Position numbers and translations under genes: made by a program
Shown here: in pieces, positions 1-64,000 of the stretch
Position numbering within the stretch: position 1 is the first letter of the stretch
Layout of the letters: the number at the start of each line of letters is the position of its first letter
NCBI RefSeq assembly: GCF_042466665.1
Contig: NZ_CP162102.1
Coordinates: 7,595,022 to 7,659,021, forward strand
Direction of reading: 5' to 3'
DNA length: 64,000 nucleotides
Origin: Peterkaempfera podocarpi
GTDB lineage: Bacteria > Actinomycetota > Actinomycetes > Streptomycetales > Streptomycetaceae
The notes under the pieces: generated by a model
Database searches by the model: none
Told to the model about the DNA's origin: nothing
Seen by the model: only the letters and a program-made list of their open reading frames with translations

Positions 1-867
1 CCTGACCAGTTCACGGAGTTCGGTCAGCGAGGTGGCGGCGCCGGCCCTCGCCTCCCGCATCAGCTCCCTGGCCCGGTCGGGATCGGTCTCCATCAGCTTC
101 TCCGCGGTCGCCAGCGAGAGTCCGAGCAGGACCAGGCGGGCCTGCGCCCCGTCGTGCAGGTCCCGTTCGATCCGGCGGATCTCGGCGGCCTGGGCGATCG
201 TGGCATCCGCGCGCTGGGCCGTCAGTTCCTCGACCCGCTCCGCCAGCGCCGCCGTGGGCGAGGTGCCCAGAAAGCGGGCGGCCACCGGCTCGATGGGCCG
301 CCAGGCGTACGGCGCACTGCCGGCGGCCACGACCAGTCCGAGCACCCCGAGGGCGTGCAGGGCGATCGAGGAGCGGGCGAACCCGAGGACCGCGACAGTG
401 ATCCCGGCCGGCGGGACGGCGGCGACCACGCCCGCGGTGAACGGGGCGATCGCCGTGAAACGCAGGTCACGCCAGTTGGCCGGATCGGTCCACCGGGTCC
501 GCCACCGTTGGTCCATGAGGGCGTCCCGACGGGTGCGTTCGTAGGAGAAGCCGTTCCACCAGTAGCCGGTGGACATCCGCACCACCGGAGGGGCCTGCCG
601 GTAGCCGCCGGGGATGTCGGTGGCCGTCCACCGTGCGACCAGGCGGCGGACCATCGTGCAGACGGGGCGCGTCAGCGCGAGGGTGCCCACACAGGCCCAC
701 AGGGACACCGGCAGGAACGACCACGGGTTGGCCGACCACCAGAACCCCCACACCACGGCGACCGCCCACACGGCCGGGACCAGCATGCTGACCACCGTCA
801 CCGTGCACGCCCGCACCAACCCCACTCCGGCACTCGCCGACCACGACATCAGCCGTCGCATGACCAT
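1..867 (-). CDS. Sensor histidine kinase of the HisKA_3 type with a membrane N-terminal sensor region; partial, C-terminal catalytic part lies beyond the window start
   Basis: Reverse-strand translation of 1-867 gives MVMRRLMSW...TM helices...RIERDLHDGAQARLVLLGLSLATAEKL...TSLTELRELVR, an H-box typical of LiaS/DesK-type kinases. It is not in the ORF track because no stop occurs inside the window. Confidence 0.6.
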   Translation of the reverse strand, partial: MVMRRLMSWSASAGVGLVRACTVTVVSMLVPAVWAVAVVWGFWWSANPWSFLPVSLWACVGTLALTRPVCTMVRRLVARWTATDIPGGYRQAPPVVRMSTGYWWNGFSYERTRRDALMDQRWRTRWTDPANWRDLRFTAIAPFTAGVVAAVPPAGITVAVLGFARSSIALHALGVLGLVVAAGSAPYAWRPIEPVAARFLGTSPTAALAERVEELTAQRADATIAQAAEIRRIERDLHDGAQARLVLLGLSLATAEKLMETDPDRARELMREARAGAATSLTELRELVR

Positions 868-1094
868 GCCCTCCCGCTTCACCATTCCGGCCGCGGCACC
901 CCTGTGCCGCCACGCAGCCGGATCCCGCCGGTTCCACCTGACGGTTCCACTGTGCGCCGTGGAAAGCCTGGTCCCCGCAGGGTCGGCCGGGAAGTGGGTC
1001 CAGCCCCACCGTGCCGTACGTCCAGCTGCATACCGCGCCGTTCGCGGCCTTCGTAGCGTCGGAAGCACACCGACGACACGAAGGGCCCAACGCC

Positions 1095-1535
1095 ATGAAG
1101 ACCGCCGACCGCACCGTCATCGAGTCCACCCACCGCACCCCTGTGCCCGTCCGACGGGCCTTCGACAGGACCAGGATGCTGGTCGCCGCCTATGGCGCGC
1201 TCAGCACCGCGGTCCTCGTCACGGTCGTCATCCGGGCGATCGCCGGCCAGGAGGTGACCTCGTTCATGTGGGGCCGGTCAGCCGGAGTGCTGGTGAGCGC
1301 GGCGGCGAGCTACTGGCTGACCGGCCTCGCCGCCCGGGGAGCGCGATGGGCCTATGTGCGGGTGCGCATCATCTCGATCGTCATGCCCTTCGTGATCATC
1401 GGGATCGACACGATCCCCGGGCTCCTCCCGGCCTGGTTCATCGTGATGCAGGCCATCTGCGCCGCAGCATTGGCCGCGGCCGCCTTTGTCGTCAACGGAC
1501 CCCGACTGCGTGCCGCCTTCCCCAAGGCACGCTGA
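1095..1535 (+). CDS. Small integral membrane protein (about 4 TM helices), function unknown
   Basis: Internal ATG of ORF 1011..1535; hydrophobic segments AAYGALSTAVLVTVVIRAI, VLVSAAASYWLTGLAA, IISIVMPFVIIGI, FIVMQAICAAALAAAAFVV. Confidence 0.45.
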   Translation: MKTADRTVIESTHRTPVPVRRAFDRTRMLVAAYGALSTAVLVTVVIRAIAGQEVTSFMWGRSAGVLVSAAASYWLTGLAARGARWAYVRVRIISIVMPFVIIGIDTIPGLLPAWFIVMQAICAAALAAAAFVVNGPRLRAAFPKAR

Positions 1536-2656
1536 CCCCCGCCACTCCCGGGGCCGTTGCGCCCCGGCGGCCGGCCCCGGGACTGTCGAGCCGGTGCGCA
1601 GACGACGGGCGGGACGGCTCCGGATGCACCGTCGGCGCCTCCGACCACGACGTGCTTCGGGCCGCCCGAACCGGCGAGGACCGCGACAACTCACCCGGCG
1701 GGAGAGGCCTGCACCGTGGATATGAGCGTCGCGGTCACGGCACAAACCATGGTGAAAGCCGCAGGCGACGGCTGCGGCTGCCGGGGCCGATGCCCGGTTA
1801 TGCGAATTCGGTCCTGCCGGGCGGCCGATCCCCTCGGTGATAAGCGCGGCAGTGTTCGGGCGGCGCAGAAATCGCCGTCGACACCATCAGGCACACGGGC
1901 GGTGTCCCGGACCGCGGCGAGCAGGAGACCGAAAAACAGGAGAGGGCGGCACACCTGGAATGGGCACTGCCGTGAAATGAGCGGATACGAGTGGCGTGCG
2001 GCGGCCGGAAGGGACTCCGGCCGCCGCCGCACCGCCTGGACCGCGTTCCCGGGCCCGGCTGCCGGCCCAGCTCTCCTGACGGTCTGCCGGCTGCTCCGAG
2101 TGGCGGTGCCCGGCCGGTACCCCTCGGGCCGGGTCTCGCCGCGTACATCGCCGAGGGCCCCCGGTGCCGCGAGGGCCAACGCTCCGGCCGGCTCCTGAGC
2201 CGCCGACTCGGTCGGCGGGATGCACCTGGTCACCGCAGGGGGCGGCGCCCGGCCCGTCGCCTCGGTCGGCCCGCGGGCCGGAATCGAGGACTCCGGCGAA
2301 CCACCTCGCCCCGCGCGGCGTCCTGTGTAGGGGGCGGCGGACGCGACGGCTCCCCAGCATTACGGGCAGCGAAGCGGCGTATGCGCAGCAAAGGGCGGTT
2401 GTGCGAACTGTCGGATCAATCCGCAGTAACTCGCCACAATATGCGCACATGAGGGCCCGGCCAGAGCAGGTCAATCGGTGAATGTGTATCACAACTTGGC
2501 CATCGGATCATATGGCGTGAAATTCTCGGGTTTCTGGCGGGCCGTTTCCAGCTGTTCACAGAAGGTCGCAATTCTTTAACAACCCATGGCTTTTGCCGTG
2601 AACGCGCCATCCGGCACTCTGGCGCAATCGCGATCTCACCCCTCAGGGAGCGTCAT

Positions 2657-3856
2657 ATGCGTTTGCGCTCAAGGCTTCTCGGCATGGCCACCGCAGCACT
2701 GGCGGCGATCCCGCTCGCGCTGCTGGGTCCGGCCGTCGGATCCTCCCAGGCCGCAGTGGTCCACCAGGCCACCGCGCACTCCTGCGCCACCGTCAAGCCC
2801 GGGTTCGCCGCCTGCAAGGCCCTGGTCCGCACGGATGTCGTGGCCGTGCAGAAGGCCGCCTCGCCCAACGCCACCCCGTCCGGCTACGGCCCCGCCAGCC
2901 TCCAGTCGGCCTACAACCTGCCCTCCGCCACCGCCGGCGCGGGCCGCACCGTCGCCATCGTCGACGCCTACGACGACCCCACCGCCGAAGCCGACCTGGC
3001 GGTCTACCGCAGCCAGTTCGGCCTCCCCGCCTGCACGACCGCCAACGGCTGCTTCAAGAAGATCGACCAGACCGGCGGCACCACTTACCCGAAGAAGGAC
3101 GGCGGGTGGGCCCAGGAGATCTCGCTCGACATCGACATGGTGTCGGCGATCTGCCCCAACTGCCACATCCTGCTGGTGGAGGCCAAGTCCAGCTCCTTCG
3201 CCAACCTGGGTGCCGCGGTGAACCGCGCGGCCGCGACAGCCGGAGTGGTGGCGATCAGCAACAGCTACGGCGGATCCGACGCCGCGGACTCCACCTACGG
3301 GTCGTACTACAACCACCCGGGTATAGCCGTCACCGCCAGCTCGGGTGACAGCGGCTACGGTGCGAGCTACCCGGCGTCCTCCCACTATGTGACCGCCGTG
3401 GGTGGTACCACGCTCAACACCGCATCCAACTCCCGCGGCTGGACCGAGACCGCCTGGAGCGGCGCGGGCAGCGGCTGCTCCTCCTACAACACCGCCCTCA
3501 CCTCCGCGGCGTCCTTCAGCACCGGGTGCAGCAAGCGCGCCGAGGCCGATGTCTCCGCGGTTGCCAACCCGTCCACCGGCGTCGCCGTCTACGACAGCAC
3601 CGCCTACCAGGGTCTGTCGGGCTGGCTGGTCTTCGGCGGCACCAGTGTCGCCTCCCCCGTCATCGCCTCGGTGTACGGCCTGGCCGGCAACACCGCCTCC
3701 ATCGACAACAACTACCCGTACACCCACTCCTCCTCGCTGTGGGACGTCACCTCCGGCAGCAACGGCAGCTGCCCGACCTCGCAGTGGTGCAACGCCCGAG
3801 TCGGCTGGGACGGCCCCACCGGTCTGGGTACCCCGAACGGCATCGGCGCCTTCTGA
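2657..3856 (+). CDS. Secreted serine peptidase of the S53 (sedolisin) / S8 clan
   Basis: ATG preceded by GGGAG; N-terminal signal peptide MRLRSRLLGMATAALAAIPLALLGPAVGSSQA; motifs TVAIVDAYDDP and SGDSGYGASYPASS...GGTSVASP are typical of the family. Confidence 0.8.
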   Translation: MRLRSRLLGMATAALAAIPLALLGPAVGSSQAAVVHQATAHSCATVKPGFAACKALVRTDVVAVQKAASPNATPSGYGPASLQSAYNLPSATAGAGRTVAIVDAYDDPTAEADLAVYRSQFGLPACTTANGCFKKIDQTGGTTYPKKDGGWAQEISLDIDMVSAICPNCHILLVEAKSSSFANLGAAVNRAAATAGVVAISNSYGGSDAADSTYGSYYNHPGIAVTASSGDSGYGASYPASSHYVTAVGGTTLNTASNSRGWTETAWSGAGSGCSSYNTALTSAASFSTGCSKRAEADVSAVANPSTGVAVYDSTAYQGLSGWLVFGGTSVASPVIASVYGLAGNTASIDNNYPYTHSSSLWDVTSGSNGSCPTSQWCNARVGWDGPTGLGTPNGIGAF

Positions 3857-3886
3857 CGCAACCGGTGCCGCTTCTGATCACATGAG

Positions 3887-3919
3887 CGCCGGGCCGGAGA
3901 CTCAGTCTCCGGCCCGGCG
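3887..3919. terminator. Perfect 16-bp inverted repeat between the convergent peptidase and small secreted protein genes (bidirectional terminator candidate)
   Basis: cgccgggccggagact-c-agtctccggcccggcg read in sequence. Confidence 0.6.
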
Positions 3920-4100
3920 TCCTGGTCTGCCCGGTGATGGGACGTCAGACCGTCCGGTGACGCACTCCACCGGTGTGCCCTGGTTCGTCAGTCCCCAGCC
4001 TCCGGCCGAACCCTGCACGGTGCGTGGCCGGGGCGGGCTTTCCGGCGGGCACGCCTGCGCGGTCAGACCCTCGGTGGCGCGGCAACCGCCACCGGCGACC

Positions 4101-4457
4101 TCACTGGGTCTCGATGTGAGCGTTCATACCGACGCCCGAGCCGGGGACATAGCCATGGCAAACGACTGCCGACACGGTGGCGGCTGTCGCGCTCGCCTGC
4201 ACCCACGGACCGTAGGTCGTCGCCTGGAAGTGCATGACCGGATAGCCGTCGTAGCAGTCCACGACGACCCGGAAGGTGAAGGCTCCCGCTCCCGCGGGAC
4301 ATGTCGCCGAACCTCCGCCGGACGCCTGCCCGGCGGAGGGTGTGACCGTGCAGGAACCCACGTCGGCGCTCGCTGGTCCCGCTTGAACCGTGGTGAAACC
4401 CACTGTGGCGGCGACTGCCGCCAGCAGGCTCGCCGACGCCCTCGCATATCGCTTCAT
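4101..4457 (-). CDS. Small secreted 4-Cys protein (118 aa), unknown function; candidate protease inhibitor
   Basis: Internal ATG of ORF 4101..4862 with AGGGAG upstream; signal peptide MKRYARASASLLAAVAATVGFTTVQAGPASA; mature part has 4 Cys and ends GMNAHIETQ. Confidence 0.5.
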   Translation of the reverse strand: MKRYARASASLLAAVAATVGFTTVQAGPASADVGSCTVTPSAGQASGGGSATCPAGAGAFTFRVVVDCYDGYPVMHFQATTYGPWVQASATAATVSAVVCHGYVPGSGVGMNAHIETQ

Positions 4458-4971
4458 CTGATTCTCCCTGTACCGGTTGACGCCGAGGCGGCCCGAGCCC
4501 GCGCCCACCCTCGTATCGAAGACGAGCGAACACAAGGCCGTGGGACCGTGCCCCGGGTGCGTCGCGTCAGCAGGTCCAGCCCTGGTGCACGGACCTCGGG
4601 AACGCCGGACTCCGCGTCCTGGGGCGGCAAACCGGTCCGGGAGCCGGGCCCAGGTGGAGGCCTGCGGCAGCGGTGCCGGGAGCCTGCGGATGCGGTCGGC
4701 CCCGGGGTGTCCGCACCCCCGGGGCCGACGTCGGCGGCTTGCGCCCCGGGCCGGCCAAGTGACGCCGCAGACACCTGGCTCGCACTCGGGGCGCAAGCCG
4801 CCACCACCCCCGGCTGAGAGCAGGTCGGCCGACACCACCCGATCGCGCCGAACCGCCCTCATCTCCCTGCCGTGGGGAGCTTTGCCGTTCCGCTACGGGA
4901 CTGCCGGGCTGTCCGATCCGTCGTCTGCCCGCCTCCGTCCGGGACCGGTTCCGCAGTGCCGCAAGCAACCT

Positions 4972-5147
4972 GAAAGTTTCGGTGAGTTTGCGAACGGTCT
5001 CGCGGAACCGTAGGACGGTCCTGATGGTGCGTCAAGAGGCTGCGCACGAGCCCGGGAAGCGCCATAACGAGATCAGGCAACAAGTCCGAATTATTTCGAA
5101 CTGAGCCCCAGGTGGCCTGGTCACGAGTTTCGCTGAACTTTCGGAAA
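4972..5147. promoter_or_regulatory. Two GAAA-N-TTTC / TTTC-N-GAAA palindromic boxes in the AT-richer leader upstream of the xylanase gene
   Basis: GAAAGTTTC at about 4972-4980 and TTTCGGAAA at about 5139-5147; similar boxes recur upstream of the GH43 gene at about 54557-54832. Confidence 0.45.
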
Positions 5148-5665
5148 CGAGACTCATTGACTGACCTCTGACACCGCTGCATACTCTCCAGCGATCGGAA
5201 ACCTCCCCGTAATGCAGGCGACTGGTTACGGATCCACCCGTCCCACCTCCGGGCGCGTTCTGGTGTGCGTGTCCGGTGACCGGAAGCTGAGGTTGCGGTG
5301 ATCGTGGATGGCGTGTGTGTCCGTGCCTGGGGTGCTCGTGGTGCGGTCGGGCCGTTGTGGTGGACGTCGTATCGGCGGTCCTGAACTGCGGGTTGTGGTG
5401 CGGGTGCTGTCGTTGTCGGCGGTCCTGCGGTGGGGGTTGTTCCGGTGGGCCTGCTGCGATCAGGCCGTGGGTGTGTGGTTGCCGATCGCACGGCGGCCGG
5501 CCGCCCTTCTCTTCTTGCCCTTGCGGTGCGGTGGCGGGCTGAGTGTCCTGCGTGCCGTGCCGGTCCCTGCGACTGTGGCCCCCTCACCGCGGCCACCTTG
5601 AGCCCGTCGGTCGGCGTCATGCCCTCCGGCGTTCCCACCCGGCTTCACCAGGAGGAAGCGCGTTC

Positions 5666-6685
5666 ATGAACACCCCCCTCACCCGCTCGAGGTTCCGCAT
5701 GCGCGGGCGCCTCAGGTGGATTCTCGCGCTGGTCGCGGCTGTGCTGCTGATCCCGGCCACCGCCCACGCGGACACCACGGTCACCTCGAACCAGACCGGC
5801 AGCAACAACGGGTACTTCTACTCGTTCTGGAGCCAGAACAGTGGTCAGGCCTCGATGACCATGGGTGCCGGCGGCCAGTACAGCACCACGTTCAACAATG
5901 TCGCCAACTTCGTTGCGGGTAAGGGCTGGAGCACCGGCAACCGCAACCCGGTGACCTACTCGGGCACCTGGAGCACCTCCGGCAACGCCTACCTCTCGCT
6001 GTACGGGTGGACCACCAACCCGCTGGTGGAGTACTACATCGTCGACAACTACGGCTCCTACAAGCCCACCGGCACCTACAAGGGCACGGTGACCTCCGAC
6101 GGCGGCACGTACGACATCTACGAGACCCAGCGGGTCAACCAGCCCTCGATCCAGGGCACGGCGACGTTCAACCAGTACTGGAGTGTGCGGCAGTCCAAGC
6201 GGACCGGCGGCACCATCACCGTCGGCAACCACTTCGACGCCTGGGCCAGCCACGGCATGAACCTGGGCTCGATGAACTACGAGATCCTGGCCACCGAGGG
6301 CTACCAGAGCAGCGGCAGCTCCAACATCACCGTCGGCTCCTCCAGCGGCGGCGGCACCACCGGCGGTACCACGGGTGGGACGACCGGGGGCACCACGGGC
6401 GGCACGACGGGCGGCGGCGGGAGTTGCACGGCGACGCTGTCGGCGGGCCAGTCCTGGAGTGACCGGTACAACCTGAATGTCGCGGTGACCGGTTCCAGCA
6501 CCTGGACGGTGACGATGAAGGTTCCGTCGCCGGAGAAGGTGATGTCGACCTGGAACATCAACGCCAGCTACCCCGACGCGCAGACCCTGGTGGCCAAGCC
6601 CAACGGCAGCGGCAACAACTGGGGCGCCACCATCCAGACCAACGGCAGCACCACCTGGCCGACGGTCACCTGCAGCCCCAGCTGA
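5666..6685 (+). CDS. xlnB: Secreted endo-1,4-beta-xylanase, GH11 catalytic domain + Gly/Thr linker + C-terminal CBM2 xylan-binding module
   Basis: GGAGGA RBS; signal peptide; GH11 hallmarks [25 protein letters not shown]; C-terminal [23 protein letters not shown]...TWPTVTCS is a CBM2. Very similar to S. lividans XlnB as I remember that sequence. Confidence 0.9.
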
Positions 6686-6813
6686 CCCACCCCGCACAAC
6701 CAGCACACGTCCGGGGGGTCGGGCTTCCTCGACGGACCCCGACCCCCCGGGATGCTCGCCCGACCGATGCCGTCCACCGCGGTCGCCGCCAGTACAAGGA
6801 GGACCCACCCGGT

Positions 6814-7833
6814 ATGCGAACCAAACCTCTTCTGTCGATACGCTCCCTTGTAGCGGGGCTGGCTGTCGCCGCGATGGCACTGGCCGGGACCCTGACGCTG
6901 AACGCGACTCCGTCGCAGGCCGCCACGTGCAACGGATACGTCGGGATCACCTTCGACGACGGCCCGTCCAACGACCACACCCCGGCTCTGCTGAACGCGC
7001 TCAAGCAGAACGGACTGCGGGCCACACTGTTCAACGAGGGCCAGTACGCCGCCGCGTATCCGGCGCAGGTCCAGGCCGAGGTGAATGCCGGCATGTGGGT
7101 CGGCAACCACAGCTACACCCACCCGCACCTGATCCAGGAGAGCCAGGCGCAGATCGACTCCGAGGTCTCCCGGACCCAGCAGGCCATCTCCAGCGCCGGC
7201 GGCGGCACGCCGAAGCTGTTCCGGCCGCCCTACGGTGAGACCAATGCGACGCTTCAGTCGGTCGAGGCCAAGTACGGCCTGACCCAGGTCATCTGGGATG
7301 TCGACTCGCAGGACTGGAACGGCGCCAGCACGGACGCGATCGTGCAGGCCAACGCCCGGCTCACCAACGGGCAGGTCATCCTGATGCACGAGTGGCCCGC
7401 CAACACCCTCGCGGCCATTCCGCGCATTGCGCAGGGGCTCGCCAGCCGGGGCCTGTGCGCCGGCATGATCTCCCCGCAGACCGGCCGCGCCGTCGCCCCC
7501 GACGGCGGTTCCAGCACCGGCGGCACGACCGCCGGCGGTACCACCGGCGGCACCACGGGCGGCGGCGGGAGTTGCACCGCGACGCTGTCCGCGGGCCAGT
7601 CCTGGAGTGACCGCTACAACCTGAACGTCGCGGTGACCGGCTCCAGCACCTGGACGGTGACGATGAAGGTCCCGTCCCCGGAGAAGGTCATGACGACCTG
7701 GAACATCACCGCCAGCTACCCCGACGCCCAGACTCTGGTCGCCAAGCCCAACGGCAGCGGCAACAACTGGGGCGTGACCATCCAGACCAACGGCAGCACC
7801 ACCTGGCCCACCGTCAGCTGCAGCGCCGGCTGA
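6814..7833 (+). CDS. axeA: Secreted acetylxylan esterase (CE4 polysaccharide deacetylase) with C-terminal CBM2
   Basis: AAGGAGG RBS; signal peptide; CE4 motifs [19 protein letters not shown]; C-terminal CBM2 nearly identical to that of the upstream xylanase. The arrangement matches the S. lividans xlnB-axeA locus. Confidence 0.85.
7558..7833 (+). repeat. About 280-bp direct repeat (about 92% identical by eye) encoding the CBM2 module; second copy of 6409..6685
   Basis: Aligned by eye; most differences are synonymous third-position changes. Confidence 0.8.
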
Positions 7834-8247
7834 CCCCCGTCCCACCCGGGGCACGATCCGTGGCGCGGCGGCCACCCCCGCCGCGCCACGCTGCCTCCCC
7901 GACGTACGGCCGGACCGTGGCCGTACCCGGTGGGCCCGTGATGCCGTGGCAAGGCTCTGTCCAGGCCGGACAGGGCCTTGCCGCCATGTCAGGCCCCGGG
8001 TTGCGGGGCTTGCACCGGACCCGGGGCGGACACCCTCGTCGGCCGGCCTCCCCGGCGTTGTTCGGCGCATTGACCGTGCGACGGACCGGCTCGGCGTGAC
8101 GCTGCACCGGCGGTCGGTACGGGGCGTGCCGCATACGGCGGATGCCCGGCGATACGGTGGCGGTGATCCGCGCCGCCCCTCACTGAGGAGGGGGCGGCCG
8201 GGCGGAGCCCTCAGTGGCGCTGCCCGCCACCTCCGAAGGAGCCCACC

Positions 8248-9021
8248 GTGCACCCGTCCATCGCCGACCTGTTCTCCCTCAAGGGCCGCAGGGCCCTGGT
8301 CACCGGGGGCAGTTCCGGCATCGGACTGGCGATCGCCTCGGCACTGTGCCGGGCCGGCGCCGAGGTCGTCCTGGCGGCGCGCCGTGCCGGGCCCCTGGCG
8401 GAGGCGGTGCGGGCACTGAGGGGCGAGGGCGGCACCGCCGACTGGATCGTCGCCGACCTCGGCGACCGCGCCGAGACCCACCGGCTGGCCGACACCCTGG
8501 TGCAGCGGCACGGCGCCCCGGACATCCTGGTGAACTCAGCGGGGGTGAACCTCCGGCCGCCGCTGGAGGAGCTGAGCGAGGCCGACTGGGACCGCACCAT
8601 GCGTACCAACCTCGACGCGCCGTTCACGCTCGGCCAGCGGTTCGGCCCGGGGATGGCCGCCAACGGCTGGGGGCGGATCATCAACATCGCGTCCCAGCAG
8701 GCCGTTCGGGCGTTCGGCAACAGCGGTGCCTACGGAGTGTCCAAGGCGGCGTTGAGCGCACTCACCCGCTCGCAGGCGGAGGCCTGGTCGGCGCGGGGTG
8801 TCTGCGTCAACGCCATCGCCCCGGGATTCGTCCACACCCCGCTCAATGAGGCCGTCTTCCAGGACCCGGTCCGGGTGGAGGCGATGGCGCGTCGCACGAT
8901 GACCGGACGCAACGGCGAGCTGGGCGACTTCACCGGCGTCGCCGTCTTCCTGGCGAGTGAGGCCTCGTCCTATGTGACGGGTCAGACCGTCTTTGTCGAC
9001 GGGGGATTCTCCTCCACCTGA
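8248..9021 (+). CDS. SDR family oxidoreductase (short-chain dehydrogenase)
   Basis: GTG start with GAAGGAG RBS; TGGSSGIGLAIA Rossmann motif, NSAG, Y-x3-K (YGVSKAAL). Confidence 0.8.
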   Translation: MHPSIADLFSLKGRRALVTGGSSGIGLAIASALCRAGAEVVLAARRAGPLAEAVRALRGEGGTADWIVADLGDRAETHRLADTLVQRHGAPDILVNSAGVNLRPPLEELSEADWDRTMRTNLDAPFTLGQRFGPGMAANGWGRIINIASQQAVRAFGNSGAYGVSKAALSALTRSQAEAWSARGVCVNAIAPGFVHTPLNEAVFQDPVRVEAMARRTMTGRNGELGDFTGVAVFLASEASSYVTGQTVFVDGGFSST

Positions 9022-9109
9022 CAGCCGGCGGCCGCGCACCCCGGTCCTCGAACCGGGCGGAGGTGTCCGGCGAGTGCGGTGCGTCCGCGGCCCCGGCCTC
9101 GCAGCGACA

Positions 9110-9148
9110 CAGGATCGGGCGGGTGCCCATGGCACCCGCCCGATCCTG
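9110..9148. terminator. Perfect 18-bp stem hairpin between the convergent SDR and secreted beta-helix protein genes
   Basis: caggatcgggcgggtgcc-cat-ggcacccgcccgatcctg. Confidence 0.6.
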
Positions 9149-9379
9149 CGATGACAGTCCTGCCGCAGTCGATGCGGAGGCTGACGTGCGCCGCTTCCGC
9201 TCCCGCTGCCGACCGGCGGTGGCCCGACGACCGCGACCCGGCTCCGCCCGCACTGACGATCCCTGTCCGCGGCAGCCGGCGCATCGTCGGTCGGATGCTC
9301 CGGCCGGGCGGGCGGATGGCCCTCCGGGCGGCGGGTGTGATCCGGTCAGCGGCCGCGGCAGGTCCGGGTGCCTGGTCGG

Positions 9380-11173
9380 TCAGGCACTTGCGACGCTGTT
9401 GGAGTAGCCCTTCATGCTGTAAGTGCCGAAGCCGTTCTGCACGGGGTTGCCGCTGTTGTTGATGCAGTGCAGGATGCCTCCGCCGCCCGCGCCGTTGAGG
9501 CAGACGGTCATCAGGTCGGTGAAGACGACGCCCGGGGTGTCGGGGACCTCGTAGGCCCGGTCGGTGTAGATGTCGGCCTCGAGGTTGAAGAAGCAGTAGC
9601 TGCCCAGTCCCCAGGCCAGGTGGTCGGTGACGGAGTCGGCGACCTTGTAGGCGGCGTAGCCGTTGGTGCCGTCGTGGGTCCAGGCGGTCTGGGTGGGGAC
9701 GTCGTAGGGGTGCTCGTTCTGGAAGAAGTAGGTGCGGCCGTGGTTGCCGTTCCAGAGCACCTCGTACTTCTGGTAGTGCTCGACGAAGAGGCCGTAGGCG
9801 GTGACCCGGTCGCCGTTGACGAGGAAGCCGGTGTCGGCGGGGTTGACCGACCAGCCGACACTGCCGTCGTTGCCGTGGTCCGCGCGCCAGGCCCAGATGT
9901 GGTCGACGATCACGTCGTTGCTGTCGATCTGGATGCTGACCGAGGCGCCGCCGGGGACGGCGCCGCCGATGCGGGCGAAGACGTCGAAGAGCGCGGTGGG
10001 CTGGGCGGAGTGGTTCTTCCGGCTGCGGCCGTCGCCGACGCGCAGCAGCACACGGGAGCCGGCGGAGGCGGCCTCGAGGAGCACACCGGCGATGGAGACG
10101 TCACCGATGTCGTCGACCTCTATGAGCGAGTTGCCATGGGTCGCCTGGAGGGTGGCCAGGCCCAGGCCGAGGACGACGGTGCCGGGGCGGGACACCTGCA
10201 GCGCGGAGGAGAGCTGGTAGATGCCGGGGGTGAGCAGCAGGTGCTGCCCCTGGGAGAGGGCCCGGTTGAGGGTGGCCGCGGAGTCGCCGGGGCGGGCCAC
10301 GTGGAAGCGGGACAGCGGGATGCTGTGTCCGGCGGCCTGGCCGGAGGCCCAGGTGGTCCCGGTGGAGTTGCGGCGCAGCGCGGGCACGAAGACCTGGTAC
10401 GAGCCGTGGCGGTCCACGGTGAGGAACGGCTTCTCCCGGACGGCGGGGGTGTGGTCGACCGTGGTCATGGGAGGGGTGGGGAAACTCTGGGCGGGAGCGC
10501 CCTGGACGCCGACGAAGACCATGTTCCAGTTGGAGCCGGTCCAGCTGCCGAAGGTGTCGTTGCGGGACAGCCACTGCTGCTGCGAACCCGACTCGACCTG
10601 TCCGTCCACCATGCTGTCGGCCAGGAACCCGCCGCTGGACCAGCGGTTGCCGGGCGGGCTGGGCCACAGGGTCATGTTCCCCTTGACGTGGGTGCGGCGC
10701 ATCGGGGCCGCCTGGGAGACCGCCCAGCGCTCCAGGCCGTCCGGCGGGACGATGCACAGGTTCTCGGCGCTGCGCCAGAAGTTCTGGGTGCCGTTGCCGC
10801 CCAGCCACTGGGCGTCGACCGTGACATGTCCGTTGATCACGACGTCGTCGGGGCTGTCGCCGAGCCCGAGTACGTGGGTGTAGAAACCGACGTTGATGTC
10901 GACGTTGTAGGTGCCGGGCTTGAAGGCCAGGGCGTACCGCTCGGTGCCGAACTGGTTGGACTGCTGGACGTTGAACACAGCGTCAACCTGGGCCTGGATC
11001 GCCGCATCGCCCATGGAGGGGTCGAAGACCAGGACATTGGCGCCCAGGTCAGTGGTTCGGCAGGCAGGTGCCGCGGCGGAGGCCGCTCCGGTGGACAGGG
11101 CGCCGGCCAGTGGCAGTGTGGCGGCGACCGCCGCACCTCGGAGCACGGTGCGGCGGCTGGGGGTGACGGACAT
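9380..11173 (-). CDS. Tat-secreted protein with two tandem parallel beta-helix (pectate-lyase-superfamily-like) domains; probable GH55-like glycoside hydrolase
   Basis: Internal ATG with AGGGAG RBS; twin-arginine signal MSVTPSRRTVLRGAAVAATLPLAGAL; two repeats of the G-x-Y-x-L...LGLG start motif (GTYNVDINVGFYTHVLGLGDSP; GIYQLSSALQVSRPGTVVLGLGLATL). The family assignment is from memory only. Confidence 0.55.
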   Translation of the reverse strand: MSVTPSRRTVLRGAAVAATLPLAGALSTGAASAAAPACRTTDLGANVLVFDPSMGDAAIQAQVDAVFNVQQSNQFGTERYALAFKPGTYNVDINVGFYTHVLGLGDSPDDVVINGHVTVDAQWLGGNGTQNFWRSAENLCIVPPDGLERWAVSQAAPMRRTHVKGNMTLWPSPPGNRWSSGGFLADSMVDGQVESGSQQQWLSRNDTFGSWTGSNWNMVFVGVQGAPAQSFPTPPMTTVDHTPAVREKPFLTVDRHGSYQVFVPALRRNSTGTTWASGQAAGHSIPLSRFHVARPGDSAATLNRALSQGQHLLLTPGIYQLSSALQVSRPGTVVLGLGLATLQATHGNSLIEVDDIGDVSIAGVLLEAASAGSRVLLRVGDGRSRKNHSAQPTALFDVFARIGGAVPGGASVSIQIDSNDVIVDHIWAWRADHGNDGSVGWSVNPADTGFLVNGDRVTAYGLFVEHYQKYEVLWNGNHGRTYFFQNEHPYDVPTQTAWTHDGTNGYAAYKVADSVTDHLAWGLGSYCFFNLEADIYTDRAYEVPDTPGVVFTDLMTVCLNGAGGGGILHCINNSGNPVQNGFGTYSMKGYSNSVASA

Positions 11174-11727
11174 GACTCTCCCTGGCGTGGTGGGGTGGAG
11201 AGGGGTGGCGCTGGTCATCGGATACAAGAGAGCGCTCTCGGGGGGGAAGTGAAGCATTGGGGCCGAGTGGCGTCAATAGCCTGTAGACAATGGTGCTTCC
11301 GCAGCTGATGTGTGTTCAATTGATGAAGAGCTACCGAGCCGTCGCCGGCGGTGCCTCCGGCCGTGGACGCCGGATCGCAGCGGCTCGATCCGGCTCGGGG
11401 CGGGTGGTCCTCGGTGGGTCGCCGTGATGCCCCTGGAGCGTGGCGGTCCTCCCCGATCTCCCTCCATGTGCCGCATCCATGGCGATGCGATGGCATTGAC
11501 GGCCGGCGGCCGGGCCGTCGGCGGGTGCTTCGACCGCGCAGTGTCGACAAGTTGATGGAATCTCGCGGTCGCAACCCAGCGCTGACGCACCGTCATGCGC
11601 GATCACCGTCCCCGGCTGCTACGGGAGCGCTCACGAAAAATGGTTGCGTCTGCAGCGATAGCTTCGGTAGAAACTTACAAACCTTTGTGCCCCGTTCGGA
11701 TCCGCCGGAACGAGAGAGCTGACCTGC

Positions 11728-13605
11728 ATGCGCTCACCGTCCGCACCATCACGCGTCGCCCGAGAACGCCTCCATCTGTTGAAGCTCCTACGGCACGCCT
11801 CGCGATCGGCTGTCGCCACCAGCATCCTCGTCCAACTGGCAGTCGGGGCAGCGCCGCTGGCGTTCATGGTGTTCAGCAGCGCGGCTGTGGGGCACGTGGG
11901 CGCGGCCGCGGCCGGCGGGACCGGGTCGGCGGCATGGGGGCAACTCCAGACGGCCATGGGGCTGGCGGCGGGTGCCCTGGTGGTGGGGCAGGTGCTGGCG
12001 CCGGTGCAGCGGATGCTGGCGTGGGTGATCCAGTACCGGGTCGACGCCGACATCTACCGGCGGCTCATGGCCACCAACTACTCCGCGCCGGGGATCGCCG
12101 TCATGGAGCGCCCTGAGGTCCGATCGGCGCTGGACGAGGCGGTCGCCGGGATGCGGCGGTTCGCGACCCCCGGCGCGGCCGCGGCGGCGTCGCTGACGCT
12201 GCTGGCCCGGTACACCGGCTTCGTGGGGGCGCTGGCCCTCATCGGGGTCCGATTCAGCTGGCTCGGGGCGGCGGCCGCCGGGATCGGCGGCCTGGTGCTG
12301 CGGGTCACCCACCGGCGCGGGGCGAACGCCTACTCCACGGCGATCGTCGACACCATTGCGCAGCGGCGGCGGCACTTCTTCCTGTCCGACCAGTGCCTGA
12401 GCCCCGCGATCGGGAAGGAGTCACGGGTCTTCGGGCTGGCCGGGTGGCTGGCCGACCGCGGTGAGGAGGAAGGGCTCGGCTACTTCCGGATGCTGTGGGG
12501 CATCCGCTCCGGTGCCTTCATCCGGCCCTTTGTGCTGGCTGCGACGGTGACGACCGTGGGTGGGGCACTGGCGTTGGCGGGACTGGCGTGGCCGGCCGTC
12601 GGCGGGGGGCTGTCCGTGGGCTCGACCATGCTGGTCGCGCAGGCGGTGATCGGCGCGCTCGGTATAGGCGCGAGTTTCGACGAGTCGGACTACATCATCT
12701 CGTACGGCCTCACCTGCCTGCGCCACATCGAGCAGGTGGAGGCGGCGACGGCCGCCGCGCAGCCCGTGCCGGCAGCCGACGGCCTCCCTGCGGTCCCGGC
12801 CCCGCCGGTGGCCGAGTCGATCCGCTTCGAGGACGTCGTCTTCGCCTACCCGGGCGCGGACCGGCCGGTACTGTCCGGTTTCACGCTGGATCTGAGAGCC
12901 GGAACGTCACTGGCGGTGGTCGGCGTCAACGGCGCCGGAAAGACCACGCTGATCAAGCTGCTGTGCCGGTTCTACGAGCCGCAGTCCGGCCGGATCAGCG
13001 TGGACGGCGCCGATGTCAGGGATTTCGACGCCGCCCAGTGGCAGCGCCGGGTCGCCGCTGTCTTCCAGGACTTCGGCCGCTACCCGCTCTCGGCCGCCGA
13101 CAACATCGGCTTCGGTGCGGCCGAGCTGGTCGCGGACCGGGCAGCGGTCGCCCGCGCCGCGGAGCGCGTCGCTGCCGCCGGTTTCCTCGAAGGCCTGGAC
13201 CGGGGACTGGACACCACGCTCAGCCGCAAGTACCAGGGCGGCACCGATCTGTCGGGCGGACAGTGGCAGCGGGTGGCGCTCGCCCGGGCGATGCTCGCGG
13301 TGGACGGCGGCGCCTCGGTCCTGATCATGGACGAGCCGACCGCCAGCATGGATGTGCGCGCCGAGGCGGAGTTCATCGACAACTTCCTGGATCTGACGCG
13401 TGGGACGACCACTGTCGTGGTGTCGCACCGGTTCGCCACCGTCCGCCGGGCCGACCGGATCGTGGTGCTCGACGGCGGCCGCATCGCCGAGGACGGCACC
13501 CATGCCGAACTCATGGAGCTCGACGGGCAGTACGCGCGCATGTTTGCACTGCAGTCCGCCCGGTTCGCCGTGGCAGCCGGTGCGGGAACGGAGAACGGGT
13601 CATGA
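11728..13605 (+). CDS. ABC transporter, fused permease/ATP-binding subunit (exporter type), first of a heterodimeric pair
   Basis: Six-TM N-terminal domain; Walker A GVNGAGKTT, signature LSGGQWQRVALARAM, Walker B VLIMDEPT. Confidence 0.85.
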   Translation: MRSPSAPSRVARERLHLLKLLRHASRSAVATSILVQLAVGAAPLAFMVFSSAAVGHVGAAAAGGTGSAAWGQLQTAMGLAAGALVVGQVLAPVQRMLAWVIQYRVDADIYRRLMATNYSAPGIAVMERPEVRSALDEAVAGMRRFATPGAAAAASLTLLARYTGFVGALALIGVRFSWLGAAAAGIGGLVLRVTHRRGANAYSTAIVDTIAQRRRHFFLSDQCLSPAIGKESRVFGLAGWLADRGEEEGLGYFRMLWGIRSGAFIRPFVLAATVTTVGGALALAGLAWPAVGGGLSVGSTMLVAQAVIGALGIGASFDESDYIISYGLTCLRHIEQVEAATAAAQPVPAADGLPAVPAPPVAESIRFEDVVFAYPGADRPVLSGFTLDLRAGTSLAVVGVNGAGKTTLIKLLCRFYEPQSGRISVDGADVRDFDAAQWQRRVAAVFQDFGRYPLSAADNIGFGAAELVADRAAVARAAERVAAAGFLEGLDRGLDTTLSRKYQGGTDLSGGQWQRVALARAMLAVDGGASVLIMDEPTASMDVRAEAEFIDNFLDLTRGTTTVVVSHRFATVRRADRIVVLDGGRIAEDGTHAELMELDGQYARMFALQSARFAVAAGAGTENGS

Positions 13606-15425
13606 CCGCTGCCATCGAGCCGGGAGCGGAGGGTCGGCTCCAAGGCCTCCGCGACGCCCTCGCCACCTGCTGGACGCTGCTGCGGGAGGATCCGGCCCGC
13701 GGTGTCGGCGGTGCCCTGATGATCTTCTCGGGCGCGATCTCCGGTCCACTCCTCGGCCTGGCGCTGGCCGCGCTGGTGGGGGCCGGCGCGGAGGGCCGCT
13801 TCGGTGCCGCGGCCCTCGCGGGATGCTGGGTCGCCGTGCTGGCCGTCATCCAGCTGACCATGGGCCACTTCACCACGATGGTGTTCGGCGTGCTGGGGGA
13901 GCGGGCCATCCTGGCCACCACAGCGCGACTGGTGCGGGCCACGCAGGACGGTACGACGCTCGACCGTCAGGAGGACCCCGAGTTCGCCGACGAGATGTCA
14001 CTGCTCAGGCAGGACGTCTTCGCGCTGCACTATGTGGTGCAAGGTCTGCTGGAGACGCTGGCGGTCGTCGTCCAGATGCTGGTGACCGTCGTTCTGCTGG
14101 GGCGGCTGCAGCCGCTGCTCATGTTCCTTCCCCTTGCGGCGCTCGCCCCCTACTTCGCCGGCCGCCACGCCACCGAGCTGGTCGAGCGCACCCGCAAGGA
14201 GGTCGAGCCGGAGCAGCGCAAGGCCCATGACCTGCTGACGCTCACTCAGCAGCCCGGCCCGATGATGGAGATCCGCCTTGCCGGGCTCAGCCTGGAACTG
14301 GCCCGCCGCCAGGGGGAACTGATCAACGGCGTCGCTGCTCGGACCCGCCGCGCAGAGGCCGTGGCGGCACTGGTCCGCACCGCGGGACAGGTGGTGTTCG
14401 GGGCGGCCTACGGTCTGGCCCTGCTGCTCGTGGTCCGCGACGCGGTCGCCGGACACTCCGGAGCAGCCGATGTGGTCCTCGCCATCGTGCTGGCACGGCA
14501 GGTCGCTGTCGGAGTCACCCAGATCCTCAGCCTCACCCTCGACATGCAGCGCGCCGGGAAGATCGGTGCACGGATGCGCCGGGTGCTGGGCGCTGCCCGC
14601 GAGGACGCGGCCATGACCGGCGGCACGGGCGCCGCGCCGCAGGCGCTGCGCGACGGCATACGGCTGGAGGGTGTCTCCTTCCGCTATCCCGGTACCACCA
14701 GGGACGTGGTGAGCGGCCTGGACCTGGCGCTGCCCGCCGGCTCGGTGGTCGCGCTCGTGGGTGAGAACGGCGCGGGCAAGAGCACCCTGGTGAAGCTGCT
14801 GTGCGGGCTGTACCGGCCGAGCGCGGGACGCGTCCTCATTGACGGGAGAGACCTGGCGGAGCTGGATGCACAGGCCTGGCGGGACGTCACGTCCGCTGCC
14901 TTCCAGGACTTCGTCCGCTTCGAGTTCCCGGTGCAGCAGGTCGTGGGCATCGGCGATCTGCCCAGTGCCGAGGACGCGGCCGCAGCCCGCAGGGCGCTCC
15001 GCGACGCCGGAGCCGAGGGCGTACTGACGGAGCTGCCGGACGGTCTGGAGACCCGGATCGGCACCAGCTTCCCCGACGGCCGGGACCTGTCGGGCGGCCA
15101 GTGGCAGAAGCTGGCCCTGGGCCGGGCGATGATGCGCCGCAGCACGGTGCTCATGGTGCTCGACGAGCCGACGGCAGCCCTCGACGCACAGTCGGAGCAC
15201 CTGTTGTTCGAACGCCATCTGGAGAGCGCGCGCCGGGCGGCCGAGGCGCGCGGCGCGATAGCCCTGTTTGTCTCGCACCGGTTCTCCACGGTCAGCATGG
15301 CCGACCGGATCGTGGTGCTCGACGACGGTTCCGTCACCGAGCAGGGGACCCACGCGGAGCTGATGTCGGCGGGCGGACGGTATGCGTCGCTCTTCGACCT
15401 CCAGGCACGGGGGTACCGCTCGTAG
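13602..15425 (+). CDS. ABC transporter, fused permease/ATP-binding subunit, second of the pair (ATGA start-stop overlap with the first)
   Basis: Internal ATG of ORF 12495..15425 in frame; Walker A GENGAGKST, signature LSGGQWQKLALGRAM, Walker B LMVLDEPT. Confidence 0.85.
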   Translation: MTAAIEPGAEGRLQGLRDALATCWTLLREDPARGVGGALMIFSGAISGPLLGLALAALVGAGAEGRFGAAALAGCWVAVLAVIQLTMGHFTTMVFGVLGERAILATTARLVRATQDGTTLDRQEDPEFADEMSLLRQDVFALHYVVQGLLETLAVVVQMLVTVVLLGRLQPLLMFLPLAALAPYFAGRHATELVERTRKEVEPEQRKAHDLLTLTQQPGPMMEIRLAGLSLELARRQGELINGVAARTRRAEAVAALVRTAGQVVFGAAYGLALLLVVRDAVAGHSGAADVVLAIVLARQVAVGVTQILSLTLDMQRAGKIGARMRRVLGAAREDAAMTGGTGAAPQALRDGIRLEGVSFRYPGTTRDVVSGLDLALPAGSVVALVGENGAGKSTLVKLLCGLYRPSAGRVLIDGRDLAELDAQAWRDVTSAAFQDFVRFEFPVQQVVGIGDLPSAEDAAAARRALRDAGAEGVLTELPDGLETRIGTSFPDGRDLSGGQWQKLALGRAMMRRSTVLMVLDEPTAALDAQSEHLLFERHLESARRAAEARGAIALFVSHRFSTVSMADRIVVLDDGSVTEQGTHAELMSAGGRYASLFDLQARGYRS

Positions 15426-15687
15426 CCCCCGCTGAGCGGGACCATCCCGCGTTGTGCCCGGCGAAGGCCTGGTCCGTCCAGGTCTGATCCGGCGCGGGGG
15501 GAGGGGACGGTCTGCGCGCAGGGCCCTGTGCGGCTGCCGGTCGGTGCGGCTCGGTGGCCGGCCGTGCTGCCTTGACCGCCCGGCCCGCGCACGGACGACG
15601 CGCTCGCCCCGCCTCGCCCCGCCTGCGCCCGAGGAGCGCCCGGACCAGGATGCTGCCGGACGAGGATGCTGCCGGACCGCGCCCCCG

Positions 15688-16521
15688 TCAGTGGGCCGGT
15701 GCGGCGGCAGCCTCGGTCGTCGGCCGGCCGGGCGGGGTGCTCCCGGGGTCGGGGCCTGCCTGCGGCCACGAGTGCGGAGCAGGCGGGAGCGTGGCCAGGA
15801 TGTCGTCGTGGCGGCAGGCCGGGCCCGGTCCCGGATGTCCACGGGGCCGGCCGGCCGCCCGCCGGTCGCGGTCCCGGTGTGCGCCCTGCCCGACGGCGCT
15901 GTGGACAGCGCGTGCCAGCCGGGACCCCCACAGGGACCGGGGGCCGCCGAAGGGGTCCGGCTCCTCGCCGGGCCGAGGTGCACGGACCGCCACACAGACG
16001 GCGTCCGACGGCGTCCCGGAGCAGGAGTACCCGGCGTCCAGCAACGCCTGGACCTTCGCCTCGGTGGCGGTCGCCAGCAGGTTGACCAGGGCGGCGTCGG
16101 ACACCGGCGCGGGGACCACGGCCAGGATGTTGATCGTGCCCGGAACGTGTCCGGACCGGTGCGGCGGCCGCTCGGAGGCTGCCGCCCAGGTGGGCACGCC
16201 GATCCCGGAGGTGACGACGGCGGTGGCGCCGGTGTCCTCGGCCCAGGTGACGTCATCGACCTCGGCGGCGGTCATCAGCCCGACGCCCGGCCCGGTCAGC
16301 CCTTCGGCCGCCGCGAGTCCGGCGAGGTGGCGGTCCGGGTCGAGCCGGCTGTACCCGGGGCGGACATGGGCGTTGAGCACCCACTGCCGCTGACCGATCC
16401 CACCCCCGAGGACGGCACTGCTGACCATGCGCCAGCCCGGTCCCGCACGCCACACAAGCAGGTGCCTGCAGGCGTCGTCCTCGAACCTCGCCGACCGCCC
16501 CACCACCGGATACCCCACCAA
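15688..16521 (-). CDS. Adenosylcobinamide amidohydrolase (CbiZ)-like family protein
   Basis: Motifs SSAVLGGGIG, LNAHV, VVTSGIGVP, GTINILAVV, ATATEAKVQALLDAGYSCSGTPSDAVCVA resemble CbiZ; the C-terminal 90 aa are low complexity. Confidence 0.5.
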   Translation of the reverse strand: MVGYPVVGRSARFEDDACRHLLVWRAGPGWRMVSSAVLGGGIGQRQWVLNAHVRPGYSRLDPDRHLAGLAAAEGLTGPGVGLMTAAEVDDVTWAEDTGATAVVTSGIGVPTWAAASERPPHRSGHVPGTINILAVVPAPVSDAALVNLLATATEAKVQALLDAGYSCSGTPSDAVCVAVRAPRPGEEPDPFGGPRSLWGSRLARAVHSAVGQGAHRDRDRRAAGRPRGHPGPGPACRHDDILATLPPAPHSWPQAGPDPGSTPPGRPTTEAAAAPAH

Positions 16522-17003
16522 CCCTCCACTTCCGTCCCCGCTTCGGCGTCATGACGAGCTCCCATCATCCCCAGCGGCCCCGGACGGCGCGGACCGGGGC
16601 GGCCCCACCGCGCGGCACGGGTTCGAGGGCGCGGTGCTCCGGACAGTCCCGGCCCGCCCGCATCTCACTCCGCCGCGGCCTCTGCGGTGCCCGCTCAGCC
16701 CTGGACCGGACCCGCGGCGAGCAGGAGGGGCCGGGTATGTGCTCCACCGCTCTGCCGCCTGTGGCCCGACAACCGGGCGGCGGAGCGCTGCGCGGGCACC
16801 GCGGGCCGGGCCGTCCTACGCTGGGGGAGGAGTCACCGTGCCGCCGGGCACAGAGAGCGGGCCGGACCCCCGGCCAGGCATGCCGCACATTGCGCGGGTT
16901 GCCCGGACAGCCTTCGCTGTCGGCTCGGCTCGGGGCCGTACGCAGGCCCGGCCGCCGCCGGCCCGCCCGTCGGCCTGTCCGTTCGTCGAGGGAGGTCAGC
17001 GTG

Positions 17004-17441
17004 ATGCGCTCACCATGGCCGGAACGCCGCCGCATCGTCGTGCTCGTGCTGGCCGCAGCCCTGCTGCCGGTGGCCGGCCCGAGCGTGGCGGGCGGGCAGC
17101 CGCCGATCCTCCTGGACGACCTCTCGCAGATGCCGGCCGCCCGGCCGGTCACGTTCACGGTGACGAGCACGGTCGCGCTCAGCGGACTGCGGTGGTCGAA
17201 CTGGGGCGCCCCGACCGCGACCGCCCGTGGCAGCCTGGGCATCAACACCTGTCGGCCCGACTGCGCACAGGGCCGCGTACGGGTGCTGCCGGGCGCCGAA
17301 CTCCAGGTGCAGGGGGTACGGATCGACCAGGGGCTCCGCTACTACGGGCAGTACAGGATCCTCGACCAGGCGTTCTCGCCCGAGGACCGGGCGCAGTACT
17401 CGCGGTGGACCAAGGCGTACGTCCCCAGCGACTTCCGCTAG
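17004..17441 (+). CDS. Small secreted hypothetical protein (145 aa)
   Basis: GGAGG RBS then GTGATG; signal peptide MRSPWPERRRIVVLVLAAALLPVAGPSVAG; rest hydrophilic and coding-like. Confidence 0.45.
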   Translation: MRSPWPERRRIVVLVLAAALLPVAGPSVAGGQPPILLDDLSQMPAARPVTFTVTSTVALSGLRWSNWGAPTATARGSLGINTCRPDCAQGRVRVLPGAELQVQGVRIDQGLRYYGQYRILDQAFSPEDRAQYSRWTKAYVPSDFR

Positions 17442-17936
17442 CGGTGCGAGGCCGGCCGATTGTCCGTGCCGGTCGTCCGTGGATGGTGGCAGGCACGTGG
17501 TCCAAGACCTGCTGTGTGGCGGGGCAGCCAGCGGTCCGTCTCCCACCGGTCCTCAAGGCCGGAGTTCCATCAGGAGCTCGTTCTGGACTCCCTGGATGCA
17601 TACCCGCCGGGAGCAACCACTCGCCGCTCGTCGCAACACATGGGGAACGAACTGCGCTGCGAAAGACCCTGGTTGAGGCTTGACCACTGTGGAATGAGGC
17701 GATGCACAGAGTGGGCATATCGTCCACCGTCTGTTCCGGATTGGGGGACTGACGGTTCATCGGCCTGCGGAGGCGGTGGCGGTGTCGGTGCCCACGGGAG
17801 CGTTCGGGTCGGTCCGCCGTGCGCCGCGCCACTGTGATCCCGGTCACTCGACCCCCGCTTTCCCCTAGGTACCTATTGGCTCCCCGGAAGTAGCTTCAGT
17901 GAGTCGGAACACGGAACGTGAACAAGGGGAGTGACC

Positions 17937-18755
17937 ATGATCGTGGTGACGGGAGCAACGGGGAATGTCGGGCGGCCTCTTGTGCAGGCCCTTGTCGAGG
18001 CGGGTGAGCAGGTGACGGCTGTCTCGCGCAAGGCGGCCGAGGTGCCCGAGGGAGTCAGGTTCCACCAGGCCGATCTGACCGAGCCGGAGAGTCTCAAGCC
18101 CGCCCTTGAGGGAGCCGAGGCGCTGTTTCTGCTGACCTCTCCCGATTTCATGGCGAACGGCAATCTCGGTGATGTCATGGATGTTGTCCGGGGGTCCGGT
18201 GTCCGCCGGGTCGTGTTGCTGTCGTCCCAGGGCGTGGGTACAAACCGGCACCCCTCGGGTCTGGAGGACGCCGTCAAGCAGTCGGGGCTGGAATGGACGA
18301 TGCTGCGGCCGGGCGCCTTCGCCTCCAATGCGCTGCAATGGGCCGACTCGCTCCGAACGCAGCGCATGGTCGCGGCGCCCTTCGGCGACGTCGTGATGCC
18401 GGCCGTCGACCCGGCCGACATCGCCGAGGTCGCCGCCGTCGCACTGCGCGAGCGAGGCCACGCCGGCGAGATCTACACGCTCACCGGCCCGGTGGCGATC
18501 TCGCCCCGGCAGCAGGCCGTAGCGATCGGGGACGCCTTGGGCGAGCAGGTACGGTTCGTCGAGCTGAGCCGTGCGGAGGCGCGGGCTGGGATGTTGGCGT
18601 ACATGCCCGAGCCGGTGGTGGAGGCCACCCTCGACGTCCTCGGTGCACCGTCTGTCGCCGAGCAGCGCGTCAGCCCTGATGTCGAGCGGGTCCTCGGCCG
18701 TCTGCCGCGTACCTTCGCGGAGTGGGCGGTCCGCACCGTCGAGGCCTTCGCATGA
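17937..18755 (+). CDS. NmrA-like / NAD(P)H-binding atypical SDR family protein
   Basis: GGGGAG RBS; MIVVTGATGNVGRPLVQAL Rossmann motif. Confidence 0.75.
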   Translation: MIVVTGATGNVGRPLVQALVEAGEQVTAVSRKAAEVPEGVRFHQADLTEPESLKPALEGAEALFLLTSPDFMANGNLGDVMDVVRGSGVRRVVLLSSQGVGTNRHPSGLEDAVKQSGLEWTMLRPGAFASNALQWADSLRTQRMVAAPFGDVVMPAVDPADIAEVAAVALRERGHAGEIYTLTGPVAISPRQQAVAIGDALGEQVRFVELSRAEARAGMLAYMPEPVVEATLDVLGAPSVAEQRVSPDVERVLGRLPRTFAEWAVRTVEAFA

Positions 18756-18903
18756 GTCGTCGGCTGCCGTGTGGATCGCCCCCCGGTGACGTGGGACCGC
18801 AACTGGGACCAGGGGCGACGTCCCTGGTCGCGCAGCAGACGATCCAGCACGGTCTCGACGCCGGAACGCCCTTATCGGCGGGTCGTCATCTCTGGGCGGA
18901 TCA

Positions 18904-20145
18904 CTAGCGGGCCGGCCAGGCGGCGGTGATCGCGGCCGCTGACTCCTCGACCGTGCGGTCGTCCGTGTCAATGCGCAGATGGCCCAGCGCGGCCCGCTCC
19001 AGGGCTCCGGCTGTCGCGGCTGCCTCGTCGGCGATACGGAGCAACTCTGCGGTTGGTCTGCCCTTCAGGGGGTCGCCCGGTGCGGGCCAGCTGCCGCCCT
19101 GGCCGCGGAATTTGATCCGTTCGGTCAGGGCGGTGCGGCTCGCGTGCAGGCGACACATCGTGATGGCGGCCTCGGGCAGTGCAGCGGTGTACAGCCTGAC
19201 AGCCGCCTCGTCCTCGACCGAGCCGTTGACGATGAGGACCTCGGCGCCGGCGTCGCTGTATGCGTGCCACAGGGCAGCCAGGTTCCTTGCCGTGAGCCGG
19301 TGGTTGGCGAGGTCCTCGGGCTGGGCGGGACGGAGGAAGGCGAGTTGGTCGAGTTCAACGTACGCGGTACGGGCGGAGCCGCGGATGCGCTGGTAGACCT
19401 GCCAGCCGATGGTCGACTTGCCGACTCCGGTGGGGCCGAACAGCCACAGCACCCGGGCGCCGACCGCAGGGGTCCTTGACTTTGGCGAGGATGCGGCGCG
19501 GTCGGTTGAGCGGCTGGGCCGACCGGGGAGCAGCGGCGCGGACGAGTCCCCGGCACTCGGCTCCGCGAGGCGTCGTCCTGGGCCGGTCCGGTCGCCGATG
19601 TGCTCCGTAACCTGCCGGACAACCTCCGCCACTTTCAACCCGGTCGTATCGATGCACACGTCGCCGAAGCCGCTCACGTCCATGACGTCTGCCTCGTCCA
19701 GCGTCTCCTGCACTCGATGCGTCTGCATTCCGCGCCCTGTGAACCTCTGCGCCAGCTCCGCCCGGTCGGCACGCAGCCGGCATACCGTCAGGTGGGTGCG
19801 GGGCAGTTCGTCCGCATACACGCCCTGTACCGGATCCACGACTCCTGACACCACCACGCACCGGGCGCCCCCCTCACGGAAGTTCGCCAGCACTGCAGCG
19901 AGGTTGCGCGTCTTCATCCGGTGGAGTTCCGGGTCTTCGGGGGGCCCGGGCAGGAAGATGCCCAGGTGGTCGATGTCGACATAGCCGGCGGGGAGCCCTG
20001 ATGCGGTGAGCCGGGAGAAGAGTTCCCAGCCCACCGTGGTCTTGCCGACGCCCGCCGGCCCGCAGAGCCACAGGACCTGGAGCGGATCGGGTGCATGCAG
20101 CATGGCAGGGATTGTCACGGGCACGTGGCGAGCACGTCGACTCAA
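18904..20145 (-). CDS. Protein with two tandem P-loop NTPase/kinase-like domains (TmrB / CPT / AAA_33-like)
   Basis: Two internal repeats of about 190 aa, each with a Walker A motif (VLWLCGPAGVGKTTVGW and VLWLFGPTGVGKSTIGW), a conserved D (YVDIDHLG / YVELDQLA) and RNLAA. Confidence 0.65.
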   Translation of the reverse strand: MSRRARHVPVTIPAMLHAPDPLQVLWLCGPAGVGKTTVGWELFSRLTASGLPAGYVDIDHLGIFLPGPPEDPELHRMKTRNLAAVLANFREGGARCVVVSGVVDPVQGVYADELPRTHLTVCRLRADRAELAQRFTGRGMQTHRVQETLDEADVMDVSGFGDVCIDTTGLKVAEVVRQVTEHIGDRTGPGRRLAEPSAGDSSAPLLPGRPSRSTDRAASSPKSRTPAVGARVLWLFGPTGVGKSTIGWQVYQRIRGSARTAYVELDQLAFLRPAQPEDLANHRLTARNLAALWHAYSDAGAEVLIVNGSVEDEAAVRLYTAALPEAAITMCRLHASRTALTERIKFRGQGGSWPAPGDPLKGRPTAELLRIADEAAATAGALERAALGHLRIDTDDRTVEESAAAITAAWPAR

Positions 20146-20384
20146 TTATCGCCGAACCGCACCCTGTCGGGCAGTGCGCGAGGCTCGTCGAGTGGACCGA
20201 CGACGCAGGGCCCCTCGCCGTGGCGTTTTCTGCCGCTGCGCCGATCGGCCCGGCCTGGAGCCCGGCAGTGGACTCCGGGCACTCGGATCGCGTGGGAAGG
20301 CTCGGCGACCGTGTCCGGTGATGCATGCCGGACCGCGCCGGTGCTGTCCTCTGCTCCGTCCTCCATGACAACAGGGGGTTGACG

Positions 20385-20403
20385 TGACAACCGGGGGTTG
20401 TCA
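20385..20403. promoter_or_regulatory. Perfect palindrome TGACAACC-GGG-GGTTGTCA immediately upstream of the small HTH gene RBS, with an upstream half-site copy; operator candidate
   Basis: Read in sequence; a direct repeat tgacaac(a/c)gggggttg lies 19 bp upstream. Confidence 0.5.
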
Positions 20404-20413
20404 TCCTGGAGTC

Positions 20414-20632
20414 ATGGCAGACACCAAGGACCTCTCCGTGCACCAGCCGGCATTCGACCGCCTCAGGGAGGTGCGAGCGCAGGCCATCGAGCATGCCCGC
20501 CTGGCCCGGCAGTTCGCTGTCGAGCGCCGAGATCTGATGCAGGGCCTGATCGACCAGGGTGTGTCCCAGGCGGACATTGCACGGGAGCTCGGAGTCACCC
20601 GCCAGGCCATCCAGAAGATGCTGGCCTGCTGA
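20414..20632 (+). CDS. Small helix-turn-helix DNA-binding protein (72 aa)
   Basis: GGAG 4 nt upstream of ATG; C-terminal QADIARELGVTRQAIQKML is an HTH. Confidence 0.55.
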   Translation: MADTKDLSVHQPAFDRLREVRAQAIEHARLARQFAVERRDLMQGLIDQGVSQADIARELGVTRQAIQKMLAC

Positions 20633-20773
20633 GGGCGCGGGCTCGCCGGCGCGGGCGTGCACGACGAAGGTCGCCGGCCGGGCCAAGGGCGCGTCGCCGG
20701 ACCTGGACCGCGCCGGGGGCATCGGCCTGCACGGGGCGCCCGCGTCGCGGTGGGCGCCCCGTGGCCGTTGCGG

Positions 20774-22270
20774 TCAGGTCTCCTGGCCCAGCGTCCCGCC
20801 TGTGCCCCCGTTGTCGTCCGGGTCCCCGGTGGCCAGCCCGAGGGCACCACGGACCTTCTTCGCCTCCGTGTAGCCGTCGTGGAGCGAGGCCTTGGACAGG
20901 GCCAGACGCTCGGCGTGGTCGTCCCGGGCGGTTGCGGCCTGCCGCCAGTACGGCAAGGACTTGCGGATCTCGCGTACCAGATCCGCGATCGGTCCGCGCA
21001 CCTTCGGTGACCAGGTCCCGGCCTCGAGCTGCTGCGCCTCCAGCTCCGTGGCATCGGCAACCTGCGCCGCCCAGACGTGGTAGGCGTGCAGGTCCTGCGA
21101 GGGCTCGAACCCGGGCTCCTGGTTGAGGGCGTCGTTGTGATCCCGGGTGCTGTCCAGGTAGTCGAGCTGGGCCCCGTTGAGATTGGTGTAGTCGCGCCGG
21201 ACGGAGCCGCTCCGCTTCCCGTTGTCATCCACAAAGAAGCAGGTGGAGTGCGGGTCCTTCCACCATTGGGAGGCGTCCTTGGGGTAGTAGTAATGGATGG
21301 CCAGGGTGGCCGGGTATGCCCAGCTGTCCATGATGTACCGGTCGGCGAGGTCCTGGCAGCCCTTCGAGGACTGCTCCAGGACCGACTGCTTGCCCGGGAA
21401 GGAGCTGAGGTCGTTGCCGTCGATGCGCGCCTGGCCGAACACTTCCCGTTCGTGCGGCTTGCTGCACGGCAGGACGGTCACATAGCTCACCATCGTCCCG
21501 GTCGGGGCGTCGAAGCAGTCACCCGTCTGCAGGTTGAACACCGAGGTCGTACCGGGCGGGCGTGCGCCAGGGGTGTGCAGGTCCGGGACGGTGGCGAAGG
21601 CGACCACGAGCAAGGTGACCCAGGCCACAGCCCAGACCGTGGACAGCGCGAGGCCCGCGCGGGCCAGTCCCCGGCCCCGCTGCCCGGTGCGCCGGATCTG
21701 CCCCAGCGCGGCGATGCCGAACCCGGCCGACAGCGGTACCAGACAGGTGAAGCCGAGCACCAGCGAGGCGATCGCGAACCCGTTGACGCCCGGAGGTGGT
21801 GCGGGCTGGGGCCAGCCCGGCATCCCGCCGTACGGGCCCCACGGCCCCCATGACCCGTCGGCGGGCGCCGCCGCCTTGCCCGAGGGCGGCGAGGCTGTGG
21901 GGAGGCTCGGGTCGGGCGGTGCCCAGGGGTTCCATGGCTGCGCCGCAGCGGCCGTCCCCTCGGGCGTCCCGGTGTGCGGTGCGGGACCGGTGGGCGCACC
22001 GACGGTCGTGGAGCCGTCGGTGCCGGACTCTTGAGTGTCCATGGTGTGCGGCTCGGGAGTGCCCGCATCCGGCGCGGGTTCGGCCGATGCGGTTGCCTCC
22101 AGCCCCGGGGCCTCCGGCACCCGGCCGTCGGACTCGGCCCGGGACGCCTCCGACCCCGACTCCGGCGTGGGAGCACTCGGCCCGGACGCAGTCGGCGCGG
22201 CGGCGTCCCGCGTGGGCTCCCCCGGTGGCGATTCGCCTGGTCCGGGGTCGTTGGGCTGGGGTGTCGGCAT
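20774..22270 (-). CDS. DUF4190 + septum-formation-family domain membrane protein with Pro-rich N-terminus
   Basis: GFAIASLVLGFTCLVPLSAGFGIAALGQIRRTGQRGRG (DUF4190-like) followed by NLQTGDCFD...C...C extracellular domain. Confidence 0.7.
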   Translation of the reverse strand: MPTPQPNDPGPGESPPGEPTRDAAAPTASGPSAPTPESGSEASRAESDGRVPEAPGLEATASAEPAPDAGTPEPHTMDTQESGTDGSTTVGAPTGPAPHTGTPEGTAAAAQPWNPWAPPDPSLPTASPPSGKAAAPADGSWGPWGPYGGMPGWPQPAPPPGVNGFAIASLVLGFTCLVPLSAGFGIAALGQIRRTGQRGRGLARAGLALSTVWAVAWVTLLVVAFATVPDLHTPGARPPGTTSVFNLQTGDCFDAPTGTMVSYVTVLPCSKPHEREVFGQARIDGNDLSSFPGKQSVLEQSSKGCQDLADRYIMDSWAYPATLAIHYYYPKDASQWWKDPHSTCFFVDDNGKRSGSVRRDYTNLNGAQLDYLDSTRDHNDALNQEPGFEPSQDLHAYHVWAAQVADATELEAQQLEAGTWSPKVRGPIADLVREIRKSLPYWRQAATARDDHAERLALSKASLHDGYTEAKKVRGALGLATGDPDDNGGTGGTLGQET

Positions 22271-22381
22271 GCGGTCCGGCTCCTGGTCTCGTGCGGATGT
22301 TCGACAGCGGCGGCGAGACTCTAGCGGACCGTGATCACGCCTGTCGTGACATATCGGCGTGCAGGTCGGAGCGGTTGTGGA

Positions 22382-22408
22382 CGGTACGCCGGGTACGCCG
22401 GGTACGCC
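22382..22408. repeat. Perfect 9-bp tandem repeat (ggtacgccg)x3 in an intergenic region
   Basis: Seen in sequence. Confidence 0.8.
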
Positions 22409-22946
22409 GTGGAGGTGCGGCCCGACCTCGCGTCCGCAGGGCGTCGGCCGAGCTGTGCGGGATGTCCTCGCCCGTTGCAGCGCATCGGGTGGGGGCGCTG
22501 AACTGTCGTGGCGTCAGATCCGTTCGCAGCGCGGCGATTCAGTGCTGTGCCCACCCTCGCCGGTGCGGGGAGCCGGGTGTGGAAGGTGCGGCGGTGTTCC
22601 TCCACGTTTCGGGCTGCCCTCGTACCCGAAGAAATTCCGGTGCTCCGGCCGCGTCCGGCTCACTACACTCACCACCGAAGGCACGCCGCCGCGACCCCGC
22701 AGAGAGTGTGCCCACCGACGAGTTGAGGGGAGCCGGGCCGTGCGTCACCGCATCGCCGTCGTGGTTTCCCGCCCCCGGTCCGAGGTGATCCTGGTGTCCT
22801 CGTCCGCCCGGTGCCGACTGCGCGGTCGGCTCCGGATGCCCGCGACGAACACCTGACCTCCGTCCGGGGGCCTCCGGCCCCCGTGACCCCTCGTCGTCCG
22901 GGAATCGCGCCGTCCTGTCCGGGATCTCCCCGAAAGGCCATGGGCC

Positions 22947-25010
22947 GTGCGTACCGATCTGCACCGTCATGCCGCAATCCAGCCGACCGCCATCCGCAAT
23001 CTGGGCATCCTCGCCCATGTCGACGCCGGTAAGACCACCGTCACCGAGCGGATCCTGTATCTGACCGGCGCCACCCACAAGCGGGGCGAGGTCCACGACG
23101 GGACGACGGTCACCGACTTCGACCCGCAGGAGCGCGACCGGGGAATCACCATCTTCGCCGCGGCGGTGAGCTGCCTGTGGGACGGGCACCGGCTCACCCT
23201 CATCGACACCCCCGGCCATGTCGACTTCTCCGCCGAGGTGGAGCGTTCGCTGCGGGTGCTCGACGGCGCGGTCGCGGTCTTCGACGCCGTCGCGGGTGTC
23301 GAGCCGCAGAGCGAGTCGGTGTGGCGGCAGGCGGACCGGCACGGTGTGCCGCGGATCGCCTTCGTCAACAAGATGGACCGGGCCGGCGCCGACCTCGACG
23401 CCGCGGCCGCCTCCATCCGGGAGCGGCTGGGCACCGTACCGCTGGTGGTCCAGCTGCCGATCGGCGTTGAGGACCGGTTCACCGGAGTGGTCGACCTGCT
23501 GCGCATGCGGGCACTGGTCTGGCCCGACGGGGTCGACGGGTACCAGGAGGGCCCGGTGCCGGAGTCCCTGCGGGACGAGGCGCACCGGCGCCGCCGACTG
23601 CTGGAGGAGACGGTGGCGGAGCTCCACCCGGCGGCGCTGGAGGAGTTCTGCGCCCGTGCGGAGGTCTCCGCACCGACGCTGGCCGCGGCACTCCGCGACC
23701 TGACACATACCGGGGAGGCGGTGGTGGTGCTGTGCGGGTCCGCGTACCGCAACCGCGGTGTCGAGCCGCTGCTGGACGCCGTGGTCTGCTGGTTGCCCTC
23801 GCCGCCGGAGGTGCCCGCGGTGCGCGGGGTGTTCGGGGGCGAGGTGCAGGAGCGCGCCGCCGATCCTGACGCGCCGTTCGCGGCGCTGGCCTTCAAGGTG
23901 AGCGCGGCCGCGACCGGGCGGCTGACCCATCTGCGGGTGTACTCGGGGACCGTACGCAGGGGAGATCTCGTCCTGGACGCGGGCTCGGGACGCAGCGAGC
24001 GGATCGGCCGGATCCTGCGGGTCCAGGCCGACCGGCACACCGATGTGGAGCTGGCGGTGGCCGGGGAGATCGTCGCGGTGCTCGGACTTCGGTCCGCGCG
24101 CGTCGGCGCCACCCTCTGCTCGCCCGCCGCACCCCTGCTCCTCGATCCGTCGGCCGTAGCCGATCCGGTGGTCTCGGTGGCCGTCGAGGCGCGCAGCGGC
24201 GGCGACACCGAGCGGCTGGCGGCGGCGCTGGCACGGCTGGCCGAGGAGGACCCGTCGCTGGTGCTGCGGACCGATCCGGAAACGGGCCAGACCCTGCTGT
24301 CGGGGCTGGGGGAACTGCATCTGGAGGTCGCGGTGGAGAAGATCCGCCGCACCCATGGGCTGGAGATCGGCGTCGGCCGGCCCCGGGTGGCCTACCGGGA
24401 GACGGTGGTCCGCGGGGTGTCAGGGCTGGTCTACCGGCACATCAAGCAGGAGGGAGGTGCCGGCCAGTTCGCCCATGTCGTCCTCGACGTCGGGCCGCTG
24501 GCGGCGGACGAGGCCGGGGGCTTCACGTTCCGGTCGGCCGTCACCGGCGGACGGGTGCCCCCGCCGTACATCCGCGCGGTCGAGGCGGGCTGCCGGGACG
24601 CCCTGGCCGAGGGGCCGCTCGGCGGCCACCCGGTGACGGGGCTCCGGGTCACCCTCACCGACGGGGGCACCCATCCCCAGGACTCCTCGGAGGCGGCCTT
24701 CCGTACGGCCGGCCGGTTCGCTCTCCGGGAGGCCCTGCGGGCCGCCACGATGGCGCTGCTCGAGCCGGTGGTCGAGGTCACGGCCACCATGCCCGAGGAC
24801 GCCGTCGGCGGGGTGCTCGGTGACCTGGTGGCTCGGCGCGGCCGGGTGACCGGGTCGGCCGTGCGGGGCGGCACCGCGGTGGTGACGGCGACCGTGCCAC
24901 TGGCCGAACTCTTCGGCTACGCCGGACGTCTGCGCAGCCGCACCCAGGGCAGGGGTTCCTTCACCACCCGGCCCGCCGGGTACGCCCCGTCGCCCGGCTC
25001 CGCCCGGTAG
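22947..25010 (+). CDS. Elongation factor G paralog (EF-G2-like translational GTPase)
   Basis: GTG start; G1-G4 motifs [21 protein letters not shown]; EF-G-like domains throughout. 687 aa, shorter than canonical FusA. Confidence 0.8.
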
Positions 25011-25020
25011 CCGCCGAACG

Positions 25021-25064
25021 GTGGCCCCGCGCTGTCGGCCGATCAGCCGACAGCGCGGGGCCAC
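25021..25064. terminator. 19-bp perfect-stem hairpin after the EF-G paralog gene
   Basis: gtggccccgcgctgtcggc-cgatca-gccgacagcgcggggccac. Confidence 0.6.
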
Positions 25065-25283
25065 CGCCACCGCCACCCCAGACCCGCCCGGAAGCCGGAG
25101 CGGAACCCCGGGTCGCGGTCGGCGGTTCCAGGACGCAAGCCGGACCCGCGCGCAGTGGCTGCGCGGCTGTCCGGTGCGGTGATCAGTACGGTGTCCCGGA
25201 GCGGATGCCCGGCTGCGCCCGGTCGGCCGGACGCTCGGGGACGACCGTCCCCGCCCTCCCGGCCGACCGGACCTGACCCACCG

Positions 25284-26831
25284 TCACCCCCGGGCAGCCG
25301 CCAGGGGCTCTGCCTCGGGGGCCGGGGCGGGGGCAGGGGTCCTGCGCGGACGGACGAGCGTGAAGATCAGCACGGCCCCCATGGCGGCGGCGACCGCCGA
25401 GACGAGGAAGAGGCGGTCCAGGCCGGCGGTGGCAGCGTGCCGCAGCAGCTCTGCGGCCGCGTCCCGCTGTCCTGCCGGGACCTGCCGCAGCAGCGCCTGG
25501 CCCTGTCCGCCGCCCAGGGCGGTCGCTGCGCGCTGCGCGTCGGGGACCCGGCCGGAGGCGGCCAGGACGTCACGCGCCCGGCTGGTGAACATCGCCGAGA
25601 ACACCGCGATGGCCAAGGTCAGCCCGAGCTGCCGGAAGGTGTTGACCGCGCCGCCTGCCATACCGGCCCGCCGGGGCGGGACGCTCGCCGTTGCCGCCGC
25701 CACCAGGACCGGTGTGAACAGGCCGACCCCCACTCCGATCACGGCGAAGCCCGCGTACAGCGACGACCTGCCCGAATCCGTGTGCACGGACAGTGCCAGG
25801 ACCAGCAGCCCGAGCGCGATCAGCAGCGCACCGCAACCGAGCGCCACCCAGCTGGGAATGCGCTGGATGAAACGGCCGGCCGCACCCGAGACGGCGAAGG
25901 AGACCAACGCCAGCGGGGTCATCGCCAGACCTCCGGCGATCGGGCTGAGGTCCAGCAGCGACTGCAGCCAGAGCGAGACCAGCATCAGCGACCCGAAGCT
26001 CGCCCCCTGCACCAGCAGCGCCGCCGCCATCAGGCCGTCGAACCTGGGGCTGCGCATCAGCCGCAGATCCAGCATCGGGTATGCGGACCGCTGCTCGACC
26101 ACCACAAACGCCACCAGCGCCAGTACCGCTGCCGCAAAGCAGGCCAGTACCCTCGGCCGGCCCCAACCTCCGCCGTCGCCACCGGTGATCAGGGCGTAGG
26201 TGACCAGGCCCGCGCACACGGTGAAGGCCAGCGAACCCAGGTAGTCGACCCGGGCACCCGCGTGCCGCTCATGACGGGGACGGTCCGCGGCCACCACGCG
26301 CAGGGTCAGACAGGCGGCCACGGCCACGATCGGCAGGTTCACCAGGAAGATCGCCTGCCAGCCGAGGCCCTCGGTCAGCAGGCCTCCGAGCACCGGCCCG
26401 GCCGCCGCCCCGGCACCGTTGACGGCGCCCCAGAAGCCGAACGCGGTACCCCGGTCGCGGCCCTGGTAGGTGGAGGCGATCAGCGCGGCCGAGGTCGCGA
26501 ACATCGCCGCGCCGCCGAGCCCCTGTACGGCGCGGGCGGTCACCAGCAGATCACCGTTCGGCGCGAGCGCCGACCCGAGTGAGGCCACACCGAACACGCT
26601 CAGACCGATCACATACCAGCGACGGTGACCATGGATGTCGGCAAGCGAACCGGCCACCAGCAGCACCGCGGCCAGCGCGAGCGAATAGGCGTCGATGACC
26701 CACTGCAGCGACGTGTAGCTCGCGTTGAGGTCCTTGGCCATATCGGGGAGGGCGACCGTCACGATGGTGACATCGAGAAGCAGGATGAAGGAGCCCAGGC
26801 AGATCGCTGTCAAAGGCCACCATTTGCGCAT
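25284..26831 (-). CDS. MFS transporter, DHA2 (EmrB/QacA, 14-TMS) drug:H+ antiporter family
   Basis: Starts MRKWWPLTAICLGSFILLLDVTIVTVALP (internal ATG in frame with ORF 25284..27767; GGAG upstream). The 827-aa ORF is read-through of the upstream intergenic region. Confidence 0.8.
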   Translation of the reverse strand: MRKWWPLTAICLGSFILLLDVTIVTVALPDMAKDLNASYTSLQWVIDAYSLALAAVLLVAGSLADIHGHRRWYVIGLSVFGVASLGSALAPNGDLLVTARAVQGLGGAAMFATSAALIASTYQGRDRGTAFGFWGAVNGAGAAAGPVLGGLLTEGLGWQAIFLVNLPIVAVAACLTLRVVAADRPRHERHAGARVDYLGSLAFTVCAGLVTYALITGGDGGGWGRPRVLACFAAAVLALVAFVVVEQRSAYPMLDLRLMRSPRFDGLMAAALLVQGASFGSLMLVSLWLQSLLDLSPIAGGLAMTPLALVSFAVSGAAGRFIQRIPSWVALGCGALLIALGLLVLALSVHTDSGRSSLYAGFAVIGVGVGLFTPVLVAAATASVPPRRAGMAGGAVNTFRQLGLTLAIAVFSAMFTSRARDVLAASGRVPDAQRAATALGGGQGQALLRQVPAGQRDAAAELLRHAATAGLDRLFLVSAVAAAMGAVLIFTLVRPRRTPAPAPAPEAEPLAAARG

Positions 26832-26948
26832 CAGTGCACTCCGTGGAAGAGAGTTCAAATCGAATGCCTCCACCCTGGGTGCGGCAGGCATCCAGCGACA
26901 GCCACAGGCCGTCGGGCGGCACAATCCGACATCACCTACCGTGGAGCG

Positions 26949-27986
26949 GTGAAATCCGACAGCCGGGATGAGCCGAGCATCTCCCCGATCGATCTCGGCG
27001 AGACCGACAACGCACTCGCCCACGCCCTCCACATCGACGGCCGCGCCCCCTTCGCCAAGATCGCCGACATCCTCGGCGTCTCCGACCAGACCGCGGCCCG
27101 CCGCTACGCACGGCTCCGCCGTACCGGCACGCTCGCCGTCCTGGGTCTGACCAACGCCCTGCGCAGCGGCGAGAACCACTGGCTGCTGCGGGTGCGCGCC
27201 GCTCCCGAGGCGGCGGTGCCCCTGGGTGAGGCGCTGGCCCGCAGGGACGACACCTCCTGGGTCTCCCTCGTCTCCGGAGGCACCGAGGTCTGCTGCACGG
27301 TACGCGAGCGGCCCGGGAGGCAGCACGAGCATCTGCTCCTGCACCAACTGCCCCGCACGCCCCAGGTCACCGATGTGCAGGCCTACGCCGTCCTCCATGT
27401 CTTCTTCGGCAACGACCAGTCGCCCCTGACCCGCTCCGGACCCCTCACCCCCGAGCAGGTCCAGACGCTGGAACCCGAGGACGCGCCCGACGGCTCGGAG
27501 CTCGGCCGCCCCCTCGACGACGACGAGCGACGCCTGCTCGCGGTCCTCGCCCGCGACGGCCGCGCACCGCTCACCGAACTCGGCCAGGCCACCGGCTGGT
27601 CCCTCAGCACCGTCCGGCGGCGCCTGTCCCATCTGCGGCGCACCGGGGTCCTGTACTACGACATCGACCTGGCTCCCCGCCTCCTCGACCGGGGGATGCA
27701 CGCCGGCCTCTGGCTCGACATCGACCCCGCCTCGCTGGAGCGGGCCGGCACCGCCATGGCCCAGCACCCCGAAGTCAGCTTCGCCGCCGCAACCACCGGC
27801 TCCACCAACCTCTACGCCTCACTCCACTGCGCAGACGCACCCTCGCTCTACCGCTACCTCACCACTCGGATCGCCACCATCCCCGGCATGCGCAGCTGCG
27901 CCACCGCCCCCGTGCACCGGACCCTCAAAGGCGCGGGCCCCATGGCCCCGCGCCCCCGCAGCCACAGCCACACCGAGCGAAACTGA
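26949..27986 (+). CDS. Lrp/AsnC-family transcriptional regulator with tandem duplicated AsnC-type HTH-RAM modules, divergent from the MFS gene
   Basis: GTG in frame; two repeats of DxxD/ERRLLxxLxxDGRAPxxELxxxxGxSxxTVRRRL. Confidence 0.65.
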   Translation: MKSDSRDEPSISPIDLGETDNALAHALHIDGRAPFAKIADILGVSDQTAARRYARLRRTGTLAVLGLTNALRSGENHWLLRVRAAPEAAVPLGEALARRDDTSWVSLVSGGTEVCCTVRERPGRQHEHLLLHQLPRTPQVTDVQAYAVLHVFFGNDQSPLTRSGPLTPEQVQTLEPEDAPDGSELGRPLDDDERRLLAVLARDGRAPLTELGQATGWSLSTVRRRLSHLRRTGVLYYDIDLAPRLLDRGMHAGLWLDIDPASLERAGTAMAQHPEVSFAAATTGSTNLYASLHCADAPSLYRYLTTRIATIPGMRSCATAPVHRTLKGAGPMAPRPRSHSHTERN

Positions 27987-28132
27987 GTCACCATCAGAAC
28001 CCTTCAGGCGCCCGGATCGCCGCGCAGTGAAGGGGTTGCCACTGCCCCCTGCGGGGCCTGCACAGGCGCACTGGGCTGCGCCGGTCATTCACCACCCCCG
28101 CGTTGTCAGAGGCCCTCGGTACCGTCCTCGGC

Positions 28133-29035
28133 ATGATCCCTCCGCGCCCTTCCCTGCTCCCCCTGCGGGACGACCCGACCGGTCGTCTCCTCGGCGCCGA
28201 TCTCCCTCCCGGGCGGCTGCTCGACGAGACCTTCGAAGGCCCCTGGCGCGAGCCGCTGGTGTGGCGCTCCGATGTGCCGGCCCTGCCCGGCCACTGGGCC
28301 CGTCTCCGGGCGGAGACCCGCCACACGGGTCTGTATCCCTTGCTCCTCGGCGGCACGCACACCTATGCGCGAGGGGTCCGCGAGCCGGAGCCCTGGCAGC
28401 CGGATCTGGGGCCCGACCTCGTGACCGACCCCGACGCCTTCGACGCCGAGCAGCTCATGCGCGAGTGGTGGCAGAAGTACGCCACCCCGGACGCGGACGC
28501 GGACGGGGGCGGGGGCGGGGGCGAGGGCGAGGGCGAGGGCGAGGGCGAGGACAGCGAGGCCGACGAGCGAGCGGAGATGCTGGCGCCCCACGACCGGACG
28601 TGGCCCGGCTTCGCCCCCGCCGGGACACTGCAGGCAGATCCCGAACACCGCGCCGCCGAAGCGGCCGACATCCTCCTCCGGAACAAGAACCTGCTGCTGC
28701 CCCGACTCGGCCTGGCGCCCGCCGGGCGCAGCTCCGACGTGCTCACGGCCATCGGCTGGACCGGCCCGCTGAACTACGACAACGACCCCGCACCCTTCAC
28801 CGCGGTCCTGCGCTCCTGGGAGGACCGCTTCGGCACCCGCCTGGTCGCGCTCACCCACGACGTCCTTTATCTGTCGGTCGCCGCCCCACCGCGCACCCTC
28901 GACCACGCCCTCGCTGTCGCTGCCGAGCACTTCGCCTTCTGCCCCGACAGCATCTGGCAGGGCAGCGACACCATCCACACCCACGCCGAGGAGAGCATCC
29001 TCGACCAGCCACTGTGGGCCTTCTGGTGGGACTGA
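28133..29035 (+). CDS. DUF4253 domain-containing protein
   Basis: C-terminal WEDRFGTRLVAL...LAVAAEHFAFCPDSIWQG...LWAFWWD; the 28103 track start is TTG, so ATG 28133 was chosen. Confidence 0.6.
   Translation: MIPPRPSLLPLRDDPTGRLLGADLPPGRLLDETFEGPWREPLVWRSDVPALPGHWARLRAETRHTGLYPLLLGGTHTYARGVREPEPWQPDLGPDLVTDPDAFDAEQLMREWWQKYATPDADADGGGGGGEGEGEGEGEDSEADERAEMLAPHDRTWPGFAPAGTLQADPEHRAAEAADILLRNKNLLLPRLGLAPAGRSSDVLTAIGWTGPLNYDNDPAPFTAVLRSWEDRFGTRLVALTHDVLYLSVAAPPRTLDHALAVAAEHFAFCPDSIWQGSDTIHTHAEESILDQPLWAFWWD
28489..28550. repeat. Hexanucleotide microsatellite (gacgcg)2-3(gggggc)3(gagggc)4 inside the DUF4253 gene, encoding DADADGGGGGGEGEGEGEGE
   Basis: Seen in sequence. Confidence 0.8.
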
Positions 29036-29192
29036 CACCAGGGCCGGCTCCACCACCGCCCCCGCGGTGCGAAGCAGCGCGACGGGGTGGGCATGGCGTC
29101 CCCCGCGCGGGTCCGGCACCCGGGCCGGCCGTCACGGCAGACCCGGGGAACCTGGTGGAGCCCCGATCACGGTGAGCGCTGCTCTGCCGGTC

Positions 29193-30062
29193 TCAGGCCG
29201 CCGTCTGGGACTGCGCGGCCTCCGGCCGCAGATCGCTGAGTCGGAGCAGATGGGCGGGGGAGTCGGGCAGCACCGTACGGCGGGTGATGCGCAGCTGCGC
29301 GTCGACGTGGAGCAGCACGCCCGGATCCAGCAGCTCCCAGTCGGGGTTGTCATCCATCCGTTCGGAGGCCGTGACCACGGCCGCGCAGTCCGCGAGGTCG
29401 CGGGAATGGACGCGCATCCGGCCTCCGGTGCCGCTGTGGTCGAGGTGCCGGGTGCCGTGGCAGCCACCGGGCGGCCGGTGCAGCACGTACAGATCATGGG
29501 TGTCGGGGTAGCGCAGCGCCCACAGCTCGTCGGGGGTGATGAGAACGAGGTTGAGGGCGTAGACGGGCAGGTGCTCGGCGACCCACCGCGCCGCCTGCTC
29601 GATCCCTGCGGCGACATCCCCGCCGTGTGCCCGGGTCTCCCTGGTGATCAGTGCGAAGAACCGCTCGGAGTCGGTGTCGCCCTGGACCAGGGACAGATCC
29701 TCACCCAGGTGCGCATCCAGGGCGTCCAGCCCTTCGATCACACCGTTGTGCGCGAACAGCCGGCCGTCCTGCTCGAACGGATGGGTGTTGCGCGCCTCCA
29801 GCGCCCCGGTGGAGGCGAAGCGGACATGCGCGAGAAACGTCGTCGAGCACACCTCCCGGGCCTCCTCCGCGAACGCCCGGTCCTCGTAGGCCGCGACCGG
29901 GGCCTTGTGGACCTGGGCCGCTCCGCCGCTGTCGAAGAAGCCGAGCCCGGTGCCGTCGGGATCGCGGTGGCTCTGGTCGCTGAGGCTGTCCGGTGCGTCG
30001 AGGAGCCAGAACGTCGCACGGGTTCGCCGGGGAGCGCTCGTCAGGCCGAAGAGACGGCACAT
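29193..30062 (-). CDS. Class II (Ntn-type) glutamine amidotransferase domain protein (EgtC / YafJ-like)
   Basis: Internal start MCRLFG with the nucleophile Cys2 characteristic of class II GATases; start placed by frame arithmetic (+/-1). Confidence 0.6.
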   Translation of the reverse strand: MCRLFGLTSAPRRTRATFWLLDAPDSLSDQSHRDPDGTGLGFFDSGGAAQVHKAPVAAYEDRAFAEEAREVCSTTFLAHVRFASTGALEARNTHPFEQDGRLFAHNGVIEGLDALDAHLGEDLSLVQGDTDSERFFALITRETRAHGGDVAAGIEQAARWVAEHLPVYALNLVLITPDELWALRYPDTHDLYVLHRPPGGCHGTRHLDHSGTGGRMRVHSRDLADCAAVVTASERMDDNPDWELLDPGVLLHVDAQLRITRRTVLPDSPAHLLRLSDLRPEAAQSQTAA

Positions 30063-30439
30063 CACCGAAGCCTTTCGGTCGGTAACCGGAGGGAGGCCGC
30101 CCTGTCGGGGCCTCACCGGGGTGCCCGGACGTAGCGCCCGGGCTCGGAGGGTTCGTACCAGACGCCCGACCGCCGCCCGTCCACTGCCGCTCGGGGGTCC
30201 GCCCGGCGTGCCGGTGCCGGGCCGGACCGGGCCGGACGATCCCGGCGCGACAACGTCCGGTGCAGGGTGGCACCCAACACTCAAACGCGTCCCCGGTGGC
30301 TCTGCAAGCCGGAAGGAAAGCAGAAGCGGCAGTTGCTCCTTCGGCCGGTCGACCGGGAGCCCTCCCGCCGTCCCGCGACACACCTCACATCGTCGATCCG
30401 GCGCTGCTCCTCACCGGGGAGCAGCGCCGCCGACGGTTC

Positions 30440-30811
30440 TCAGGACTCCGACCCCGGGACGGGCACGTTCGCCAGGAACCGCTGCCGGTCGACGACCACC
30501 CGGTCGATCTCGCCGGTCGCGACAAGCTCCCCCGAGTCGTCGGAGGCCCGCACCAGAAAGGTGAGCCGCCGGCCCGCCGCGTCGGCCCGTGCCTCGGCGA
30601 CGACCTCCACCCGGCCGCCCACTCCGGTGGCACGCACATGCTCGATACGGACCGCCGTGCCCACCGTCGTCTCCCCCGGACGGATGAACGAGGCGGCGGC
30701 CCGCACGGTCGCCGCCTCCAGCCAGGCGATCAGCCGCGGGGTGGCGAGCACGGGCACGTCACCGCTTCCCACCGCCGCGGCCGTGTCGTTGTCGGTCACC
30801 TCGTGTCGCAT
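30440..30811 (-). CDS. Hotdog-fold thioesterase superfamily protein
   Basis: 123 aa; pattern matches small 4HBT-like thioesterases. Confidence 0.55.
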   Translation of the reverse strand: MRHEVTDNDTAAAVGSGDVPVLATPRLIAWLEAATVRAAASFIRPGETTVGTAVRIEHVRATGVGGRVEVVAEARADAAGRRLTFLVRASDDSGELVATGEIDRVVVDRQRFLANVPVPGSES

Positions 30812-31093
30812 CCCACCACGCTAGTGCCGCCCCCGCCGACCTTTGCCCTGCCGCGACGCCTGGCACGCACGCTCGCTCGCTGCGTTGGCCGAAAGCCCAG
30901 GTCCAGTACAGGGGCTTCCGGCCGCCTTGCGATCGCACACAGCCGATGACCTGCCAGGTTCTCGCGGGCCGTCCCCCCACCGCGGGGCCGCGGCCGGCCC
31001 CGGGCCCCGGCCCGTCGTCCTCATGGCCCGCGCCTCGTTGCGGGCCCTCTCGCGTCCCGGTGAGCTCCGGACACCCGTGCAAGGATGGTGGAC

Positions 31094-32063
31094 ATGCCCG
31101 TGCCGCAGCCCGTGCTCAGCCCGCTGACCACTGCGTCCCTGTTTCTCGTCCTCACCGTCGAGCCGGGTGGTGAGCCCGTCGTCCGGGAACTGCTCGCCGA
31201 CCTCGCAGGCCTGCAACGGGCAGTCGGTTTCGGGCACCCCGACGGACAGCTGGGGGTCGTCGCCGGCATCGGCTCCGAGGTCTGGGACCGGCTGGTGGCC
31301 GGTCCGCGTCCGGCGGAGCTGCATCCCTTCCAGGAGCTGCGCGGTGGCCGCCACCACGCCCCCGCCACCCCGGGCGACCTCCTCTTCCACATCCGGGCCG
31401 CCCGGCAGGACCTCTGCTTCTCCCTCGGCTCCGAGATCATGACCCGGCTGCGCGGCGTGGTCGCCGTCGCCGACGAAGTCACCGGCTTCACCTACCTGGA
31501 CCAACGCGACCTGCTCGGTTTCGTCGACGGCACGGAGAACCCCGTCGGGCAGGAGGCCGCCGACGCTGTACTGGTCGGCGCCGAGGACCCGGACTTCGCC
31601 GGGGGCTCCTATGTGATCGTGCAGAAGTACATGCACGACCTGGACGCCTGGAACCGCCTCCCGGTCGAGCAGCAGGAGCAGATCATCGGCCGCCGCAAGC
31701 ACACCAACGTCGAGATCGACACGCCCGGCTCCCATGTCGTCCTCACCACCATCACCGACCCGGACGGCACCGAGCGGCAGATCCTGCGCGACAACATGCC
31801 CTTCGGCAGCCCCGGCAGCGGCGAGTTCGGCACCTACTTCATCGGCTATGCACGTACCCCCTCGGTGACCGAGGAGATGCTGCGGCACATGTTCCTCGGC
31901 GACGGTCCGTTCAGCCACGACCGCATCCTCGACTTCTCCACCGCGGTCACCGGAACCCTGTTCCATGCGCACCGCCGACTTCCTGGAGGACCTGGGCGAC
32001 GAACCGGAGTCCGCGGCCGAGGAGCCCGGCTCCCTCGGGATCGGCGGACTGAAGGGCCGTTAG
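31094..32063 (+). CDS. Dyp-type peroxidase (encapsulin cargo); C-terminal targeting peptide ...EEPGSLGIGGLKGR is in the +1 frame relative to the catalytic domain (apparent 1-nt indel near 31950)
   Basis: AAGGA RBS; FVDGTENP motif; frame B from about 31955 reads ADFLEDLGDEPESAAEEPGSLGIGGLKGR-stop, whereas the catalytic-domain frame reads through without a stop into the encapsulin gene. Confidence 0.75.
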
Positions 32064-32098
32064 CAGCAGGCGGAGCAAGCGACAGGAGAACCACCCCC

Positions 32099-32908
32099 AT
32101 GGACAACCTGCACCGGGAACTCGCCCCGATCTCCGCGGCCGCGTGGGCCGACCTGGAGCAGGAGGCGAGGCGTACCTTCACCCGGCATGTGGCGGCCCGC
32201 CGTATCGTCGACGTGCCCGAGGCGGCCGGCGCGGAGCTGGCCGCTGTCAACACCGGCCACCTCGACGAGATCGAAGCCCCGGCGGCGGGGGTGCGGGCCC
32301 GGCTGCGCCGCGCCCGGCCGCTGGTGGAGCTGCGTGTGCCCTTCACGGTGAGCCGCGCAGAGGTGGACGACGTGGCCCGAGGTGCCCAGGACGCCGACTG
32401 GTCCCCGGTGAAGGAGGCCGCCCGGCGCATCGCCTTCGCCGAGGACCGCGCCGTCTTCGAGGGCTATCCGGCGGCGGGCATCACCGGCCTGCGCACCGCC
32501 TCCAGCAACCCGGCGCTGACCCTGCCCGCTGATCCCCGGCTGTACCCCAACGTCATCAGCCAGGCCGTCTCCGAACTGCGGCTGGCCGGTGTCGGCGGCG
32601 CCTACACCCTCGCGCTCAGCGCGGACGCGTACACGGCGGTCAGCGAGACCTCGGACCACGGCTACCCCATCCACGAGCACCTGCGCCGCCTGCTCGACGG
32701 GGAGATCATCTGGGCCCCCGCGGTCGACGGCGCCTTCCTGGTGTCCACCCGTGGCGGCGACTTCACCCTGCAGCTGGGACAGGACCTCTCCATCGGCTAT
32801 CTGTCCCATGACGCCGACAGCGTCCAGATGTACTTCCAGGAGTCGCTCACCTTCATCGTCCACACCGACGAGGCGGTCGTCCCCATCGGCCCCGCCCCGC
32901 AGGCGTGA
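32099..32908 (+). CDS. Family 1 encapsulin nanocompartment shell protein (Linocin M18 / Cfp29-like)
   Basis: AGGAG RBS; MDNLHRELAPISAAAWADLEQEARRTF...SDHGYPIHEHLRRLLDGEIIWAPAVDGAFLVSTRGGDF matches M. tuberculosis Cfp29 nearly residue for residue as I recall it. Confidence 0.9.
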   Translation: MDNLHRELAPISAAAWADLEQEARRTFTRHVAARRIVDVPEAAGAELAAVNTGHLDEIEAPAAGVRARLRRARPLVELRVPFTVSRAEVDDVARGAQDADWSPVKEAARRIAFAEDRAVFEGYPAAGITGLRTASSNPALTLPADPRLYPNVISQAVSELRLAGVGGAYTLALSADAYTAVSETSDHGYPIHEHLRRLLDGEIIWAPAVDGAFLVSTRGGDFTLQLGQDLSIGYLSHDADSVQMYFQESLTFIVHTDEAVVPIGPAPQA

Positions 32909-33115
32909 GCCCCGACGGCACCCCCGCAGACGTCCTGCCCCGCAGGCGGGCCGCCGGCCATGCCCGGAGCAGTCGGGTCACCCCCCGGCCGGCCTGCGGC
33001 GCGTGCCGGCGGGGCACGGCCCTGGGCGGCAGCTGAGCACCGGCGGGCGCCGGCCCGTCCATGGACCGGTCGGCCCGGCGGCCCGTCCACGGACCGCGAA
33101 CGTCCCGGGTCACCG

Positions 33116-34888
33116 TCAGCGACCGTGCAGGAGCCGGTCGAGCAGCACGTAGGCGCGCTGCTCCGTGGCCGCCAGCACGGCGGGGTCGATCTCCGCCTGC
33201 CACAGTTCCCCTGCCGCCGCGTCATCCGCCTCATGCAGTTCCACCACGGCCACGGCCAGCTGAACCTGGACCACCGGCACCGGCAACCAGGCTCCGTCCG
33301 CAAGAGCGTGCTCCGCACGCTCGGCTGCCGCCGTGCATGCGGCAAACGCCCGTTCCACCCGCACCGCAGCCTGGCCGTGGACCACCAGCAGCGCGCAGGC
33401 CAGTCCGGCGGCGATCCCCAGAATGCTGCTCAGCCCCCGGTCGTAGACGAGGTCGCGGGCGGGGACAGCGCTGGTCAGCTCGCTCATCAGCAGGGCCAGG
33501 GGCGTGACGAAGACGACCGCCAGGCCGTAGTTGAGCGCGACGCCGTACTCCAGCAGGAATTCCAGGACCACGACCACCAGGACCAGCACCAGCGGATCCG
33601 GCTGCCCGGCCAGCACTCCCAGGGCGAGCAGCAACCCGGAGACCGTGCCCAGGGTGCGCTGGACGGCACGCTGCGCCGTCGTGCGGACATTGACCGAGTG
33701 CAGCACGGCGGCCGCTGTGATCGCCGCCCAGTAGCCGTGCCCGAGGCCGAGGAGAGCGGCTACCCCGCCCGCCACCGCGGTGCCGAGAAACATCCGCAGC
33801 GCGGGAACCACCAGCGCCACGCCGGAGACCGGACCGGCGGGGCCGCGCCCCACCACGAGTTCGGCGGCACGCCGCGCGACAGGACCGGCCGCCGCCGATG
33901 TCCCGGCCGTGCGGCAGAGGACATCGGCGGCCGCCACCGGGGACGGCGACAGCAACTCGGGCAGCGCAACGGGGGGTCTGCGCCGCCGGACCGCGAGAAG
34001 GCCGGCCTGCCGGTGCAGGAGCTGCGGCGTGGCGGTGGACGCGCCGGGGGACCGGTGCACCGAGCAGACCAGCAGTGACCAGGACAGGTCGGTCAGCAGC
34101 ACGCAGGTCCCGCCCTGCCTGCGCCGCTCGCCGTGCTCGGCGGCCGTCGGCGGTGCCAGGCCGAGGGAGAGATAGGCCTCCAGGATGCCGACCGTTGCGC
34201 GGTGCCGTGTCCGTGCGGCGCGCTGTACGTCGGCCTCCTCCAGCAGTGCGGCGAGTTCGCGAAGGGCGGTGGCGACCGCGAGACGCTGCGGACGGTCCGG
34301 GTGCACCAACCAGCCCGGCATCGCCAGCACCCAGGCCGTGGCCGCGCCGATCGCGGCCAGCGCGGTCTGCGGGGCGACATCGGCCGGGGCGGGCGAGCCG
34401 TTGGCCGCCACCGCGAAGGAGAAGAGCAGCAGCACCGCGCCCAGGCCGCCCAGTCGCGTCGCGCCGCAGGCGAACTTGGCCAGGCCCGCCACCACGGCCG
34501 TCGCCACGACCACCACGGCGGTGCCCGGTCCGCTCGTCTGGGGATGCGTCACCGCAGCGAGGGCCGACCCGCATCCGACACATGCCGTCATGGCCACCGC
34601 GGTGACCGCGAGAACGCGAGCCCGCCGCGGGTAGGGCAGATTGCGCCCGAATGTGGCGGTGAATGCACCGAGCATCGCGTAGACGGCGGGTCCGGTCCGC
34701 CCGGTGAGCGCCAAGGGAAGCGCGGGCAGTGCCATCGCCAGCGCCGCGCGGAGGGCGAAGAGCAGCGCCCCGTCCACCCTGTGCAGCGCGAGCGCACCGC
34801 GTGGGGAGAGCACGCACGCCGCATCGGCGACGGAGGCCCGCCGGCTCCTTCCGGGTTCGGCAGGGGGTGGGTCGGGCAAAACCGGCAT
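33116..34888 (-). CDS. FUSC (fusaric acid resistance / aromatic acid exporter) family membrane protein
   Basis: 590 aa with two blocks of TM helices separated by a hydrophilic region; family call from general pattern. Confidence 0.55.
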   Translation of the reverse strand: MPVLPDPPPAEPGRSRRASVADAACVLSPRGALALHRVDGALLFALRAALAMALPALPLALTGRTGPAVYAMLGAFTATFGRNLPYPRRARVLAVTAVAMTACVGCGSALAAVTHPQTSGPGTAVVVVATAVVAGLAKFACGATRLGGLGAVLLLFSFAVAANGSPAPADVAPQTALAAIGAATAWVLAMPGWLVHPDRPQRLAVATALRELAALLEEADVQRAARTRHRATVGILEAYLSLGLAPPTAAEHGERRRQGGTCVLLTDLSWSLLVCSVHRSPGASTATPQLLHRQAGLLAVRRRRPPVALPELLSPSPVAAADVLCRTAGTSAAAGPVARRAAELVVGRGPAGPVSGVALVVPALRMFLGTAVAGGVAALLGLGHGYWAAITAAAVLHSVNVRTTAQRAVQRTLGTVSGLLLALGVLAGQPDPLVLVLVVVVLEFLLEYGVALNYGLAVVFVTPLALLMSELTSAVPARDLVYDRGLSSILGIAAGLACALLVVHGQAAVRVERAFAACTAAAERAEHALADGAWLPVPVVQVQLAVAVVELHEADDAAAGELWQAEIDPAVLAATEQRAYVLLDRLLHGR

Positions 34889-35463
34889 GATCGGTGTATA
34901 TCACCTGTGCTGCATCATTCCGCCTGGCGGGTCGGTCGGTGGTCGGCGACTCCCTCCGGCCCTGGGGTCCTCGGCCCCTGTGAGTCCCGCGGCGGTGCTA
35001 CCAGGCATCGCGACGGAGGGGCCGGTGTCGCGGCCCTGCTCCAGCCGTTTGAGGTGGTCGACGCCCAGGCCCGCCCACGTGGTGGGTTCCTCGCGCCGCA
35101 GTCCGGGGTCCGCCGCCGACCGGTGGAGGGCAACTCGACCTGCTCGGGCTTGAGTTGATGCCGGCGTCAGCGCGGAAGCGTCGCCGGTTCGCCGGCGTCG
35201 GCCGGCGCGCCCCCGAGGGTGCCGGGACAGTGCCGGCGTCCGCCTGCGGGTGCTCCCGGAGCGTTGCCGGGTGGACAGCGGAAAGGATCCATGAGTCGTG
35301 GCGGTGATCGACCCCCTGGGCGGTCGACCCGCACGACAGCCGATGGCGCCCGGCGGAAGCTCCCAGGCCTTTGTGCGCGCCTTCCCGCTGGGCACTCTCT
35401 ACCGCTGTCTGCTGCGGGCAGCAGGGTTCCCATGCTTCGGTCAAGTGATGTCCGGGCAGACCG

Positions 35464-36051
35464 TCAGCTCGCTCGCCCCGTCGGATGTGAAGCGTCCGCC
35501 AGGGCGCCCGCCGCGCCGGCCGCCAGGGCTGTGACCTCGGCTGCCGCGCGGGCGGCCCGTCCGGACACCCGCCAGGCGAGCATGCGCAGGGCGGTGGCCG
35601 GAGCCGGGGGGAAGACGCCGAGCTGGCCGAGCATGGTGATGTCGTCCCGCAGTGCCTCGTGCCGGACCACCTTCCCGCCGCGGACATCGAGCAGATGGAC
35701 CTGCTCGAAGTCGATCTCGCGTCCGGTCGGGGGGATGGCCTGGTCGAGTGCGCCGTCCTTGAAGCGCACGAACGGGCCGGTGTGGCGGCCCTGCATGCGG
35801 AGCCGGACCCAGACCTGATCGTCGTTGCGGGCGACGCCGAGGACGGGGAAGCGCAGGTCGCTGAAGGCCGAGCGCAACCATGCTCCCGACGCCAGAGTGC
35901 CCGCCGGTCCCGGTATGGCGCAGGCCGGGGGTGCGACCGCGGCCTCACGGTTGTGGTTCTGCTCGTCCACGACGTCGACGGCGAGCTCCAGGTCGCCCGT
36001 CTCGAGTACCCGGAAGAGCCCGTGTGCCAGTTCGGCGGTGTCCAGTGCCAT
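35464..36051 (-). CDS. SnoaL-like / ester cyclase (NTF2-like fold) protein
   Basis: Internal ATG; NREAAVAPP...GP.G...AF.DL...V.G.HTG.F...IPPTGREI...GKVV.HE is ester-cyclase-like. Confidence 0.6.
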   Translation of the reverse strand: MALDTAELAHGLFRVLETGDLELAVDVVDEQNHNREAAVAPPACAIPGPAGTLASGAWLRSAFSDLRFPVLGVARNDDQVWVRLRMQGRHTGPFVRFKDGALDQAIPPTGREIDFEQVHLLDVRGGKVVRHEALRDDITMLGQLGVFPPAPATALRMLAWRVSGRAARAAAEVTALAAGAAGALADASHPTGRAS

Positions 36052-36236
36052 CGTGCCCACCTTTTCACTGTGCGGTGCCTGGTTCTCGCAGCCCGCAGCC
36101 CGCAGCCCGCGGCTCCGGCCTTCGGCCCTTAGTCCTCGGCCGTCGTGACGGTTCCGACAGGGCCTGCGTGGCGGCTGCGATATTGAGGTTATAGAGCACC
36201 GAATCAATAGGTCAAACAACCCGCTAGAATCTGGGC

Positions 36237-36848
36237 ATGGCCTCAAAGCGCGTGTACGTCTCCCCCTTGCGCGAGCAGGCCGCCGCCCAGACGCGCGCGC
36301 TGATCCTCCAGCGGGCCACCGAGCTGTTCGCCGACCGCGGCTACGGACTGGTGACCGTCGCGGACATCGCGTCGGCAGCCGGTGTCGCCGCCAAGACCGT
36401 CTTCGCCAGCGTGGGCAGCAAGGGCGACATCCTGGACCGGATCGTCGACGAGGGCGTCAGCGCGTCCGGCTACGACCAGGCCATGGAGCAGGTGCTCGCC
36501 CTGCGGACGCCCGAGGCGGTCCTCGAAGCCCTCGCCCGCGGCACTCGGCTGGGCAATCAGGGGCAGTTCAGCGTGCACGAGGCGATCCGCAAGGCCCTGC
36601 CCTGCCATGAGCAGGGCGAGGCGCTGTGGGAACGTGCGACCGCGGCCTACCGCGATGCGCTCCGCGCCGCCGCCCGCCACCTCCACACCCTGGCCCCGCC
36701 GCCCCGCTGCACGGTGGAGGAGACGGCGGACCTGCTGTGGTTCTGGTTCGGCCCCGGTGGCTGGCGCACCCTGGTCGTCGAGAACGGCTGGTCGTGGGAG
36801 CGGGCCGAGGAGGTTCTCCACCGGACCGCCGTCGCCACTCTCTGCTGA
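36237..36848 (+). CDS. TetR/AcrR family transcriptional regulator (divergent from the ester cyclase)
   Basis: N-terminal HTH TRALILQRATELFADRGYGLVTVADIASAAGVAAKTVF. Confidence 0.75.
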   Translation: MASKRVYVSPLREQAAAQTRALILQRATELFADRGYGLVTVADIASAAGVAAKTVFASVGSKGDILDRIVDEGVSASGYDQAMEQVLALRTPEAVLEALARGTRLGNQGQFSVHEAIRKALPCHEQGEALWERATAAYRDALRAAARHLHTLAPPPRCTVEETADLLWFWFGPGGWRTLVVENGWSWERAEEVLHRTAVATLC

Positions 36849-37345
36849 ACCCCGCGGCGAGTCATCAGCGGGTCCCCGGTCGCGGAGGCGACGGTGCCGC
36901 CGGTGGCCTTCTCGAACCGCGCCCCTGTGTGCTGGGCCCAAGGGTCGGGCAGAAGCCAGCTGAACCCAGGCCGGACGGTGCTCCGGGAGTGAACCGCGGC
37001 AACGGCCCGGTCGAGTTCGCCCAGCACACGTTCGGCATGGCCGAGGAAGAGCTCCCCGGCGCCGGTCAGCGCCATATGCCGTGCACCGCGATCTCACAGT
37101 GTCACCCGTACCGTCGCCGCCAGCCGGCGAACGGTCCGGCTCGGGGCCGGCCGGGTGATCGCCGGCTGCTGTGCGGCGCGGGTGAAGGATTCCGGACGCG
37201 CCACCGCGACGAACGCCCTGAGACGACGCGGTTCGACGTCCGTGCCTGCCGAGCACACCGACGGCACGGAAGGCATCCCCCAGGGTCTTCCGGCGCACGT
37301 AACGTCGCCTGGGGGGAGGCCCGACCCACCAGGAAGAGGATTTTC

Positions 37346-38376
37346 ATGGCTTCGCCACTGACTGCTCTCGGAGTCGGCATCCCGGTCGTGGCCGCGCCGA
37401 TGGCCGGCGGCCCCACCACTCCGGCGCTGGTCACCGCCGCAGCCCGGGCGGACGGCCTCGGATTCCTCGCGGGCGGGTACCGGACCGCCGACAACCTGGC
37501 GGAGCAGATCGCCCGGGTCCGCTCGGACGGTGTCGTCTTCGGGGTCAACCTGTTCGCGCCCAACCCCGTCCCGGTCGACGCGGCGGCCTTCAGCCGGTAC
37601 GCCCGCGCCATCGCGCCCGAGGCCGAGCCCTACGGCATCGATCTCTCCACGGTCGGCATCGTCCAGGAGGACGACCGCTGGTCGGACAAGATCGACCTGC
37701 TGCTGTCCGACCCCGTCCCGGTGGTCAGCTTCACCTTCGCCGTCCCCGGCGCATCCGTGATCGCCGCGCTGCGCGCCGCCGGAACCCTCGTGGTCCAGAC
37801 GGTCACCTCCGCCGCCGAGGCCCGCCAGGCCGCCGAAGCCGGCGTCGACGCGCTCGCCGTCCAGGCGACAGCGGCAGGGGGGCACTCCGGAACCTTCACC
37901 CCCCAGCAGACTCCGCCGGCGCTCCCGCTGGCCCACCTGCTCGGGCAGGTGCGGCAGGCGGTCTCCTGCCGCTGATCGCCGCCGGTGGCCTGGCCACCCC
38001 GGATGCCGTCACCGAGGCACTGTGGAACGGAGCCGACGCGGTCATGGTCGGCACCGTCCTGCTGCGCGCGGACGAGGCCGGCACCTCAGACCCGTACCGG
38101 GCCGCCCTGGCGGACTCCGAACGCCGGCACACCATGGTCACCCGGGCGTTCACCGGCAGGCCCGCTCGGGCCCTGCGCAACACCTTCACCGACCGCTACA
38201 GCGGCATCGCCCCGGCCGGGTATCCCGCGCTGCACCACTTGACCAGCCCCCTGCGCAGGGCGGCAGTCGCCGCCGGTGATCCCGCACGCATCAACCTGTG
38301 GGCCGGGACCGGGCACCGCCATGCCACGGAGGAGCCCGCGGCCCAGATCCTGCGACGGCTCGCCTCCCGGCTCTGA
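37346..38376 (+). pseudogene. Nitronate monooxygenase (NMO / 2-nitropropane dioxygenase) family gene interrupted by an apparent 1-nt deletion in a C run at about 37960
   Basis: N-terminal part ends ...VRQAVSCR-stop; the +1 frame continues LPLIAAGGLATPDAV...TRAFTGRPARALRN. Restoring ccc in gtctcc(c)tgccg gives a continuous NMO. Confidence 0.7.
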
Positions 38377-38560
38377 GTGGCGGCACCGGATTCCCGACCA
38401 CCCGGCGGCAGTGTCGCGACACGCCGTCCGACCGGGCACACCGCCGTGCGGATGCCCCGGCCCCCGCGCACGACGCCCCGCACCACCGGCTCCGAGGAGC
38501 GGGAAGTGCGGGGCGCGGAGTGCCGGATGCCCGGCTGCGGTGTGCCTGCGCGGGGGTTTG

Positions 38561-38932
38561 TCAGCCGAGCTTGGACACCTGGTAGTGGCCGATGTACCAC
38601 TGCCCGGCGACCCGCCTGAGCAGGATGCTGAGCGTGACCTTGATCGTCGGCCGGTCGGTGAACGAGAAGTCGACCCCGAAATACCCGAACAGGGCATCCT
38701 CGCTGATCTGCCGTGTCTCCAGCACCCGGTACTCCGCCACCATCCCGAGCGGCTGGGAGTCGTAGTAGTCCGCGACCCCCTGACGGCCGACGCTGTACGG
38801 ATGGAGCCCCTGGAAGATCGCGTCCTCGGTGAAGTACGAGGCGACCTTCTGCGGCTCATGCGCATCGACCGCGGACTTCCAGCGGTCCATGACGCCACGC
38901 AGGATCGTCTCGGCTGCTGCTGTGCTGTTCAT
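38561..38932 (-). CDS. Nuclear transport factor 2 (SnoaL/SgcJ-like) family protein
   Basis: 123 aa, ...VAGQWYIGHYQVS C-terminus. Confidence 0.55.
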   Translation of the reverse strand: MNSTAAAETILRGVMDRWKSAVDAHEPQKVASYFTEDAIFQGLHPYSVGRQGVADYYDSQPLGMVAEYRVLETRQISEDALFGYFGVDFSFTDRPTIKVTLSILLRRVAGQWYIGHYQVSKLG

Positions 38933-39109
38933 CAGTTTCTGCTCTCAGGATGGGGTCCGCGCTGGGCGGCGCCCGGTGGTGAAGGTTCCGCCGCCGGTGC
39001 AACGGCTCGGCTGTCGGGGTGGCGGCGGCGATCGGGTGGCGGACGGGACACGGCTCCCGGCGGGGCGTCATGGCCGGTCGACGGGGAGCCGTGGGCACTG
39101 AGCGCCCGA

Positions 39110-39412
39110 TCAGGCGGCGCCGCCGGACCGGCCCGGGTCGTTGGGGTGCGACTGCAGGGCGGTGACCACCGCGGTCATCCAGGGCCACAGCGGCAGGGTC
39201 CCGAGGACGTCGGCCCGCAGCTCCGCTTCGTCCTCCGCGCGCCACAGGCCGATGCTGCGCAGCTCGCCGACCGGGCGCCACAGCCGGACCAGGTGATCGG
39301 TGGCGGCGAGCTCCTTCGCGCGGACGGCCTCGGCGGCGCGACGGCGGTCGACCTCGGCGGCGTCGGTGCCCTCGGGGACGGTGGTGGTGAGCTCGACCAG
39401 GAACTCCTTCAT
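39110..39412 (-). CDS. Muconolactone delta-isomerase-like family small protein
   Basis: GGAGGAAGAG RBS; MKEFLVELTTTVPEGT...LWRPVGELRSIGLWRAEDEAEL...LPLWPWMTAVVTAL. Confidence 0.6.
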   Translation of the reverse strand: MKEFLVELTTTVPEGTDAAEVDRRRAAEAVRAKELAATDHLVRLWRPVGELRSIGLWRAEDEAELRADVLGTLPLWPWMTAVVTALQSHPNDPGRSGGAA

Positions 39413-39884
39413 GGTCTCTTCCTCTCTCATTGTCTGTGGGGGCTTGTCTGTGGGGTGCCTGACGGGTGGTCGGGAGCCGCCCCGGGCGGGGTGCGGCGCG
39501 ACGATTCCGAGGCATCGGACGATCGGCGTTGTTCTCCACTGGGGACATGATCGGACCGTCGCAGCACGACGGCGGGGCATTGCCGCGCAGGGTGCCCGAT
39601 GGGCCTGAGCGCGGTGCGTAAGGGCTGGTGGCGTGCCGGTGTCGGGCGCGCAGCCGGCCGGTGGGGGCCGCCCCGGTGGGCGGAGAGCGGAGCGGAGCCG
39701 CTGTCAGATCACGGACCCCCGGGCTGCGGACGGCTGCGGGCCAGGCCGGGGAGCGGCTGGGCCGACGGTGCCCCGCAGGAGCGTGGGGAACGCGGCGGGC
39801 AGCGGTACGACTGCGATGGTGAGCCTGACAGGGGTGGTCACAGGGGCTCTCCACTTCATGCGGAGCTGGGGCGGCACTAGGTAG

Positions 39885-39945
39885 CCGACCGGTCGAGTTA
39901 AAAGTAGACGACCGGTCGACAAAAGTCAAAGCTGCAGAAGTGCAC
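39885..39945. promoter_or_regulatory. Minus-strand sigma70-like promoter (TTGACT-17-TACTTT) with a TCGACCGGTCGA palindrome in the spacer and a second CGACCGGTCG palindrome just downstream; TetR-type operator/promoter
   Basis: Read on the reverse strand of 39885-39945. Confidence 0.5.
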
Positions 39946-40211
39946 CCAAGATGCCGAGCCGCTGCCGGACACGGCAGGCGAGGCCAGGGCCTGTCCGCCG
40001 GGTCGAGCTGACCGCTGGGCACTGCTGCCGTCCGTGACGCGCGAGGCGGGGAGTGCGCTGGGGAGCGGATGCGGGGTCCTTGCAGCCCTGAATCCAGGGC
40101 CGTGGCCGGCTGCAACGCGGCGGGTGACCACTCGGCCTGCGTGCTCCCGGCCACCCGTCGGCGAGGCCGGGCATCCGCCGGCTGTCGGCGTGGTGCGTGT
40201 GGTGGTGGGGG

Positions 40212-40835
40212 TCAGGGGGTGGGGGCTGGTGTCTGCTGGGGGGTGTGTGCGCCGAGGAGGGCGAGGCAGTTGGCCCAGAGGGTGTCGAGGCGTTGGGCGT
40301 TGTTGTAGAGCTTGGCGAAGAGGACTTGGCCTTCGAGTTGGGCGACGATGGAGCGGGCGGCTTCGCGGGTGTCGGTGAGGGTGATGTCGCCGTGTTCGCG
40401 GGCTTGGGTGATGACGGTGTCGACCATGTCGACCTGTGCTTGGAAGATCTGTTGCAGGCGGGTGCGGATGGCTTCGGTCTGGTTGGACATCTCCAGGGTG
40501 AGGTTGCCGAAGAGGCAGCCGGAGACGGTGCCGCAGGTCTGCTGGCCGGCTTGTTGGGTGGCCTGGGTGGCTTCGAAGAGTTGCCGTAGCCGGTGGAGGG
40601 GGTCGGTGTCGGCGGTGAGGATGTGGGTCCAGGCGGTGCGCTGCTGGGTCCAGTGTTCGTCGATGACGGCGAGGGCGAGGGCTTCTTTGGAGTCGTAGAA
40701 GTAGTAGAAGCTGCCCTTGGGTACGCCGGCGGCCTTGCAGATCTCGGCCACGCCGAGCGCGGAGTAGCCGCGCAGTTCGATGAGCGACTGCGCGGCGGTG
40801 AGGATCTTCTGCCCGGCGTCACTGGTGCGTCCCAT
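40212..40835 (-). CDS. TetR/AcrR family transcriptional regulator with atypical codon usage
   Basis: HTH ILTAAQSLIELRGYSALGVAEICKAAGVPKGSFYYFY; codons strongly C-ending with frequent CAA/GAA, making the + strand G/T-rich. Confidence 0.75.
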   Translation of the reverse strand: MGRTSDAGQKILTAAQSLIELRGYSALGVAEICKAAGVPKGSFYYFYDSKEALALAVIDEHWTQQRTAWTHILTADTDPLHRLRQLFEATQATQQAGQQTCGTVSGCLFGNLTLEMSNQTEAIRTRLQQIFQAQVDMVDTVITQAREHGDITLTDTREAARSIVAQLEGQVLFAKLYNNAQRLDTLWANCLALLGAHTPQQTPAPTP

Positions 40836-40999
40836 GATTCCCCTCCTCGGCCGGGTGCCTGCTCGGTGTCTCCTCGTGCAGGCACGGGGGCTGCGCCTTC
40901 CGGTCCGGGGTGGTCCGGGGGCAGAACCTGCGGATCACCCGGTGCGGCACGGCTGCCGACGGGCCGATGGGCGGCCCGGCCAGGCGCATCGTTCGAGCC

Positions 41000-41040
41000 G
41001 GGCAACTATACTAGACGACCGGTCTATTTCTGCCAAGCCC
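41000..41040. promoter_or_regulatory. Minus-strand promoter (TTGGCA-17-TAGTAT) with an AGACCGGTCT palindrome in the spacer, upstream of the TetR gene
   Basis: Same architecture and operator core (GACCGGTC) as the 39885-39945 promoter. Confidence 0.5.
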
Positions 41041-41089
41041 CGGCATCCTCGATGCGCTGCGCCTCGGCCTCGAAAGGCGCCGGGGCGAA

Positions 41090-42016
41090 CTACTGTCCGG
41101 CCGGTTCGGGGTCGGGTGACCAGGCGCCCGGACCGTGAAGGACGGGAAGGCCGCCGATCCCGTCGCTCAGTGCCTCGACGGCGGCCAGGACGGCCGGGCG
41201 GACTTCGCCGCGACGCCGGACCAGGGACCATGTCCAGTAGATCCGAGGAGCCACCACGGGGCATGCGACCAGATCCGGCGGCAGCGGATTGCTCACTCCC
41301 TTCGGGGAGTTGATGAGCGGCCGCCGGCTGCGGCGGACATGGTCGAAGAAGGCGGGCCCGGTGATCCCGCCGTCGGAGATGTGCTCGATGCGGACGCCGG
41401 TGTCACGGGCCAGCTGTTCGGCGTAGAGGTTCCAGGACGCCCAGTACGTGCTGTCGTCGTCGACCAGGACGGCCGTGTCCTCCGCGCGTACGTCGCCCCC
41501 GCAGTCCCTGGTGGCGACCGCGTGCAGCCGGTCCGCGCCTATCAGTCGGGCGTCGAGGTCGAGCCGGTCCAGGTCCCGGGCGGGCACCCAGCACGCCGCA
41601 AGGTCGAGGCTCCCGTCGGCGACGCGGGCGGCCTGTGCGTGGGAGGGGGCGATCCAGGGGTCGATGTGGACCTGGGCCACCGCGGAGGTGAGCGCGGTCA
41701 GGTTGGGGGGCAGCCAGTTGACATATCCGAACCGCACGGGTTCGGAGCCGGAGATCTGTGCGGCGCGGCGCCGCAGCTCCTCCGCCTGTTCCAGCAGCGT
41801 GCGGGCCTGCGGCAGCAGAGCGGAGCCGGCCGGGGTGAGCGCCACCGAGCGGCGGTCACGATCGAAGAGTCGCACCCCGAGGTCGCGCTCCAGGGATTTG
41901 ATCTGCTGCGACAGGGACGGCCCGGCGATCAGCAGTCGCTCGGCGGCGCGGCCGAAGTTCAGTTCCTCGGCGACCGCGACGAAGTACCGCAGTTGGCGCA
42001 GTTCCACGAGCGCCAT
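41090..42016 (-). CDS. LysR family transcriptional regulator
   Basis: Internal start MALVELRQLRYFVAVAEELNFGRAAERLLIAGPSLSQQIKSLE (LysR HTH). Confidence 0.75.
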   Translation of the reverse strand: MALVELRQLRYFVAVAEELNFGRAAERLLIAGPSLSQQIKSLERDLGVRLFDRDRRSVALTPAGSALLPQARTLLEQAEELRRRAAQISGSEPVRFGYVNWLPPNLTALTSAVAQVHIDPWIAPSHAQAARVADGSLDLAACWVPARDLDRLDLDARLIGADRLHAVATRDCGGDVRAEDTAVLVDDDSTYWASWNLYAEQLARDTGVRIEHISDGGITGPAFFDHVRRSRRPLINSPKGVSNPLPPDLVACPVVAPRIYWTWSLVRRRGEVRPAVLAAVEALSDGIGGLPVLHGPGAWSPDPEPAGQ

Positions 42017-42430
42017 GCTACGTGCGTGGGGAGGCGTACCCCGGCTGCGGGGAGGCTTCCTCCTGGCGGCGTCGGCCCGCGCGAACCGCCGGTGCCCAGG
42101 CCGAACGCCTTCGTCGGGCACCTTGCGGGAGGCGGGGCCTTCCCATGGCGCAGGGCCTCGGCCGGGGGCGCCTGCGGCGACGTATCGGAGTGTTCCGTCG
42201 CGGAGCTCTGCGCCTGTTGCGGTGCTTCTCAGGCCGTGGTGCTTCTCCGGCCGGGCTCGTGCGGATCGCTGCCGCCACTGCTGCGCCCCGAGGGCATCGC
42301 CGATGCCGCGGCCTGCGCCGTCACCCGGGACCGTCGGGTGGCCGTGAACGAGATCCCTGTGCGCGCCGCCGAGCAGACCCGGTGGCAGGGGGATGGTGAG
42401 GTCCGCCCGCGCCTCGGGTGCGCGAATCCC

Positions 42431-42490
42431 GTCACCGCTTTGACAGGTGACTGACGCCATGCCACTGTAGTCACCACTTGGACAGGTGAC
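42431..42490. promoter_or_regulatory. Two copies of the 21-bp motif GTCACC-N9-GGTGAC (gtcaccgctTTGACAggtgac; gtcaccacttggacaggtgac) upstream of ohr
   Basis: Read in sequence; a third copy is at 48240-48260. Confidence 0.55.
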
Positions 42491-42537
42491 GCCCTGGATG
42501 GTGAGTGCATCCAGGGGAGAATCGGAAAGGCATGACC

Positions 42538-42957
42538 ATGGCTGAAGCGCACTACACCGCCCTTGTCACCGCGACCGGCGAGGGCCGCAACGGCGGCCGG
42601 GCCGAGTCCAGCGACGGTGTGCTCGACCTGACCCTGGCCATCCCGAAGGAGCTGGGAGGAAACGGCGGGGCCACCAACCCCGAGCAGCTCCTCGCGGCGG
42701 GATGGGCCTCCTGTTTCCTGGGCGCGGTCAGGATCACCGCCGCGAAGAGGAAGCTGGCGCTGCGGAATCCGGCCGTCGCAGCCGAGGTCACCCTGCACCA
42801 CACCGCAGGCGACTTCAGCCTCAGCGCCGTCCTCCGGCTCACGGTCGAAGGGGTGGACCAGATCACCGCTGAGGAGCTCGGTGCCGACGCCCACCAGGTC
42901 TGCCCCTACTCCAAGGCGCTCGCCATCCCGGTGACCATCGAGGCGACCGTCGTCTGA
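42538..42957 (+). CDS. ohr: Organic hydroperoxide resistance protein, Ohr/OsmC family peroxiredoxin
   Basis: MAEAHYTALVTATGEGRNGGRAESSDGVLDLTLAIP...C-x...C. Confidence 0.75.
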   Translation: MAEAHYTALVTATGEGRNGGRAESSDGVLDLTLAIPKELGGNGGATNPEQLLAAGWASCFLGAVRITAAKRKLALRNPAVAAEVTLHHTAGDFSLSAVLRLTVEGVDQITAEELGADAHQVCPYSKALAIPVTIEATVV

Positions 42958-43105
42958 AGGCCGGCCGTCGGGGCCCGGTTGACGGATGACCGGCCGCCGC
43001 GGCCGAAGCCGCGGCGGCCACCCGCGCCGTCCTCGTCCTCGACGGGCAGCAGGAGTCACCACCGTTGGGAAACTCGCTGGCGAACCCGGGTTCTCCCGGA
43101 TCAGC

Positions 43106-43675
43106 ATGGGGCGCATGAATGACCAACCCGAGCGATGGAGCAGGGCAACCGTCTACCCCGACATGTGGGTCGACCCGGCCGACGACCCACGCAACAGCGA
43201 CGAGAGCAGCCCGGACGGCGAACTCGCGACGCTCCAGGACTTCCTGACGGGCTATCGCATGACCCTCCGGATGAAGTGCGACGGCCTGGATGCGGAGCAG
43301 CTGGCCCGCCGGTCGGTTCCGCCGTCGACGATGTCGCTGCTCGGCCTGGTCCGGCACCTCGCCGAGGTGGAACGGGACTGGCGGAACTGGATCAGCGACG
43401 GTGACCCGCTGCCGAAGCTGTACGGCGAGAGGGACGCGGACTTCGACGGAGCCGTCGCCGAGCCGGCCGAGGTCGACGCTGCGTACTCCGCTCTGGAGCG
43501 TGAGCAGGCCGCGACCGACGCCGCGCTGGCCGAGTTCCCGGACCTGGGCGAGCGTCCGGGGAAGGGTGAGACCTCGGTTCGGGAGCTGATGGTGCACAGG
43601 ATCGAGGAGTACGCCCGCCACAGCGGGCACGCCGACCTGTTGCGCGAGCGCATCGACGGACGGGTGGGCCAGTGA
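43106..43675 (+). CDS. DinB/DUF664 (mycothiol-dependent-isomerase-like four-helix bundle) family protein
   Basis: LQDFLTGYRMTLRMKCDGLDAEQLARRSVPPSTMSLLGLVRHLAEVERDW. Confidence 0.5.
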   Translation: MGRMNDQPERWSRATVYPDMWVDPADDPRNSDESSPDGELATLQDFLTGYRMTLRMKCDGLDAEQLARRSVPPSTMSLLGLVRHLAEVERDWRNWISDGDPLPKLYGERDADFDGAVAEPAEVDAAYSALEREQAATDAALAEFPDLGERPGKGETSVRELMVHRIEEYARHSGHADLLRERIDGRVGQ

Positions 43676-44356
43676 GGTCGCCTCGGTGACGGCAACGTCG
43701 ATCGACCGGGTTTCACCCTGAAGTCGTCGGCCACAGAACTGGTGCGGGTGGGATGGGGGCTCGTGCCGGTCGTGGGCGGCGCCTGCGGCGTGGGTCATCC
43801 TTCGGCGGGTGACGGCCGCAGGTGCCGTGCCATGTGCGATCGGTGACGATCCATCAGCGCATGGTGTCCGGCCGCAGCGGGACGAAAATGGGCGCCGCCC
43901 GGTGGTCCGCAGTGGCTACCACCGGGCGCCCTGTTCAGCGCTGCGGGCAGCTGCTTGAGCCGGGCGAGGTCGGCCGCAACGGAGGCTTGCGTCAAGCTCG
44001 AACTTGCTGCTGTTCATGCCGGGCCTCCTGCGCAGCGTGAAGACGACCCCGCTGCCGTCATCGCTGCCGTCCTCGTTCGCGACAACCCGCACAGTCGCCG
44101 GCCGCATCATCGCCGGCCCGGTCCGTCACTCTCCGCTGCGACTGCCGGCGCCACGTGCGCTGCGAGCAGCGCACGTGGCGACGAACCTCGGAATCACCTG
44201 CCGGCAGACGATCCACGCGGCGGACACCCGCCGACGACCAGCACGAGTACCCGCACCCCGGTGTGCCCGTCCCGCCCTGAATGCCCCCGGCATGGGTAGG
44301 CGGCAGGGCGGATCACTTCCGGTCCTGGGGGCTCCACTCCCGTCGAGGAGGTCGCC

Positions 44357-45223
44357 ATGAGCAGTCAGGGGCAGAAGGTCGCCGTCATCACCGGTGCCTC
44401 GCAGGGGATCGGCGCGGGCCTGGTCGCCGCCTACCGCAGGCTCGGCTATGCGGTCGTTGCCACATCGCGCGGCATCGCGCCGTCCCCGGATCCGCACATC
44501 CTCACCGTTCAGGGCGACATCGCCGACCCGGACACCGCCGAGCGCGTCATCGCGGCCGGTGCCGAGCGGTTCGGCCGTATCGACACCCTGGTCAACAATG
44601 CCGGGATCTTCATCGCCAAGCCCTTCACCGACTACACCAGGGCCGACTACGACCTGGTGCTCGGTGTGAACCTGAGCGGGTTCTTCCGGGTCACCCAGCT
44701 CGCTGTGGAGCGGATGCTCGAGCAGGGCGGCGGTCACGTGGTGCAGATAACGACCAGCCTGGCCGACCACGCCGACTCCAGGGTGACCTCCGTCCTCGCC
44801 TCGCTGACCAAGGGCGGACTGCAGTCGGCCACGAAGGCGCTGGCCATCGAGTACGCCGCGCGGGGCATCCGCAGCAACGCGGTCGCTCTTGGCACCGTCG
44901 CGACCCCGATGCACCCCGAGGGCGAGGCCGCAGCCCTCGCCGCACTGCACCCGATGGGCCGGCTGGGAGAGGTCGACGATGTCGTCGGCGCGGTGGTCTA
45001 CCTGGAGCAGGCCCCGTTCGTCACCGGCGTCGTCCTCCCCGTGGACGGGGGAAGAGCGCCGGCCGGTGAGCCCGCTCGCGGCTCGGCGGTGCCGATGGCC
45101 TCCGGCCGAGCGGCCGGTCCTCCCGCTGCCGCTGCCGTGCACGGTCCCGGAGGGTGCGGTCGCCGGAGTTGTTGCACCGGGGGCAGCGCCTGGAGCTGCT
45201 CCTTGATCCGTCAAGGGGGCTAG
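44357..45223 (+). CDS. SDR family oxidoreductase; the 3' end may carry a 1-nt indel in a G run near 45045 that would otherwise end the protein at ...VDGGKSAGR
   Basis: GAGGAGG RBS; VAVITGASQGIGAGL, NNAG, Y..K motifs; unusually long low-complexity tail after VDGG. Confidence 0.7.
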   Translation: MSSQGQKVAVITGASQGIGAGLVAAYRRLGYAVVATSRGIAPSPDPHILTVQGDIADPDTAERVIAAGAERFGRIDTLVNNAGIFIAKPFTDYTRADYDLVLGVNLSGFFRVTQLAVERMLEQGGGHVVQITTSLADHADSRVTSVLASLTKGGLQSATKALAIEYAARGIRSNAVALGTVATPMHPEGEAAALAALHPMGRLGEVDDVVGAVVYLEQAPFVTGVVLPVDGGRAPAGEPARGSAVPMASGRAAGPPAAAAVHGPGGCGRRSCCTGGSAWSCSLIRQGG

Positions 45224-45232
45224 AGTGGTGCG

Positions 45233-45703
45233 ATGTCATCCGAAGAGCCGCTGCGTCCCCTCGATGCGAACGAGGAAGCGTTCCTGCGTGCCCTGGGCCG
45301 GGTGATCCTTGCGTTGCCGCGTCTTGTCGACGCGGACATGGTGCGTGAGGCGGGGCTGCCGCTTTCCGAGTACACAGCTCTGCGGCACCTGTCGGAGACC
45401 CCGGAGAAGATGCTGCGGATGAGCGAGCTCGCCTGCGCCTGCGACCTCTCCCTCAGCGGGATGACCCGCGTCGTCATGCGCCTCGAGAAGCAGGGCTGGG
45501 TCGAGCGGGTCAAGTCCCCCGAGGACGGGCGGGGCTGGAACGCCGTACTGACCGGTGCCGGGCTCGCCCGCCTGGAGCGGGCCTGGCCGGCCCATCTGGC
45601 CAGCGTCCGACGGCATGTCATGGACCACCTGAGCGGCCAGGACCTCACCCAGCTCACGGCCACGCTGGAGCGCGTCACCGCAGACCACCCGGTCCGCAGC
45701 TGA
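45233..45703 (+). CDS. MarR family transcriptional regulator
   Basis: LSEYTALRHLSETPEKMLRMSELACACDLSLSGMTRVVMRLEKQGWVER (winged HTH). Confidence 0.75.
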   Translation: MSSEEPLRPLDANEEAFLRALGRVILALPRLVDADMVREAGLPLSEYTALRHLSETPEKMLRMSELACACDLSLSGMTRVVMRLEKQGWVERVKSPEDGRGWNAVLTGAGLARLERAWPAHLASVRRHVMDHLSGQDLTQLTATLERVTADHPVRS

Positions 45704-46055
45704 TCGCTGCCCCCGCACGAGTGGTGCCCGGGGGGCTTTGGTGCGGCCTTCCAGTGCGCATGCGCAGTGTCGGCTGTGGGCGCGCCTGGACGGTCGGCCG
45801 GTGGGGCCTGAGGGGTTTGCGGACGTCGCCGGCACGGAGCGTCCCGGCTGCCCCGACGGCGTCCTGCCGGGACCGCGGGCGAGTTCGCCGGGGGAGTCCT
45901 CGCTGTCGGACGCTGCGGCGCCTGTGGATGCGTGAGCCGGGCGATGGAGGGGTGCGTTCGCGCCCCCTCCGGGCGCTTCTGCCTGCCTGAGCGCCGTCGC
46001 GGCCGGGACTGCGGCCCGCTGCCAGGCCCCCCGGGCGACCCTCTTCCACAACTCC

Positions 46056-46117
46056 TCCTTGACGCGTCAAGGAGTCTGAGGTCTACTGGCGTGGAAGTAC
46101 TTGCTTGACGCGGCAAG
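46056..46117. promoter_or_regulatory. Perfect 16-bp palindrome CCTTGACGCGTCAAGG plus a degenerate second copy GCTTGACGCGGCAAGC 30 bp downstream, between the MarR gene and the FMN reductase-VOC operon
   Basis: Read in sequence. Confidence 0.5.
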
Positions 46118-46159
46118 CTTATTGCTCCGCCGTGTCGCCACATGAAAAGGGGCACCACC

Positions 46160-46720
46160 ATGACCAGGATCGGCATCATCGTCGGCAGCACCCGGCCCGG
46201 CCGCAACGCGGAGGCCGTCGCCCACTGGGTCCACCAGGTTGCCGCACAGCGCGCCGACGCCACGTTCGAGCTCGTCGACATCCACGACTACAAGCTCCCG
46301 CTGCTCGACGAGGCCTACCCGCCGTCGATGGGGCAGTACGCCCAGCCGCACACCCAGGCCTGGGCCGAGAAGATCGCTTCCTTCGACGGCTTCATCATCG
46401 TCACCCCCGAGTACAACCGCTCGGTGCCCGGCGCCCTGAAGAACGCCATCGACTTCCTCTACGCCGAGTGGAACAACAAGGCCGTCGGCTTCGTCAGCTA
46501 CGGCGGCACCGGTGGCACCCGCGCCGTGGAGCACCTGCGCGGGATCGCCGGGGAGCTCCAGATGGCCGATGTGCGCTCCCAGGTCGCCCTCTCGCTCTTC
46601 ACCGACTTCGAGAACTTCACCACCTTCAAGCCCGCCGACATCCAGCACGCCACCCTGACCACCACCCTCGACCAGGTCATCGCCTGGGCCGGCGCGCTCG
46701 CCCCGCTCCGCGCCAACTGA
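46160..46720 (+). CDS. NAD(P)H-dependent FMN reductase (flavodoxin-like fold)
   Basis: MTRIGIIVGSTRPGRN...IVTPEYNRSVPGALKNAIDFL. Confidence 0.8.
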   Translation: MTRIGIIVGSTRPGRNAEAVAHWVHQVAAQRADATFELVDIHDYKLPLLDEAYPPSMGQYAQPHTQAWAEKIASFDGFIIVTPEYNRSVPGALKNAIDFLYAEWNNKAVGFVSYGGTGGTRAVEHLRGIAGELQMADVRSQVALSLFTDFENFTTFKPADIQHATLTTTLDQVIAWAGALAPLRAN

Positions 46721-46795
46721 CACATCCACCAGGGGTGCCGCGCGGTCCGGCCGACGGTGCCCATGTCCGCGCAGCCCGTAGAGAGGACCGGGAAC

Positions 46796-47311
46796 ATGGC
46801 ACAGCCGCAGGGTGAGGAACTGCAGGCGCTCCTGGAGCGCCAGGCCGAACTGAGGCAGCAGTACCTCGTCCCCTCCGCGGAGCGGCAGGCGAGCTCGGCG
46901 CGGGGAGTCCACCACGCCGCGTTCATCGCCAGGGACGTGGAGGAGACCATTCTCTTCTACCGGGATGTCATGGGATTTCCGCTGGTGGACCTGGCGGAGA
47001 ACCGGGACTACCGCGGATCGACCCACTTCTTCTTCGACGTCGGGGGCGAGAACATGATCGCCTTCTTCGACTTCCCGGGGCATTCCCACCCGGAGTTCGA
47101 GGAGGCGGTCGGTGGCAGCCACCATGTGGCGCTGTCGGTCACCGCGGAGACCTTCGACGAGATCAAGGGGCGTCTGGACGAGCGGGGCCTCCCCTACATG
47201 ACGGTGTCGAGCGAGGTCGCACCCAGCCTCTTCGTGGCCGATCCCAACGGACTCAGGCTGGAGCTCATCGGGGAGCCGCTGGGACACGCCCTCGGTGAGT
47301 ACCTGCTCTGA
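46796..47311 (+). CDS. VOC (glyoxalase / bleomycin-resistance / dioxygenase) family protein
   Basis: GAGAGG RBS; HHAAFIARDVEETILFYRDVMGFPLV...HHVALSV. Confidence 0.7.
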   Translation: MAQPQGEELQALLERQAELRQQYLVPSAERQASSARGVHHAAFIARDVEETILFYRDVMGFPLVDLAENRDYRGSTHFFFDVGGENMIAFFDFPGHSHPEFEEAVGGSHHVALSVTAETFDEIKGRLDERGLPYMTVSSEVAPSLFVADPNGLRLELIGEPLGHALGEYLL

Positions 47312-47749
47312 CCGATCAGGGCGACATCCAGCGCCGGCGACCCGGGACCCGCTCAGCGGGTCGCGGGTCGCCGCCGCGTGTGCGCCCGGCGCCCTCGGGC
47401 TCTGCCCGGCACGGCCGGGTGCCGGTCGTCGCGGTGCCGGAAACGCGACGCGACCGCGCCGAGCGGGAGGCGGCAGGCCGGGTTCCGAGGGCCGGTCGCC
47501 GCCCCGGGGGAGTCCGTCGAAGAGCCCGCGACTGCGGACCGTGCGGCGACGACGAGGGCGTCGGCCGTGCCGGCCCCCCGGGTGGGTGGGGAGCGAGCAG
47601 TCGCGGTCATGCCGTCGGCCTTCACCGGCTGCGGGCATGCCGGGCCCTCGTGCTGGTGCGTGTGGTCGGGAGCGCCGCAGTGGTTGGTCCGGCGTGCCGG
47701 GACTGCGGTCGCAGCTCCCGCGAAGCGGTGCCGGTGCCGGGACGCGTCC

Positions 47750-47778
47750 GGCCCGCTCCGAGCAGCTCGGAGCGGGCC
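47750..47778. terminator. Perfect 14-bp stem hairpin 26 nt after the stop of the minus-strand 28-aa ORF
   Basis: ggcccgctccgagc-a-gctcggagcgggcc. Confidence 0.5.
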
Positions 47779-47803
47779 GGTGCGGCCGGTGCTTGGCCGG
47801 TGG

Positions 47804-47890
47804 TCAGAACACCTGGGCGTAACAGCCCAGGGAGACGGCCAGGGCGAGTACCGCGAGTGACACGGCCAGGAGGGGTTTGGGTATACGCAT
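47804..47890 (-). CDS. 28-aa hydrophobic peptide MRIPKPLLAVSLAVLALAVSLGCYAQVF (single TM segment)
   Basis: ATG with GGAGAG RBS 7 nt upstream; 33 nt downstream of the preceding small ORF; followed by the hairpin terminator. Confidence 0.45.
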   Translation of the reverse strand: MRIPKPLLAVSLAVLALAVSLGCYAQVF

Positions 47891-47919
47891 GGGAACTCTC
47901 CAGAGGGTGGAGGACGGGC

Positions 47920-48096
47920 TCACAGGCAGTAGCGGACGAGCCACTCGTCGGAGTTGTAGGTGTCTCGCGCCGGATCGGGCACCGTCGCGGCCTGCTCCTC
48001 GACCATCTCCTCGGGGCGGATGCGCTCCGGCAGTCTGCCGAATCGGGCGCGGCGGGCCGCCTCGGCAGCCTCGGAGGTGTTCTGTGCAGACCGCAT
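47920..48096 (-). CDS. 58-aa hydrophilic protein MRSAQNTSEAAEAARRARFGRLPERIRPEEMVEEQAATVPDPARDTYNSDEWLVRYCL
   Basis: ATG with GAGGAGACG RBS; below the ORF-track size cutoff; found by reverse-strand translation. Confidence 0.45.
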   Translation of the reverse strand: MRSAQNTSEAAEAARRARFGRLPERIRPEEMVEEQAATVPDPARDTYNSDEWLVRYCL

Positions 48097-48239
48097 CGCA
48101 TCGTCTCCTCAGCGCTTCGGCGGCGGGACGGTCCGGCCGGCCGGCGGGGGTGGTGTGGGGCTGCGCTTTCGCGGGTGACCTCACAGCGGGGCACTCGGTG
48201 GCCCGGATGCCCGTTTCATCTGAGAGTGCTCCCCCATTC

Positions 48240-48260
48240 GTCACCTGTCAAGGAGGTGAC
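48240..48260. promoter_or_regulatory. Third copy of GTCACC-N9-GGTGAC, with TTGACA on the minus strand, about 145 bp upstream of the small two-ORF operon
   Basis: gtcacctgtcaaggaggtgac; its reverse complement gtcacctccTTGACAggtgac matches the ohr-upstream copies. Confidence 0.55.
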
Positions 48261-48498
48261 GTATGGCGACCGACTCAACGGCGAGGCGTCACCCCCCGCT
48301 CTGTTGAGACATGGGGGCGCTGCTGCCCGCGTGTGGGGGAACTCTGTGCGGCGGGCCGCCGGAATTCCCCGGGCCGGGTCCGTCGAGAACCCGTTCCGGA
48401 CAGCGGAGCTTCCCTGTCCGTCGTCGCGGCAGGGGGGCGCCGGCGGCGCCTTTCGGGCGCTGGGCGGCGACGAGGTCTGCCGCTGTGCGGGTCGGGCG

Positions 48499-49149
48499 TC
48501 AGGCCCGAGCGGCCGTGCGGCTCTCCCATGCCTGCTTCAGCGCCTGGGAGTAGAGCTCGAAGGGCTGCAGCCCGGCCATGCCGTACTTCTGGTCCAGGAC
48601 GAAGAACGGGACGCCGCCGGCGCCCAGTTCGGCGGCTCGCCGCTCGTCCGTCCGTACGTCTGCCGCGTACGCGCGTGAGTCGGCGAGGACCCTGCGTGCC
48701 GCGCTCTCCTCCAGGCCCACCTCCACCGCCAGCGCGACCAGGGTCTCCGTGTCGTAGATGGACCGCTCGTCCGCGAAGTTCACCTGGAAGGCGCGCTCCA
48801 TCAGTCCGGCCTGGAGGCCCTGGCTCTTGGCGAAGTGCAGCAGGCGGTGGAGGTCGAAGGTGTTGCCGTGGACGCGTCCTCCGACGCGGTAGCCGAGTCC
48901 CTCGGAGCGTGCCGCGGTGGCGGCCTGCTCCTCGCGGGCTGTCTGCTGCTCGCGGGTGCGCCCGTACTGGGCGGCGACGGCTTCGATGATGGGTGTGTTG
49001 CGGGACTCGGCCTCGGGGTTGAGCTCGAACGACCGGTGGACCACCTCGACCTGGTCCCGGTGCTCGAAGGCCGCGAGTGCCCGTGCGAAACGGGCTCGGC
49101 CGATGTAGCACCAGGGGCAGGCGATGTCGGTCCAGATCTCGACGCGCAT
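48499..49149 (-). CDS. DsbA/FrnE-like thiol-disulfide oxidoreductase (thioredoxin fold, CPWC active site)
   Basis: AAGGAG RBS; MRVEIWTDIACPWCYIG. Confidence 0.75.
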   Translation of the reverse strand: MRVEIWTDIACPWCYIGRARFARALAAFEHRDQVEVVHRSFELNPEAESRNTPIIEAVAAQYGRTREQQTAREEQAATAARSEGLGYRVGGRVHGNTFDLHRLLHFAKSQGLQAGLMERAFQVNFADERSIYDTETLVALAVEVGLEESAARRVLADSRAYAADVRTDERRAAELGAGGVPFFVLDQKYGMAGLQPFELYSQALKQAWESRTAARA

Positions 49150-49404
49150 GAGTCGGTGTCTCCTTGGTGGCGAGGGCCGCAGGGGCCGCCGGATAGTCGG
49201 TCGGTCCACTATAGGCGACCGACCATCTATAGCGACGCCCGGCGTGGACGGCGCCGGTGGGCGTGATCGCGCCTTGCGTGAGGTGATCGCATTGGCCAAG
49301 GCCCGGCGCCCGGGCGACCGGGGGTGGCGCCCGAACGGTGGAGGCCGGAGCGGTTGCCGGGCGGCCTGCTTGCCCCGCACTCCGTCACCAGCCAAGATGG
49401 TGAC

Positions 49405-49974
49405 ATGATGCATGCCTTCCCCTGCGGCACCCCGATTCTGGACTTCGTGGGGACCTTGCGTGCCCGGCGCAATGCCCGGCCCCTGGAGATGCTCACCTCG
49501 CCGGAGAGTCTTGAGGCATGGTTCCGCGAGTCCGGCCTTGTCGACAGCGGGACGGCCTGCCGACCGTCCGACGTCGCCGAGGCGGTGGCTCTCCGCGAGG
49601 CCGTCCATGCGCTCATCGCCGCCAGGCTGGCCGGTGAGGACTACGACACCGATGCGCTCGACCTGGTCAACCGCACGGCCGGTGAGCCGTCCGCCATCCC
49701 GCAACTCACCGCGGAAGGGCGCCGGGTCCAGGCGACCCCAGAGCAGGCCCTGTCCTCACTCGCCCGCCAGGCCATCGACGTGCTCAGCGGACCGGAGGGG
49801 TCGCTGCTCAAGGAGTGCAGCCGGCCCGAGTGCACACAGATCTACCTGGACCGGTCGCGCGGTGGGCGGCGGGAGTGGTGCGCCATGGACCCGTGCGGAA
49901 ACAGGGTCAAGGCCGCCGCCTACCGCGCCCGCAAGCGGGCGAGCACATCGGCTCCTTCGGTGGCGGCTCGGTAG
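49405..49974 (+). CDS. ABATE + CGNR zinc-finger domain protein
   Basis: C-terminal CSRPECTQIYLDRSRGGRREWCAMDPCGNRVKAAAYRARKR. Confidence 0.65.
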   Translation: MMHAFPCGTPILDFVGTLRARRNARPLEMLTSPESLEAWFRESGLVDSGTACRPSDVAEAVALREAVHALIAARLAGEDYDTDALDLVNRTAGEPSAIPQLTAEGRRVQATPEQALSSLARQAIDVLSGPEGSLLKECSRPECTQIYLDRSRGGRREWCAMDPCGNRVKAAAYRARKRASTSAPSVAAR

Positions 49975-50124
49975 GACCGCGGGTCCGCGGGCTTCGGGCA
50001 TCCCGACCGGCGCCTCGGGCGCGGGCACTCCCGATCGCGGGCAGCCGCGGGCCTCCCGGGCCGGGCAGCCCCGGGACGGGCGGGCCGTTCCGGCCCCATC
50101 GGGCGGCCCCGGCATCACCGGAGC

Positions 50125-50156
50125 CGGCTCCGGCTCCGGCTCCGGCTCTCCGGCTC
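50125..50156. repeat. (ccggct)4-5 hexanucleotide tandem repeat immediately 3' of the alpha/beta hydrolase gene
   Basis: Seen in sequence. Confidence 0.8.
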
Positions 50157-51210
50157 AGAAGCGGTCGACGTCGACGATGGCCTGAGCGAATGCCTCGGGG
50201 GCTTCCTGGGGCACGTTGTGGCCGATTCCCTTCAGCGTCCGGTGTGCGTACCTGCCCGTGAACTTGTTGCGGTAGAGGGACCCGTTCCCGGCAGGCGTGA
50301 AGGGGTCGACCTCACCGTCCAGGGTGATGGCCGGCCGAGCGATGGCGGGGCCCTGGGCCAGCCGCCTCTCGATGTCGTCGTACTGCGGCTCGCCCTTGAC
50401 CAGGCTCAGCCGCCAGCGGTAGTTGAAGACGACGATGCTGACGTAGTCCGGATTGTCGAACGCGGCCGCCGTCCGGTCGAAGGCGGCCTTGTCGAAGTTC
50501 CAGGTCGGAGAGTTGAACTTCCAGACGAGCTCCGCCAGTTCGCGCCGGTTCTTCTCCAGGCCCAGCACACCCCTCTCGGTGGCGAAGTAGTACTGGTACC
50601 ACCAGGCCCATTCGGCCTTGGGCGGGAGGGGCAGTTTGTTGGCCGCCCGGTTGGTGATCAGGTAGCCGGCGACGGACACCAGCGCCTTGCACCGCTGCGG
50701 CCAGAGGGCCGCGATGATGTCGGCGGTCCGGGAGCCCCAGTCGTAGCCGCCGAGTATCGCCTTCTCGATCTTGAGGGCGTCCATCAGGGCGATGATGTCG
50801 AGCGCTATCACCGACTGCTGGGCGTTGCGGAAGGTGTGCTCGGAGAGGAACCGGGTCGTGCCGTATCCGCGCAGATACGGCACGATGACCCGGTATCCCT
50901 GCGCTGCCAGCAGCGGGGCTGCCTTTTCGTAGCTGTGGATGTCGTACGGCCAGCCGTGCAGCAGGATCACCGCCGGTCCGTCGGCCGGGCCGAGATCGAC
51001 ACAGCCGACGTTCAGGACCCCGGCACGGATCTGTTTCAGCGGGCCGAAGAGGGCCTGGCCCCCCGCGCTCGCGGTGAGTGGGTCGGCCGGCATCCCGGTG
51101 CCTGGTGCGTCCGCCGGGGCCGGGCCCGAGGACCGCGTGGGCCAGCCGCCCAACGAGGCCGCGGCGGCGCCCGCACCGAAGACCTTGCCGAATGTCCGCC
51201 TGTCGATCAT
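50155..51210 (-). CDS. Tat-secreted alpha/beta hydrolase (epoxide hydrolase / haloalkane dehalogenase-like fold)
   Basis: Start MIDRRTFGKVFGAGAAAASLG (twin-arginine); ILLHGWPYDIHSY and GGYDWGSRTA nucleophile-elbow-like motif. Confidence 0.7.
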   Translation of the reverse strand: MIDRRTFGKVFGAGAAAASLGGWPTRSSGPAPADAPGTGMPADPLTASAGGQALFGPLKQIRAGVLNVGCVDLGPADGPAVILLHGWPYDIHSYEKAAPLLAAQGYRVIVPYLRGYGTTRFLSEHTFRNAQQSVIALDIIALMDALKIEKAILGGYDWGSRTADIIAALWPQRCKALVSVAGYLITNRAANKLPLPPKAEWAWWYQYYFATERGVLGLEKNRRELAELVWKFNSPTWNFDKAAFDRTAAAFDNPDYVSIVVFNYRWRLSLVKGEPQYDDIERRLAQGPAIARPAITLDGEVDPFTPAGNGSLYRNKFTGRYAHRTLKGIGHNVPQEAPEAFAQAIVDVDRF

Positions 51211-51237
51211 GTGGGATCTCTTTCCGTCCGTGCACCA

Positions 51238-51279
51238 GACCCGGACCCGGACCCGGACCCGGACCCGGACCCGGAACCC
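51238..51279. repeat. (cccgga)6 hexanucleotide tandem repeat in the 5' leader of the alpha/beta hydrolase gene
   Basis: Seen in sequence, 28-70 nt upstream of the ATG. Confidence 0.8.
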
Positions 51280-51916
51280 GGGCGCGGTGCCGGGGCTCTC
51301 CGGCCCGGCCTGGGACGCCGCTGCGCCGTCGCAAGAGCGGTGGGCGCCCGCCGCGTGGGGGCTCCTCGCTCTCACCTTGCGTGTGCAGGCAGCTTCCGTG
51401 CCCGGACGCGTTTCCCTCTCCTGGGCGGCGACACCTCTCATCACCCGTCCGGGTGGGCCGCCCCGCGAGTACCGCCCTGGGCCGTCGGACGAGGCGCGGC
51501 CGGGGCGAACGGCCCGGGTCGCCCAGGTCGAAGGCTGCGGTGCCTGCCGGGAGGGCCGACCGGGGTCCGGCCGCGGCGGGCGTTTCCCCCGTGCCGCCGG
51601 GGGTGGGAGGTCCTGCCTACCAGCAGTGAGGAAGCCGGTCCTGGCGCCCGGCCCAGCTGTCGGCGCAGTCTCGGGTCATGGCAATCCGGCACCACGTCAC
51701 CCGGCAGCGGCACGGCGCCACGCGGCAGCCGCTCAGCACGCGGCTGCCGGGCGGACGGACCGTACCGCCCGGCAGCGTCGCCCTGCGGCCACCGACCGAC
51801 CCCGCGCCCGACGTCCCGTCCGCCGTCATCGGCAAGGCCCCTGGAGCCCCGCGCCTGTGGCGACGTGCGGCGCCGCAGCGTCCCGATCGCACCGCCGCCC
51901 TGCCGAGGACCACTCC

Positions 51917-53218
51917 ATGACCACAACATCCGGCCCGTACAGCACCGCCGCGTCCGGCGCCGCGCCCCGCTCACCCTGGGTGCATGTCGTCCAGGCCGCC
52001 GCCGCACTGGCGGCAGCCATGGGCGTCGGCCGTTTCGTCTACACGCCGATCCTCCCGCTGATGCACGCGCAGGCCGGCCTGTCGGCCGCGGCGGGCGCCG
52101 ACCTGGCCGTCGCCAACTACATCGGATACCTCGCCGGCGCCCTGGCCGGGATCGTCCTGCCGGGGCTGGCGCGTTCCCCGGCCGTGCTGCGCGGTTGCCT
52201 GCTGATGCTGACCGCGACCCTCGCCGCGATGCCGCTGACGCACGCCGTTGCCGTCTGGCTGCTGCTCCGGCTGCTCGCGGGAGCCGGCAGCGCGCTGGTC
52301 TTTGTGATCGCTGTCAGCTCCCTGCTCAGCCACCTGCGCGACCACCCCGCCCATCTGCCCGGCTGGGGCTTCGGCGGGGTCGGCGCAGGCATCGCGCTGT
52401 CCGGACTGCTCGTCCTGGTCCTGCGCACCGTCGCCGACTGGCAGGTCGCATGGTGGGCCTGCGCAGCCCTGTCCGCCCTGTTCACCATCCCGTCGTGGGG
52501 GCTGCGGCCCGAGGCCGCCCAGGCCGCGACAGCCCAGGCAGTGCCGGGCGCGCGCGGGGCGCGGCGGTCGGCCGACGGCCTGCGGACACACCGATGGTTC
52601 ACCGCGCTCTTGGCCTCCTACACGCTGGAGGGCATCGGCTACATCATCGCCGGGACATTCCTGGTCGCCGCCATCGGGCAGAGTTCACCGGGCTGGATCG
52701 GCAGCGCCGCCTGGGTGCTGGTCGGTGTGGCGGCCGTCCCCTCCTCCGCGCTCTGGGCGGGGCTGGGCAGGCGCTGGTCCCGCCCCGATCTCCTGCTGGC
52801 CGCGCTGCTGGTGCAGGCCGTCGGCATCGCCCTTCCCGCTCTGGTCGGTGGAGTCGCACCGGCACTGATCTCGGCGGTCCTCTTCGGTGCGACGTTCCTC
52901 GGGGTCAGCACCCTCGCCCTCGCGGCAGGCAACCATCTGCGGTTCCCGCGCTCGGTGGCGCTGCTGACAGCCGGCTACTCCGTCGGCCAGATCCTCGGTC
53001 CGCTGGTCGCCACGCCTCTGCTCCACCACGGCTACCAGCAGGCCCTCGTCCTCGCGTCCTGCATCGTCCTGGCGGCGGCCGTCGCGGCTGTCGTCCTTCG
53101 CGCCGGTTTTCCGCACCGGATGCCGGCGCCGGGCCTCCCGGTCGTGGCTTCGGAACCCGGTGCGGGGCCGCAGTGTGCGCCCGCCGTCCTTGCCGAGGCT
53201 GACGCGGACCGACCGTGA
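51917..53218 (+). CDS. YbfB/YjiJ family MFS transporter
   Basis: 12-TM MFS pattern with the family-typical start RSPWVHVVQAAAALAAAMGVGRFVYTPILPLM. Confidence 0.7.
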   Translation: MTTTSGPYSTAASGAAPRSPWVHVVQAAAALAAAMGVGRFVYTPILPLMHAQAGLSAAAGADLAVANYIGYLAGALAGIVLPGLARSPAVLRGCLLMLTATLAAMPLTHAVAVWLLLRLLAGAGSALVFVIAVSSLLSHLRDHPAHLPGWGFGGVGAGIALSGLLVLVLRTVADWQVAWWACAALSALFTIPSWGLRPEAAQAATAQAVPGARGARRSADGLRTHRWFTALLASYTLEGIGYIIAGTFLVAAIGQSSPGWIGSAAWVLVGVAAVPSSALWAGLGRRWSRPDLLLAALLVQAVGIALPALVGGVAPALISAVLFGATFLGVSTLALAAGNHLRFPRSVALLTAGYSVGQILGPLVATPLLHHGYQQALVLASCIVLAAAVAAVVLRAGFPHRMPAPGLPVVASEPGAGPQCAPAVLAEADADRP

Positions 53219-53545
53219 CAGCTCGCCCGGGTGAGTCCGGCAGCGACGGGGAGAGGTCCGGTCTCCGTCGAGCTCGCCGGCCATGGCCCGCCGCCGCGGT
53301 ACTGCCGCGTCGCCGAGACAGCAGGCCTTCGGCGAAGCCGTACACACAGCGGGACCCTGGTGCGTCGTCCGCCGGGCCGAGGGCCGTCGCCCCGACGGGT
53401 CGGGTGATCACCGTCCACCGCTGCGTGGCCACGCGGGGCAGCCCGTCTGCTGGAACGAAGGGCGTCGACGACGTTCCGGGAGGACGGCACTCCGGTCGCA
53501 GCCCGGGGAGGTTACCTGCGTGGGGTCGTCCCGTACCCGGCAGCT

Positions 53546-54367
53546 TCAGGGCCGGAACACATGGGGGACGGTCGTGCTCAAGGGCGTGAACCCCAGTCGC
53601 TCCAGGATCGGGCGGCTCTCGTCGGAGGCGTCGACCTGCAGATAGCGGTAGCCCGCCTCGGCGGCGATGCGTGCCCGATGCGCGACCAGCGCCCGGTAGA
53701 TGCCGCGGCCCCGCCATGAGGGCACGGTGCCTCCACCCCACAGGCCGGCGAAGTCGGTTCCAGGGTGCAGTTCCATCCGGGCGGCGCACACCGGTACGTC
53801 GCCGGCCATCGCGACGGCCATGCTGAATGTCTCCGGCCGCCTGCTCAGCTGGGCGAGAAGGCGGTGCCGCAGCCGGCCGGCGTCGGTCCCGAACGCCTGC
53901 TCGTGGACGTCCGCTGCGAGATGCACCCCGGAGGCGTCGGTGACGGGCAGCAGCCGGATGCCGTCGGGGAGTTCGGCGTCGGCCTTGAGTGCGGTGATCT
54001 CGGCGACCAGCAAGGTCTCGGCAGGCTCGGGGGAGAAACCGGCAGCGAGCAGTCGGCCGGAGAGATCAGCGGGCGTGTCGTGGGTGTAGAGCTTCCACTC
54101 GAACTCGCGCCCCAGTGAGGTGAAATGGTCCACCTGCGCGGCGATCGCCGCATCGGCGGTCACGTCGTCCAGGTCGGACCAGACCACCCCGTTCCAGTCG
54201 TCGGCGCCGGCGCCGACCTGGCGCACCACATCGCCGATGCGCTCGACCCTCGCCGCCGGGTCGTCCGGCTGGGCGTTCTGTCGCAGCTGCTCATCGAACA
54301 GGGCAAGCACGGTCTTGTTTCGCACTCCGGTACTCCACCATCGATCACCGAAACGCGGCAACTGCAT
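53546..54367 (-). CDS. GNAT family N-acetyltransferase (tandem acetyltransferase folds)
   Basis: C-terminal RGRGIYRALVAHRARIAAEAGYRYLQVDASDESRPILERLGF (GNAT motif A). Confidence 0.6.
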   Translation of the reverse strand: MQLPRFGDRWWSTGVRNKTVLALFDEQLRQNAQPDDPAARVERIGDVVRQVGAGADDWNGVVWSDLDDVTADAAIAAQVDHFTSLGREFEWKLYTHDTPADLSGRLLAAGFSPEPAETLLVAEITALKADAELPDGIRLLPVTDASGVHLAADVHEQAFGTDAGRLRHRLLAQLSRRPETFSMAVAMAGDVPVCAARMELHPGTDFAGLWGGGTVPSWRGRGIYRALVAHRARIAAEAGYRYLQVDASDESRPILERLGFTPLSTTVPHVFRP

Positions 54368-54556
54368 TCCGCTTGCGTCCCCCATCGGTCGACCGGTAGG
54401 CGACGCGCCCCACAGGCCACTCAGAGCCGTGGCGGCCGGTGCGGGGACCGGCCGCGGTCGGCTGCGGGCGCTCTGGCGGACCTCGTCGAGGCCGTTCTCG
54501 TCCTCCAGTCGCAGCCGCAAACTGCCTGGCAGAGGCTCCAGAGTTTGACAGAAGGT

Positions 54557-54832
54557 GAAAACTTTCGCGATTACGAGCGAAATATTTAGCAGACCATGCG
54601 AGCTGCTCTCCGTCGCTCCGGCGGGTTCAATCGGCTTCCGGCTCGACGGAGGCGAGGGGCAATCCTGGGCGACACCTTGTCCCTGAGTTCCGATCTGTCG
54701 TCAGGACACCGCAGGGGCAGACCCGCACAAGCATCGAGACCTTTTCGTTACATGGCATCGGATTGACGTGGCGTCACGGGAAATCTAGCTTCTCATCCAG
54801 AAGCAGTCGGAAATTTTCTCGAAAAGTTTCGA
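54557..54832. promoter_or_regulatory. Three GAAA-N1-2-TTTC boxes (GAAAACTTTC, GAAATTTTC, TCGAAAAGTTTCGA) in the lower-GC region upstream of the GH43 gene
   Basis: Seen in sequence; same motif class as upstream of the xylanase gene. Confidence 0.45.
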
Positions 54833-55056
54833 CGGGGGCCGTTCATGATCACAAGCAACGCCGGAGTCTGCGCGGCCGTTGCAGCCGTCGCCAGGCCTTC
54901 CGCACCTGCCCCTGCGGGACTTCCGCGCCAGTACGGCGCACACATCCGTCCACCCCGGCCGCAGCCGCTCCGTCCCCGCCCCGCACCTGACCAGCCCACC
55001 TGGTGGACCGACGCCGGCTCCGGCAGGTGGCCGGACCGCATCTGCGAGAGGAACCC

Positions 55057-56697
55057 ATGACCACCGAGTCGACCCTGCCCTCGTCCGCCGGCAGCAGCAC
55101 CGACGGCGCAACCATCACCAACCCCGTCCTCCCCGGCTTCCACCCCGACCCGTCGATCCTGCGGGTGGGCCAGGAGTACTACCTCGCCACCTCGACCTTC
55201 GAGTGGTACCCCGGCGTCACGCTGCACCACTCCCGCGACCTGGTCCACTGGCAGTCCCTGGGCGGCGTCCTCGACGAGCGCCGACTCCTCGACCTGAGCG
55301 GAGTCCCCGACTCCGGTGGCATCTGGGCGCCCTGCCTCTCCTACGCCCACGGCCGCTTCCATCTGGTCTTCACCCGCGTCGACAACTACCGCGGCGAGTG
55401 GTGGGACGCTCAGAACTACGTCACCACCGCCACCGACATCACCGGCCCCTGGTCCGACCCGGTCCCCGCCCATGCCCGTGGATTCGACGCCTCGCTGCAC
55501 CATGACCCCGACGGCACCTGCTGGTTCCTGTCCGTCAACGGGGACTGGCGCCCCGGCCGCAACTTCTTCGGCGGTATCCAGGCGCAGCAGTGGGACTGCG
55601 CCAAGGGCAGCCTCGTCGGCGACGTCCACCTGATCTACTCCGGCACGGACGCCGGGGTCACCGAAGGCCCCCACATCTACCAGCGGGACGGCTGGTACTA
55701 CCTCATGACCGCCGAGGGCGGCACCGTCTGGAACCACCAGGTCACCGTCGCCCGCTCCCGCAACCTCCTCGGGCCGTACGAGTCCGACCCGGCGGGTCCC
55801 ACCCTCACCTCGCGGAACAACCCCGAACTGCCCCTGCAGAAGGCCGGCCACGCCAGCCTGGTCGAGACCCCCGCGGGCGAGTGGTACCTGGCCCACCTCG
55901 TCGGGCGCCCCCACACCACCCGTGGACGGTGCATCATGGGCCGCGAGACTGCGATCCAGAAGATCACCTGGACCGGCGACGGATGGCCCCGCGTCGCCGA
56001 CGCCGTACCGCACCTGACCGTGCCCGCCCCCGCCCTGCCCGCCGCGCCCTTCGCGCCGGAACCCGAGCGCGACGACTTCGACGGCCCCCGCCTCGGGCTC
56101 CGCTGGGCCACCCTCCGTCGCCCGGCGGGCGACGACTGGATCGACCTCACGCAGCCGGGCCGTCTGCGGATCCGCGGTGGGCAGTCGCCCCGGGGCAAGC
56201 GCACCCCCAGCCTGGTCGCCCGCCGCGTCACCGCCCGTCACTGCTCCCTGGAGACCACCGTCTCCTTCACGCCCCGCAGCCCGCACCAGTTCGCCGGTAT
56301 CACCGCCTACTACGACACCCACAACTGGCACTACGCCTACATCACCGGCGACGACACATCCCGGACGCTTCACGTCGAGACGTCCGACGACGGCCGCCGG
56401 AGCGAACACCCGCTGGCGGTCACCGACCTGCCCGCAACCGGCGAGATCCACCTGCGCGTCACCGTCGACGGCGGCCGGGCCCGTTTCGGTTACGCCCTTG
56501 CCGCAGACGACTGGCGAGATCTGGACGCCGTCTGCGACGCCACGATCCTGTCCGACGAGTACGCAGGCGAGAACCCGCTCGAAGGCCGGCCGGCCGGCCC
56601 CGCCTTCACCGGTGCCTTCCTGGGGCTGTGGGTTCACGACCTGGGCGCGGACGGTGGTTACGCCGACTTCCACCATGCGACCTACCGGACCCACTGA
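55057..56697 (+). CDS. GH43 glycoside hydrolase (beta-xylosidase / alpha-L-arabinofuranosidase) with C-terminal beta-sandwich domain
   Basis: GAGAGGAA RBS; NPVLPGFHPDPSILRVGQEYYLATSTFEWYPGV and DxxxDG...E motifs of GH43. Confidence 0.85.
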   Translation: MTTESTLPSSAGSSTDGATITNPVLPGFHPDPSILRVGQEYYLATSTFEWYPGVTLHHSRDLVHWQSLGGVLDERRLLDLSGVPDSGGIWAPCLSYAHGRFHLVFTRVDNYRGEWWDAQNYVTTATDITGPWSDPVPAHARGFDASLHHDPDGTCWFLSVNGDWRPGRNFFGGIQAQQWDCAKGSLVGDVHLIYSGTDAGVTEGPHIYQRDGWYYLMTAEGGTVWNHQVTVARSRNLLGPYESDPAGPTLTSRNNPELPLQKAGHASLVETPAGEWYLAHLVGRPHTTRGRCIMGRETAIQKITWTGDGWPRVADAVPHLTVPAPALPAAPFAPEPERDDFDGPRLGLRWATLRRPAGDDWIDLTQPGRLRIRGGQSPRGKRTPSLVARRVTARHCSLETTVSFTPRSPHQFAGITAYYDTHNWHYAYITGDDTSRTLHVETSDDGRRSEHPLAVTDLPATGEIHLRVTVDGGRARFGYALAADDWRDLDAVCDATILSDEYAGENPLEGRPAGPAFTGAFLGLWVHDLGADGGYADFHHATYRTH

Positions 56698-56943
56698 GCT
56701 GCTTCCCATGCCCGTGCACTGTGAGGCGGAGCAGTTGGAGTGAGGGGAACAGCGAAGCCCCTGGCGGGCGGGTTGTCGACCGGGGTCGGCCCTTGCCGTC
56801 GGGGGCTTCGCTGCTCTTGTCCACCCCGGCTGGATCCTCCAACTCCCGTGCAGCGGATGCTGCGTTGGCGGCCGGCCGGCGGGGCGTTGACGGCGGGGAC
56901 GTCCGCCGCCGCTTCGAACCGTCGCCGGAGGCGATCGCCGAGC

Positions 56944-58240
56944 TCACAAGTCTGCTCGCATCCGGGGGCGGCAACTGCTGAGCCGTGTTCCTTGGTCCTT
57001 CTCGGTGGCAACGGCGGAGGCGGAGAGGAGTGTCGCGGCGGCGAGGCTGCCCCAGAGGGCGGCCGGGCCGTGGGGTGCGAGCGTGGTGATGACCGCCGGG
57101 GAGACGGCGAGGCCGAAGCCCGTGGAGAGCTGGAAGCGAGCCACGGCGCGTCCCAGGAGATGGGCCGGGGCGAGTGCGGTGACGAGCGCGGTGGCGCTGC
57201 CGGCGTAGATGATCTCGCCGATCGTGCAGACCACGGACACCGCGGCGACGGCCGGGGTACCCCAGCCGTGTCCCAGTGAGGTGGCCACGAGAAAGCCGAG
57301 GTAGGACGCGGTCAGCACCACGCCGGAGAGGGCCAGCACGGCCCGCCGGGAGAAGCGTGACAGGAGGACGGTGACCGGCACCTGCAGGGTGACGACCAGC
57401 ACCGTGTTGGCCACGAAGACGGCTGCCGGCCACACCAGGGATGCGTGGAACTGCGTCACCAGGACCAGGGAGCGCGATCTCGGGGACGTTGAGGCAGAAG
57501 ACATAGACCACATTGGCGGCCAGCAGCGCGACCATTCGGGGTGCGGGTTCGTCGTCCCGGCCCTTGGCCGCGGCGGCCTCCGCCGGATGTGCGTGCACGT
57601 GGACCGACCACGCCAACGCGGCTGCGGCAAGGTAGGCGAGCGCAGTGACAGCTGCCAGCGCCCGCAATTGGGCGGTGCCGCCCGCCAGGCATACGGTGGC
57701 AAGGAGTGCTCCGACGCCCAGGGCGGCGTTGCGCAGGGCGCGGGCCCCCGCGAGGGCGGTGTCGCGGTCTCGGCCGTGGGCGACCGTGGCCACGAGCGCG
57801 GCGTGGGCGGCAGGCCATGCCTGGTTGCCGATGCCGAGGAAGAGTGCCGCCGTCGCGAAGAGCCAGACGTGTCCCGCCGGGGCGGCCAACAGCAGCGCCA
57901 CGCCCACCACCCGCACCAGCATCGACGCCGCCACGACCGTGCTGCGCGCGCCGCGGTCCAGCCATCGGCCTACCGCGGGCATGCACATCAGGCCCGCGAC
58001 GATGCCGACCGTCATGGCGGTGCCGGTGACGGGCGCGGACAGCCTCAGTACGTTGACGCCGTAGAGCAGCAGAAAGGGCCGCAGCAGGCCGGTGCCCAGC
58101 GCGTCCACGGCCAGGGCGACGGCATAGCGGGGGCCTCCGGAGGCGCGGACGAGGGCACGGGGCTGGATTCTGGTGATGGTTGCCACAACGTCAGACGGTG
58201 CGTTCCGCTGCTGGGGCAGGGCACGTCGGTTGACGCACAT
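56944..58240 (-). pseudogene. 12-TMS MFS transporter gene split by an apparent 1-nt insertion in a C run at about 57485
   Basis: N-terminal half ends ...NVPEIALPGPGD in one frame; the C-terminal half LVLVTQFHASLVWPAAVFVANTVLVV...ATEKDQG continues in the adjacent frame; deleting one c from gcgctccctggtc joins them. Confidence 0.65.
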
Positions 58241-58287
58241 CGTCAATCGACGCCGTCGCGAGGTCGTCCGGCGGCGATGATGAGGGG

Positions 58288-59373
58288 ATGACGCTGAGGA
58301 TCGACATCAGCGGCCTGCCGTCCGAGCGACTGCGCTTCGCCGCCTCTCCGCTGGCCGAGCTGACCGCGATGCTGCATGTGCTGGCCGAACCCGGTCACCA
58401 TCCGCAGTTCGCGGGCTGGGCCGCGGACGTCTGGGCCGGGCTGCGGCCGGAGCTGGCCGAGCGGCTCAGGGAGGCGGAGTTCCTCTGGCGTTCCTCACAG
58501 GCCGACTTCATGATCCCCGCACGGCCCCGGTCGAGCCTCGCCGAAGAGCTGGACGACGTGGACCGGATCGACGACGAGACATATGTGACCGCCGCGCTCG
58601 TCACCACGTGCGGCAGCAACCGGGTCCATTTCCCCGGGTCGTCGCCGCTCACCGACAAGGCCGCACGCGAGCGGGCCCTGGACGTGGCCCAGGCCCGCGG
58701 CGCTCTGCAGGAGGCCTTCGCGGAACGGCTGCTCGCGGACCCGGCCGCGGTGCGGGCGCGGGTGCGCCACACCCTCGAAGCATGCGCCGAGGCATTCTTC
58801 GACGGCGCCTGGGCGGACGTCGCGATGCAGCTCGCCACCGATCTGCGCCTGAAGAACGAACTGCTCAGGCGCCACGGCATCGGGGCGGCACTCGCCTCGG
58901 TCTCCGGCGCGGTCACCCTGGCGCCGGACGGCGACTGCATCATCGTGGACAAGGTGCAGGACAAGGCGACCGCTGCCCGTGGCGCCGGGGTCACCTTCAT
59001 CCCCAGCGTCTTCGGCCGCCCGCACCTGGTGGCGGTCCATGCGCCCGGATGGCATCCGGTGGTGCAGTACCCCGTCGCCGAGCCGAGTCCGGCGGAGCCG
59101 GTCTCCCTGGAAACGGTCACCCTCCGGCTGGAGGCGCTCGCACATCCGGTACGGCTGCGGCTGCTGCGCACCCTGGCCCGCGGCCCGCACACCACCGGCG
59201 AGCTGGCCCACTTCTGGGAACTCTCGCCCCCGGAGGTGTCCCGCCACCTTGCCGTCCTGCGCCGCGCAGGCCTGCTCACCGCTCGGCGGCAGGGTCGTTA
59301 CGTCCGGTACACCCTCAATCTGCCTGATCTGACGGCGTTGGGCGCCGACCTGCTGGCGGCCGTACTGCGTTGA
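58288..59373 (+). CDS. ArsR-family winged-HTH regulator with N-terminal DUF5937-like domain (divergent from the MFS gene)
   Basis: GAGGGG RBS; C-terminal LAHPVRLRLLRTLARGPHTTGELAHFWELSPPEVSRHLAVLRRAGLL. Confidence 0.7.
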   Translation: MTLRIDISGLPSERLRFAASPLAELTAMLHVLAEPGHHPQFAGWAADVWAGLRPELAERLREAEFLWRSSQADFMIPARPRSSLAEELDDVDRIDDETYVTAALVTTCGSNRVHFPGSSPLTDKAARERALDVAQARGALQEAFAERLLADPAAVRARVRHTLEACAEAFFDGAWADVAMQLATDLRLKNELLRRHGIGAALASVSGAVTLAPDGDCIIVDKVQDKATAARGAGVTFIPSVFGRPHLVAVHAPGWHPVVQYPVAEPSPAEPVSLETVTLRLEALAHPVRLRLLRTLARGPHTTGELAHFWELSPPEVSRHLAVLRRAGLLTARRQGRYVRYTLNLPDLTALGADLLAAVLR

Positions 59374-59410
59374 GCGGCTTCCCTCCGTCGGAACGCGGGC
59401 AACCACCGCC

Positions 59411-59908
59411 TTGGGAAGCGTCACCCGGCTCGGCAGCCCGCCGAGCGGTACCGGCGCGACCGCCTGCTGGCGTGCCACCCCCGACGGGGCGGTCCCCGAC
59501 GGGGCGGTGCTGACCGACGGTGCGAGCGCCTGGTTCGACTGCAGCGTCGATCAGCACATCCGGGCAGGCGACCACGACATCGTCCTGCTCCGGGTCCACT
59601 CACCGGGCACCGGTGGCGCGGTGGCGCCGCAGGTGTTCCACGCAGGCCGGTTCCGGCGCCTGGAACCCGCTGCCCCCGTCCCCAACCAGGATCAGCGCTC
59701 CGGCCGCGCCGAGCGTACGAAGGAGTCGGCCCCGTGTGCGATCCCCGGCCGGCGCGCGGCCGCCTTCGCCCTCCCTGTCGACGGCTCGGCAAGGAGGCGG
59801 CGCTTGTCCGGCCTTATTCGGACGGGGTGCGGCGCCGCGTCCAAGGGAGTCCGACCGACCTGCCGCGGCGGACGGCGAGACGGCCCAGGGCGATATGGCC
59901 GCCCATGA
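59411..59908 (+). pseudogene. Remnant of a flavin reductase-like gene (only the C-terminal about 45 aa are recognisable); contains a perfect 15-bp tandem duplication at 59479..59508
   Basis: ASAWFDCSVDQHIRAGDHDIVLLRVHSPGTGGAVAPQVFHAGRFRRL resembles HpaC-like flavin reductase C-termini. Confidence 0.3.
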
Positions 59909-60464
59909 GGACGACCTTCAGCGCGACGACCGCCAGGACGGCGTCGGCGGCCAGGCCGGTCCATGCCGAGGCGGCCAGGGCTGCTCCGCCCAGCCCCAGA
60001 TGCAGACCGATCACCGCTGCGGCCACCGCCGCCACGCCCAGCGTCCTGCCGTGCCCCCGGTGCCTGCCGGGTCGTACTCCGGCAGCGGAAGCCGTGCCGC
60101 CGGCGTCGCCGAGCGGTTCCGCCGACGGGTTCCATGTCACCGTCAGCCGGTCACGTCGGCCGATCTTCTCAAGGCGGGCGGTGGCGGCGTCCCGGAGCCG
60201 TTGCAGGGTCTGCTCGTCGTCGGCCTCGACGCGCAGCGTGAGGGTGTCGGGTGTGGCGTGCAGGGTCCACCTGCCCTCGGCGAAGCGGACGACGCCGTGG
60301 GTGTCGGAGTAGTCGACGTGCTGCACCTGAGGAGGGGTGTGTCCGGCGTGCGGGGCGGTGCCGGGCTGATGGTTCATCAGGGACATCCGGTCGAGGTGGC
60401 GGCAGAGCTGGGTGAGGTACCGGCTTCCGCGGCCGGTTGCGACATGGGCTTCGGCGGTGGGCAT
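59814..60464 (-). CDS. DUF2218 domain protein with hydrophobic C-terminal extension
   Basis: GGAAGAAGGAAG RBS; MPTAEAHVATGRGSRYLTQLCRHL start typical of DUF2218. Confidence 0.55.
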   Translation of the reverse strand: MPTAEAHVATGRGSRYLTQLCRHLDRMSLMNHQPGTAPHAGHTPPQVQHVDYSDTHGVVRFAEGRWTLHATPDTLTLRVEADDEQTLQRLRDAATARLEKIGRRDRLTVTWNPSAEPLGDAGGTASAAGVRPGRHRGHGRTLGVAAVAAAVIGLHLGLGGAALAASAWTGLAADAVLAVVALKVVLMGGHIALGRLAVRRGRSVGLPWTRRRTPSE

Positions 60465-60553
60465 GGTCTTCCTTCTTCCTGGACGGCGGGACGCCGTCGG
60501 CGCGGACGTCGGCGGCGCGCCTCCGGCCACGGGGGCGCTGTGTGCGGTGCTTC

Positions 60554-61183
60554 TCAGATCCTGGTGAGGGCGGTGCGCCAGCCGCGGATGCCCTCCGGGA
60601 GGGAGGGGAGCGCGGTGTCGACGGTGATGGCGTCGATGGCGTCGATCTGCCATCCGGAGGCGAAGGCCGTGCGGATCTCGTCCGGTGTCACCCGGTGCGG
60701 GCGGCCGGAAGGGGCCGGCGGCTCGTCACGGAAGGACAGCACGAAGAGGCGCCCGCCGGGTGTGGTCGCGGTGCGAAGGCTCTCGACATAGGCCGTGCGG
60801 TCGTCACCGCTGAAGCCGTGGAAGACCAGTGAGTCGAGCACGGTGTCGAAGGTCTCCACGAGACGGGCCAGATGCAGCACGTCGTGTTGCAGGAAGCGTG
60901 CGGTGAGCCCGCGTTCCTCCGCCTTTCCGACGGCGATGCCGAGGGCCGAGGTGGCGAGGTCGACGCCGGTGGCGTCCAGGCCGAGGCGGGCTGCCATGAG
61001 GGTGTGCTCCCCGGTGCCGCAGCCCGCGTCAAGTACCCGTCCGCGTATGGATCCTGCTTCGGCGAGGGCGAGGAGGGCCGGCTGGGGCCGGCCGATGTCC
61101 CAGGGAGGAGGGCTTGTGTACAGCTCCTCGGGTCTCCGCGGGTGGGGGCTGCTGGGGCGAGGGGTGGGAGCTGCGTCGGCCAT
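60554..61183 (-). CDS. Class I SAM-dependent methyltransferase
   Basis: VLDAGCGTGEHTLMAARLG (motif I). Confidence 0.75.
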   Translation of the reverse strand: MADAAPTPRPSSPHPRRPEELYTSPPPWDIGRPQPALLALAEAGSIRGRVLDAGCGTGEHTLMAARLGLDATGVDLATSALGIAVGKAEERGLTARFLQHDVLHLARLVETFDTVLDSLVFHGFSGDDRTAYVESLRTATTPGGRLFVLSFRDEPPAPSGRPHRVTPDEIRTAFASGWQIDAIDAITVDTALPSLPEGIRGWRTALTRI

Positions 61184-61495
61184 GGAGGGTTCCCCGTTCT
61201 GCTCGGGACTGTGTGCCGACAGCTTTATCGATACAGAGTGTCTTGGTCAATACGGAATGACTTCGGTGCGTCATTGTGTACCCTTGGAAGGTGTCGAAGT
61301 CGTGGAGCGAGGGCATGGATGCGGACCGCTGCGCGCAGGGGGATGTGGCGCCGCTGATGGCTGCGGGGCGGGTGAAGGTGCCGGAACCACCCCCTGCGTG
61401 GGGACGGTCCTGGGTGCTGACAGCGGTGCCGGTGGCGGAGCACAGGCCGGCAGCGGGGAGCGGACGGCCTCAGCAACTGGCGCCCCGTCACCGCT

Positions 61496-62329
61496 GTGGC
61501 GGAGGCGGGCGTGGTGGACACCGGCACACTCCGGCCGCGGCGAGGGCTTCGAGGGCCGCGCCTCGCTGCGCACCTGGCTCTACCGATCGCCACCAACGCC
61601 TGCCTGAACGCACTGCGGCACGGCAGCCGCCGGGTGCTGCCGGCCGGGCTGGGAGGCCCGGCCACCGACCCGGACGCGCTGGGCCGCAGGGATCCGGAGA
61701 TCCCCTGGCTGGAGCCGATACCCGACGCGCAGGGCGACCCGGCGGCGATCGTGGCCGGGCGGACCGGGCTGCGGCTGGCGCTCATCGCGGCGCTCCAGCA
61801 CCTGCCCGTGCAGCAGCGGACCGTGCTCATCCTGCGGGACGTACTGGCGTGGCCGGCCGAGGAGGCCGCGGGCATACTCGGCATCACCCCGGCGGCGGTG
61901 CACAGTACGCTGCAGCGGGCGCGGGCCCGGCTGGACCGGCTCGACCCGGTCATCGACGAGATCGCCGAGCCGGCCGAGCCGCAGCAGCGCGAGCTGCTCG
62001 ACCGCTACGCCGACGCCTTCGAACGGGCCGACATCGCCTCCCTGACCCGGCTGCTGACCGAGGACGCGGTCTGGCAGATGCCGCCCAACCCGGCCTGGTT
62101 CGCCGACCGGGACAGCGTCGTCCGGCTGCTGACGGCCCGGCTGCGCGGCGGCAAGCGGATCCGGCTGGTTCCGGTGGAGGCCAACGGGCAGCCGGGCTTT
62201 GCGATGTACCTGGACGGCGAGGCCTTCGCGATCCAGGTCCTCACGGTGCGCGGACCGTCCGTCGCCGCCGTCACCGCCTTCCATGACTCCGTCCTGGTCC
62301 GGCGGTTCGGGCTGCCCGACCGGATGTAG
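61496..62329 (+). pseudogene. ECF sigma factor (SigJ / ECF41-like) with C-terminal SnoaL-like domain; the sigma-2 region is frameshifted and 5'-degenerate
   Basis: GEGFEGRASLRTWLY is in one frame and RIATNACLNALR...region 4 (QRTVLILRDVLAWPAEEAAGILGITPAAVHSTLQRAR)...SnoaL-like tail in the next; no intact region 2.1-2.2 is visible upstream. Confidence 0.5.
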
Positions 62330-62673
62330 CCGGGCGCCGCGACGCTGGTGCCCGGGCATCCGCACACCGCCCGCACCACGAGCGCACACCACGACTCGGG
62401 GCCCGCTTTCGAGGGGGAAGCGGGCCCCGTCATACCCGGTCACGGAACCCCCGGCACTCTCCGTGGAGCAGTACCGGGAAGGCGGGGGCGCCGTCCGCAG
62501 CACCGGTGGTCGGCTGCCGGGAGCGCCCTGCGGCCGACCGGTCGGCGATCGCGGTCGGAGAGGGCAACCGCTTCCGATCCGGCCATCAAAAAGCGGTGCT
62601 TTTTTACCACCCGACCCTTGCGGCACGGTGCTAACTTCTTGTCAGTTGTCAGCGGCCGAGCGAGGGTGGACCA

Positions 62674-63108
62674 GTGGCAGGCTCTCCGCACGTCGAGCAG
62701 TTCGCCGCATATCTGCGCATGCTGAAGAACCGCAGCGGCCACGGTTTCGATCGGCTGGGGAAACAGGCGGGCGTCAGCGGATCGAGTCTCCACCGGTACT
62801 GTTCGGGGTACAGCGTGCCGACGAACTACGGAGTGGCCCACACCTTCGCCAAGGTCTGCGGCGCCAGCACGGTGGAGCTCCGGGAGCTCCACCGCCTGTG
62901 GGCGCTGGCGGACACCTTCCGGGACGCCCCGCCGGCTCCGGCTGCCCCGGCCGGCGCCGCCGGGCCCGGGCAGCCGGAGCCGCAGCGGGCTCCCACCGCC
63001 GCCGCGCGGATCACCCGCTATGCGGGATTCGCCGTGGCCGCGGCGGCGGCGCTGACGGTCGCCGGCCTGCTGTCCCGGGTCCGGCGCCCGGCGGACGCAC
63101 GGCGCTGA
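62674..63108 (+). CDS. Membrane-anchored XRE-like helix-turn-helix protein
   Basis: GTG with GAGGGTGG RBS; FAAYLRMLKNRSGHGFDRLGKQAGVSGSSLHRYCSG HTH; C-terminal TM segment. Confidence 0.6.
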   Translation: MAGSPHVEQFAAYLRMLKNRSGHGFDRLGKQAGVSGSSLHRYCSGYSVPTNYGVAHTFAKVCGASTVELRELHRLWALADTFRDAPPAPAAPAGAAGPGQPEPQRAPTAAARITRYAGFAVAAAAALTVAGLLSRVRRPADARR

Positions 63109-63127
63109 GCGACCGGGGCCCCGCAGC

Positions 63128-63877
63128 TCAGACGGTGCCGTCCTCCCACCACCAGGCGCGGCCGAGGTCGGCCCGGCTGTCGACGTGCTGGTGGTCGGCG
63201 GTGTAGGTCTCCAGGCCGGAGAACCCACTGGTCTCCGCCTTCTGGTACACGGTCCGGTTGGCCACCCCGGGCACGTCCAGGTCGGCTGCCGTGCCGTAGA
63301 GGTGCATGCTGTCGCTCGCCCCGCCGACATCGGCGTTGTGGGAGATGCTGCGGAAGCCCGAGTTGACGGTGATCGCGGTGTTGCCCAGCTTCTTGCGGAG
63401 CGCCTCCAGCTTGTACATCAGCCGGCGGACGTTCTCCTTGGTGTCGGCGGCGCTGAGCTTTCCGCCCGCGAAGTCGCCGCTCACCCGGTCGGTGAACTCG
63501 CTCCAGGCGAAGTGGACCGTGGAGCCGTCCGCGTCCTGCAGGGCATTGAGCTGGGTCTGCGTCGCGGGACCGGCGATGCCGTCCGAGCCGAGGCCGTAGG
63601 CCGCCTGGAAACGGCGCACCGCGGCGGCGGTGCCCGGGCCGAAGTCCCCGTCGACGGTCACCCGGGTCTGGCTCGCGCTGTCCGCCGCCCAGCCCGCGAC
63701 CCGGATCTGCAGTTCGGTGACATCGGCCCCGGTGGCGCCCTGCTGCAGTGTGCGCGACCAGGAGTACGCCTGCGCGACACCGGAGAACAGCACCGGGCTC
63801 AGTACCAGGCCGGCACCGGCCCCCAGCGCACCACGCAGCATGGAACGGCGGCTCGGTGACGGAAACGAGGTGGTCAT
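63128..63877 (-). CDS. Tat-secreted peptidoglycan-binding-domain + M15 (VanY / D-Ala-D-Ala carboxypeptidase-like) metallopeptidase
   Basis: SRRSMLRGALGAGAG Tat signal; PG_binding_1-like DGDFGPGTAAAVRRFQAAYGL; SGFRSISHNADVGGASDSMHLYGTAADL M15 motif. Confidence 0.75.
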   Translation of the reverse strand: MTTSFPSPSRRSMLRGALGAGAGLVLSPVLFSGVAQAYSWSRTLQQGATGADVTELQIRVAGWAADSASQTRVTVDGDFGPGTAAAVRRFQAAYGLGSDGIAGPATQTQLNALQDADGSTVHFAWSEFTDRVSGDFAGGKLSAADTKENVRRLMYKLEALRKKLGNTAITVNSGFRSISHNADVGGASDSMHLYGTAADLDVPGVANRTVYQKAETSGFSGLETYTADHQHVDSRADLGRAWWWEDGTV

Positions 63878-64000
63878 CGCGATCCCCTTCTCAACGGTGT
63901 CGGAATGCCGACGGGAACTCCACGATCTGTACGGCGATGGTCGCCGACGCGTCCTTCCGCCCGCTGTCCCGGTCGGGCGCGGGGGCCGGCGCGCACATCA

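Follow-up and report, generated by a model that had tools for sequence, protein, structure and literature searches.

An apparent DyP peroxidase–encapsulin fusion in Peterkaempfera podocarpi is probably an ordinary cargo–shell operon with a 2-nt deletion error

The deposited sequence of Peterkaempfera podocarpi (formerly Peterkaempfera sp. SMS 1(5)a; a single-contig genome of 8.83 Mb; PMC13442426) encodes a 607-aa read-through ORF (31085..32908, + strand) that combines a complete DyP (dye-decolorizing peroxidase) domain with a complete Family 1 encapsulin. All coordinates refer to the 64,000-nt stretch of DNA analysed here (hereafter the window), which has the G+C content of actinomycete DNA, 72%. 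The locus raises the question whether this ORF represents a covalently linked cargo and shell or two genes joined by a frameshift, and, if the latter, whether the frameshift belongs to the organism or to the assembly. The original prediction described a single cargo–shell ORF, stop-free before the shell ATG, and the translation bears this out. The locus consists of the following elements:

31094..31970, + strand: DyP catalytic-domain coding sequence, read in the native frame up to L-F-H-A plus the first Pro-codon base (Pfam, homologue alignment)
31964..31979, + strand: frameshift site, CAT GCG C^ACC GCC GAC (HMM frame switch; relatives 2 nt longer; homologue spacing)
31971..32063, + strand: linker and C-terminal encapsulin targeting peptide, TADFLEDLGDEPESAAEEPGSLGIGGLKGR, with the TAG stop, in the +1 frame (translation, consensus match)
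32064..32098, + strand: intergenic spacer of 35 nt with the encapsulin ribosome-binding site AGGAG; the catalytic frame is stop-free here (sequence)
32099..32908, + strand: Family 1 encapsulin shell gene, 269 aa, intact (Pfam, exact protein match, dN/dS)

A Pfam search started with the 607-aa ORF identifies Dyp_perox_N at residues 8-135, Dyp_perox_C at 139-295 and Linocin_M18/encapsulin at 339-589 (profile positions 1-253 of 253). The DyP part, which likely starts at ATG 31094 (there is an alternative upstream ATG at 31085, but in RefSeq the orthologue begins at the second one), is a B-type DyP by both its fold, assigned through families PF04261 and PF20628, and its catalytic motifs, namely the GXXDG distal Asp, the proximal His and the distal Arg. 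Residues 2-294 align to the encapsulated-subgroup DyPs of Streptomyces lividans and S. coelicolor with E=1e-127, and the alignment to S. lividans DtpB-type chains shows conservation of the motifs GFVDGTENP, SHV and ILRDNMPFG. The Pfam domains and this alignment establish that the frame initially called catalytic is the correct one.

The shell gene had been predicted to be intact and preceded by AGGAG, and it is both. The AGGAG is located at 32084-32088, 10 nt 5' of the shell ATG at 32099, and the encoded protein matches PF04454 (Linocin_M18) over its full length with E=2.7e-96. It is identical to WP_377274464.1 / XHM96177.1, named "family 1 encapsulin nanocompartment shell protein", and its residues 1-263 align to the Cfp29 shells of M. 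tuberculosis with E=8e-116. A Family 1 shell was defined here as a full-length HK97-fold-type Linocin_M18 protein of about 265 aa, without an extended N-arm or a fusion domain, and the product of this gene has these features. Given its high similarity to solved shells, the protein is predicted to self-assemble into an icosahedral T=1-type particle.

The DyP gene is in the position of a cargo gene, immediately upstream of the shell gene, with a spacer of 35 nt. [quoted passage not shown] In gene order (DyP, then shell), short spacer, Pfam domains and the C-terminal GSLGIG(S/G)LK targeting motif, the locus is similar to the actinobacterial Family 1 DyP-cargo operons, e.g., those of M. tuberculosis (Cfp29/DyP; PDB 7phm, 7p1t and 9bkx), M. 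smegmatis (7boj/7bok), Rhodococcus jostii (DypB) and S. lividans (DtpB, 6yr4). The DyP-cargo Family 1 encapsulin system itself is already known. Unlike the classical operons of this type, the deposited window has the targeting peptide in the +1 frame, hence the read-through ORF.

The two frames diverge within the 3' part of the DyP gene. As originally predicted, the +1 frame (relative to the catalytic one) encodes the targeting peptide and terminates at TAG 32061-32063, whereas the catalytic frame reads …TGTLFHAHRRLPGGPGRR…TTPMDNL (also given as …TGTLFHAHRRLPGG…TTPMDNL) and runs without a single stop into the encapsulin ATG. According to a codon-periodicity HMM, the frame changes at 31965/31966 and changes back at about 32061-32077; two composition HMMs agree on a frame change at about 31962-31966 and a reversal at about 32061-32077.

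The lesion lies between 31970 and 31971, within "catgcgc^acc", where 2 nt are absent from a Pro codon: the window reads CTG TTC CAT GCG C^ACC GCC GAC TTC, i.e., L-F-H-A-(P, 2 nt missing)-T-A-D-F. Both flanks are conserved, each in its own frame, with LFHA(P) and TADFLEDL matching natural homologues. The homologue motif is LF[F/Y/H][V/A/T]P (natural examples are LFHAP and LFHVP), and the distance from this Pro to the FL(E/D)DL motif is exactly three residues in 117 of the 117 homologues (P-x-x-x-[FL]L). Because this spacing is fixed, a 2-nt deletion in the Pro codon is, judging from the alignments, a better fit than a 1-nt insertion. Restoration of 2 nt yields LFHAPTADFLEDL, which is near-identical to a natural homologue (P0044, LFHAPTADFLDDL), and brings the targeting motif in frame. 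In the DNA alignment, all 13 closest relatives, including P. griseoplana, have 2 nt more at this site than the window. According to the original prediction, removal of a single base near 31950 restores the frame; this is so, but the coordinate is about 20 nt away from the true site at 31970/31971, and the repair under the one-extra-base model, LFHAPADFLEDL, produces a Pro-to-FL spacing of two residues that is found in none of the 117 homologues. The gap placement chosen by MAFFT, TTC--CAT, which would call for a complex event (three adjacent substitutions plus a replacement of Pro by Arg), was rejected on the homologue motif statistics: because the motif varies at these positions and has a fixed spacing, the substitutions near the gap represent ordinary allowed variation, and the gap belongs to the Pro codon. 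A templated or quasi-palindromic mutation was also considered and dropped, the search for a nearby templating repeat having given only weak repeats.

The frameshift is present in the deposited sequence, and the fusion ORF that results from it is an unremarkable by-product because stop-free off-frames of this length are common in the window. The chance that an off-frame of 44 codons stays free of stops is 0.47 by composition and 0.48-0.87 empirically, in the off-frames of the window's genes, and the odds that the shell ATG is then in the catalytic frame are about 1-in-3. The ATG is in that frame because the spacer of the window contains one C more than its counterpart in P. griseoplana (35 nt vs 34 nt), in the C-run before the ATG.

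In the sister species P. griseoplana (NRRL B-3064, locus LIQR01000564.1), DyP (WP_055590854.1) and shell (WP_055590838.1) are encoded by separate genes. The DyP is intact (326 aa as an ORF, 323 aa in RefSeq) and ends with …LFFVPAADLLEDLGDDAPATAEQGSSLGIGGLRGR, with the targeting peptide SSLGIGGLRGR, similar to that of the window, in frame; the ribosome-binding site is the same, and the shells share a 90%-identity cluster. Separate genes and an in-frame targeting peptide are also found in 12 other relatives (13/13 closest), so that the comparison of orthologous loci proposed along with the original prediction favours the two-gene layout. An adjacent shell gene is present in 50 of 80 species-representative loci, with a fused ORF in none of the 50. 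The DyP of the window is 93% identical to that of P. griseoplana, with a dN/dS of 0.15; the respective dN/dS values are 0.10 for the shell and 0.9 for the 29-codon linker and targeting-peptide segment, in which the SLGIGGL(K/R)GR anchor is nevertheless conserved. By these estimates, both the DyP and the shell are under purifying selection, and neither is decayed. The low dN/dS values, together with the intact targeting peptide, stop and ribosome-binding site, point to a lesion that either arose very recently or does not exist in the organism.

Downstream of the shell gene, the P. griseoplana locus (L001, 1873-2320) continues directly with a SnoaL_4 / muconolactone isomerase / LysR block. The window has the same SnoaL-MIase-LysR block, separated from the shell gene by about 5.6 kb of additional DNA (32909-38550) with genes for a FUSC-family membrane protein, a SnoaL cyclase-like protein, a TetR regulator and a nitronate monooxygenase.

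The locus is most probably an ordinary DyP-cargo Family 1 operon, whose read-through ORF results from a 2-nt deletion, itself probably introduced in the assembly. Under this explanation, a standard two-gene operon would encode a DyP with a C-terminal targeting peptide and, 35 nt downstream, a shell with its own ribosome-binding site; the loss of 2 nt at 31970/31971 would make the catalytic frame bypass the targeting peptide and its stop and, after 44 GC-rich codons without a stop, reach the in-frame shell ATG. The missing dinucleotide would most likely have been dropped in error when the long-read consensus of this single-contig genome was made, in which case the organism would produce a normal 323-aa DyP that is loaded via the targeting peptide into a T=1-type shell. 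The anatomy, position and size of the lesion, its absence in relatives and the intact state of both genes are shown above, and an excess of similar lesions nearby is shown below; we infer that the lesion is artefactual and not a true mutation.

The bearing of this inference on the genome as a whole comes from two further frameshifts in the window. The nitronate monooxygenase gene (37196-38376, + strand) is broken at 37966, with Pfam positions 11-193 and 194-328 encoded in consecutive frames; a single C is missing at a CC run (TCC CTG is read as TCCTG), and addition of one C at 37966 gives a gap-free alignment to PDB 3bw2 across the junction (LLGQVRQAVSLPLIAAGG). An MFS transporter gene (56944-58246, - strand) is broken at 57469/57468, where a Pro codon has lost 2 nt, a lesion of the type seen in the DyP gene (CTC CCT CTG is read as CTCCCTG). 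This site reads GCG CTC C^CTG GTC in the window and NVPEIALPLVLVTQ in all homologues; at the DNA level, the gene is 93.3% identical to that of Streptomyces sp. NBC_00820, the 2-nt gap being the sole internal indel. A Pfam-based search for frame-split genes among roughly 45 other ORFs of the window found none; two of the screened ORFs, a LysR regulator (41093-42565) and a flavin-reductase fragment (59333-59908), show partial domain coverage. The composition HMMs are noisy as frameshift detectors, and several candidates that they produced proved to be normal gene junctions, among them 5543-7833 (xylanase, deacetylase) and 46109-47311 (two separate genes, for an FMN reductase and a glyoxalase).

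The 64-kb window contains three clean, fresh deletion frameshifts in about 51 genes, each in a conserved gene that is otherwise intact. In wild isolates, fresh real frameshifts hit well under 1% of the genes. The observed number is far above the expectation for real fresh frameshifts in a wild isolate and points to consensus errors in the P. podocarpi SMS 1(5)a genome; deletion-biased errors in a long-read consensus typically produce an excess of this sort, which suggests an error of this kind here. On the other side, 2-nt deletions away from long homopolymers are not the most frequent type of long-read error, and three lesions in one window are a small sample, so that a strain rich in recent real frameshifts would look alike. 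The ranking first proposed for this locus, namely a sequencing indel ahead of recent pseudogenisation and a genuine fusion last, is supported by the orthologues, the purifying selection and the two further frameshifts.

The MFS transporter gene is divergently paired with a gene for a DUF5937-ArsR regulator (56944-59373; locus L084), and the conservation of the two genes between genera is unusually high. Homologues of the MFS protein from Actinoallomurus, Amycolatopsis, Actinomadura and Spirillospora share about 90% identity with it; the DUF5937 regulator, an exact match to XHM94886.1, belongs to a 90%-identity cluster that also includes proteins of Streptomyces, Amycolatopsis, Actinoallomurus and Actinomadura. 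This sequence conservation suggests that the pair is a recently spread two-gene cassette. The ORF right after the DUF5937 gene (59333-59908, + strand) matches positions 88-152 of 153 of Flavin_Reduct only and looks like a truncated remnant, not a frameshift. Among other features of the window, two adjacent ORFs on the + strand, assigned by reading the sequence as secreted xylanase-like (5543-6685) and polysaccharide-deacetylase-like (6814-7833), share an almost identical Gly/Thr linker of ~100 aa and a C-terminal carbohydrate-binding-type module; this similarity suggests a recent module duplication or gene conversion. Three stretches (1519-2675, 4528-5657 and 47307-48520), each >1 kb, show no codon periodicity in six frames and no convincing ORF, with a GC of about 0.65-0.8 at all three codon positions; this is an unusually long extent of apparent non-coding DNA for an actinomycete and could represent degraded genes or something else.

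A genuine recent mutation of any kind appears improbable, and we consider quite improbable the specific scenario of a genuine, very recent 2-nt deletion that strips the DyP of its targeting peptide and impairs cargo loading, i.e., early pseudogenisation. In that case, translation from the DyP starts would yield a DyP–linker–encapsulin protein of roughly 65 kDa, the ribosome-binding site of the shell gene would still give a free 29-kDa shell, and the nanocompartment would likely be unloaded or misassembled. Compatible with this scenario, the one deposited sequence of the strain shows the lesion, which is outside a long homopolymer (exact look-ups of the fusion, two repaired DyP versions and the shell gave a single NCBI record), and the DyP catalytic domain is intact to LFHA, so that a truncated or fused enzyme could still fold. 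However, there is no secondary decay of the DyP gene, its targeting peptide and stop or the shell's ribosome-binding site, the deletion is seen in none of the relatives compared, and a real event would entail three independent fresh frameshifts in 64 kb, which is improbable for a wild isolate.

A functional covalent DyP–encapsulin fusion, in which a few fusion subunits would co-assemble with free shell protein produced from the internal ribosome-binding site, is very improbable. If real, it would replace non-covalent peptide targeting by covalent N-terminal tethering, so that DyP would still be internalised, independently of the targeting peptide; bacteria would then have an equivalent of the archaeal Flp-fusion encapsulins, observed at the moment of its emergence. 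In the Flp-fusion encapsulins (Pyrococcus furiosus, Sulfolobus solfataricus) and the anammox cytochrome-fusion encapsulins, the cargo is N-terminal to the shell in one ORF; in Flp-fusion systems, the N-terminal cargo is internalised on assembly, and in Family 1, the N-terminal helix is part of the targeting-peptide binding pocket (PMC8346489). The ribosome-binding site of the P. podocarpi shell gene is intact, and the 42-residue out-of-frame linker, rich in Gly, Pro and Arg, is plausibly flexible. However, the archaeal Flp-fusions and anammox cytochrome-fusions are conserved across lineages, whereas the fusion in the window is confined to one assembly, derives from a frameshift, links DyP to a predicted T=1-type shell and keeps a targeting peptide and stop in another frame. 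An in-frame N-terminal cargo domain, the hallmark of the Flp-fusion type, is conserved in none of the relatives, and the targeting peptide with its stop, which would now be useless, is perfectly preserved. A shell made entirely of fusion subunits is implausible given the size of the T=1 lumen, the capacity of which, to our knowledge, is exceeded by sixty DyP copies. Flp- and cytochrome-fusions are the only fusion types given in a survey of 1,505 DyP systems (PMC8346489).

Fused DyP–encapsulin ORFs do occur in databases, where they look like assembly artefacts. A protein database search started with the 607-aa ORF identifies about 30 proteins with all three domains. These proteins (e.g., P0001-P0019; loci L082 and L083) consist of 600-640 aa and contain the same three Pfam domains as the window ORF, but are 47-65% identical to it and independent of it, coming from other taxa, each with its own indel; in several of them, the targeting peptide is out of frame, as it is in the window ORF. 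Those listed as fusions form singleton clusters (one has three member sequences), most of them found in ENA metagenome assemblies only. Two of the fusions were traced to their sources, a CAVS-prefixed MAG (the prefix is shared with Microflora Danica MAGs) and an ENA assembly with "contig_" names, and this naming may be a sign of long-read origin. Two proteins, P0001 and P0013, contain additional scrambled stretches within the shell domain; in L083, the targeting peptide is out of frame, and in L082, CCCC instead of CCC before an ATGA stop/start overlap accounts for the fusion. Because these ORFs are singletons, some with scrambled stretches, and none of the 50 species-representative loci is fused, they appear to be a recurrent class of assembly artefact. 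In another locus, L067, from a nanopore-style MAG (MFD04434.bin.1.131), the DyP targeting motif is out of frame, and a stop precedes the shell, so that there is no fusion ORF.

Programmed +1 (or -2) ribosomal frameshifting or transcriptional slippage, which would yield two DyP isoforms, some with the targeting peptide, is hardly credible: the shifted frame includes rare codons, CGA CTT CCT, at which a +1 slip would re-enter the targeting-peptide frame and whose CUU-C context presumably bears a loose resemblance to the prfB CUU-U slip site, but no Shine-Dalgarno-like stimulator lies upstream, positions 31960-31990 contain neither a homopolymer nor a known slippery motif, an Rfam search of 30500-33500 at E<=1 gave no match, and the relatives all encode the targeting peptide in frame, the shifted layout being unconserved.

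Should the lesion prove real, the strain would serve as a natural experiment in which a nanocompartment has lost its cargo or received it covalently. Under the preferred explanation, an ordinary operon with an assembly error, the value of this locus is that of a quality-control warning against spurious DyP–encapsulin "fusions" and against probable indel errors in this genome. Deletion errors are probable in this genome (about 1 per 20 kb in the window) and would inflate its pseudogene count. More generally, in a GC-rich genome, any indel within ~100 nt of the 3' end of the DyP gene can create an apparent fusion ORF because GC-rich off-frames rarely contain stops, and it would be wrong to list these ORFs as a new encapsulin architecture.

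Follow-up and report, generated by a model that had tools for sequence, protein, structure and literature searches.

The 64-kb stretch of DNA analyzed here (hereafter, the window) carries a TetR gene (40212..40835, minus strand) with an aberrant codon usage, near two promoters that share a palindromic motif. Where does this codon usage come from, and does the encoded repressor control both its own gene and the unit downstream? According to the original prediction, the gene was horizontally acquired and its product is autoregulated and gates the downstream genes. Taking all the evidence together, we consider it likely that the gene encodes a NemR-type autorepressor that also controls the unit behind the second promoter, and that it lost guanines from one strand in place, within its own lineage.

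A predicted NemR-like, thiol-based repressor

The 207-aa product of the TetR gene is 100% identical to WP_377272985/XHM94874 of Peterkaempfera sp. SMS 1(5)a and combines a TetR_N and a TetR_C_13 domain, with scores that place it in the TetR/AcrR family (PF00440, 53.7 bits for a cut-off of 24; PF16925, 57.1 bits for a cut-off of 27). Its top match in the PDB is Escherichia coli NemR (4yze, E = 4.8e-19), although the identity is only 28% and no NemR-specific curated model was passed in an NCBIfam search. In the alignment, C107 and K175 correspond to Cys106 and Lys175 of NemR, the redox cysteine and partner lysine of NemR-type repressors, and both are invariant across 18 aligned homologues, as are three cysteines specific to the family (C33, C101, and C190). 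Cys106 and Lys175 have defined roles in NemR sensing (PMC7464077), and NemR represses its own operon through an inverted repeat from which electrophiles and HOCl release it via its cysteines (PMC7464077, PMC13178969). The window TetR is thus predicted to be a NemR-like, thiol-based repressor that would sense electrophiles or oxidants, from a strongly conserved actinomycete family. A scan of one-genome-per-species assemblies retrieved 412 relatives.

Two promoters with operators in their spacers

Promoter P1 of the TetR gene (41008..41036, minus strand) was found by a consensus scan and consists of TTGGCA (41036..41031) and TAGTAT (41013..41008) separated by 17 nt. Promoter P2 (39901..39929, minus strand), with TTGACT (39929..39924) and TACTTT (39906..39901) at the same spacing, was read directly from the sequence; the scan missed it, as its −10 matches TATAAT at only three of six positions, and it fits the actinomycete form TAnnnT. 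Both promoters, with an operator core in each spacer, are present as originally described. The cores of the proposed palindromes were also right, but AGACCGGTCT and TCGACCGGTCGA were each off by one end base.

Operator O1 (41011..41026, repeat family D1) has its core GACCGGTC at 41017..41024, within the P1 spacer, so that an inverted repeat sits in the gene's own promoter, as in the NemR type. O2a (39904..39919, core at 39910..39917) lies within the P2 spacer, and O2b (39881..39896, core at 39887..39894) directly after the P2 −10, 23 nt from O2a. The second site expected 21 nt downstream of O1 has decayed to GCCCGGCT. Perfect symmetry is limited to the 8-mer GACCGGTC at P1 and extends to the 10-mer CGACCGGTCG at both P2 sites. 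GACCGGTC occurs seven times in the window, three of them at this locus (39887, 39910, and 41017), and the longer shared motif TAGNCGACCGGTC, with at most one mismatch, gave six matches for 0.53 expected, a number that none of 100 shuffles reached.

A leader of ~166 nt (40836..41001, minus strand; fold z-score −2.0) with a GGAGG ribosome-binding site precedes the TetR gene. On its other side, the spacer from the stop codon to P2 (39930..40211) had no match in other loci, and no intrinsic terminator was seen between the gene and P2. An E-value scan of 38000..43000 against Rfam returned no RNA family.

The operator accompanies the TetR family in orthologous loci

These features were compared with 80 orthologous loci from several actinomycete families. 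An exact GACCGGTC lies within 60 nt upstream of the TetR ATG in 66 of the 80 loci, and in 76 if one mismatch is allowed; its density upstream of the ATG is 16.5 per kb versus 0.32 per kb overall. The motif is positioned at −21 and/or −44, and a tandem spacing of 21–27 nt is the rule. In several genera, the tandem pairs sit in TTGAC-N6-GACCGGTC-GTC-TAnnTT promoters in front of SDR and WrbA-like genes. P1 and P2 share the layout of these target promoters, and P2 aligns with the SDR and WrbA-like promoters of Streptomyces, Nonomuraea, Micromonospora, and Microbispora. Homologues of SDR (55/80 loci), SnoaL-like (44/80), MIase-like (38/80), and WrbA-like (11/80) genes lie no more than 4 kb from the TetR orthologue. 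The window has its own SDR gene (44357..45223, plus strand), of the family that is the commonest operator-preceded target elsewhere (55/80 loci), and no operator was found upstream of it even with one mismatch allowed.

The palindromes might instead serve another regulator, the TetR encoded at 36237..36848 or the LysR at 41090..42121, while the NemR-like protein acts elsewhere. Unrelated TetR proteins can indeed recognize GACCGGTC-containing sites, as TTHB023 does (PMC7022988). Such an assignment is nevertheless very improbable, as the motif accompanies the NemR-like family in 76 of the 80 loci whatever the neighboring regulators, at a fixed distance from the start codon, and resembles the box upstream of E. 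coli nemR.

Autoregulation by the NemR-like TetR and its predicted control of the downstream unit, both part of the original prediction, are therefore well supported, since the operator core, the tandem pairs, and the NemR-like residues are conserved; the 80 loci share the motif, its placement within the spacer, and the pairing in tandem. The pairing of repressor and operator is a comparative one, suggested by their co-conservation. Repressor dimers would bind sites of 16–18 bp around the core GACCGGTC. The −35/−10 spacer of P1 would be filled by a single site, and the repressor would silence its own gene. The two sites of P2, separated by 23 nt, would cover the spacer and the transcription start region, and the block would keep the truncated WrbA-like, MIase-like, and SnoaL-like unit off. 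Under stress from quinones, electrophiles, or oxidants, the repressor would come off the DNA once Cys107 is modified, possibly with a contribution of Lys175 as in NemR. One feature counts against this account: P1, unlike the promoter of any orthologue, carries a single operator and lies 189 nt from the ATG.

A rearranged locus with a WrbA-like remnant

The 51-aa ORF that P2 reads into (39704..39859, minus strand) had been pointed out in the original prediction, and its conservation was checked. Only 39815..39859 (MKWRAPVTTPVRL...) is recognizable: the first 15 codons match the 5′ end of a gene for a WrbA-like NAD(P)H:quinone oxidoreductase (tblastn, 11/15 identical, E = 0.002), and 50 nt of the region are 86% identical to locus L060. 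Beyond this 50-nt wrbA 5′ end, the leader, spacer, and remnant regions showed no homology to the 80 loci. A longer gapped DNA alignment of the remnant to the L060 gene was weak and not convincing, and tblastx matches of the spacer and remnant region were compositional noise. The ORF has no Pfam match, GenBank annotates no gene between XHM94873 and XHM94874, and a full-length flavodoxin-like protein of ~200 aa, as expected of a WrbA, is absent. On this match, the ORF is no separate small gene but the truncated 5′ end of the regulon's WrbA-like gene, the rest of which is missing.

The muconolactone-isomerase-family (MIase-like) gene (39110..39412, minus strand, 100 aa) lies downstream of P2 behind a leader of ~480 nt. 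It starts at 39412 and not, as predicted, at 39415. With 98 bits for Pfam MIase but 49.7 for the TIGR03221 equivalog (cut-off 130.6), it can be called a member of the MIase family and not assigned that specific enzyme identity. A SnoaL/YybH-like gene (38561..38932, minus strand, 123 aa) is the last of the predicted unit. What P2 does at present is uncertain, as the gene it drives is truncated and the MIase-like gene is reached only through ~480 nt of unrecognized sequence.

Compared with the canonical cluster, the locus has been rearranged. The orthologues are leaderless, with the −10 ~6 nt before the ATG and no counterpart of the ~166-nt leader; here, a target-type promoter and a 166-nt leader, which resembles nothing in the 80 orthologous loci, replace that leaderless promoter, and the WrbA-like gene is cut after ~15 codons.

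In the literature on the motif, the NemR box, and Streptomyces quinone-sensing TetR proteins, we found no description of this NemR-like actinomycete family. The regulatory features would define a widespread actinomycete stress regulon, uncharacterized in the literature found, that combines a NemR-like repressor and its clear operator with promoters of a conserved two-operator design and recurrent reductase-type genes. Its inducers and targets are directly testable, and the promoter–repressor pair could become an inducible switch.

Codon usage and strand asymmetry of the TetR gene

The C-ending codon bias with frequent CAA and GAA was confirmed by counting. The third codon positions of the TetR gene are C147/G34/A25/T1, with CTC 19/CTG 3, GCC 23/GCG 2, ACC 22/ACG 0, and ATC 10, and with CAA 9/CAG 12 and GAA 8/GAG 2. 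The G/T skew of the + strand, also noted originally, is the most extreme in the 64 kb (GC skew peak of +0.45 in 300-nt windows, for a mean of 0.003 and an sd of 0.11). When codon statistics were run as had been suggested, the gene was the strongest outlier among 33 window genes: by chi-square of synonymous usage against the pooled window genes, z = 10, which 0 of 300 simulations reached, the next gene having z = 5. Its G3 is the lowest of 644 putative genes. A CAI-like log-likelihood did not flag the gene (z = 0.1), because the gain in C-ending codons cancels the loss from CAA and GAA; the chi-square test replaced this index, which is insensitive to this kind of bias.

The best-scoring asymmetric segment (40187..40710) has G247 C97 A62 T118 on the + strand, for a GC skew of 0.44 and a keto content of 0.70, the coding strand being depleted in G and T. 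It starts ~25 nt past the stop codon and fades toward codon 34–42. The coding-strand skew deepens from −0.08 over the first 90 nt of the gene to −0.57 over the last 90 and is back at −0.10 just downstream, a gradient that grows toward the 3′ end and breaks off abruptly past the stop codon. Orthologues have a C3 of 0.39–0.56 and a G3 of 0.31–0.48, versus 0.71 and 0.16 for the window copy.

Could this reflect translational selection, a high expression after the gain of the leader and ribosome-binding site having optimized the gene toward the C-ending codons of high-GC actinomycetes? Codons ending in C are those used most often by the window genes, the TetR gene is normal on the CAI-like index, T-ending codons are nearly gone (1/207), and two other window genes, presumably well expressed, are C3-rich (9380..11257 and 55003..56697). 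However, the rare codons CAA and GAA, 0.07 and 0.16 of their families in window genes, have climbed to 9/21 and 8/10, the loss of G extends to codon positions 1 and 2 and has altered the protein composition, and the bias runs ~25 nt into non-coding DNA. We give translational selection hardly any weight.

Guanines were lost in one direction

Among 5.8 billion proteins, the closest homologue of the window TetR is that of P. griseoplana, of the same genus (84% aa). Of the 90 nucleotides at which the two genes differ, 72 have a G in the relative and a C or A in the window copy. Going from L001 to the window gene, 40 sites are G>C, 32 are G>A, and a single one is C>G, where ordinary orthologue pairs have 21–39 C>G. 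Once the G-loss differences are removed, identity is 96.8% for codons 35–200 and 98.0% for codons 1–34, the latter showing the same bias more weakly (6/8 differences). Against a leave-one-out consensus, 56 of the 148 conserved Gs of codons 35–200 had changed versus 5 of the 288 conserved non-G positions (Fisher p = 2e-24). The G-loss sites fall on codon positions 1, 2, and 3 in the numbers 17, 9, and 36. The protein has gained Thr, Gln, and His at the expense of Glu, Val, and Arg, and differs at 3 of 124 conserved columns, which is also the median of the orthologues (3).

The odd codon usage is a lineage- and strand-specific change and not a foreign dialect. About 40% of the coding-strand guanines became C or A, at synonymous and tolerated non-synonymous sites alike, while the protein is kept under normal purifying selection.

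A horizontal acquisition, as originally inferred from the codon bias, would bring in all of the gene, or only the 85% at its 3′ end, through recombination in the conserved helix-turn-helix region, from a donor rich in C-ending codons, CAA, and GAA. The atypical composition (chi-square z = 10) is what is expected of such a gene, and several observations agree with it: the family is unusually conserved across orders (74–84% aa), it occurs on large plasmids of Streptomyces, Embleya, and Nonomuraea, some genomes have two copies of it, the flanks of the mosaic locus resemble nothing elsewhere, and the bias weakens inside the gene, near codon 34. Yet the plasmid members are ordinary (73–77% identity), the nearest homologue is congeneric, and the differences are almost only G>C and G>A. 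A foreign donor is unlikely, since its gene would diverge in every base class, at C, A, and T sites too, as ordinary orthologue pairs do. Moreover, codons 1–34 share the bias weakly, which makes it a gradient and not a junction. Pfam searches of the 39 window ORFs revealed no integrase, transposase, or reverse transcriptase, there are no terminal or IS-like repeats around the gene, and a search of a phage collection gave no match. We therefore judge a foreign origin unlikely.

The same genome encodes a second TetR copy, XHM94791, that, when the two were compared as proteins, differs by one residue, E132Q, and the G-loss changes are common to both copies. No further copy or segmental repeat was found within the 64-kb window, and a metagenome scan with a 20-mer specific to the G-depleted version gave five chance matches and no TetR.

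Possible causes of the guanine loss

We also considered selection that acts on the RNA or DNA itself and favors a transcript poor in G and rich in C. The benefit could be a long rut-like Rho-loading region that ends tetR before P2, an unstructured mRNA, or the avoidance of a G-specific nuclease or of GC-rich targets. The sequence just past the TetR stop codon, CCCCCACCACCACACGCACCACGCC, has a C-rich, G-poor look that we take to be that of a Rho-loading site, there is no intrinsic terminator before P2, and the replacement base depends on synonymy, as selection on base content would yield. On the other hand, a single lineage would have had to fix some 60–70 substitutions, each with a minute effect, and none is seen in 80 orthologues of the same function. 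What Rho loading requires is ribosome-free RNA, not a coding tract of 500 nt, and the pattern recurs in Streptomyces achmelvichensis, in an unrelated acyl-CoA oxidase-like gene with a hairpin terminator of its own. Overall, selection for a G-poor transcript appears quite unlikely.

A local, strand-asymmetric mutational pressure is, in our view, the most likely cause of the loss, and repeated single-strand exposure of the + strand is a candidate source. Read from the + strand, C turned into T or G and never into A, and the bases neighboring the lost Gs show no clear pattern. At four-fold sites, G>C and G>A number 24 and 2, whereas ~40% of the Gs at two-fold sites became A; a simple mutational model does not fit these two patterns, and some selection on the replacement base must therefore be added. 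Downstream of the TetR gene, no promoter with a TAnnnT −10 can be made out on the + strand, which weakens the version based on antisense transcription. It also counts against a mutational pressure that the 80 orthologues, apparently autoregulated in the same manner, show no such bias.

We know of no process that accounts for a one-directional G loss, and the pattern is not described in the literature we found on strand-biased clustered mutation in actinomycetes. Tentatively, Streptomycetaceae may possess a local process tied to transcription units that turns coding-strand G into C or A over 0.5–2 kb, increasing toward the 3′ side, ending at the gene end, and leaving function intact; this is a possibility to which we lend limited credence. 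The window TetR, with its two genomic copies, and the acyl-CoA oxidase-like gene of S. achmelvichensis would be two of its products, and it would convert Glu, Val, Arg, and Ala to Gln, Ile, His, and Thr. It could work by single-strand exposure with error-prone repair, or by a cDNA-mediated conversion primed at the 3′ end, neither of which, to our knowledge, has been described in bacteria. A second skewed tract was noticed in an Lrp/AsnC gene, whose closest homologue is only 62% identical, too distant for a clean directional test.

If the in-place loss holds, a functional gene has shed ~40% of its coding-strand Gs in one direction, relative to a near-identical congeneric relative, and foreign origin, codon optimization, and replication skew are each insufficient to explain it. 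It would also caution that a codon bias that looks foreign may have arisen in place, and that indices of the CAI type may overlook it. If true, this compositional finding carries more weight than the regulatory one.

Comparison with known systems

The tract recalls AID/APOBEC kataegis in that the changes are one-stranded over ~0.5 kb, with C>T and C>G on the + strand, and leave a G/T-rich strand. Enrichment in G and T is the direction expected for a strand that spends time single-stranded. However, kataegis and transcription asymmetry produce scattered single-event hits or weak skews of ~0.05, whereas in the window TetR ~40% of the targets were replaced with the protein intact. Unlike deaminase clusters, the tract lacks a neighbor-base context, and the C:A ratios at four-fold and two-fold sites disagree. 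No bacterial equivalent of strand-coordinated clustered mutation was found described in the literature.

Diversity-generating retroelements likewise cause directional, base-specific substitution in the 3′ part of a gene, with a sharp 3′ boundary. They are adenine-specific, pair a variable repeat with a nearby template repeat, and have a reverse transcriptase close by, whereas the changes here are at G. The TetR gene was rejected as a target of such an element: it is Gs that changed, there is no second copy in the window and no reverse transcriptase in the 64 kb, both genomic copies share the changes, and conserved residues are kept.

As regards the regulator, the Pfam family TetR_C_13_2 ("LmrA/YxaF-like") matches the window TetR at 6e-9, and YxaF (1sgm) of Bacillus subtilis is among its PDB matches. 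The LmrA/YxaF boxes also contain a TAGA..GGTCTA-type palindrome, and we know of no cysteine switch for LmrA or YxaF. AcuR of Rhodobacter is the best NCBIfam model (1.4e-28), at 99.6 bits for an equivalog cut-off of 247. The ligands of these systems differ, being flavonoids for LmrA/YxaF and acrylate for AcuR.

A close parallel is E. coli NemR (YdhM) of the nemRA-gloA operon, the best solved homologue, with the same TetR_C_13-type C-terminal domain. While NemR Cys106 and Lys175 are conserved as C107 and K175 (PMC7464077), NemR Cys21 and Cys116 have no match in the window family, which has its own C33, C101, and C190. The operator of the family is TAnnnGACCGGTCnnnTA-like, that of NemR being TAGACC-N4-GGTCTA, and the E. 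coli nemR promoter, as read from the K-12 sequence, carries TAGACCGACTGGTCTA beside TACACT. Unlike in the NemR system, the target promoters of the window family bear two operators and the orthologues are leaderless; the predicted targets are SDR, WrbA-like, MIase-like, and SnoaL-like genes in place of nemA and gloA. What the two systems would share is autoregulation through an inverted repeat over the regulator's own promoter, next to a TACACT −10 in NemR (PMC13178969), and a kinship of targets, those of NemR being electrophile- and quinone-detoxifying reductases, to which the putative regulon of the window TetR is alike.

Codon bias and guanine loss in the TetR gene

The codon bias of the TetR gene (40212..40835, minus strand) is real and extreme, and it is the part of this locus worth following up. 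The gene, the codon counts and the promoter hexamers given in the original prediction were all confirmed in the sequence, and the encoded protein is a 100% match to WP_377272985 / XHM94874 of Peterkaempfera sp. SMS 1(5)a (P. podocarpi), Streptomycetaceae. The G+C content of the 64-kb window is 71.7%, and the third codon positions of the gene comprise C147 G34 A25 T1. Over the gene, GC skew of the + strand reaches +0.45, the extreme of the 64 kb (300-nt windows; mean 0.003, sd 0.11), the top-scoring skewed segment being 40187..40710 (G247 C97 A62 T118). Measured by chi-square against the pooled window genes, synonymous usage made it the predicted outlier (z = 10, with the runner-up gene at z = 5), whereas a CAI-like likelihood did not (z = 0.1). 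Its share of G at third positions (G3) was the lowest among 644 putative genes from the window and 80 orthologous loci, and its coding-strand skew the second most negative. The anomaly was found in none of the 80 orthologues (C3, the corresponding share of C, 0.39-0.56; G3 0.31-0.48; CAA ≤4; GAA ≤7).

The nearest relative, at the P. griseoplana locus, differs from the window copy at 90 positions in 600 nt. Read from the relative to the window copy, these are G>C 40, G>A 32, A>C 7, C>A 5, T>C 4, T>G 1 and C>G 1; the binomial probability of at least 72 of the 90 being G loss (coding-strand G>C or G>A) is 5e-21. Six ordinary orthologue pairs each showed 21-39 C>G and 15-25 G>C differences. With the G-loss differences set aside, the two genes are 96.8% identical over codons 35-200 and 98.0% over codons 1-34. 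Against a leave-one-out consensus of codons 35-200, conserved G was changed at 56/148 positions, compared with 1/156 for C, 3/70 for A and 1/62 for T (Fisher p = 2e-24). The losses fell on codon positions 1, 2 and 3 at 17, 9 and 36 sites, respectively, T was never the replacement, and no neighbour-base context of the lost G was evident. The coding-strand skew is -0.08 over the first 90 nt of the gene, deepens to -0.57 over the last 90 nt and is back at -0.10 further downstream, the C-rich run extending ~25 nt beyond the stop codon.

At the protein level, codons 35-200 hold 29 amino-acid differences, 20 of them accounted for by G loss alone, and the composition is shifted toward Thr, Gln and His (z = 4.5, 3.6 and 3.3) and away from Glu, Val and Arg (z = -4.9, -2.9 and -2.1). 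Among the 124 columns conserved at ≥90%, the window copy deviates at only 3, which is the orthologue median, so the protein is under normal constraint.

The bias had been taken to suggest horizontal acquisition. That reading is not supported, and a distant donor is unlikely, as divergence from the congeneric gene is only 2-3% outside the G loss. Pure translational selection is also unlikely, because use of the rare CAA and GAA codons increased, the composition of the protein changed and the effect reaches into non-coding DNA. Nor is a single event of hypermutation likely, given that the essential G positions are intact. A uniform mutational spectrum does not fit, G>C outnumbering G>A 24 to 2 at four-fold sites while ~40% of G became A at two-fold sites. 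This leaves a sustained pressure, local and specific to one strand, against coding-strand G (that is, + strand C), filtered by selection. A strand that is often single-stranded is expected to gain G and T, and the + strand enrichment over TetR has that direction. No convincing antisense promoter was found for the TetR gene.

Other G-depleted genes and tracts

The G-depleted pattern recurs elsewhere. A further copy of the G-depleted TetR (WP_377272897 / XHM94791) is encoded in this genome, 83 accession numbers away and identical at 206/207 residues. The sole difference, E132 in XHM94791 versus Q132 in the window, is an extra first-position G>C in the window copy; the family has E or D as its consensus there. 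The muconolactone isomerase-like (MIase-like) and SnoaL-like genes adjoining the window TetR have no such paralogue.

The most negative coding-strand skew of the 644 putative genes belongs to an unrelated acyl-CoA oxidase/dehydrogenase-like gene of Streptomyces achmelvichensis (6300..8603 of locus L034, minus strand). It shares the codon habit of the TetR gene (CTC 51/CTG 13, GCC 56/GCG 6, ACC 73/ACG 9, GAA 10/GAG 9) and its 5'-to-3' skew gradient, down to about -0.56 to -0.59. Thr, His, Gln and Pro abound at its C-terminus, in place of the Glu, Gly, Val, Asp and Arg of homologues; one relative is 99% identical and the remaining homologues only 55-63%. A weaker tract of the same sign, the second most skewed of the window, lies at 27576..27986 (+), where a two-domain Lrp/AsnC-type regulator gene (26961..27986) has its 3' end; the coding strand of the tract is C-rich and G-poor (GC skew ~-0.35), and the closest homologue of this regulator is only 62% identical.

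Two genes adjoining the S. albiflavescens TetR orthologue (locus L060), OYE/NemA-like (315-1403) and WrbA-like (5311-5985), are likewise C-rich and G-poor on the coding strand (skew -0.37 and -0.28); with their low A3 (share of A at third positions), this looks more like an ordinary C-ending codon preference. In the window, a ~350-nt G/T-rich, A-poor stretch (5250-5600; keto 0.71, AT skew -0.68) precedes a GH11-type xylanase gene (5666..6685). It appears non-coding; a minus-strand ORF across it would give a Thr-, Pro-, His- and Gln-rich product.

Operators and promoter designs

The three GACCGGTC sites at the TetR locus have a longer motif, TAGNCGACCGGTC, in common, which with ≤1 mismatch has 6 matches in the window against 0.53 expected. 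Within 60 nt 5' of the TetR ATG, GACCGGTC occurs exactly in 66/80 orthologous loci and with ≤1 mismatch in 76/80, a density of 16.5 per kb versus 0.32 per kb overall, and 47/80 loci carry two or more sites of this type 5' of the ATG. On these comparisons, the predicted operators are real. A fourth near-consensus operator-like site, GAGACGACCGGTC (28177-28189, minus strand), falls within the 5' portion of a DUF4253 gene (28103..29035).

The canonical orthologue promoter reads TAGCC-GACCGGTC-TAGTAAAA..GTAGTC-GA(C/G)CGGTC-GTA(T/C)ACT-N6-ATG, with an operator pair 23 nt apart; its -10 lies ~6 nt before the ATG, which most likely makes the mRNAs leaderless. A second conserved design, TTGAC(N)-N6-GACCGGTC-GTC-TA(C/G)nTT and then another GACCGGTC-G(G/T)CTAG, has tandem operators spaced 21-27 nt and sits 5' of two kinds of gene, SDR ('MSxQGQKVAVITGASQGIG...') and WrbA-like flavodoxin-type ('ATPVKLSIVYYSSTG'). 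SDR genes were found within 4 kb of the TetR orthologue at 55 of the 80 loci, SnoaL-like at 44, MIase-like at 38 and WrbA-like at 11. In the window, the promoter 3' of the TetR gene (P2) equals this target design base for base, as in the Nonomuraea turkmeniaca SDR promoter, and the gene's own promoter (P1) agrees with its first half, only GCCCGGCT standing in the place of the second operator. The predicted TetR autoregulation and control of the downstream unit are thus well supported by the comparison of the 80 loci.

A rearranged locus

Unlike all orthologues, the window TetR has its operator at -189 and is preceded by a ~166-nt leader with a GGAGG ribosome-binding site. Neither this leader nor the 280-nt spacer 3' of the gene nor ~400 nt after P2 resembles anything in the 80 orthologous loci. 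The 51-aa ORF, whose conservation as a small gene had been in question, starts with MKWRAPVTTPVRL, the N-terminus of the S. albiflavescens WrbA-like gene (MKWRAPVATPVKLAVVYYSSTG; 11/15 residues; 50 nt, 86% identity). The remainder of that gene is missing and GenBank has no annotation there, so the ORF is a remnant. No intrinsic terminator was found in the interval from tetR to P2, so read-through from P1 is possible.

In the same direction as TetR follow the MIase-like gene (39110..39412), which scores under the enzyme's equivalog cut-off, and then a SnoaL/YybH-like gene. The regulon-family SDR (44357..45223, +; 81% nt identity to the P. griseoplana SDR) has no operator. It encodes 288 aa versus ~237 aa in orthologues, with an extra low-complexity C-terminal tail that reaches the next gene and may reflect a lost stop codon or frameshift. 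Redox and electrophile functions are abundant around TetR (36000-49400), including a second TetR, nitronate monooxygenase, LysR-Ohr, DinB/mycothiol S-transferase, SDR, MarR, FMN reductase, glyoxalase(-fold) and DsbA-like genes.

Elsewhere in the window, an uninterrupted 607-aa ORF (31085-32908, +) joins a DyP-type peroxidase (residues 8-295) to the encapsulin shell protein Linocin_M18 (residues 339-589); cargo and shell would be fused rather than encoded by two genes. An EF-G-like GTPase paralogue (23166-25010, +; at least 614 aa as called, EF-G domains II-V) matches its profile from position 63, the called start clipping the front of the GTPase domain; the gene probably begins upstream of that point, within the ORF 22887..25010.

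Relation to NemR

The TetR protein has TetR_N and TetR_C_13 / TetR_C_13_2 Pfam domains. A scan of one-genome-per-species assemblies returned 412 relatives, and large linear plasmids also carry family members. Conservation is unusually strong, at 74-84% identity across Streptomyces, Nonomuraea, Micromonospora, Saccharopolyspora, Actinomadura, Embleya and Sphaerisporangium, and C33, C101, C107, C190 and K175 do not vary across 18 aligned homologues. The predicted regulation is sound and ordinary, TetR being a new and well-defined representative of the NemR-like class whose locus has been rearranged.

The closest solved structure is E. coli NemR (4yze, E 4.8e-19). Native NemR, a repressor of its own operon via an inverted repeat (PMC13178969), has an HOCl-responsive switch formed by Cys106 and Lys175 and also responds to quinones, glyoxals and N-ethylmaleimide (PMC7464077). 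The two proteins share 28% identity (BLASTP), with C107 aligned to Cys106 and K175 to Lys175. Read directly, the E. coli nemR promoter has TAGACCGACTGGTCTA and then TACACT, a related layout.

Follow-up and report, generated by a model that had tools for sequence, protein, structure and literature searches.

A recurrent palindrome shared by ohr, a tiny operon and a CGNR zinc-finger gene: the likely operator of an autoregulated repressor in Peterkaempfera podocarpi

Introduction

Which protein reads the palindromes that precede ohr in Peterkaempfera podocarpi? We analyzed a 64-kb stretch of this genome (NZ_CP162102.1, positions 7,595,022 to 7,659,021; hereafter, the window). A sequence-only reading of it had noticed three copies of GTCACC-N9-GGTGAC, two before ohr and one before a tiny two-ORF operon, and had named a divergent LysR-type gene as the nearest candidate regulator. 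Sequence and comparative analysis defined the sites and their promoter geometry and showed that they are conserved, with a near-obligatory linkage to genes for CGNR zinc-finger proteins. We consider it likely that the palindrome is the operator of an autoregulated ABATE/CGNR repressor, encoded in the window, which acts on ohr, the tiny operon and its own gene. The assignment of this regulator is guilt by association, however tight; binding, repression and the inducer are our inferences.

Results and Discussion

Operator copies in the window

The window contains five exact copies of GTCACC-N9-GGTGAC, against 0.02 expected from dinucleotide-preserving shuffles, and no window-sized shuffle reached five matches. 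The three copies of the sequence-only reading lie exactly where it placed them; the third, with its TTGACA facing the minus strand, precedes the ATG at 48096 by 144 bp (about 145 bp had been given). Its count was nevertheless too low, and its chance estimate of 0.004 was below that of our shuffles, though both are far under the observed number. It had overlooked a fourth copy, 1.1 kb from the third, which adjoins the ATG of a CGNR zinc-finger gene and scores 27.6 bits as an operator. The fifth (3329-3349) lies inside a coding sequence reading VTASSGDSGYG, stays under 12 bits with the operator matrices and is probably a chance match, so we set it aside. Matrix scans of the 64 kb gave exactly four sites of operator class, all intergenic, all within 7 kb and all in a fixed promoter geometry (Table 1). 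Allowing up to two mismatches gave 16 matches in the window against 7.3 expected, and no further site stood out.

Table 1. Operators, promoter elements and genes in the window, in order of position
Feature	Position	Strand	Details
Operator O1, ohr promoter	42431..42451	+	GTCACCGCTTTGACAGGTGAC; GTCACC-GCT-TTGACA-GGTGAC; exact match; matrix score 37.8 bits
-35 hexamer TTGACA, ohr promoter	42440-42445	+	Enclosed by O1
-10 hexamer CACTGT, ohr promoter (putative)	42463..42468	+	17 nt past TTGACA, 1 nt before O2
Operator O2, ohr promoter	42470..42490	+	GTCACCACTTGGACAGGTGAC; exact match; starts 18 nt past the end of O1
ohr, Ohr-family peroxiredoxin, putative target gene	42532..42957	+	Pfam OsmC; NCBI start two codons later
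Terminator-like hairpin after ohr	42992..43019	+	Perfect 12-bp stem, 4-nt loop, 35 nt past the stop; putative function
Terminator-like stem after ORF2	47748..47780		Perfect 16-bp stem; putative function
ORF2, 28-aa hydrophobic peptide	47804..47890	-	MRIPKPLLAVSLAVLALAVSLGCYAQVF
ORF1, 58 aa, putative target gene	47920..48096	-	GC3 0.88; conserved actinobacterial family
-10 CACTCT, tiny operon (putative)	48228..48223	-	17-nt spacer from the -35
-35 TTGACA, tiny operon	48251..48246	-	Enclosed by the operator
Single operator, tiny operon	48240..48260	-	GTCACCTGTCAAGGAGGTGAC; GTCACC-TCC-TTGACA-GGTGAC; exact; 37.9 bits on the minus strand
-35 TTGCCC, CGNR promoter (putative)	49370-49375	+	17-nt spacer
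Fourth operator	49384..49404	+	GTCACCAGCCAAGATGGTGAC; GTCACC-AGC-CAAGAT-GGTGAC; last base directly before the CGNR ATG
-10 CAAGAT, CGNR promoter (putative)	49393-49398	+	Inside the fourth operator
ABATE + CGNR zinc-finger gene, proposed regulator	49405..49974	+	189 aa; NCBI start is the second ATG (188 aa)

The promoters and their genes

The earlier proposal of a shared transcription-factor operator overlapping the -35 hexamer held up. At ohr, the predicted start site (about 42475) falls within O2, and the O1 design recurs in at least 120 loci, including that of the closest Ohr ortholog (L135). The ohr -10 falls below an E. coli-type consensus scan and is our proposal from spacing: a cA(A)nnT-like element is kept at the same distance in other loci, with the same geometry in L135. 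A generic promoter scan with an E. coli-type consensus found no promoter, and CACTGT, CACTCT and CAAGAT are all weak by that consensus. ohr is probably monocistronic, because a terminator-like hairpin follows its stop codon. Its product belongs to the Ohr family, matching the subfamily model TIGR03561 at 135.7 bits (cut-off 88.85) and carrying both catalytic cysteines (...GWASCFLGA... and ...HQVCPYSKA...); protein P0121, named “Ohr family peroxiredoxin,” is 100% identical to it.

The CGNR transcript appears to be leaderless, starting at the ATG. The base corresponding to the final T of CAAnnT is invariant in CGNR-abutting operators (36/36, versus 24/85 elsewhere; Fisher P = 5e-15); the start codon adjoins the operator in 34 of those 36 cases, with a cTTGC -35 at a constant distance.

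The encoded protein has the domain order of its family (PF07336 + PF11706, DUF1470): ABATE at residues 8-130 (PF07336, 103.3 bits, cut-off 24.4, E = 2e-29), then zf-CGNR at residues 135-177 (PF11706, 64.9 bits, cut-off 24, E = 5.5e-18). Its zinc ligands are C138, C143, C159 and C164, the last of them followed by GNR, and they align with the ligands of the solved structure 3H0N. Neither the four cysteines nor the CGNR motif varies among 52 homologs or in the locus-derived alignment. An AF2 model reached a pLDDT of 83.8, with low confidence in the zinc-finger part; in a Foldseek search of the PDB with this model, 3H0N was the sole match at E ≤ 0.001 (E = 1.9e-6, TM 0.54). An extra N-terminal cysteine (F-x-C-G) occurs only in CGNR proteins of a Streptomyces-like clade. 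The family name used in JGI/COG, “predicted RNA-binding Zn ribbon-like protein,” counts against a role at a DNA operator.

Conservation in other genomes

We scanned reference genomes, one per species, with the pattern GTCACCNNNTKGACAGGTGAC and obtained at least 120 loci. This pattern already contained TTGACA, so the -35 reading at O1 is partly built in, though protein-selected samples also show TGTCAA. Among the matches listed, 118/120 loci were from Actinomycetota, in at least 18 genera. The palindrome consensus was c-GTCACC-nGT.....ACn-GGTGAC-g, and the loci shared an architecture with the -35 TTGACA inside operator 1 and, in many cases, a second operator over the start site. Such a second operator was present at 59 of the 126 sites among the matches listed (spacing mode 18-19 nt). 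In the same set it stood 18-19 nt past O1 at all Ohr (5/5), DinB, glyoxalase and secreted-hydrolase promoters, while long-type small-protein genes had a single operator in 29/29. A second operator at the start site is typical of repression.

The conserved gene content supports the earlier link between ohr and the tiny operon, as the motif precedes both gene families across actinobacteria. Among the matches listed, homologs of the 58-aa protein lie downstream at 37/126 sites and Ohr at 5; other recurrent downstream genes encode MsrA, glyoxalase/VOC proteins, DinB/mycothiol-S-transferase-like proteins, epoxide and other alpha/beta hydrolases, and MFS pumps. In Nonomuraea (L030, L036), ohr and the small gene are consecutive, downstream of one dual operator, and in S. 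davaonensis (L143) a small gene, ohr, another small gene and a glyoxalase gene cluster with three exact operators. Among loci picked solely by Ohr similarity, 4/5 had the operators. In both Streptomyces (Ohr 81% identity) and Amycolatopsis (69%), a CGNR gene is divergent from ohr. The ohr promoter of Streptomyces L135 has O1-18 nt-O2 as in the window; in the Amycolatopsis loci, a single operator-like site precedes ohr, and an operator with variant arms adjoins the start codon of the CGNR gene. Small-protein homologs picked by protein alone had an operator in just 2/5 loci, so the small gene is not always under operator control.

Linkage of the operator to CGNR genes

The CGNR gene is a recurrent, almost obligatory partner of the motif. 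It is divergent from the motif at 41 of the 126 sites among the matches listed, with a start at most 10 bp away in 36, and no other recurrent regulator was found in these loci. Starting from the protein gives the same picture: 68/75 CGNR homolog genes have an operator (up to two mismatches) adjoining the start codon, and metagenome loci picked solely by CGNR similarity have one against it in 10/10 usable cases. An operator fixed against the start codon marks a putative autoregulated local regulator and its target, as do the divergent CGNR-DinB, CGNR-MFS and CGNR-ohr pairs, each with one shared intergenic region full of operators. In two of the metagenome loci (L127 and L128), the arms have changed concertedly across all operators of the locus (GCACC..GGTGC; TAAC..GTTA), and these changes accompany substitutions in the CGNR C-terminal helix KAAAYRARKR.

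Alternative explanations

Could the copies be chance matches or a nonregulatory repeat, such as a REP-like element or transposon ends? GTCACC and GGTGAC are frequent Val-Thr and Gly-Asp codon pairs in high-GC DNA, and the exact copy at 3329 is probably such a match, but the shuffle expectation, the intergenic positions with fixed geometry and the conservation before the same gene families in at least 18 genera make this extremely improbable for the other four. Upstream of ohr, the closest classical regulator gene is the LysR-type one named earlier (41090..42016; HTH_1 + LysR_substrate), and LysR-type sites, with their T-N11-A boxes, are likewise interrupted palindromes. We nonetheless regard its product as very unlikely to bind these sites: 415 bp separate the gene start from the first operator, its homologs occur in just 3/120 motif loci among the matches listed with none adjoining a site, they are missing from the recurrent gene clusters, and its NCBIfam matches are subthreshold, to assorted LysR models of which none concerns peroxide control. 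In protein-selected samples, the motif tracks CGNR genes and not LysR genes. The LysR-ohr gap is 515 bp instead of a short shared divergent region, and the pairing is not recurrent.

An unlinked regulator (an OhrR-type MarR protein, the MarR protein of the window or a TetR protein) might instead read the palindrome, with the CGNR gene a mere member of the regulon. ohr genes are classically under OhrR (PMC6034001), a MarR gene lies near ohr, and association alone cannot tell a regulator from an always-regulated gene. We judge this unlikely, given the operators adjoining CGNR start codons, the shared divergent intergenic regions and the joint changes of operator arms and CGNR helix in L127 and L128, together with the lack of any other regulator family recurring near the sites. 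The window MarR matches no OhrR model, and its homologs occur in 1/148 loci (L074). Streptomyces OhrR boxes are AT-rich (GCAACTNAATTGC, ACAATTNAATTGT; PMC6034001); allowing up to three mismatches, the window had no match to ACAATTNAATTGT and six to GCAACTNAATTGC against 13 expected, none of them in 42017-42531. If the CGNR protein does bind, it could still be an activator or dual regulator. Single-operator promoters (the tiny operon and, among the matches listed, the 29 long-type small-protein genes) center the site on the -35, a position that some activators also occupy, and weak -10 elements are common at activated promoters. A perfect TTGACA, however, usually needs no activator, and repression better fits both the second operator over the predicted start at ohr, DinB, glyoxalase and hydrolase promoters and the site covering the -10 of the leaderless CGNR promoter, which makes an activating or dual role quite unlikely.

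Two further observations concern OhrR. As the sequence-only reading had said, no OhrR homolog lies beside ohr, whose neighbors are the LysR gene and an MST/DinB gene; with neither an adjacent MarR gene nor an AT-rich box in the promoter, OhrR-type control of ohr is unlikely. A MarR gene that it had overlooked (45233..45703) follows an SDR gene, 2.3 kb from ohr. Its product is not OhrR-like: the only cysteines, residues 68 and 70, lie further into the protein than the peroxide-sensing Cys25 of S. avermitilis OhrR (PMC6034001).

A proposed mechanism and its relatives

In our preferred reading, repression by the CGNR protein, this protein probably acts as a dimer. The one relative with a solved structure, Jann_2411 (3H0N), is reported to be dimeric, and its zinc finger is predicted to bind nucleic acid (PMC2954205); a dimer suits a palindromic site. 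At ohr, one CGNR dimer would occupy O1, enclosing the -35, and a second would lie over the transcription start on O2, which begins 18 nt further on. At the tiny operon, the protein would repress from the single operator enclosing the -35, and at its own leaderless promoter, an operator from -21 to -1 covering the -10 CAAGAT would give autorepression. A signal would then release the protein from DNA, and it could be sensed by the ABATE domain or the Zn(Cys)4 finger. The conserved regulon content points most plausibly to an organic peroxide, an electrophile or an oxidized lipid-type compound as this signal, and “peroxide-stress regulon” is a reasonable label that fits the gene content. The orphan ohr of S. 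avermitilis (ohrB1) is barely induced by tBHP or H2O2 (PMC6034001), which bears on the inducer neither way.

Compared with the OhrR-ohr systems of B. subtilis, Xanthomonas, S. coelicolor and S. avermitilis, which use an organic-peroxide-sensing MarR-family repressor, the parallels are close: an ohr gene under a palindromic operator overlapping its promoter, a regulator gene often divergent from ohr (as in L135 and L137), apparent autoregulation, and a likely logic of repression and stress derepression. Unlike the winged-helix OhrR, the candidate combines ABATE with a treble-clef zinc finger; its operator is GC-rich instead of AT-rich, and its putative regulon is much wider, including the small protein, MsrA, DinB/MST, glyoxalase, hydrolases and MFS pumps. 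Zinc-thiolate redox switches are found in the Streptomyces anti-sigma factor RsrA and in Hsp33. The CGNR protein resembles these in having a Zn(Cys)4 centre in a protein that would control oxidative or thiol-stress genes, including MsrA-type repair enzymes. Neither of them is known to bind DNA operators, unlike the role proposed here, and redox activity of the finger is speculative.

Within the CGNR family, Jann_2411 is the sole structurally studied ABATE-CGNR protein and was predicted to be a ligand-responsive DNA-binding regulator (PMC2954205); the literature searched contained no experiment on binding, expression or start sites for this or any other CGNR protein. Jann_2411 shares the two-domain architecture and the zinc-ligand pattern C-x4-C ... 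C-x3/4-C-(G/Q)NR with the window protein, but it is alphaproteobacterial and 22% identical over the fold-search alignment. Whereas Jann_2411 has no known DNA site, targets or signal, the actinobacterial subfamily can be given a specific operator, a promoter geometry and a conserved regulon. If our reading is true, this would be the first operator and regulon for a family without known function. The same CGNR control of ohr, tiny genes and its own gene most likely operates in many actinobacteria, and the design of an operator abutting a leaderless start codon may extend to many actinobacterial CGNR paralogs. More tentatively, and with considerable doubt, ABATE-CGNR proteins might form a new class of bacterial stress-sensing repressors in which the actinobacterial subfamily functionally replaces OhrR and controls a conserved regulon that defends against oxidants, electrophiles and oxidized lipids, the Zn(Cys)4 finger or the N-terminal cysteine confined to one clade serving as both DNA reader and redox sensor.

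The tiny two-ORF operon

The commonest regulon member would then be an unstudied protein of about 60 aa, paired here with a 28-aa membrane peptide. The operon had been described as unannotated, which does not apply to ORF1, as it carries an NCBI hypothetical-protein call. ORF1 had no match in Pfam or NCBIfam, and its 152 homologs, all named “hypothetical protein,” likewise carry no Pfam domain (0/152); the family pattern is A..AR.ARFG.LPERI...E...Y..DEWLVRYCL. An AF2 model shows two helices without a compact fold (pTM 0.26). ORF2, for which a family search against NCBIfam gave no match, is probably a small membrane peptide cotranscribed with ORF1. ORF2-like frames of 26-30 aa ending in GCF.Q[VL]F follow short-type ORF1 in six loci (L046, L055, L084, L093, L146 and L147), with SCLLGIF in place of this ending in L093.

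Operator copies in the window

The window (G+C 71.7%) contains five exact matches to the 21-bp palindrome GTCACC-N9-GGTGAC, at 3329, 42431, 42470, 48240 and 49384, against 0.02 expected from shuffled sequences. The sequence-only reading had reported three copies, at 42431, 42470 and 48240; each is exact and lies where it was placed, and the count missed those at 3329 and 49384. Matrices built from other genomes score the copies at 42431, 42470, 48240 and 49384 at 23-38 bits, and the operator matrix scan returned no other site of 12 bits or more in the 64 kb. The 3329 copy lies within a coding region reading VTASSGDSGYG and fails the operator matrices; we rejected it as an operator and treat it as a chance match. 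Allowing up to two mismatches gave 16 matches in the window against 7.3 expected, with nothing above background.

Operators, promoter elements and neighbouring genes in the window (O1 and O2, first and second operator of a promoter)
Feature	Position	Strand	Details
LysR-family regulator gene	41090..42016	-	
ohr O1	42431		GTCACC-GCT-TTGACA-GGTGAC; -35 hexamer TTGACA inside
ohr -10			CACTGT, 17 nt after TTGACA and 1 nt before O2; assigned by positional conservation only
ohr O2	42470		GTCACCACTTGGACAGGTGAC
ohr	42532..42957		Ohr-family peroxiredoxin; Pfam OsmC match, passes the TIGR03561 cut-off
MST/DinB family gene	42986..43675	+	
Terminator-like hairpin	42992-43019		perfect 12-bp stem 3' of ohr
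Short-chain dehydrogenase (SDR) gene	44357..45223	+	
MarR family gene	45233..45703	+	
NADPH-dependent FMN reductase gene	46142..46720	+	
Glyoxalase family gene	46757..47311	+	
ORF2, tiny operon	47804..47890	-	28 aa, hydrophobic
ORF1, tiny operon	47920..48096	-	58 aa
Tiny-operon operator	48240	-	GTCACC-TCC-TTGACA-GGTGAC; 17 nt from TTGACA to CACTCT
Thioredoxin-fold gene	48499..49149	-	DsbA-like by eye; NCBIfam matches weak only
CGNR gene	49405..49974	+	189 aa; ABATE (PF07336) + zf-CGNR (PF11706); operator at 49384 ends one base before ATG

Recurrence of the operator with CGNR genes

Scanning species-representative genomes with GTCACCNNNTKGACAGGTGAC yielded at least 120 loci, and 118 of the 120 matches listed are in Actinomycetota. 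The genera among these listed matches include Streptomyces, Actinacidiphila, Kitasatospora, Nonomuraea, Streptosporangium, Actinoplanes, Dactylosporangium, Pseudonocardia, Saccharopolyspora, Amycolatopsis, Umezawaea, Actinocrispum, Kribbella, Mycobacterium, Microbacterium, Mycetocola, Leifsonia and Arthrobacter. Across the matches listed, the palindrome is flanked by C before and G after, and a conserved cA(A)nnT lies about 11 nt past O1, in the -10 position. A second palindrome, with consensus GTCACCAGTTGAACCGGTGAC, is present at 59 of the 126 sites listed, usually 18-19 nt past O1.

CGNR is the only regulator family that recurs near the sites listed. A CGNR gene is divergent from 41 of the 126, and for 36 of these 41 genes no more than 10 bp separate the motif from the gene start. 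Downstream of the same 126 listed sites lie genes for the small-protein family of ORF1 (37 sites), secreted alpha/beta hydrolases of two kinds (21), DinB/MST-like proteins (10), MFS transporters (9), Glyoxalase/VOC proteins (6), Ohr (5) and MsrA (2, plus 4 divergent), with an epoxide hydrolase, GTP cyclohydrolase II and an allene-oxide-cyclase-like protein at one each. Listed sites without a recognisable downstream target are mostly the own promoters of CGNR genes, as in the window. Sites in the same genome are often 8-60 kb apart (locus pairs L006/L009, L046/L047, L072/L075, L010/L083, L008/L034 and L052/L115); thus, regulon members tend to cluster, as do the four sites within 7 kb here.

Loci selected by protein similarity rather than by motif gave the following picture. 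Among metagenome loci picked solely by similarity to the window CGNR protein, the operator stood against the start codon at 10 of 10 usable loci. Over all loci examined, an operator with at most two mismatches abuts a start codon in 68 of the 75 genes for CGNR homologs, and the remaining genes mostly have offset operators or variant arms. L127 (538-) has GCACC..GGTGC arms in all three operators, and L128 (1793-) has TAAC..GTTA arms in every operator of the locus. Because the C-terminal helix KAAAYRARKR, conserved in other homologs, is also substituted in the CGNR proteins of both loci, these two cases hint that this helix may read the operator arms, as a candidate specificity code.

Five further groups of loci were picked solely by Ohr similarity, and operators were present in four of them. 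The ohr gene is divergent from a CGNR gene in L135/L136 (the closest group, 81% identity) and in Amycolatopsis L137/L138, and the O1-18 nt-O2 layout of the window recurs in L135. In S. chartreusis, ohr faces an operon of hydrolase, small-protein and CGNR genes. S. davaonensis has three exact operators together with small gene, ohr, small gene, glyoxalase and disulfide oxidoreductase genes. S. avermitilis ohrB1 is not among the homologs listed.

Promoter architecture and proposed mechanism

In gene orientation, the CGNR-abutting operator reads GTCACC-TGT-CAAnnT-GGTGAC, with the start codon directly after. All 36 CGNR-abutting operators share the base that gives the final T of CAAnnT, compared with 24 of 85 sites elsewhere (Fisher p = 5e-15). 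Operator and start codon are contiguous in 34 of the 36 cases (29 GTG, 5 ATG), and a cTTGC element lies 17-18 nt upstream of CAAnnT. Such a sequence pattern matches a leaderless promoter with a putative -35 TTGC, -10 CAAnnT, 6 nt, and +1 on the start codon's first base; the operator covers the -10 to -1 region of this promoter. The copy at 49384 retains TTGCCC-17-CAAGAT-6-ATG and its opposite-strand TTGACA has decayed to TTGGCT, which argues for a role in autoregulation; a second role, as divergent promoter of the thioredoxin-fold gene at a distance of 234 bp, is improbable.

The window ohr promoter is a textbook example of the operator design seen across other genomes, with 18 nt between O1 and O2; its leader runs for about 57 nt to the ATG. 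The tiny operon has a leader of about 120 nt, up to the ATG at 48096. Transcription is predicted to start at about 42475 for ohr, at about 48216 for the tiny operon and at 49405 for the CGNR gene, whose transcript would be leaderless. Because a scan for E. coli-type promoters found none, the -10 assignments are based on positional conservation. Right after O2, the ohr leader contains a perfect 9-bp inverted repeat (42492-42516, CCCTGGATG-N7-CATCCAGGG); this hairpin is not evident in L135, the locus of the closest Ohr ortholog.

A perfect -35, the start site (under O2) and the -10 of the regulator's own promoter all lie within operators, from which we infer that the CGNR protein represses by promoter occlusion and would negatively autoregulate its own promoter. 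At single-operator promoters, an activator or dual role is a less likely alternative. The palindrome would suit a dimeric regulator. Jann_2411 (PDB 3H0N), a DUF1470 protein and the sole solved relative, was reported to be dimeric (PMC2954205). In that protein, a basic treble-clef finger was proposed to bind nucleic acid and the ABATE cavity to bind a ligand (PMC2954205). Sensing by the proposed CGNR repressor could proceed through a ligand bound by the ABATE domain or through a Zn(Cys)4 centre that becomes oxidised; another candidate sensor is an N-terminal cysteine (F-x-C-G) confined to one clade. The gene content of the predicted regulon suggests organic peroxides, electrophiles, epoxides or oxidised lipids as candidate signals, and also protein methionine oxidation.

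Other candidate regulators and readings of the motif

The LysR gene had been named in the sequence-only reading as the nearest candidate for the cognate regulator. Its homologs occur at only 3 of 120 loci among the matches listed, and we abandoned it as not recurrent. We also rejected the MarR family gene as a hidden OhrR, as no OhrR model matched it and, among the loci examined, it recurs at one only. Streptomyces OhrR boxes are AT-rich (PMC6034001), and none were found near ohr. The C. glutamicum protein OsnR, considered as a relative, was discarded, being an unrelated helix-turn-helix protein. The motif might instead act at the RNA level, which is unlikely given that transcription is predicted to start downstream of both O1 and the CGNR operator, leaving these two untranscribed, that an Rfam search over 41000-50500 gave no credible match (best E = 0.23), and that neither the ohr leader (z = -1.1) nor the tiny-operon leader (z = +0.55) folds better than shuffled sequence.

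Small proteins of the tiny operon

The ORF1 family comprises at least 152 clusters, each named "hypothetical protein," and has no Pfam or NCBIfam model; one long-type homolog gave a weak, sub-threshold VapB-like match (E = 0.014). Residues R18, F19, L22, P23, P42, D50, W52 and R55 are invariant in the family, and C57 is nearly so. The AF2 model of ORF1 consists of two helices and an extended joining segment without a compact fold, which suggests that ORF1 may work by binding a partner. Short-type ORF1 genes (ending ...EWLVRYCL) are followed by a 26-30 aa peptide ending GCF.Q[VL]F (SCLLGIF at one locus); long-type genes (ending ...YSCLALDLGL) have no such peptide downstream. A perfect 16-bp hairpin lies 3' of ORF2. 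Our guess is that ORF1 and ORF2 have a membrane-associated, cysteine-dependent stress function.

Operators were present at two of five loci picked by ORF1 similarity only, and the ORF1-type gene is, in these predicted regulons, a frequent but not universal member. In Micromonospora and Catellatospora (L144 552-1677 and L145 1-1671), an ORF1 homolog without an operator is the last gene of an operon that also encodes an NmrA-like protein and, in Catellatospora, a pyridine-nucleotide disulfide oxidoreductase; these operon partners hint that the small protein has a redox-linked role. A conserved leader is common to long-type small-protein genes, 40-75 nt past the operator (L005, L010, L035, L063, L067, L070, L097 and L102), in which a variable hairpin is followed by CCACGATCGACGAAGTGGAG. 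Within that sequence, CCAC/GTGG could pair across the ribosome-binding site, and this leader may be a translational control element.

Relation to known systems

The DUF1470/ABATE-CGNR family is widespread: our search gave over 700 clusters closely related to the window protein, and the database names are all generic. In our full-text search, which covered literature readable without subscription, the sole study of the family itself was the 2009 structure paper (PMC2954205); other matches for the family names were mere mentions or unrelated papers with nothing functional, and the search for the motif gave nothing relevant. The PDB holds no further relative besides 3H0N and no DNA complex. Within this literature scope, no operator or regulon would have been proposed for the family before this one.

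The familiar repressor-operator logic of a stress regulon is common to OhrR-ohr and the system proposed here, whereas the regulator class differs and a small protein is a new member. The comparative data describe a conserved regulon with Ohr, MsrA and an abundant small protein among its members. If correct, the proposal would provide a first function for the ABATE-CGNR family, explain the control of "orphan" ohr genes without OhrR in actinomycetes, and add a new small-protein component to the actinobacterial stress response. The window is a ready test case: it has one regulator gene and three promoters in 7 kb, and the 21-bp operator makes clear predictions for mutants.

Neighbouring features

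The roughly 415 bp from the LysR start to the first operator (42017-42430) contain only short, low-confidence ORFs. The long ORF call of the MST/DinB gene begins within the terminator-like hairpin, and the Pfam domain covers residues from 82 onward; the actual start is probably near 43100. The MarR-family gene starts 9 bp after the SDR gene, and the pair is probably a separate small regulatory unit, with many detoxification genes around it (FMN reductase, glyoxalase, MST). A 38-bp imperfect palindrome at 49192-49230 (ATAGTCGGTCGGTCCACTA / TAGGCGACCGACCATCTAT), 43-81 nt upstream of the thioredoxin-fold gene, is probably the site of another regulator. At 40855-40885, an 11-bp inverted repeat (GTGCCTGCTCG-N9-CGTGCAGGCAC) begins 20 nt upstream of a TetR-family gene (40212..40835, minus strand) and may be that gene's own operator.

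What the first reader, a model, noticed from the sequence alone, without database searches (positions are those of the whole stretch)
47750..48260. Compact unannotated minus-strand operon: a 58-aa hydrophilic protein and a 28-aa hydrophobic peptide with strong RBSs, a promoter and a perfect terminator
Two tiny ORFs lie 26 nt apart. The first encodes MRSAQNTSEAAEAARRARFGRLPERIRPEEMVEEQAATVPDPARDTYNSDEWLVRYCL behind a GAGGAGACG RBS. The second encodes MRIPKPLLAVSLAVLALAVSLGCYAQVF behind a GGAGAG RBS. They sit between a TTGACA-containing operator upstream and a perfect 14-bp-stem hairpin 26 nt after the stop. Neither ORF is long enough to appear in standard annotation. A hydrophilic small protein followed by a single-TM peptide resembles small toxin/antitoxin or membrane stress-peptide pairs, and the shared operator with ohr suggests a redox-stress role. 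I do not recognise either product.
Basis: partly seen in the sequence, partly recalled or inferred. Interest (0 to 1): 0.6.

Follow-up and report, generated by a model that had tools for sequence, protein, structure and literature searches.

The report
Peroxide-regulon small protein plus membrane micropeptide
Two tiny genes, a 58-residue soluble protein and a never-annotated 28-residue membrane peptide, are real and conserved across actinomycetes, and they share a promoter-operator with the peroxide-detoxifying gene ohr, an operator that most likely belongs to an uncharacterised zinc-finger regulator.

Summary
Both ORFs exist almost as described, on the minus strand. ORF1 is 47920-48096 and ORF2 is 47804-47890. 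There are small numerical slips: the gap is 29 nt, not 26, and the terminator stem is 15 bp, not 14.

ORF1 is a conserved orphan family with no Pfam or NCBIfam match. It has 152 hits and 108 clusters at 50% identity, all small proteins. NCBI already annotates it as "hypothetical protein", so it is not unannotated.

ORF2 follows ORF1 in 17 of 83 loci from three actinomycete families. Length, RBS, stop codon and an invariant Cys in ...[GAS]C[FYL]xQVF are conserved. Ten exact ORF2 sequences were absent from a 15-billion-protein collection.

GTCACC-N3-TTGACA-GGTGAC occurs 5 times in the window (0.17 expected). It sits at ORF1, twice at ohr-mst, and directly against the start codon of an ABATE/zf-CGNR gene. 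That last junction is conserved in 17 of 17 orthologues, so the CGNR protein is inferred to be the autoregulated repressor.

In Nonomuraea, ORF1-ORF2 is translationally coupled to ohr.

Verdict: a real small-protein operon in a peroxide/electrophile stress regulon. The toxin-antitoxin reading is unsupported. The biochemical role is unknown.

The parts
48240..48260 (-). 21-bp operator GTCACCTCCTTGACAGGTGAC (minus-strand reading). Its spacer carries the -35 TTGACA (48251-48246).
   Evidence: The same site type occurs 5 times in the window against 0.17 expected. It is conserved upstream of ORF1 in other genera.
48223..48228 (-). -10-like hexamer CACTCT, 17 nt after TTGACA. The predicted transcription start is about 48216.
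   Evidence: Read from the sequence. The same TTGACA-17/18-CAnnnT layout is seen at ohr (CACTGT) and at orthologous promoters. The transcription start is inferred, not measured.
48105..48110 (-). Ribosome-binding site GAGGAG of ORF1
   Evidence: GAGGAGACGATGC is conserved in L003, L004, L013, L101 and L102.
47920..48096 (-). ORF1: 58-aa hydrophilic protein of a conserved orphan family (core RFGxLPERI..ED.VEE...PDPA..Y..DEWLVRYCL)
   Evidence: 152 homologues and 108 clusters at 50% identity, all small proteins. The 41-codon core has the same length in 82 of 83 loci. Substitutions by codon position are 24772:20084:47902. AF2 gives pLDDT 79 with helices 2-19, 42-45 and 49-57.
47896..47901 (-). 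Ribosome-binding site GGAGAG of ORF2
   Evidence: A GGAGG-like site lies 5-9 nt before the start codon in 13 of the 15 ORF2 loci then known; the exceptions are weaker, GGGGA in L045 and GAGG 5 nt before the start in L047.
47804..47890 (-). ORF2: 28-aa hydrophobic peptide MRIPKPLLAVSLAVLALAVSLGCYAQVF, a single predicted membrane helix with a conserved C-terminal motif
   Evidence: Present directly after ORF1 in 17 of 83 loci. C23 is invariant, P4 and Q26 are present in 16 of 17, and TGA is the stop in 17 of 17. Conserved residues show synonymous codon variation.
47748..47780 (-). Terminator-like hairpin with a perfect 15-bp stem and a 3-nt loop
   Evidence: dG -45.7 kcal/mol, z -3.9. Strong hairpins follow ORF2 in most other loci.
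49384..49404 (+). Operator copy GTCACCAGCCAAGATGGTGAC that ends at the base before the ATG of the ABATE/zf-CGNR gene
   Evidence: The operator-start-codon junction is conserved in 17 of 17 CGNR orthologues.
49405..49974 (+). ABATE + zf-CGNR zinc-finger protein, the inferred repressor of the regulon
   Evidence: Pfam PF07336 (2e-29) and PF11706 (5.5e-18). An orthologue lies within 4 kb of ORF1 in 12 other loci.
48499..49149 (-). DsbA/FrnE-like thiol-disulfide oxidoreductase between the CGNR gene and ORF1. It may be co-regulated from the 49384 site.
   Evidence: Pfam DSBA 6e-34. The gene is absent at this position in the closest relative L001. Co-regulation is inferred only.
42431..42490 (+). 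Two operator copies at the ohr promoter. One (42431-42451) carries the -35 TTGACA. The other (42470-42490) lies just after the -10 CACTGT.
   Evidence: The same tandem layout, about 40 bp apart, occurs in L005, L008, L010, L017, L038, L055, L066 and L079.
42532..43675 (+). ohr (OsmC/Ohr family, 42532-42957) followed by a mycothiol S-transferase gene (42986-43675). Both are co-regulated with ORF1-ORF2.
   Evidence: Pfam OsmC 2.6e-14 and MST 2.5e-37. The CPYS motif was found.

Best explanation
The locus is a real bicistronic operon. A sigma-70-type promoter (TTGACA-17-CACTCT) is overlapped at its -35 by a 21-bp operator, GTCACC-N9-GGTGAC. The same operator controls ohr-mst and sits directly against the start codon of an ABATE/zf-CGNR zinc-finger gene.

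Inferred mechanism of control: the CGNR protein is an autoregulated repressor. Under organic-peroxide or electrophile stress it leaves the operators. An mRNA of about 470 nt, from roughly 48216 to the hairpin at 47748, is then made and terminated.

The mRNA encodes two products. ORF1 is a cytoplasmic 58-aa protein that is largely extended, with a basic N-terminal helix and a C-terminal amphipathic helix DEWLVRYCL. ORF2 is a 28-aa N-in/C-out single-helix membrane micropeptide with an invariant Cys near the outer face.

ORF1 is the core component, since it is often found alone. ORF2 is an optional membrane partner.

Most likely role (inferred, with low certainty on detail): an accessory module of the Ohr-centred defence against lipid or organic hydroperoxides and electrophiles. 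ORF1 would act as an adaptor or modulator, and ORF2 would tie that activity to the membrane.

Shown here: that both are coding, that both are conserved, that the operator is shared, and the linkage to ohr and to the CGNR gene.

Inferred: the identity of the repressor, the inducing signal, the membrane topology and the biochemical role.
For: Coding status of ORF1:
- 152 homologues in Streptomyces, Nonomuraea, Micromonospora and Catellatospora.
- 108 clusters at 50% identity, all 39-117 aa apart from one spurious repeat protein.
- Third-position-biased substitution, 24772:20084:47902.

Coding status of ORF2:
- The same position, length (28-29 aa), TGA stop and C-terminal motif recur in 17 loci from Streptomycetaceae, Streptosporangiaceae and Micromonosporaceae. 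A GGAGG-like RBS precedes the start in 13 of the 15 loci where it was read.

Operator:
- 5 copies in the window against 0.17 expected.
- The core TCACC-N9-GGTGA occurs 49 times in 663 kb of ORF1 loci against 0.65 in shuffles. Thirty of these lie within 700 nt upstream of ORF1.
- An operator is present in 11 of 17 ORF2-containing loci against 9 of 66 without ORF2 (Fisher p = 6e-5).
- L001 carries a symmetric variant, ATCACC...GGTGAT, that keeps the palindrome.

Link to ohr:
- In four Nonomuraea loci that carry ORF2 (L005, L055, L066, L079) the ohr stop codon and the ORF1 start are 1 nt apart (TGAgATG) and ORF2 follows. L017 (N. jabiensis) also has ohr directly upstream of ORF1, but its junction was not read and ORF2 is absent.
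- L045 has an Ohr-like gene upstream of ORF1.
- L038 packs CGNR > ORF1-ORF2 < ohr with six operators.

Identity of the regulator:
- A CGNR orthologue lies within 4 kb of ORF1 in 12 loci, whereas the LysR gene is found only in the nearest relative.
- The operator ends at the base before the start codon in 17 of 17 CGNR orthologues. Five of these were chosen without reference to ORF1, from Jiangella, Amycolatopsis, Actinoallomurus, Herbiconiux and Streptomyces.
- A divergent ORF1-family member (43% identity, L107) also sits with a CGNR gene and operator variants.

Membrane peptide:
- Maximum 19-residue Kyte-Doolittle score of 1.96-2.71 in all 17 ORF2 sequences. The N-terminal M-R/K-x-P-K is positively charged.
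Against: - No expression, translation or binding data exist for any part.
- The loci are phylogenetically related, so the counts and the Fisher p overstate independence.
- Seven of the 17 ORF2-containing loci show no operator. Several of these (L002, L003, L004, L013, L101) sit after an NmrA-like gene instead.
- Many Streptomyces ORF1 genes have other upstream motifs, including an ECF-type GGAAC-N16-19-CGTT in 13 loci. Regulation is therefore not uniform.
- A LysR gene lies divergent to ohr in the window and could bind there instead.
- The window's ORF1 promoter has a single operator, with no second downstream site.
- The C-terminal Cys of ORF1 is lost in divergent members, and in L102, which still has ORF2. 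A Cys-based role for ORF1 is therefore unlikely to be general.
- The AF2 model has pTM 0.29 and no fold match. It gives no functional lead.
- Nothing tested here shows that ORF1 and ORF2 interact.
Confidence: 0.6

Rival explanations
1. Toxin-antitoxin pair. ORF2 would be a small hydrophobic membrane toxin and ORF1 its protein antidote, or the reverse.
For: - The size and hydrophobicity of ORF2 resemble type I toxins.
- The two genes are tightly linked. In every sampled locus ORF2 occurs only directly after ORF1.
- Antitoxin-only loci would be tolerated, which fits ORF1 occurring alone.
Against: - No match to TA or defence models in Pfam, NCBIfam, PADLOC or PHROGs.
- ORF1 is alone in 66 of 83 loci and is strongly conserved there. 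An orphan antitoxin would not be expected to stay conserved.
- In Nonomuraea the pair is translationally coupled to a housekeeping detoxification gene.
- Expression is set by a stress operator shared with ohr, not by autoregulation through the pair's own products.
- No antisense RNA was detected.
Confidence: 0.07
2. ORF2 is a lipoprotein precursor. Lgt and Lsp would process it at Cys23 to give a lipid-anchored hexapeptide, C[FYL]xQVF, on the outer face of the membrane. ORF1 would be an unrelated or regulatory co-transcribed protein.
For: - Cys23 is invariant in 17 of 17 sequences.
- The residue before it is only G, A or S in 17 of 17.
- There is a K/R-containing n-region and an uncharged h-region.
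- The permissive PROSITE lipobox rule is met in 15 of 17.
Against: - The classic lipobox [LVI][ASTVI][GAS]C is met in 0 of 17.
- The G+LPPv2 pattern is met in only 7 of 17. Position -2 is usually a bulky L, F, V or I and position -3 is small.
- The small residues also fit a small-xxx-small helix-packing motif (A18xxx[GAS]22).
- A six-residue mature lipoprotein has no precedent that I know of (from memory).
Confidence: 0.15
3. ORF1, with or without ORF2, is a regulatory partner of the CGNR repressor, acting as anti-repressor, co-sensor or feedback modulator, rather than a helper of Ohr.
For: - ORF1-family genes lie next to CGNR genes in 12 or more loci. They are divergent in L001 and L071 and tandem in L038 and L102.
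- This linkage persists for a 43%-identical paralogue in L107.
- ORF1 is predicted to be extended and probably folds on a partner.
Against: - Most ORF1 loci have no CGNR gene within 4 kb.
- Some ORF1 genes carry ECF-type promoters instead.
- In Nonomuraea ORF1 is coupled to ohr, not to the regulator.
- No interaction was tested.
Confidence: 0.15
4. The operator belongs to another regulator, such as the LysR-type protein divergent from ohr or a MarR/OhrR-type protein. Its position at the CGNR start would then mean only that CGNR is one more target.
For: - A LysR gene (41090 to about 42010, minus strand) is divergent from ohr in the window, and a MarR gene lies at 45233-45703.
- Ohr genes are classically controlled by OhrR (from memory).
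Against: - LysR and MarR orthologues are found only in the nearest relatives L001 and L002.
- The operator-start-codon junction is conserved in 17 of 17 CGNR genes from seven or more genera.
- The site is not the AT-rich OhrR box (from memory).
Confidence: 0.15

Closest known systems
Stress-induced single-helix membrane micropeptides of enterobacteria (for example MgtS, AcrZ, CydX, KdpF)
   Same: ORF2 is under 50 aa, has one predicted membrane helix and a positively charged N-terminus, is expressed from a stress-controlled promoter, and is missed by annotation.
   Different: There is no sequence relation. No membrane complex or transporter is encoded next to it. It is always paired with an upstream soluble 58-aa protein. 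It has an invariant Cys and a conserved C-terminal CFAQVF motif.
Ohr/OhrR organic hydroperoxide resistance system
   Same: The operon shares its promoter-operator with an ohr gene in the window. In Nonomuraea it is fused into the ohr operon.
   Different: The operator is GC-rich, GTCACC-N9-GGTGAC, and tracks an ABATE/zf-CGNR gene rather than a MarR-type OhrR. No small-protein partner of Ohr has been described, as far as I know (from memory). Literature searches found none.
ABATE/zf-CGNR proteins (Pfam PF07336/PF11706; Jann_2411 structure, PMC2954205)
   Same: The linked regulator has both domains. The structure paper proposed a dimeric DNA-binding, stress-related regulator, which fits a palindromic operator.
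   Different: The searchable literature reports no operator, regulon or signal for this family. The operator, the leaderless autoregulated layout and the targets (ohr, glyoxalase, ORF1-ORF2) are inferred here.
Entericidin EcnA/EcnB (pair of small lipoproteins, antidote and toxin)
   Same: Two adjacent tiny genes, one giving a Cys-containing signal-peptide-like product. Expression is stress-linked (from memory).
   Different: ORF1 has no signal peptide or lipobox. The ORF2 lipobox is non-canonical and would leave only six mature residues. There is no sequence similarity.

Membership tests
Toxin-antitoxin module (type I or II) | Sequence membership in a known toxin or antitoxin family | tested here: not met
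   No hits in Pfam, NCBIfam, PADLOC or PHROGs at meaningful E-values.
Toxin-antitoxin module (type I or II) | Obligate pairing of the two genes | tested here: not met
   ORF1 occurs without ORF2 in 66 of 83 loci and is still under purifying selection there. ORF2 was never seen without ORF1, but only loci centred on ORF1 were sampled.
Toxin-antitoxin module (type I or II) | Antisense RNA (type I) or autoregulation by the pair (type II) | tested here: not met
   The only Rfam match is PtaRNA1 at 24.4 bits against a gathering score of 47, and it lies on the palindromic operator. The operator is shared with ohr and a CGNR gene.
Toxin-antitoxin module (type I or II) | Growth arrest or membrane damage on toxin expression | not testable with these tools
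   Needs inducible expression of ORF2.
Bacterial lipoprotein (Lgt/Lsp substrate) | n-region with K/R, uncharged h-region, and Cys at position 15-35 | tested here: met
   Cys is at position 23 or 24 in 17 of 17. K or R lies in the first seven residues in 16 of 17.
Bacterial lipoprotein (Lgt/Lsp substrate) | Canonical lipobox [LVI][ASTVI][GAS]C | tested here: not met
   0 of 17 match. G+LPPv2 matches 7 of 17 and the permissive PROSITE rule 15 of 17. The overall lipoprotein call stays inconclusive.
Bacterial lipoprotein (Lgt/Lsp substrate) | Lipid modification and Lsp cleavage | not testable with these tools
   Needs globomycin treatment, palmitate labelling or mass spectrometry.
Single-pass membrane micropeptide | One hydrophobic stretch long enough to span the bilayer, with flanking charge asymmetry | tested here: met
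   The best 19-residue Kyte-Doolittle mean is 1.96-2.71 in 17 of 17. Positive charges occur only at the N-terminus.
Single-pass membrane micropeptide | Membership in a named family (KdpF, CydX, AcrZ and others) | tested here: not met
   No Pfam or NCBIfam match. The only hit is LsoB_effector at E = 0.06, 14 bits against a cutoff of 60.
RiPP precursor peptide | Conserved neighbouring maturation enzyme(s) | tested here: not met
   Clustering all high-GC3 ORFs from 81 loci gave no gene family that accompanies ORF1 or ORF2 throughout. The neighbours differ by clade.
OhrR (MarR-type) regulon | Adjacent ohrR gene and an AT-rich inverted-repeat operator | tested here: not met
   The operator is GTCACC-N9-GGTGAC. 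The MarR gene at 45233 is conserved only in the nearest relatives. The OhrR box sequence is recalled from memory.
Regulon of an ABATE/zf-CGNR regulator (defined here) | The operator found at the regulator's own gene is also present at the target promoter | tested here: met
   The sites at 48240-48260 (ORF1) and 49384-49404 (CGNR start) share both half-sites. The junction with the start codon is conserved in 17 of 17 orthologues.
Regulon of an ABATE/zf-CGNR regulator (defined here) | Physical binding and in vivo derepression | not testable with these tools
   Needs EMSA or ChIP and a regulator knockout.

The most novel reading that the evidence does not exclude
ORF2 is matured by the lipoprotein pathway into a diacylglyceryl-Cys hexapeptide (C-[F/Y/L]-x-Q-V-F). 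This would be by far the shortest natural bacterial lipoprotein. It would be produced on peroxide or electrophile stress together with the cytoplasmic protein ORF1, under the first defined regulon of the ABATE/zf-CGNR regulator family.
Probability: 0.12. Interest if true: 0.8.

Novelty: new variant of a known kind. Interest (0 to 1): 0.62.

Why it matters
- It adds two undescribed small-protein families to the actinomycete oxidative and electrophile stress response. One of them, the 28-aa peptide, is invisible to current annotation.
- It places these families in an operon or regulon with Ohr, whose physiological substrates are thought to be membrane-derived lipid hydroperoxides (from memory). 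A membrane micropeptide and a soluble partner attached to ohr give a concrete handle on how that defence connects to the membrane.
- As a by-product, the analysis gives the first testable operator, promoter layout and target set for the ABATE/zf-CGNR family. This family is widespread, its structure was solved in 2009, and no function was found for it in the searchable literature.
- All predictions can be tested directly with standard Streptomyces genetics.

Tried and rejected
- **Family and structure searches.** Pfam, NCBIfam, PADLOC and PHROGs gave nothing usable for either peptide. A PDB profile search and Foldseek of the AF2 model gave no match.
- **Rfam on 46500-49500.** It gave only sub-threshold chance hits.
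- **5'UTR folding.** No significant structure (z -1.08), so a riboswitch or leader was rejected.
- **Promoter and terminator scan.** The simple scan found nothing at the locus. The promoter was recognised only by comparison, because its -10 is CAnnnT.
- **Metagenome DNA-pattern scan for GC[FY]AQVF-stop.** It returned 20 chance hits in low-GC contigs, none with an ORF1-like gene. Whether ORF2 ever occurs without ORF1 therefore remains untested.
- **tblastn against plasmids.** ORF2 gave nothing. ORF1 gave four mis-filed chromosomes with no useful annotation.
- **Universal neighbour.** A search for a gene that always accompanies ORF1 found none. This argues against a RiPP or an enzyme-partner reading.
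- **Profile search for domain fusions of ORF1.** None found.
- **LysR or MarR as the operator's owner.** Rejected as less likely, because neither is conserved near the sites.
- **ORF1 Cys57 to ORF2 Cys23 disulfide idea.** Weakened, because L102 keeps ORF2 while its ORF1 lacks the Cys, and divergent family members also lack it.
- **Literature searches.** Searches for CGNR, ABATE, DUF1470 and COG5516 and for the operator sequence found only the 2009 structure paper and unrelated primer matches.
Full report
**1. Observation**

- ORF1 runs 48096..47920 (58 aa). GAGGAG lies 8 nt before its ATG.
- ORF2 runs 47890..47804 (28 aa). GGAGAG lies 5 nt before its ATG.
- The gap between them is 29 nt.
- The hairpin is a perfect 15-bp stem (47780-47766 paired with 47762-47748, loop CTG) that starts 23 nt after the stop. 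Its dG is -45.7 kcal/mol and z is -3.9 against shuffles. It has no U-tract, which is why the consensus scan missed it.
- Codon-position GC is 0.69/0.54/0.86 for ORF1 and 0.69/0.45/0.76 for ORF2. This is the pattern of neighbouring genes in this 72% GC window.
- The organism is Peterkaempfera sp. SMS 1(5)a, or something identical at these loci (100% matches).

**2. ORF1 is a real, conserved orphan protein, and it is already annotated**

- A search of 5.8 billion proteins returned 152 hits. The top hit is identical and is named "hypothetical protein" by NCBI. The claim that it is unannotated is therefore wrong.
- Homologues come from Streptomyces, Actinacidiphila, Streptacidiphilus, Nonomuraea, Micromonospora and Catellatospora.
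- The invariant or near-invariant residues are R18, F19, G20, L22, P23, R25, E33, A37, D41, P42, A43, Y47, D50, W52, L53, V54 and R55.
- An exhaustive profile search of 1.84 billion cluster representatives found 108 clusters. All are 39-117 aa, with no domain fusions. The single exception is a 6012-aa repeat protein that matches 13 profile positions, which I regard as spurious.
- Divergent members keep RFGxLPxRI..ED.VE but not the C-terminal Cys.
- In 83 loci the 41-codon core has the same length in 82. Pairwise substitutions fall 24772:20084:47902 on codon positions 1:2:3.
- There is no Pfam, NCBIfam, PADLOC, PHROG or PDB match.
- AlphaFold2 with 95 sequences gives pLDDT 79 and pTM 0.29. It predicts a helix at 2-19, an extended middle, and helices at 42-45 and 49-57. 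There is no fold neighbour. This looks like a protein that folds on a partner.

**3. ORF2 is a real, conserved and genuinely unannotated micropeptide**

- I fetched 80 genomic loci around ORF1 homologues. Scanning downstream found an ORF2-like peptide directly after ORF1 in 14 of them plus the window.
- Two further look-ups added Micromonospora (MRLPKNLISLSVAVLALAVPIACFAQVF) and Catellatospora (…IGCFAHLT).
- That makes 17 of 83 loci, from three actinomycete families.
- In all 17 the peptide is 28-29 aa and ends in TGA. A GGAGG-like site lies 5-9 nt before the start in 13 of the 15 loci where this was read; L045 and L047 have weaker sites. C23 is invariant, and P4 and Q26 are present in 16 of 17.
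- Conserved residues show synonymous codon variation: CCC/CCT/CCG, AAA/AAG, GGC/GGG/GGA, TGC/TGT.
- Ten exact ORF2 sequences are absent from a 15-billion-protein collection. Gene callers would skip this length anyway.
- In the other 66 loci ORF1 is followed at once by a terminator hairpin or by the next gene. ORF1 is therefore the core gene and ORF2 an optional partner.
- ORF1 proteins that have ORF2 carry R or K at position 21 (15 of 16) and R at position 25 (16 of 16). Those without ORF2 mostly have T, A or S at 21 and are split P/R at 25. This may be a specificity signature or may simply reflect phylogeny.

**4. The promoter-operator and its relatives**

- GTCACC-N9-GGTGAC occurs five times in the window against 0.17 expected (the same five appear with one mismatch allowed).
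- Two copies flank the ohr promoter. One (42431) carries TTGACA, followed after 17 nt by CACTGT. The second (42470) starts right after that -10.
- ohr (OsmC family) is followed by a mycothiol S-transferase gene.
- The fourth copy (49384-49404) ends at the base before the ATG of an ABATE + zf-CGNR gene.
- The fifth copy (3329) lacks TTGACA and lies inside long ORFs. It is probably chance.
- Across the ORF1 loci the core TCACC-N9-GGTGA occurs 49 times in 663 kb against 0.65 in shuffles. Thirty copies lie within 700 nt upstream of ORF1, or upstream of ohr-ORF1.
- Oriented sites give the consensus cGTCACCnnCTTGACAGGTGACg, then a CAnnnT -10 after 17-18 nt, and often a second operator about 40 bp downstream. 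This is a classic repressor layout.
- The nearest relative, L001, has the symmetric variant ATCACC…GGTGAT with TTGACA-17-CAGTCT upstream of ORF1.
- Between the window and L001, the conserved DNA consists of three blocks: RBS1 through the terminator (79% over 370 nt), the operator, and the 5' end of the CGNR gene.

**5. Who binds the operator**

- tblastn with the window's proteins shows a CGNR orthologue within 4 kb of ORF1 in 12 other loci. The LysR gene next to ohr and the nearby MarR gene recur only in the closest relatives.
- I then took five CGNR orthologues without regard to ORF1, from Jiangella, Amycolatopsis, Actinoallomurus, Herbiconiux and S. chiangmaiensis.
- In all five, and in the twelve others, the operator ends exactly one base before the start codon. 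The core is exact in 14, has one mismatch in 2 and three mismatches in 1.
- The operator spacer supplies a -10-like hexamer (CAAACT, TAGACT or CAAGAT) at -12 to -7 relative to the start codon.
- I therefore infer that these are leaderless, autorepressed genes and that the CGNR protein is the operator's owner.
- In S. chiangmaiensis the CGNR gene is divergent from an OsmC/ohr gene that has two operators. In Jiangella and Herbiconiux the neighbour is a glyoxalase gene.
- The searchable literature holds only the 2009 structure paper, which proposed a dimeric DNA-binding stress regulator. No operator or regulon is reported.

**6. Link to Ohr and redox stress**

- In four Nonomuraea loci that carry ORF2 (L005, L055, L066, L079) the ohr stop and the ORF1 start are 1 nt apart (…AKAA-TGA-g-ATG) and ORF2 follows 14-17 nt later. 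The tandem operators lie upstream of ohr. L017 (N. jabiensis) also has ohr directly upstream of ORF1, but its junction was not read and ORF2 is absent.
- L045 has an Ohr-like gene (…CPYA…) about 120 nt upstream of ORF1.
- L038 packs CGNR > ORF1-ORF2 < ohr with six operators.
- Other ORF1-ORF2 loci follow an NmrA-like reductase gene or remnant (L002, L003, L004, L013, L101).
- Other neighbours are a pyridine-nucleotide disulfide oxidoreductase and a glyoxalase (L101).
- A 43%-identical ORF1 paralogue (L107) lies with a CGNR gene, operator variants, MsrA, a glyoxalase and a disulfide reductase.
- An operator is present in 11 of 17 ORF2-containing loci against 9 of 66 without ORF2 (p = 6e-5, not corrected for phylogeny).
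- Thirteen Streptomyces loci without ORF2 instead carry an ECF-type GGAAC-N16-19-CGTT about 85 nt before the ORF1 start.

**7. What ORF2 is physically**

- All 17 sequences have a hydrophobic stretch long enough to span a bilayer (Kyte-Doolittle 1.96-2.71 over 19 residues). Positive charges occur only at the N-terminus. This predicts N-in/C-out, with the conserved GC[F/Y/L]xQVF at the outer interface.
- The residue before the invariant Cys is only G, A or S. The permissive PROSITE lipoprotein rule fits 15 of 17.
- However, the classic lipobox fits 0 of 17 and G+LPPv2 fits 7 of 17.
- The small residues also form an A18xxx[G/A/S]22 helix-packing motif.
- I favour an unprocessed micropeptide, and give about 15% to a lipidated hexapeptide.

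**8. Interpretation**

- The best-supported reading is a stress-inducible bicistronic operon in a peroxide/electrophile regulon governed by an ABATE/zf-CGNR repressor.
- ORF1 is a widely conserved cytoplasmic adaptor or modulator. ORF2 is an optional membrane partner.
- The toxin-antitoxin reading fails on family membership, on pairing and on regulation.
- A RiPP reading fails for lack of any conserved enzyme neighbour.
- A leader or riboswitch reading fails because nothing lies downstream of the terminator on this strand and the 5'UTR is unstructured.
- The biochemical function of either product is not established by anything here. The adaptor-to-membrane idea is inference from context.

**9. 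Limits**

- There are no expression or binding data.
- The loci are related by descent.
- Multimer modelling was not available.

Noticed in passing
window 49384-49974; L108-L112 at 3981-4000; L001, L008, L010, L015, L024, L038, L055, L060, L071, L079, L107: In 17 of 17 orthologues of the ABATE/zf-CGNR gene, a GTCACC-N9-GGTGAC site ends exactly at the base before the start codon. A -10-like hexamer (CAAACT, TAGACT or CAAGAT) sits inside the site. This implies leaderless, autorepressed mRNAs and gives a candidate operator for a regulator family with no described function.
   Followed up: yes
window 42431-43675: ohr is followed by a mycothiol S-transferase gene. Both lie behind a promoter with two operator copies, one over the -35 and one just after the -10. 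A LysR-type gene (41090 to about 42010, minus strand) is divergent, but it is not conserved near these sites in other genera.
   Followed up: partly
window 48499-49149 (-) against L001 3730-4000: The DsbA/FrnE-like gene lies between the CGNR gene and ORF1 in the window. It is absent in the closest relative, where CGNR and ORF1 are directly divergent. The 49384 operator carries TTGGCT pointing toward dsbA, so dsbA may have been inserted into the regulon.
   Followed up: partly
L006, L009, L011, L026, L035, L036, L049, L050, L054, L062, L069, L072, L076, about 85 nt upstream of the ORF1 start: Thirteen Streptomyces ORF1 genes without ORF2 carry an ECF-sigma-type motif, GGAAC-N16-19-CGTT, instead of the operator. 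It resembles thiol-stress SigR-type promoters (recalled from memory), but it was not assigned to a sigma factor.
   Followed up: no
L002, L003, L004, L013, L101 at about 3700-3990: In these loci ORF1-ORF2 lies just downstream of the end of an NmrA-like NAD(P)-binding gene (…FVAA[HR]KD[LF]YLG*). In L003, L004, L013 and L101 this gene looks truncated or degenerate.
   Followed up: no
ORF1 residues 21 and 25 (window 48036-48034 and 48024-48022): ORF1 proteins that have ORF2 carry R or K at position 21 (15 of 16) and R at position 25 (16 of 16). Those without ORF2 mostly have T, A or S at 21 and are split P/R at 25. This may be a partner-specificity signature or may reflect phylogeny alone.
   Followed up: partly
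window 3329-3349: A fifth exact GTCACC-N9-GGTGAC match lacks TTGACA in its spacer and lies inside long ORFs. It is probably a chance or non-functional site.
   Followed up: partly
window 47312-47747 and 48261-48498: Two GC-rich stretches of about 440 and 240 nt flank the operon with no detectable gene, RNA family or repeat. The upstream stretch folds somewhat better than shuffles (z -2.95). Whether dsbA transcription reads through into ORF1 is unknown.
   Followed up: partly
L107 5035-5544 and 5699-6419: In a genome carrying a divergent ORF1 paralogue, an operator pair precedes a 142-aa gene with no Pfam hit, which I guessed from its sequence to be SRPBCC-like. An unannotated-looking 57-aa ORF precedes msrA. 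The regulon may therefore include further small genes.
   Followed up: no
L083, L089, L093, L094, L097 and L084, L087, L095, L099 (metagenome contigs): The DNA pattern for GC[FY]AQVF-stop hit the same conserved low-GC sequence in many unrelated metagenome contigs. The surrounding frame is full of stops. It is probably a conserved non-coding or RNA element unrelated to this finding.
   Followed up: no
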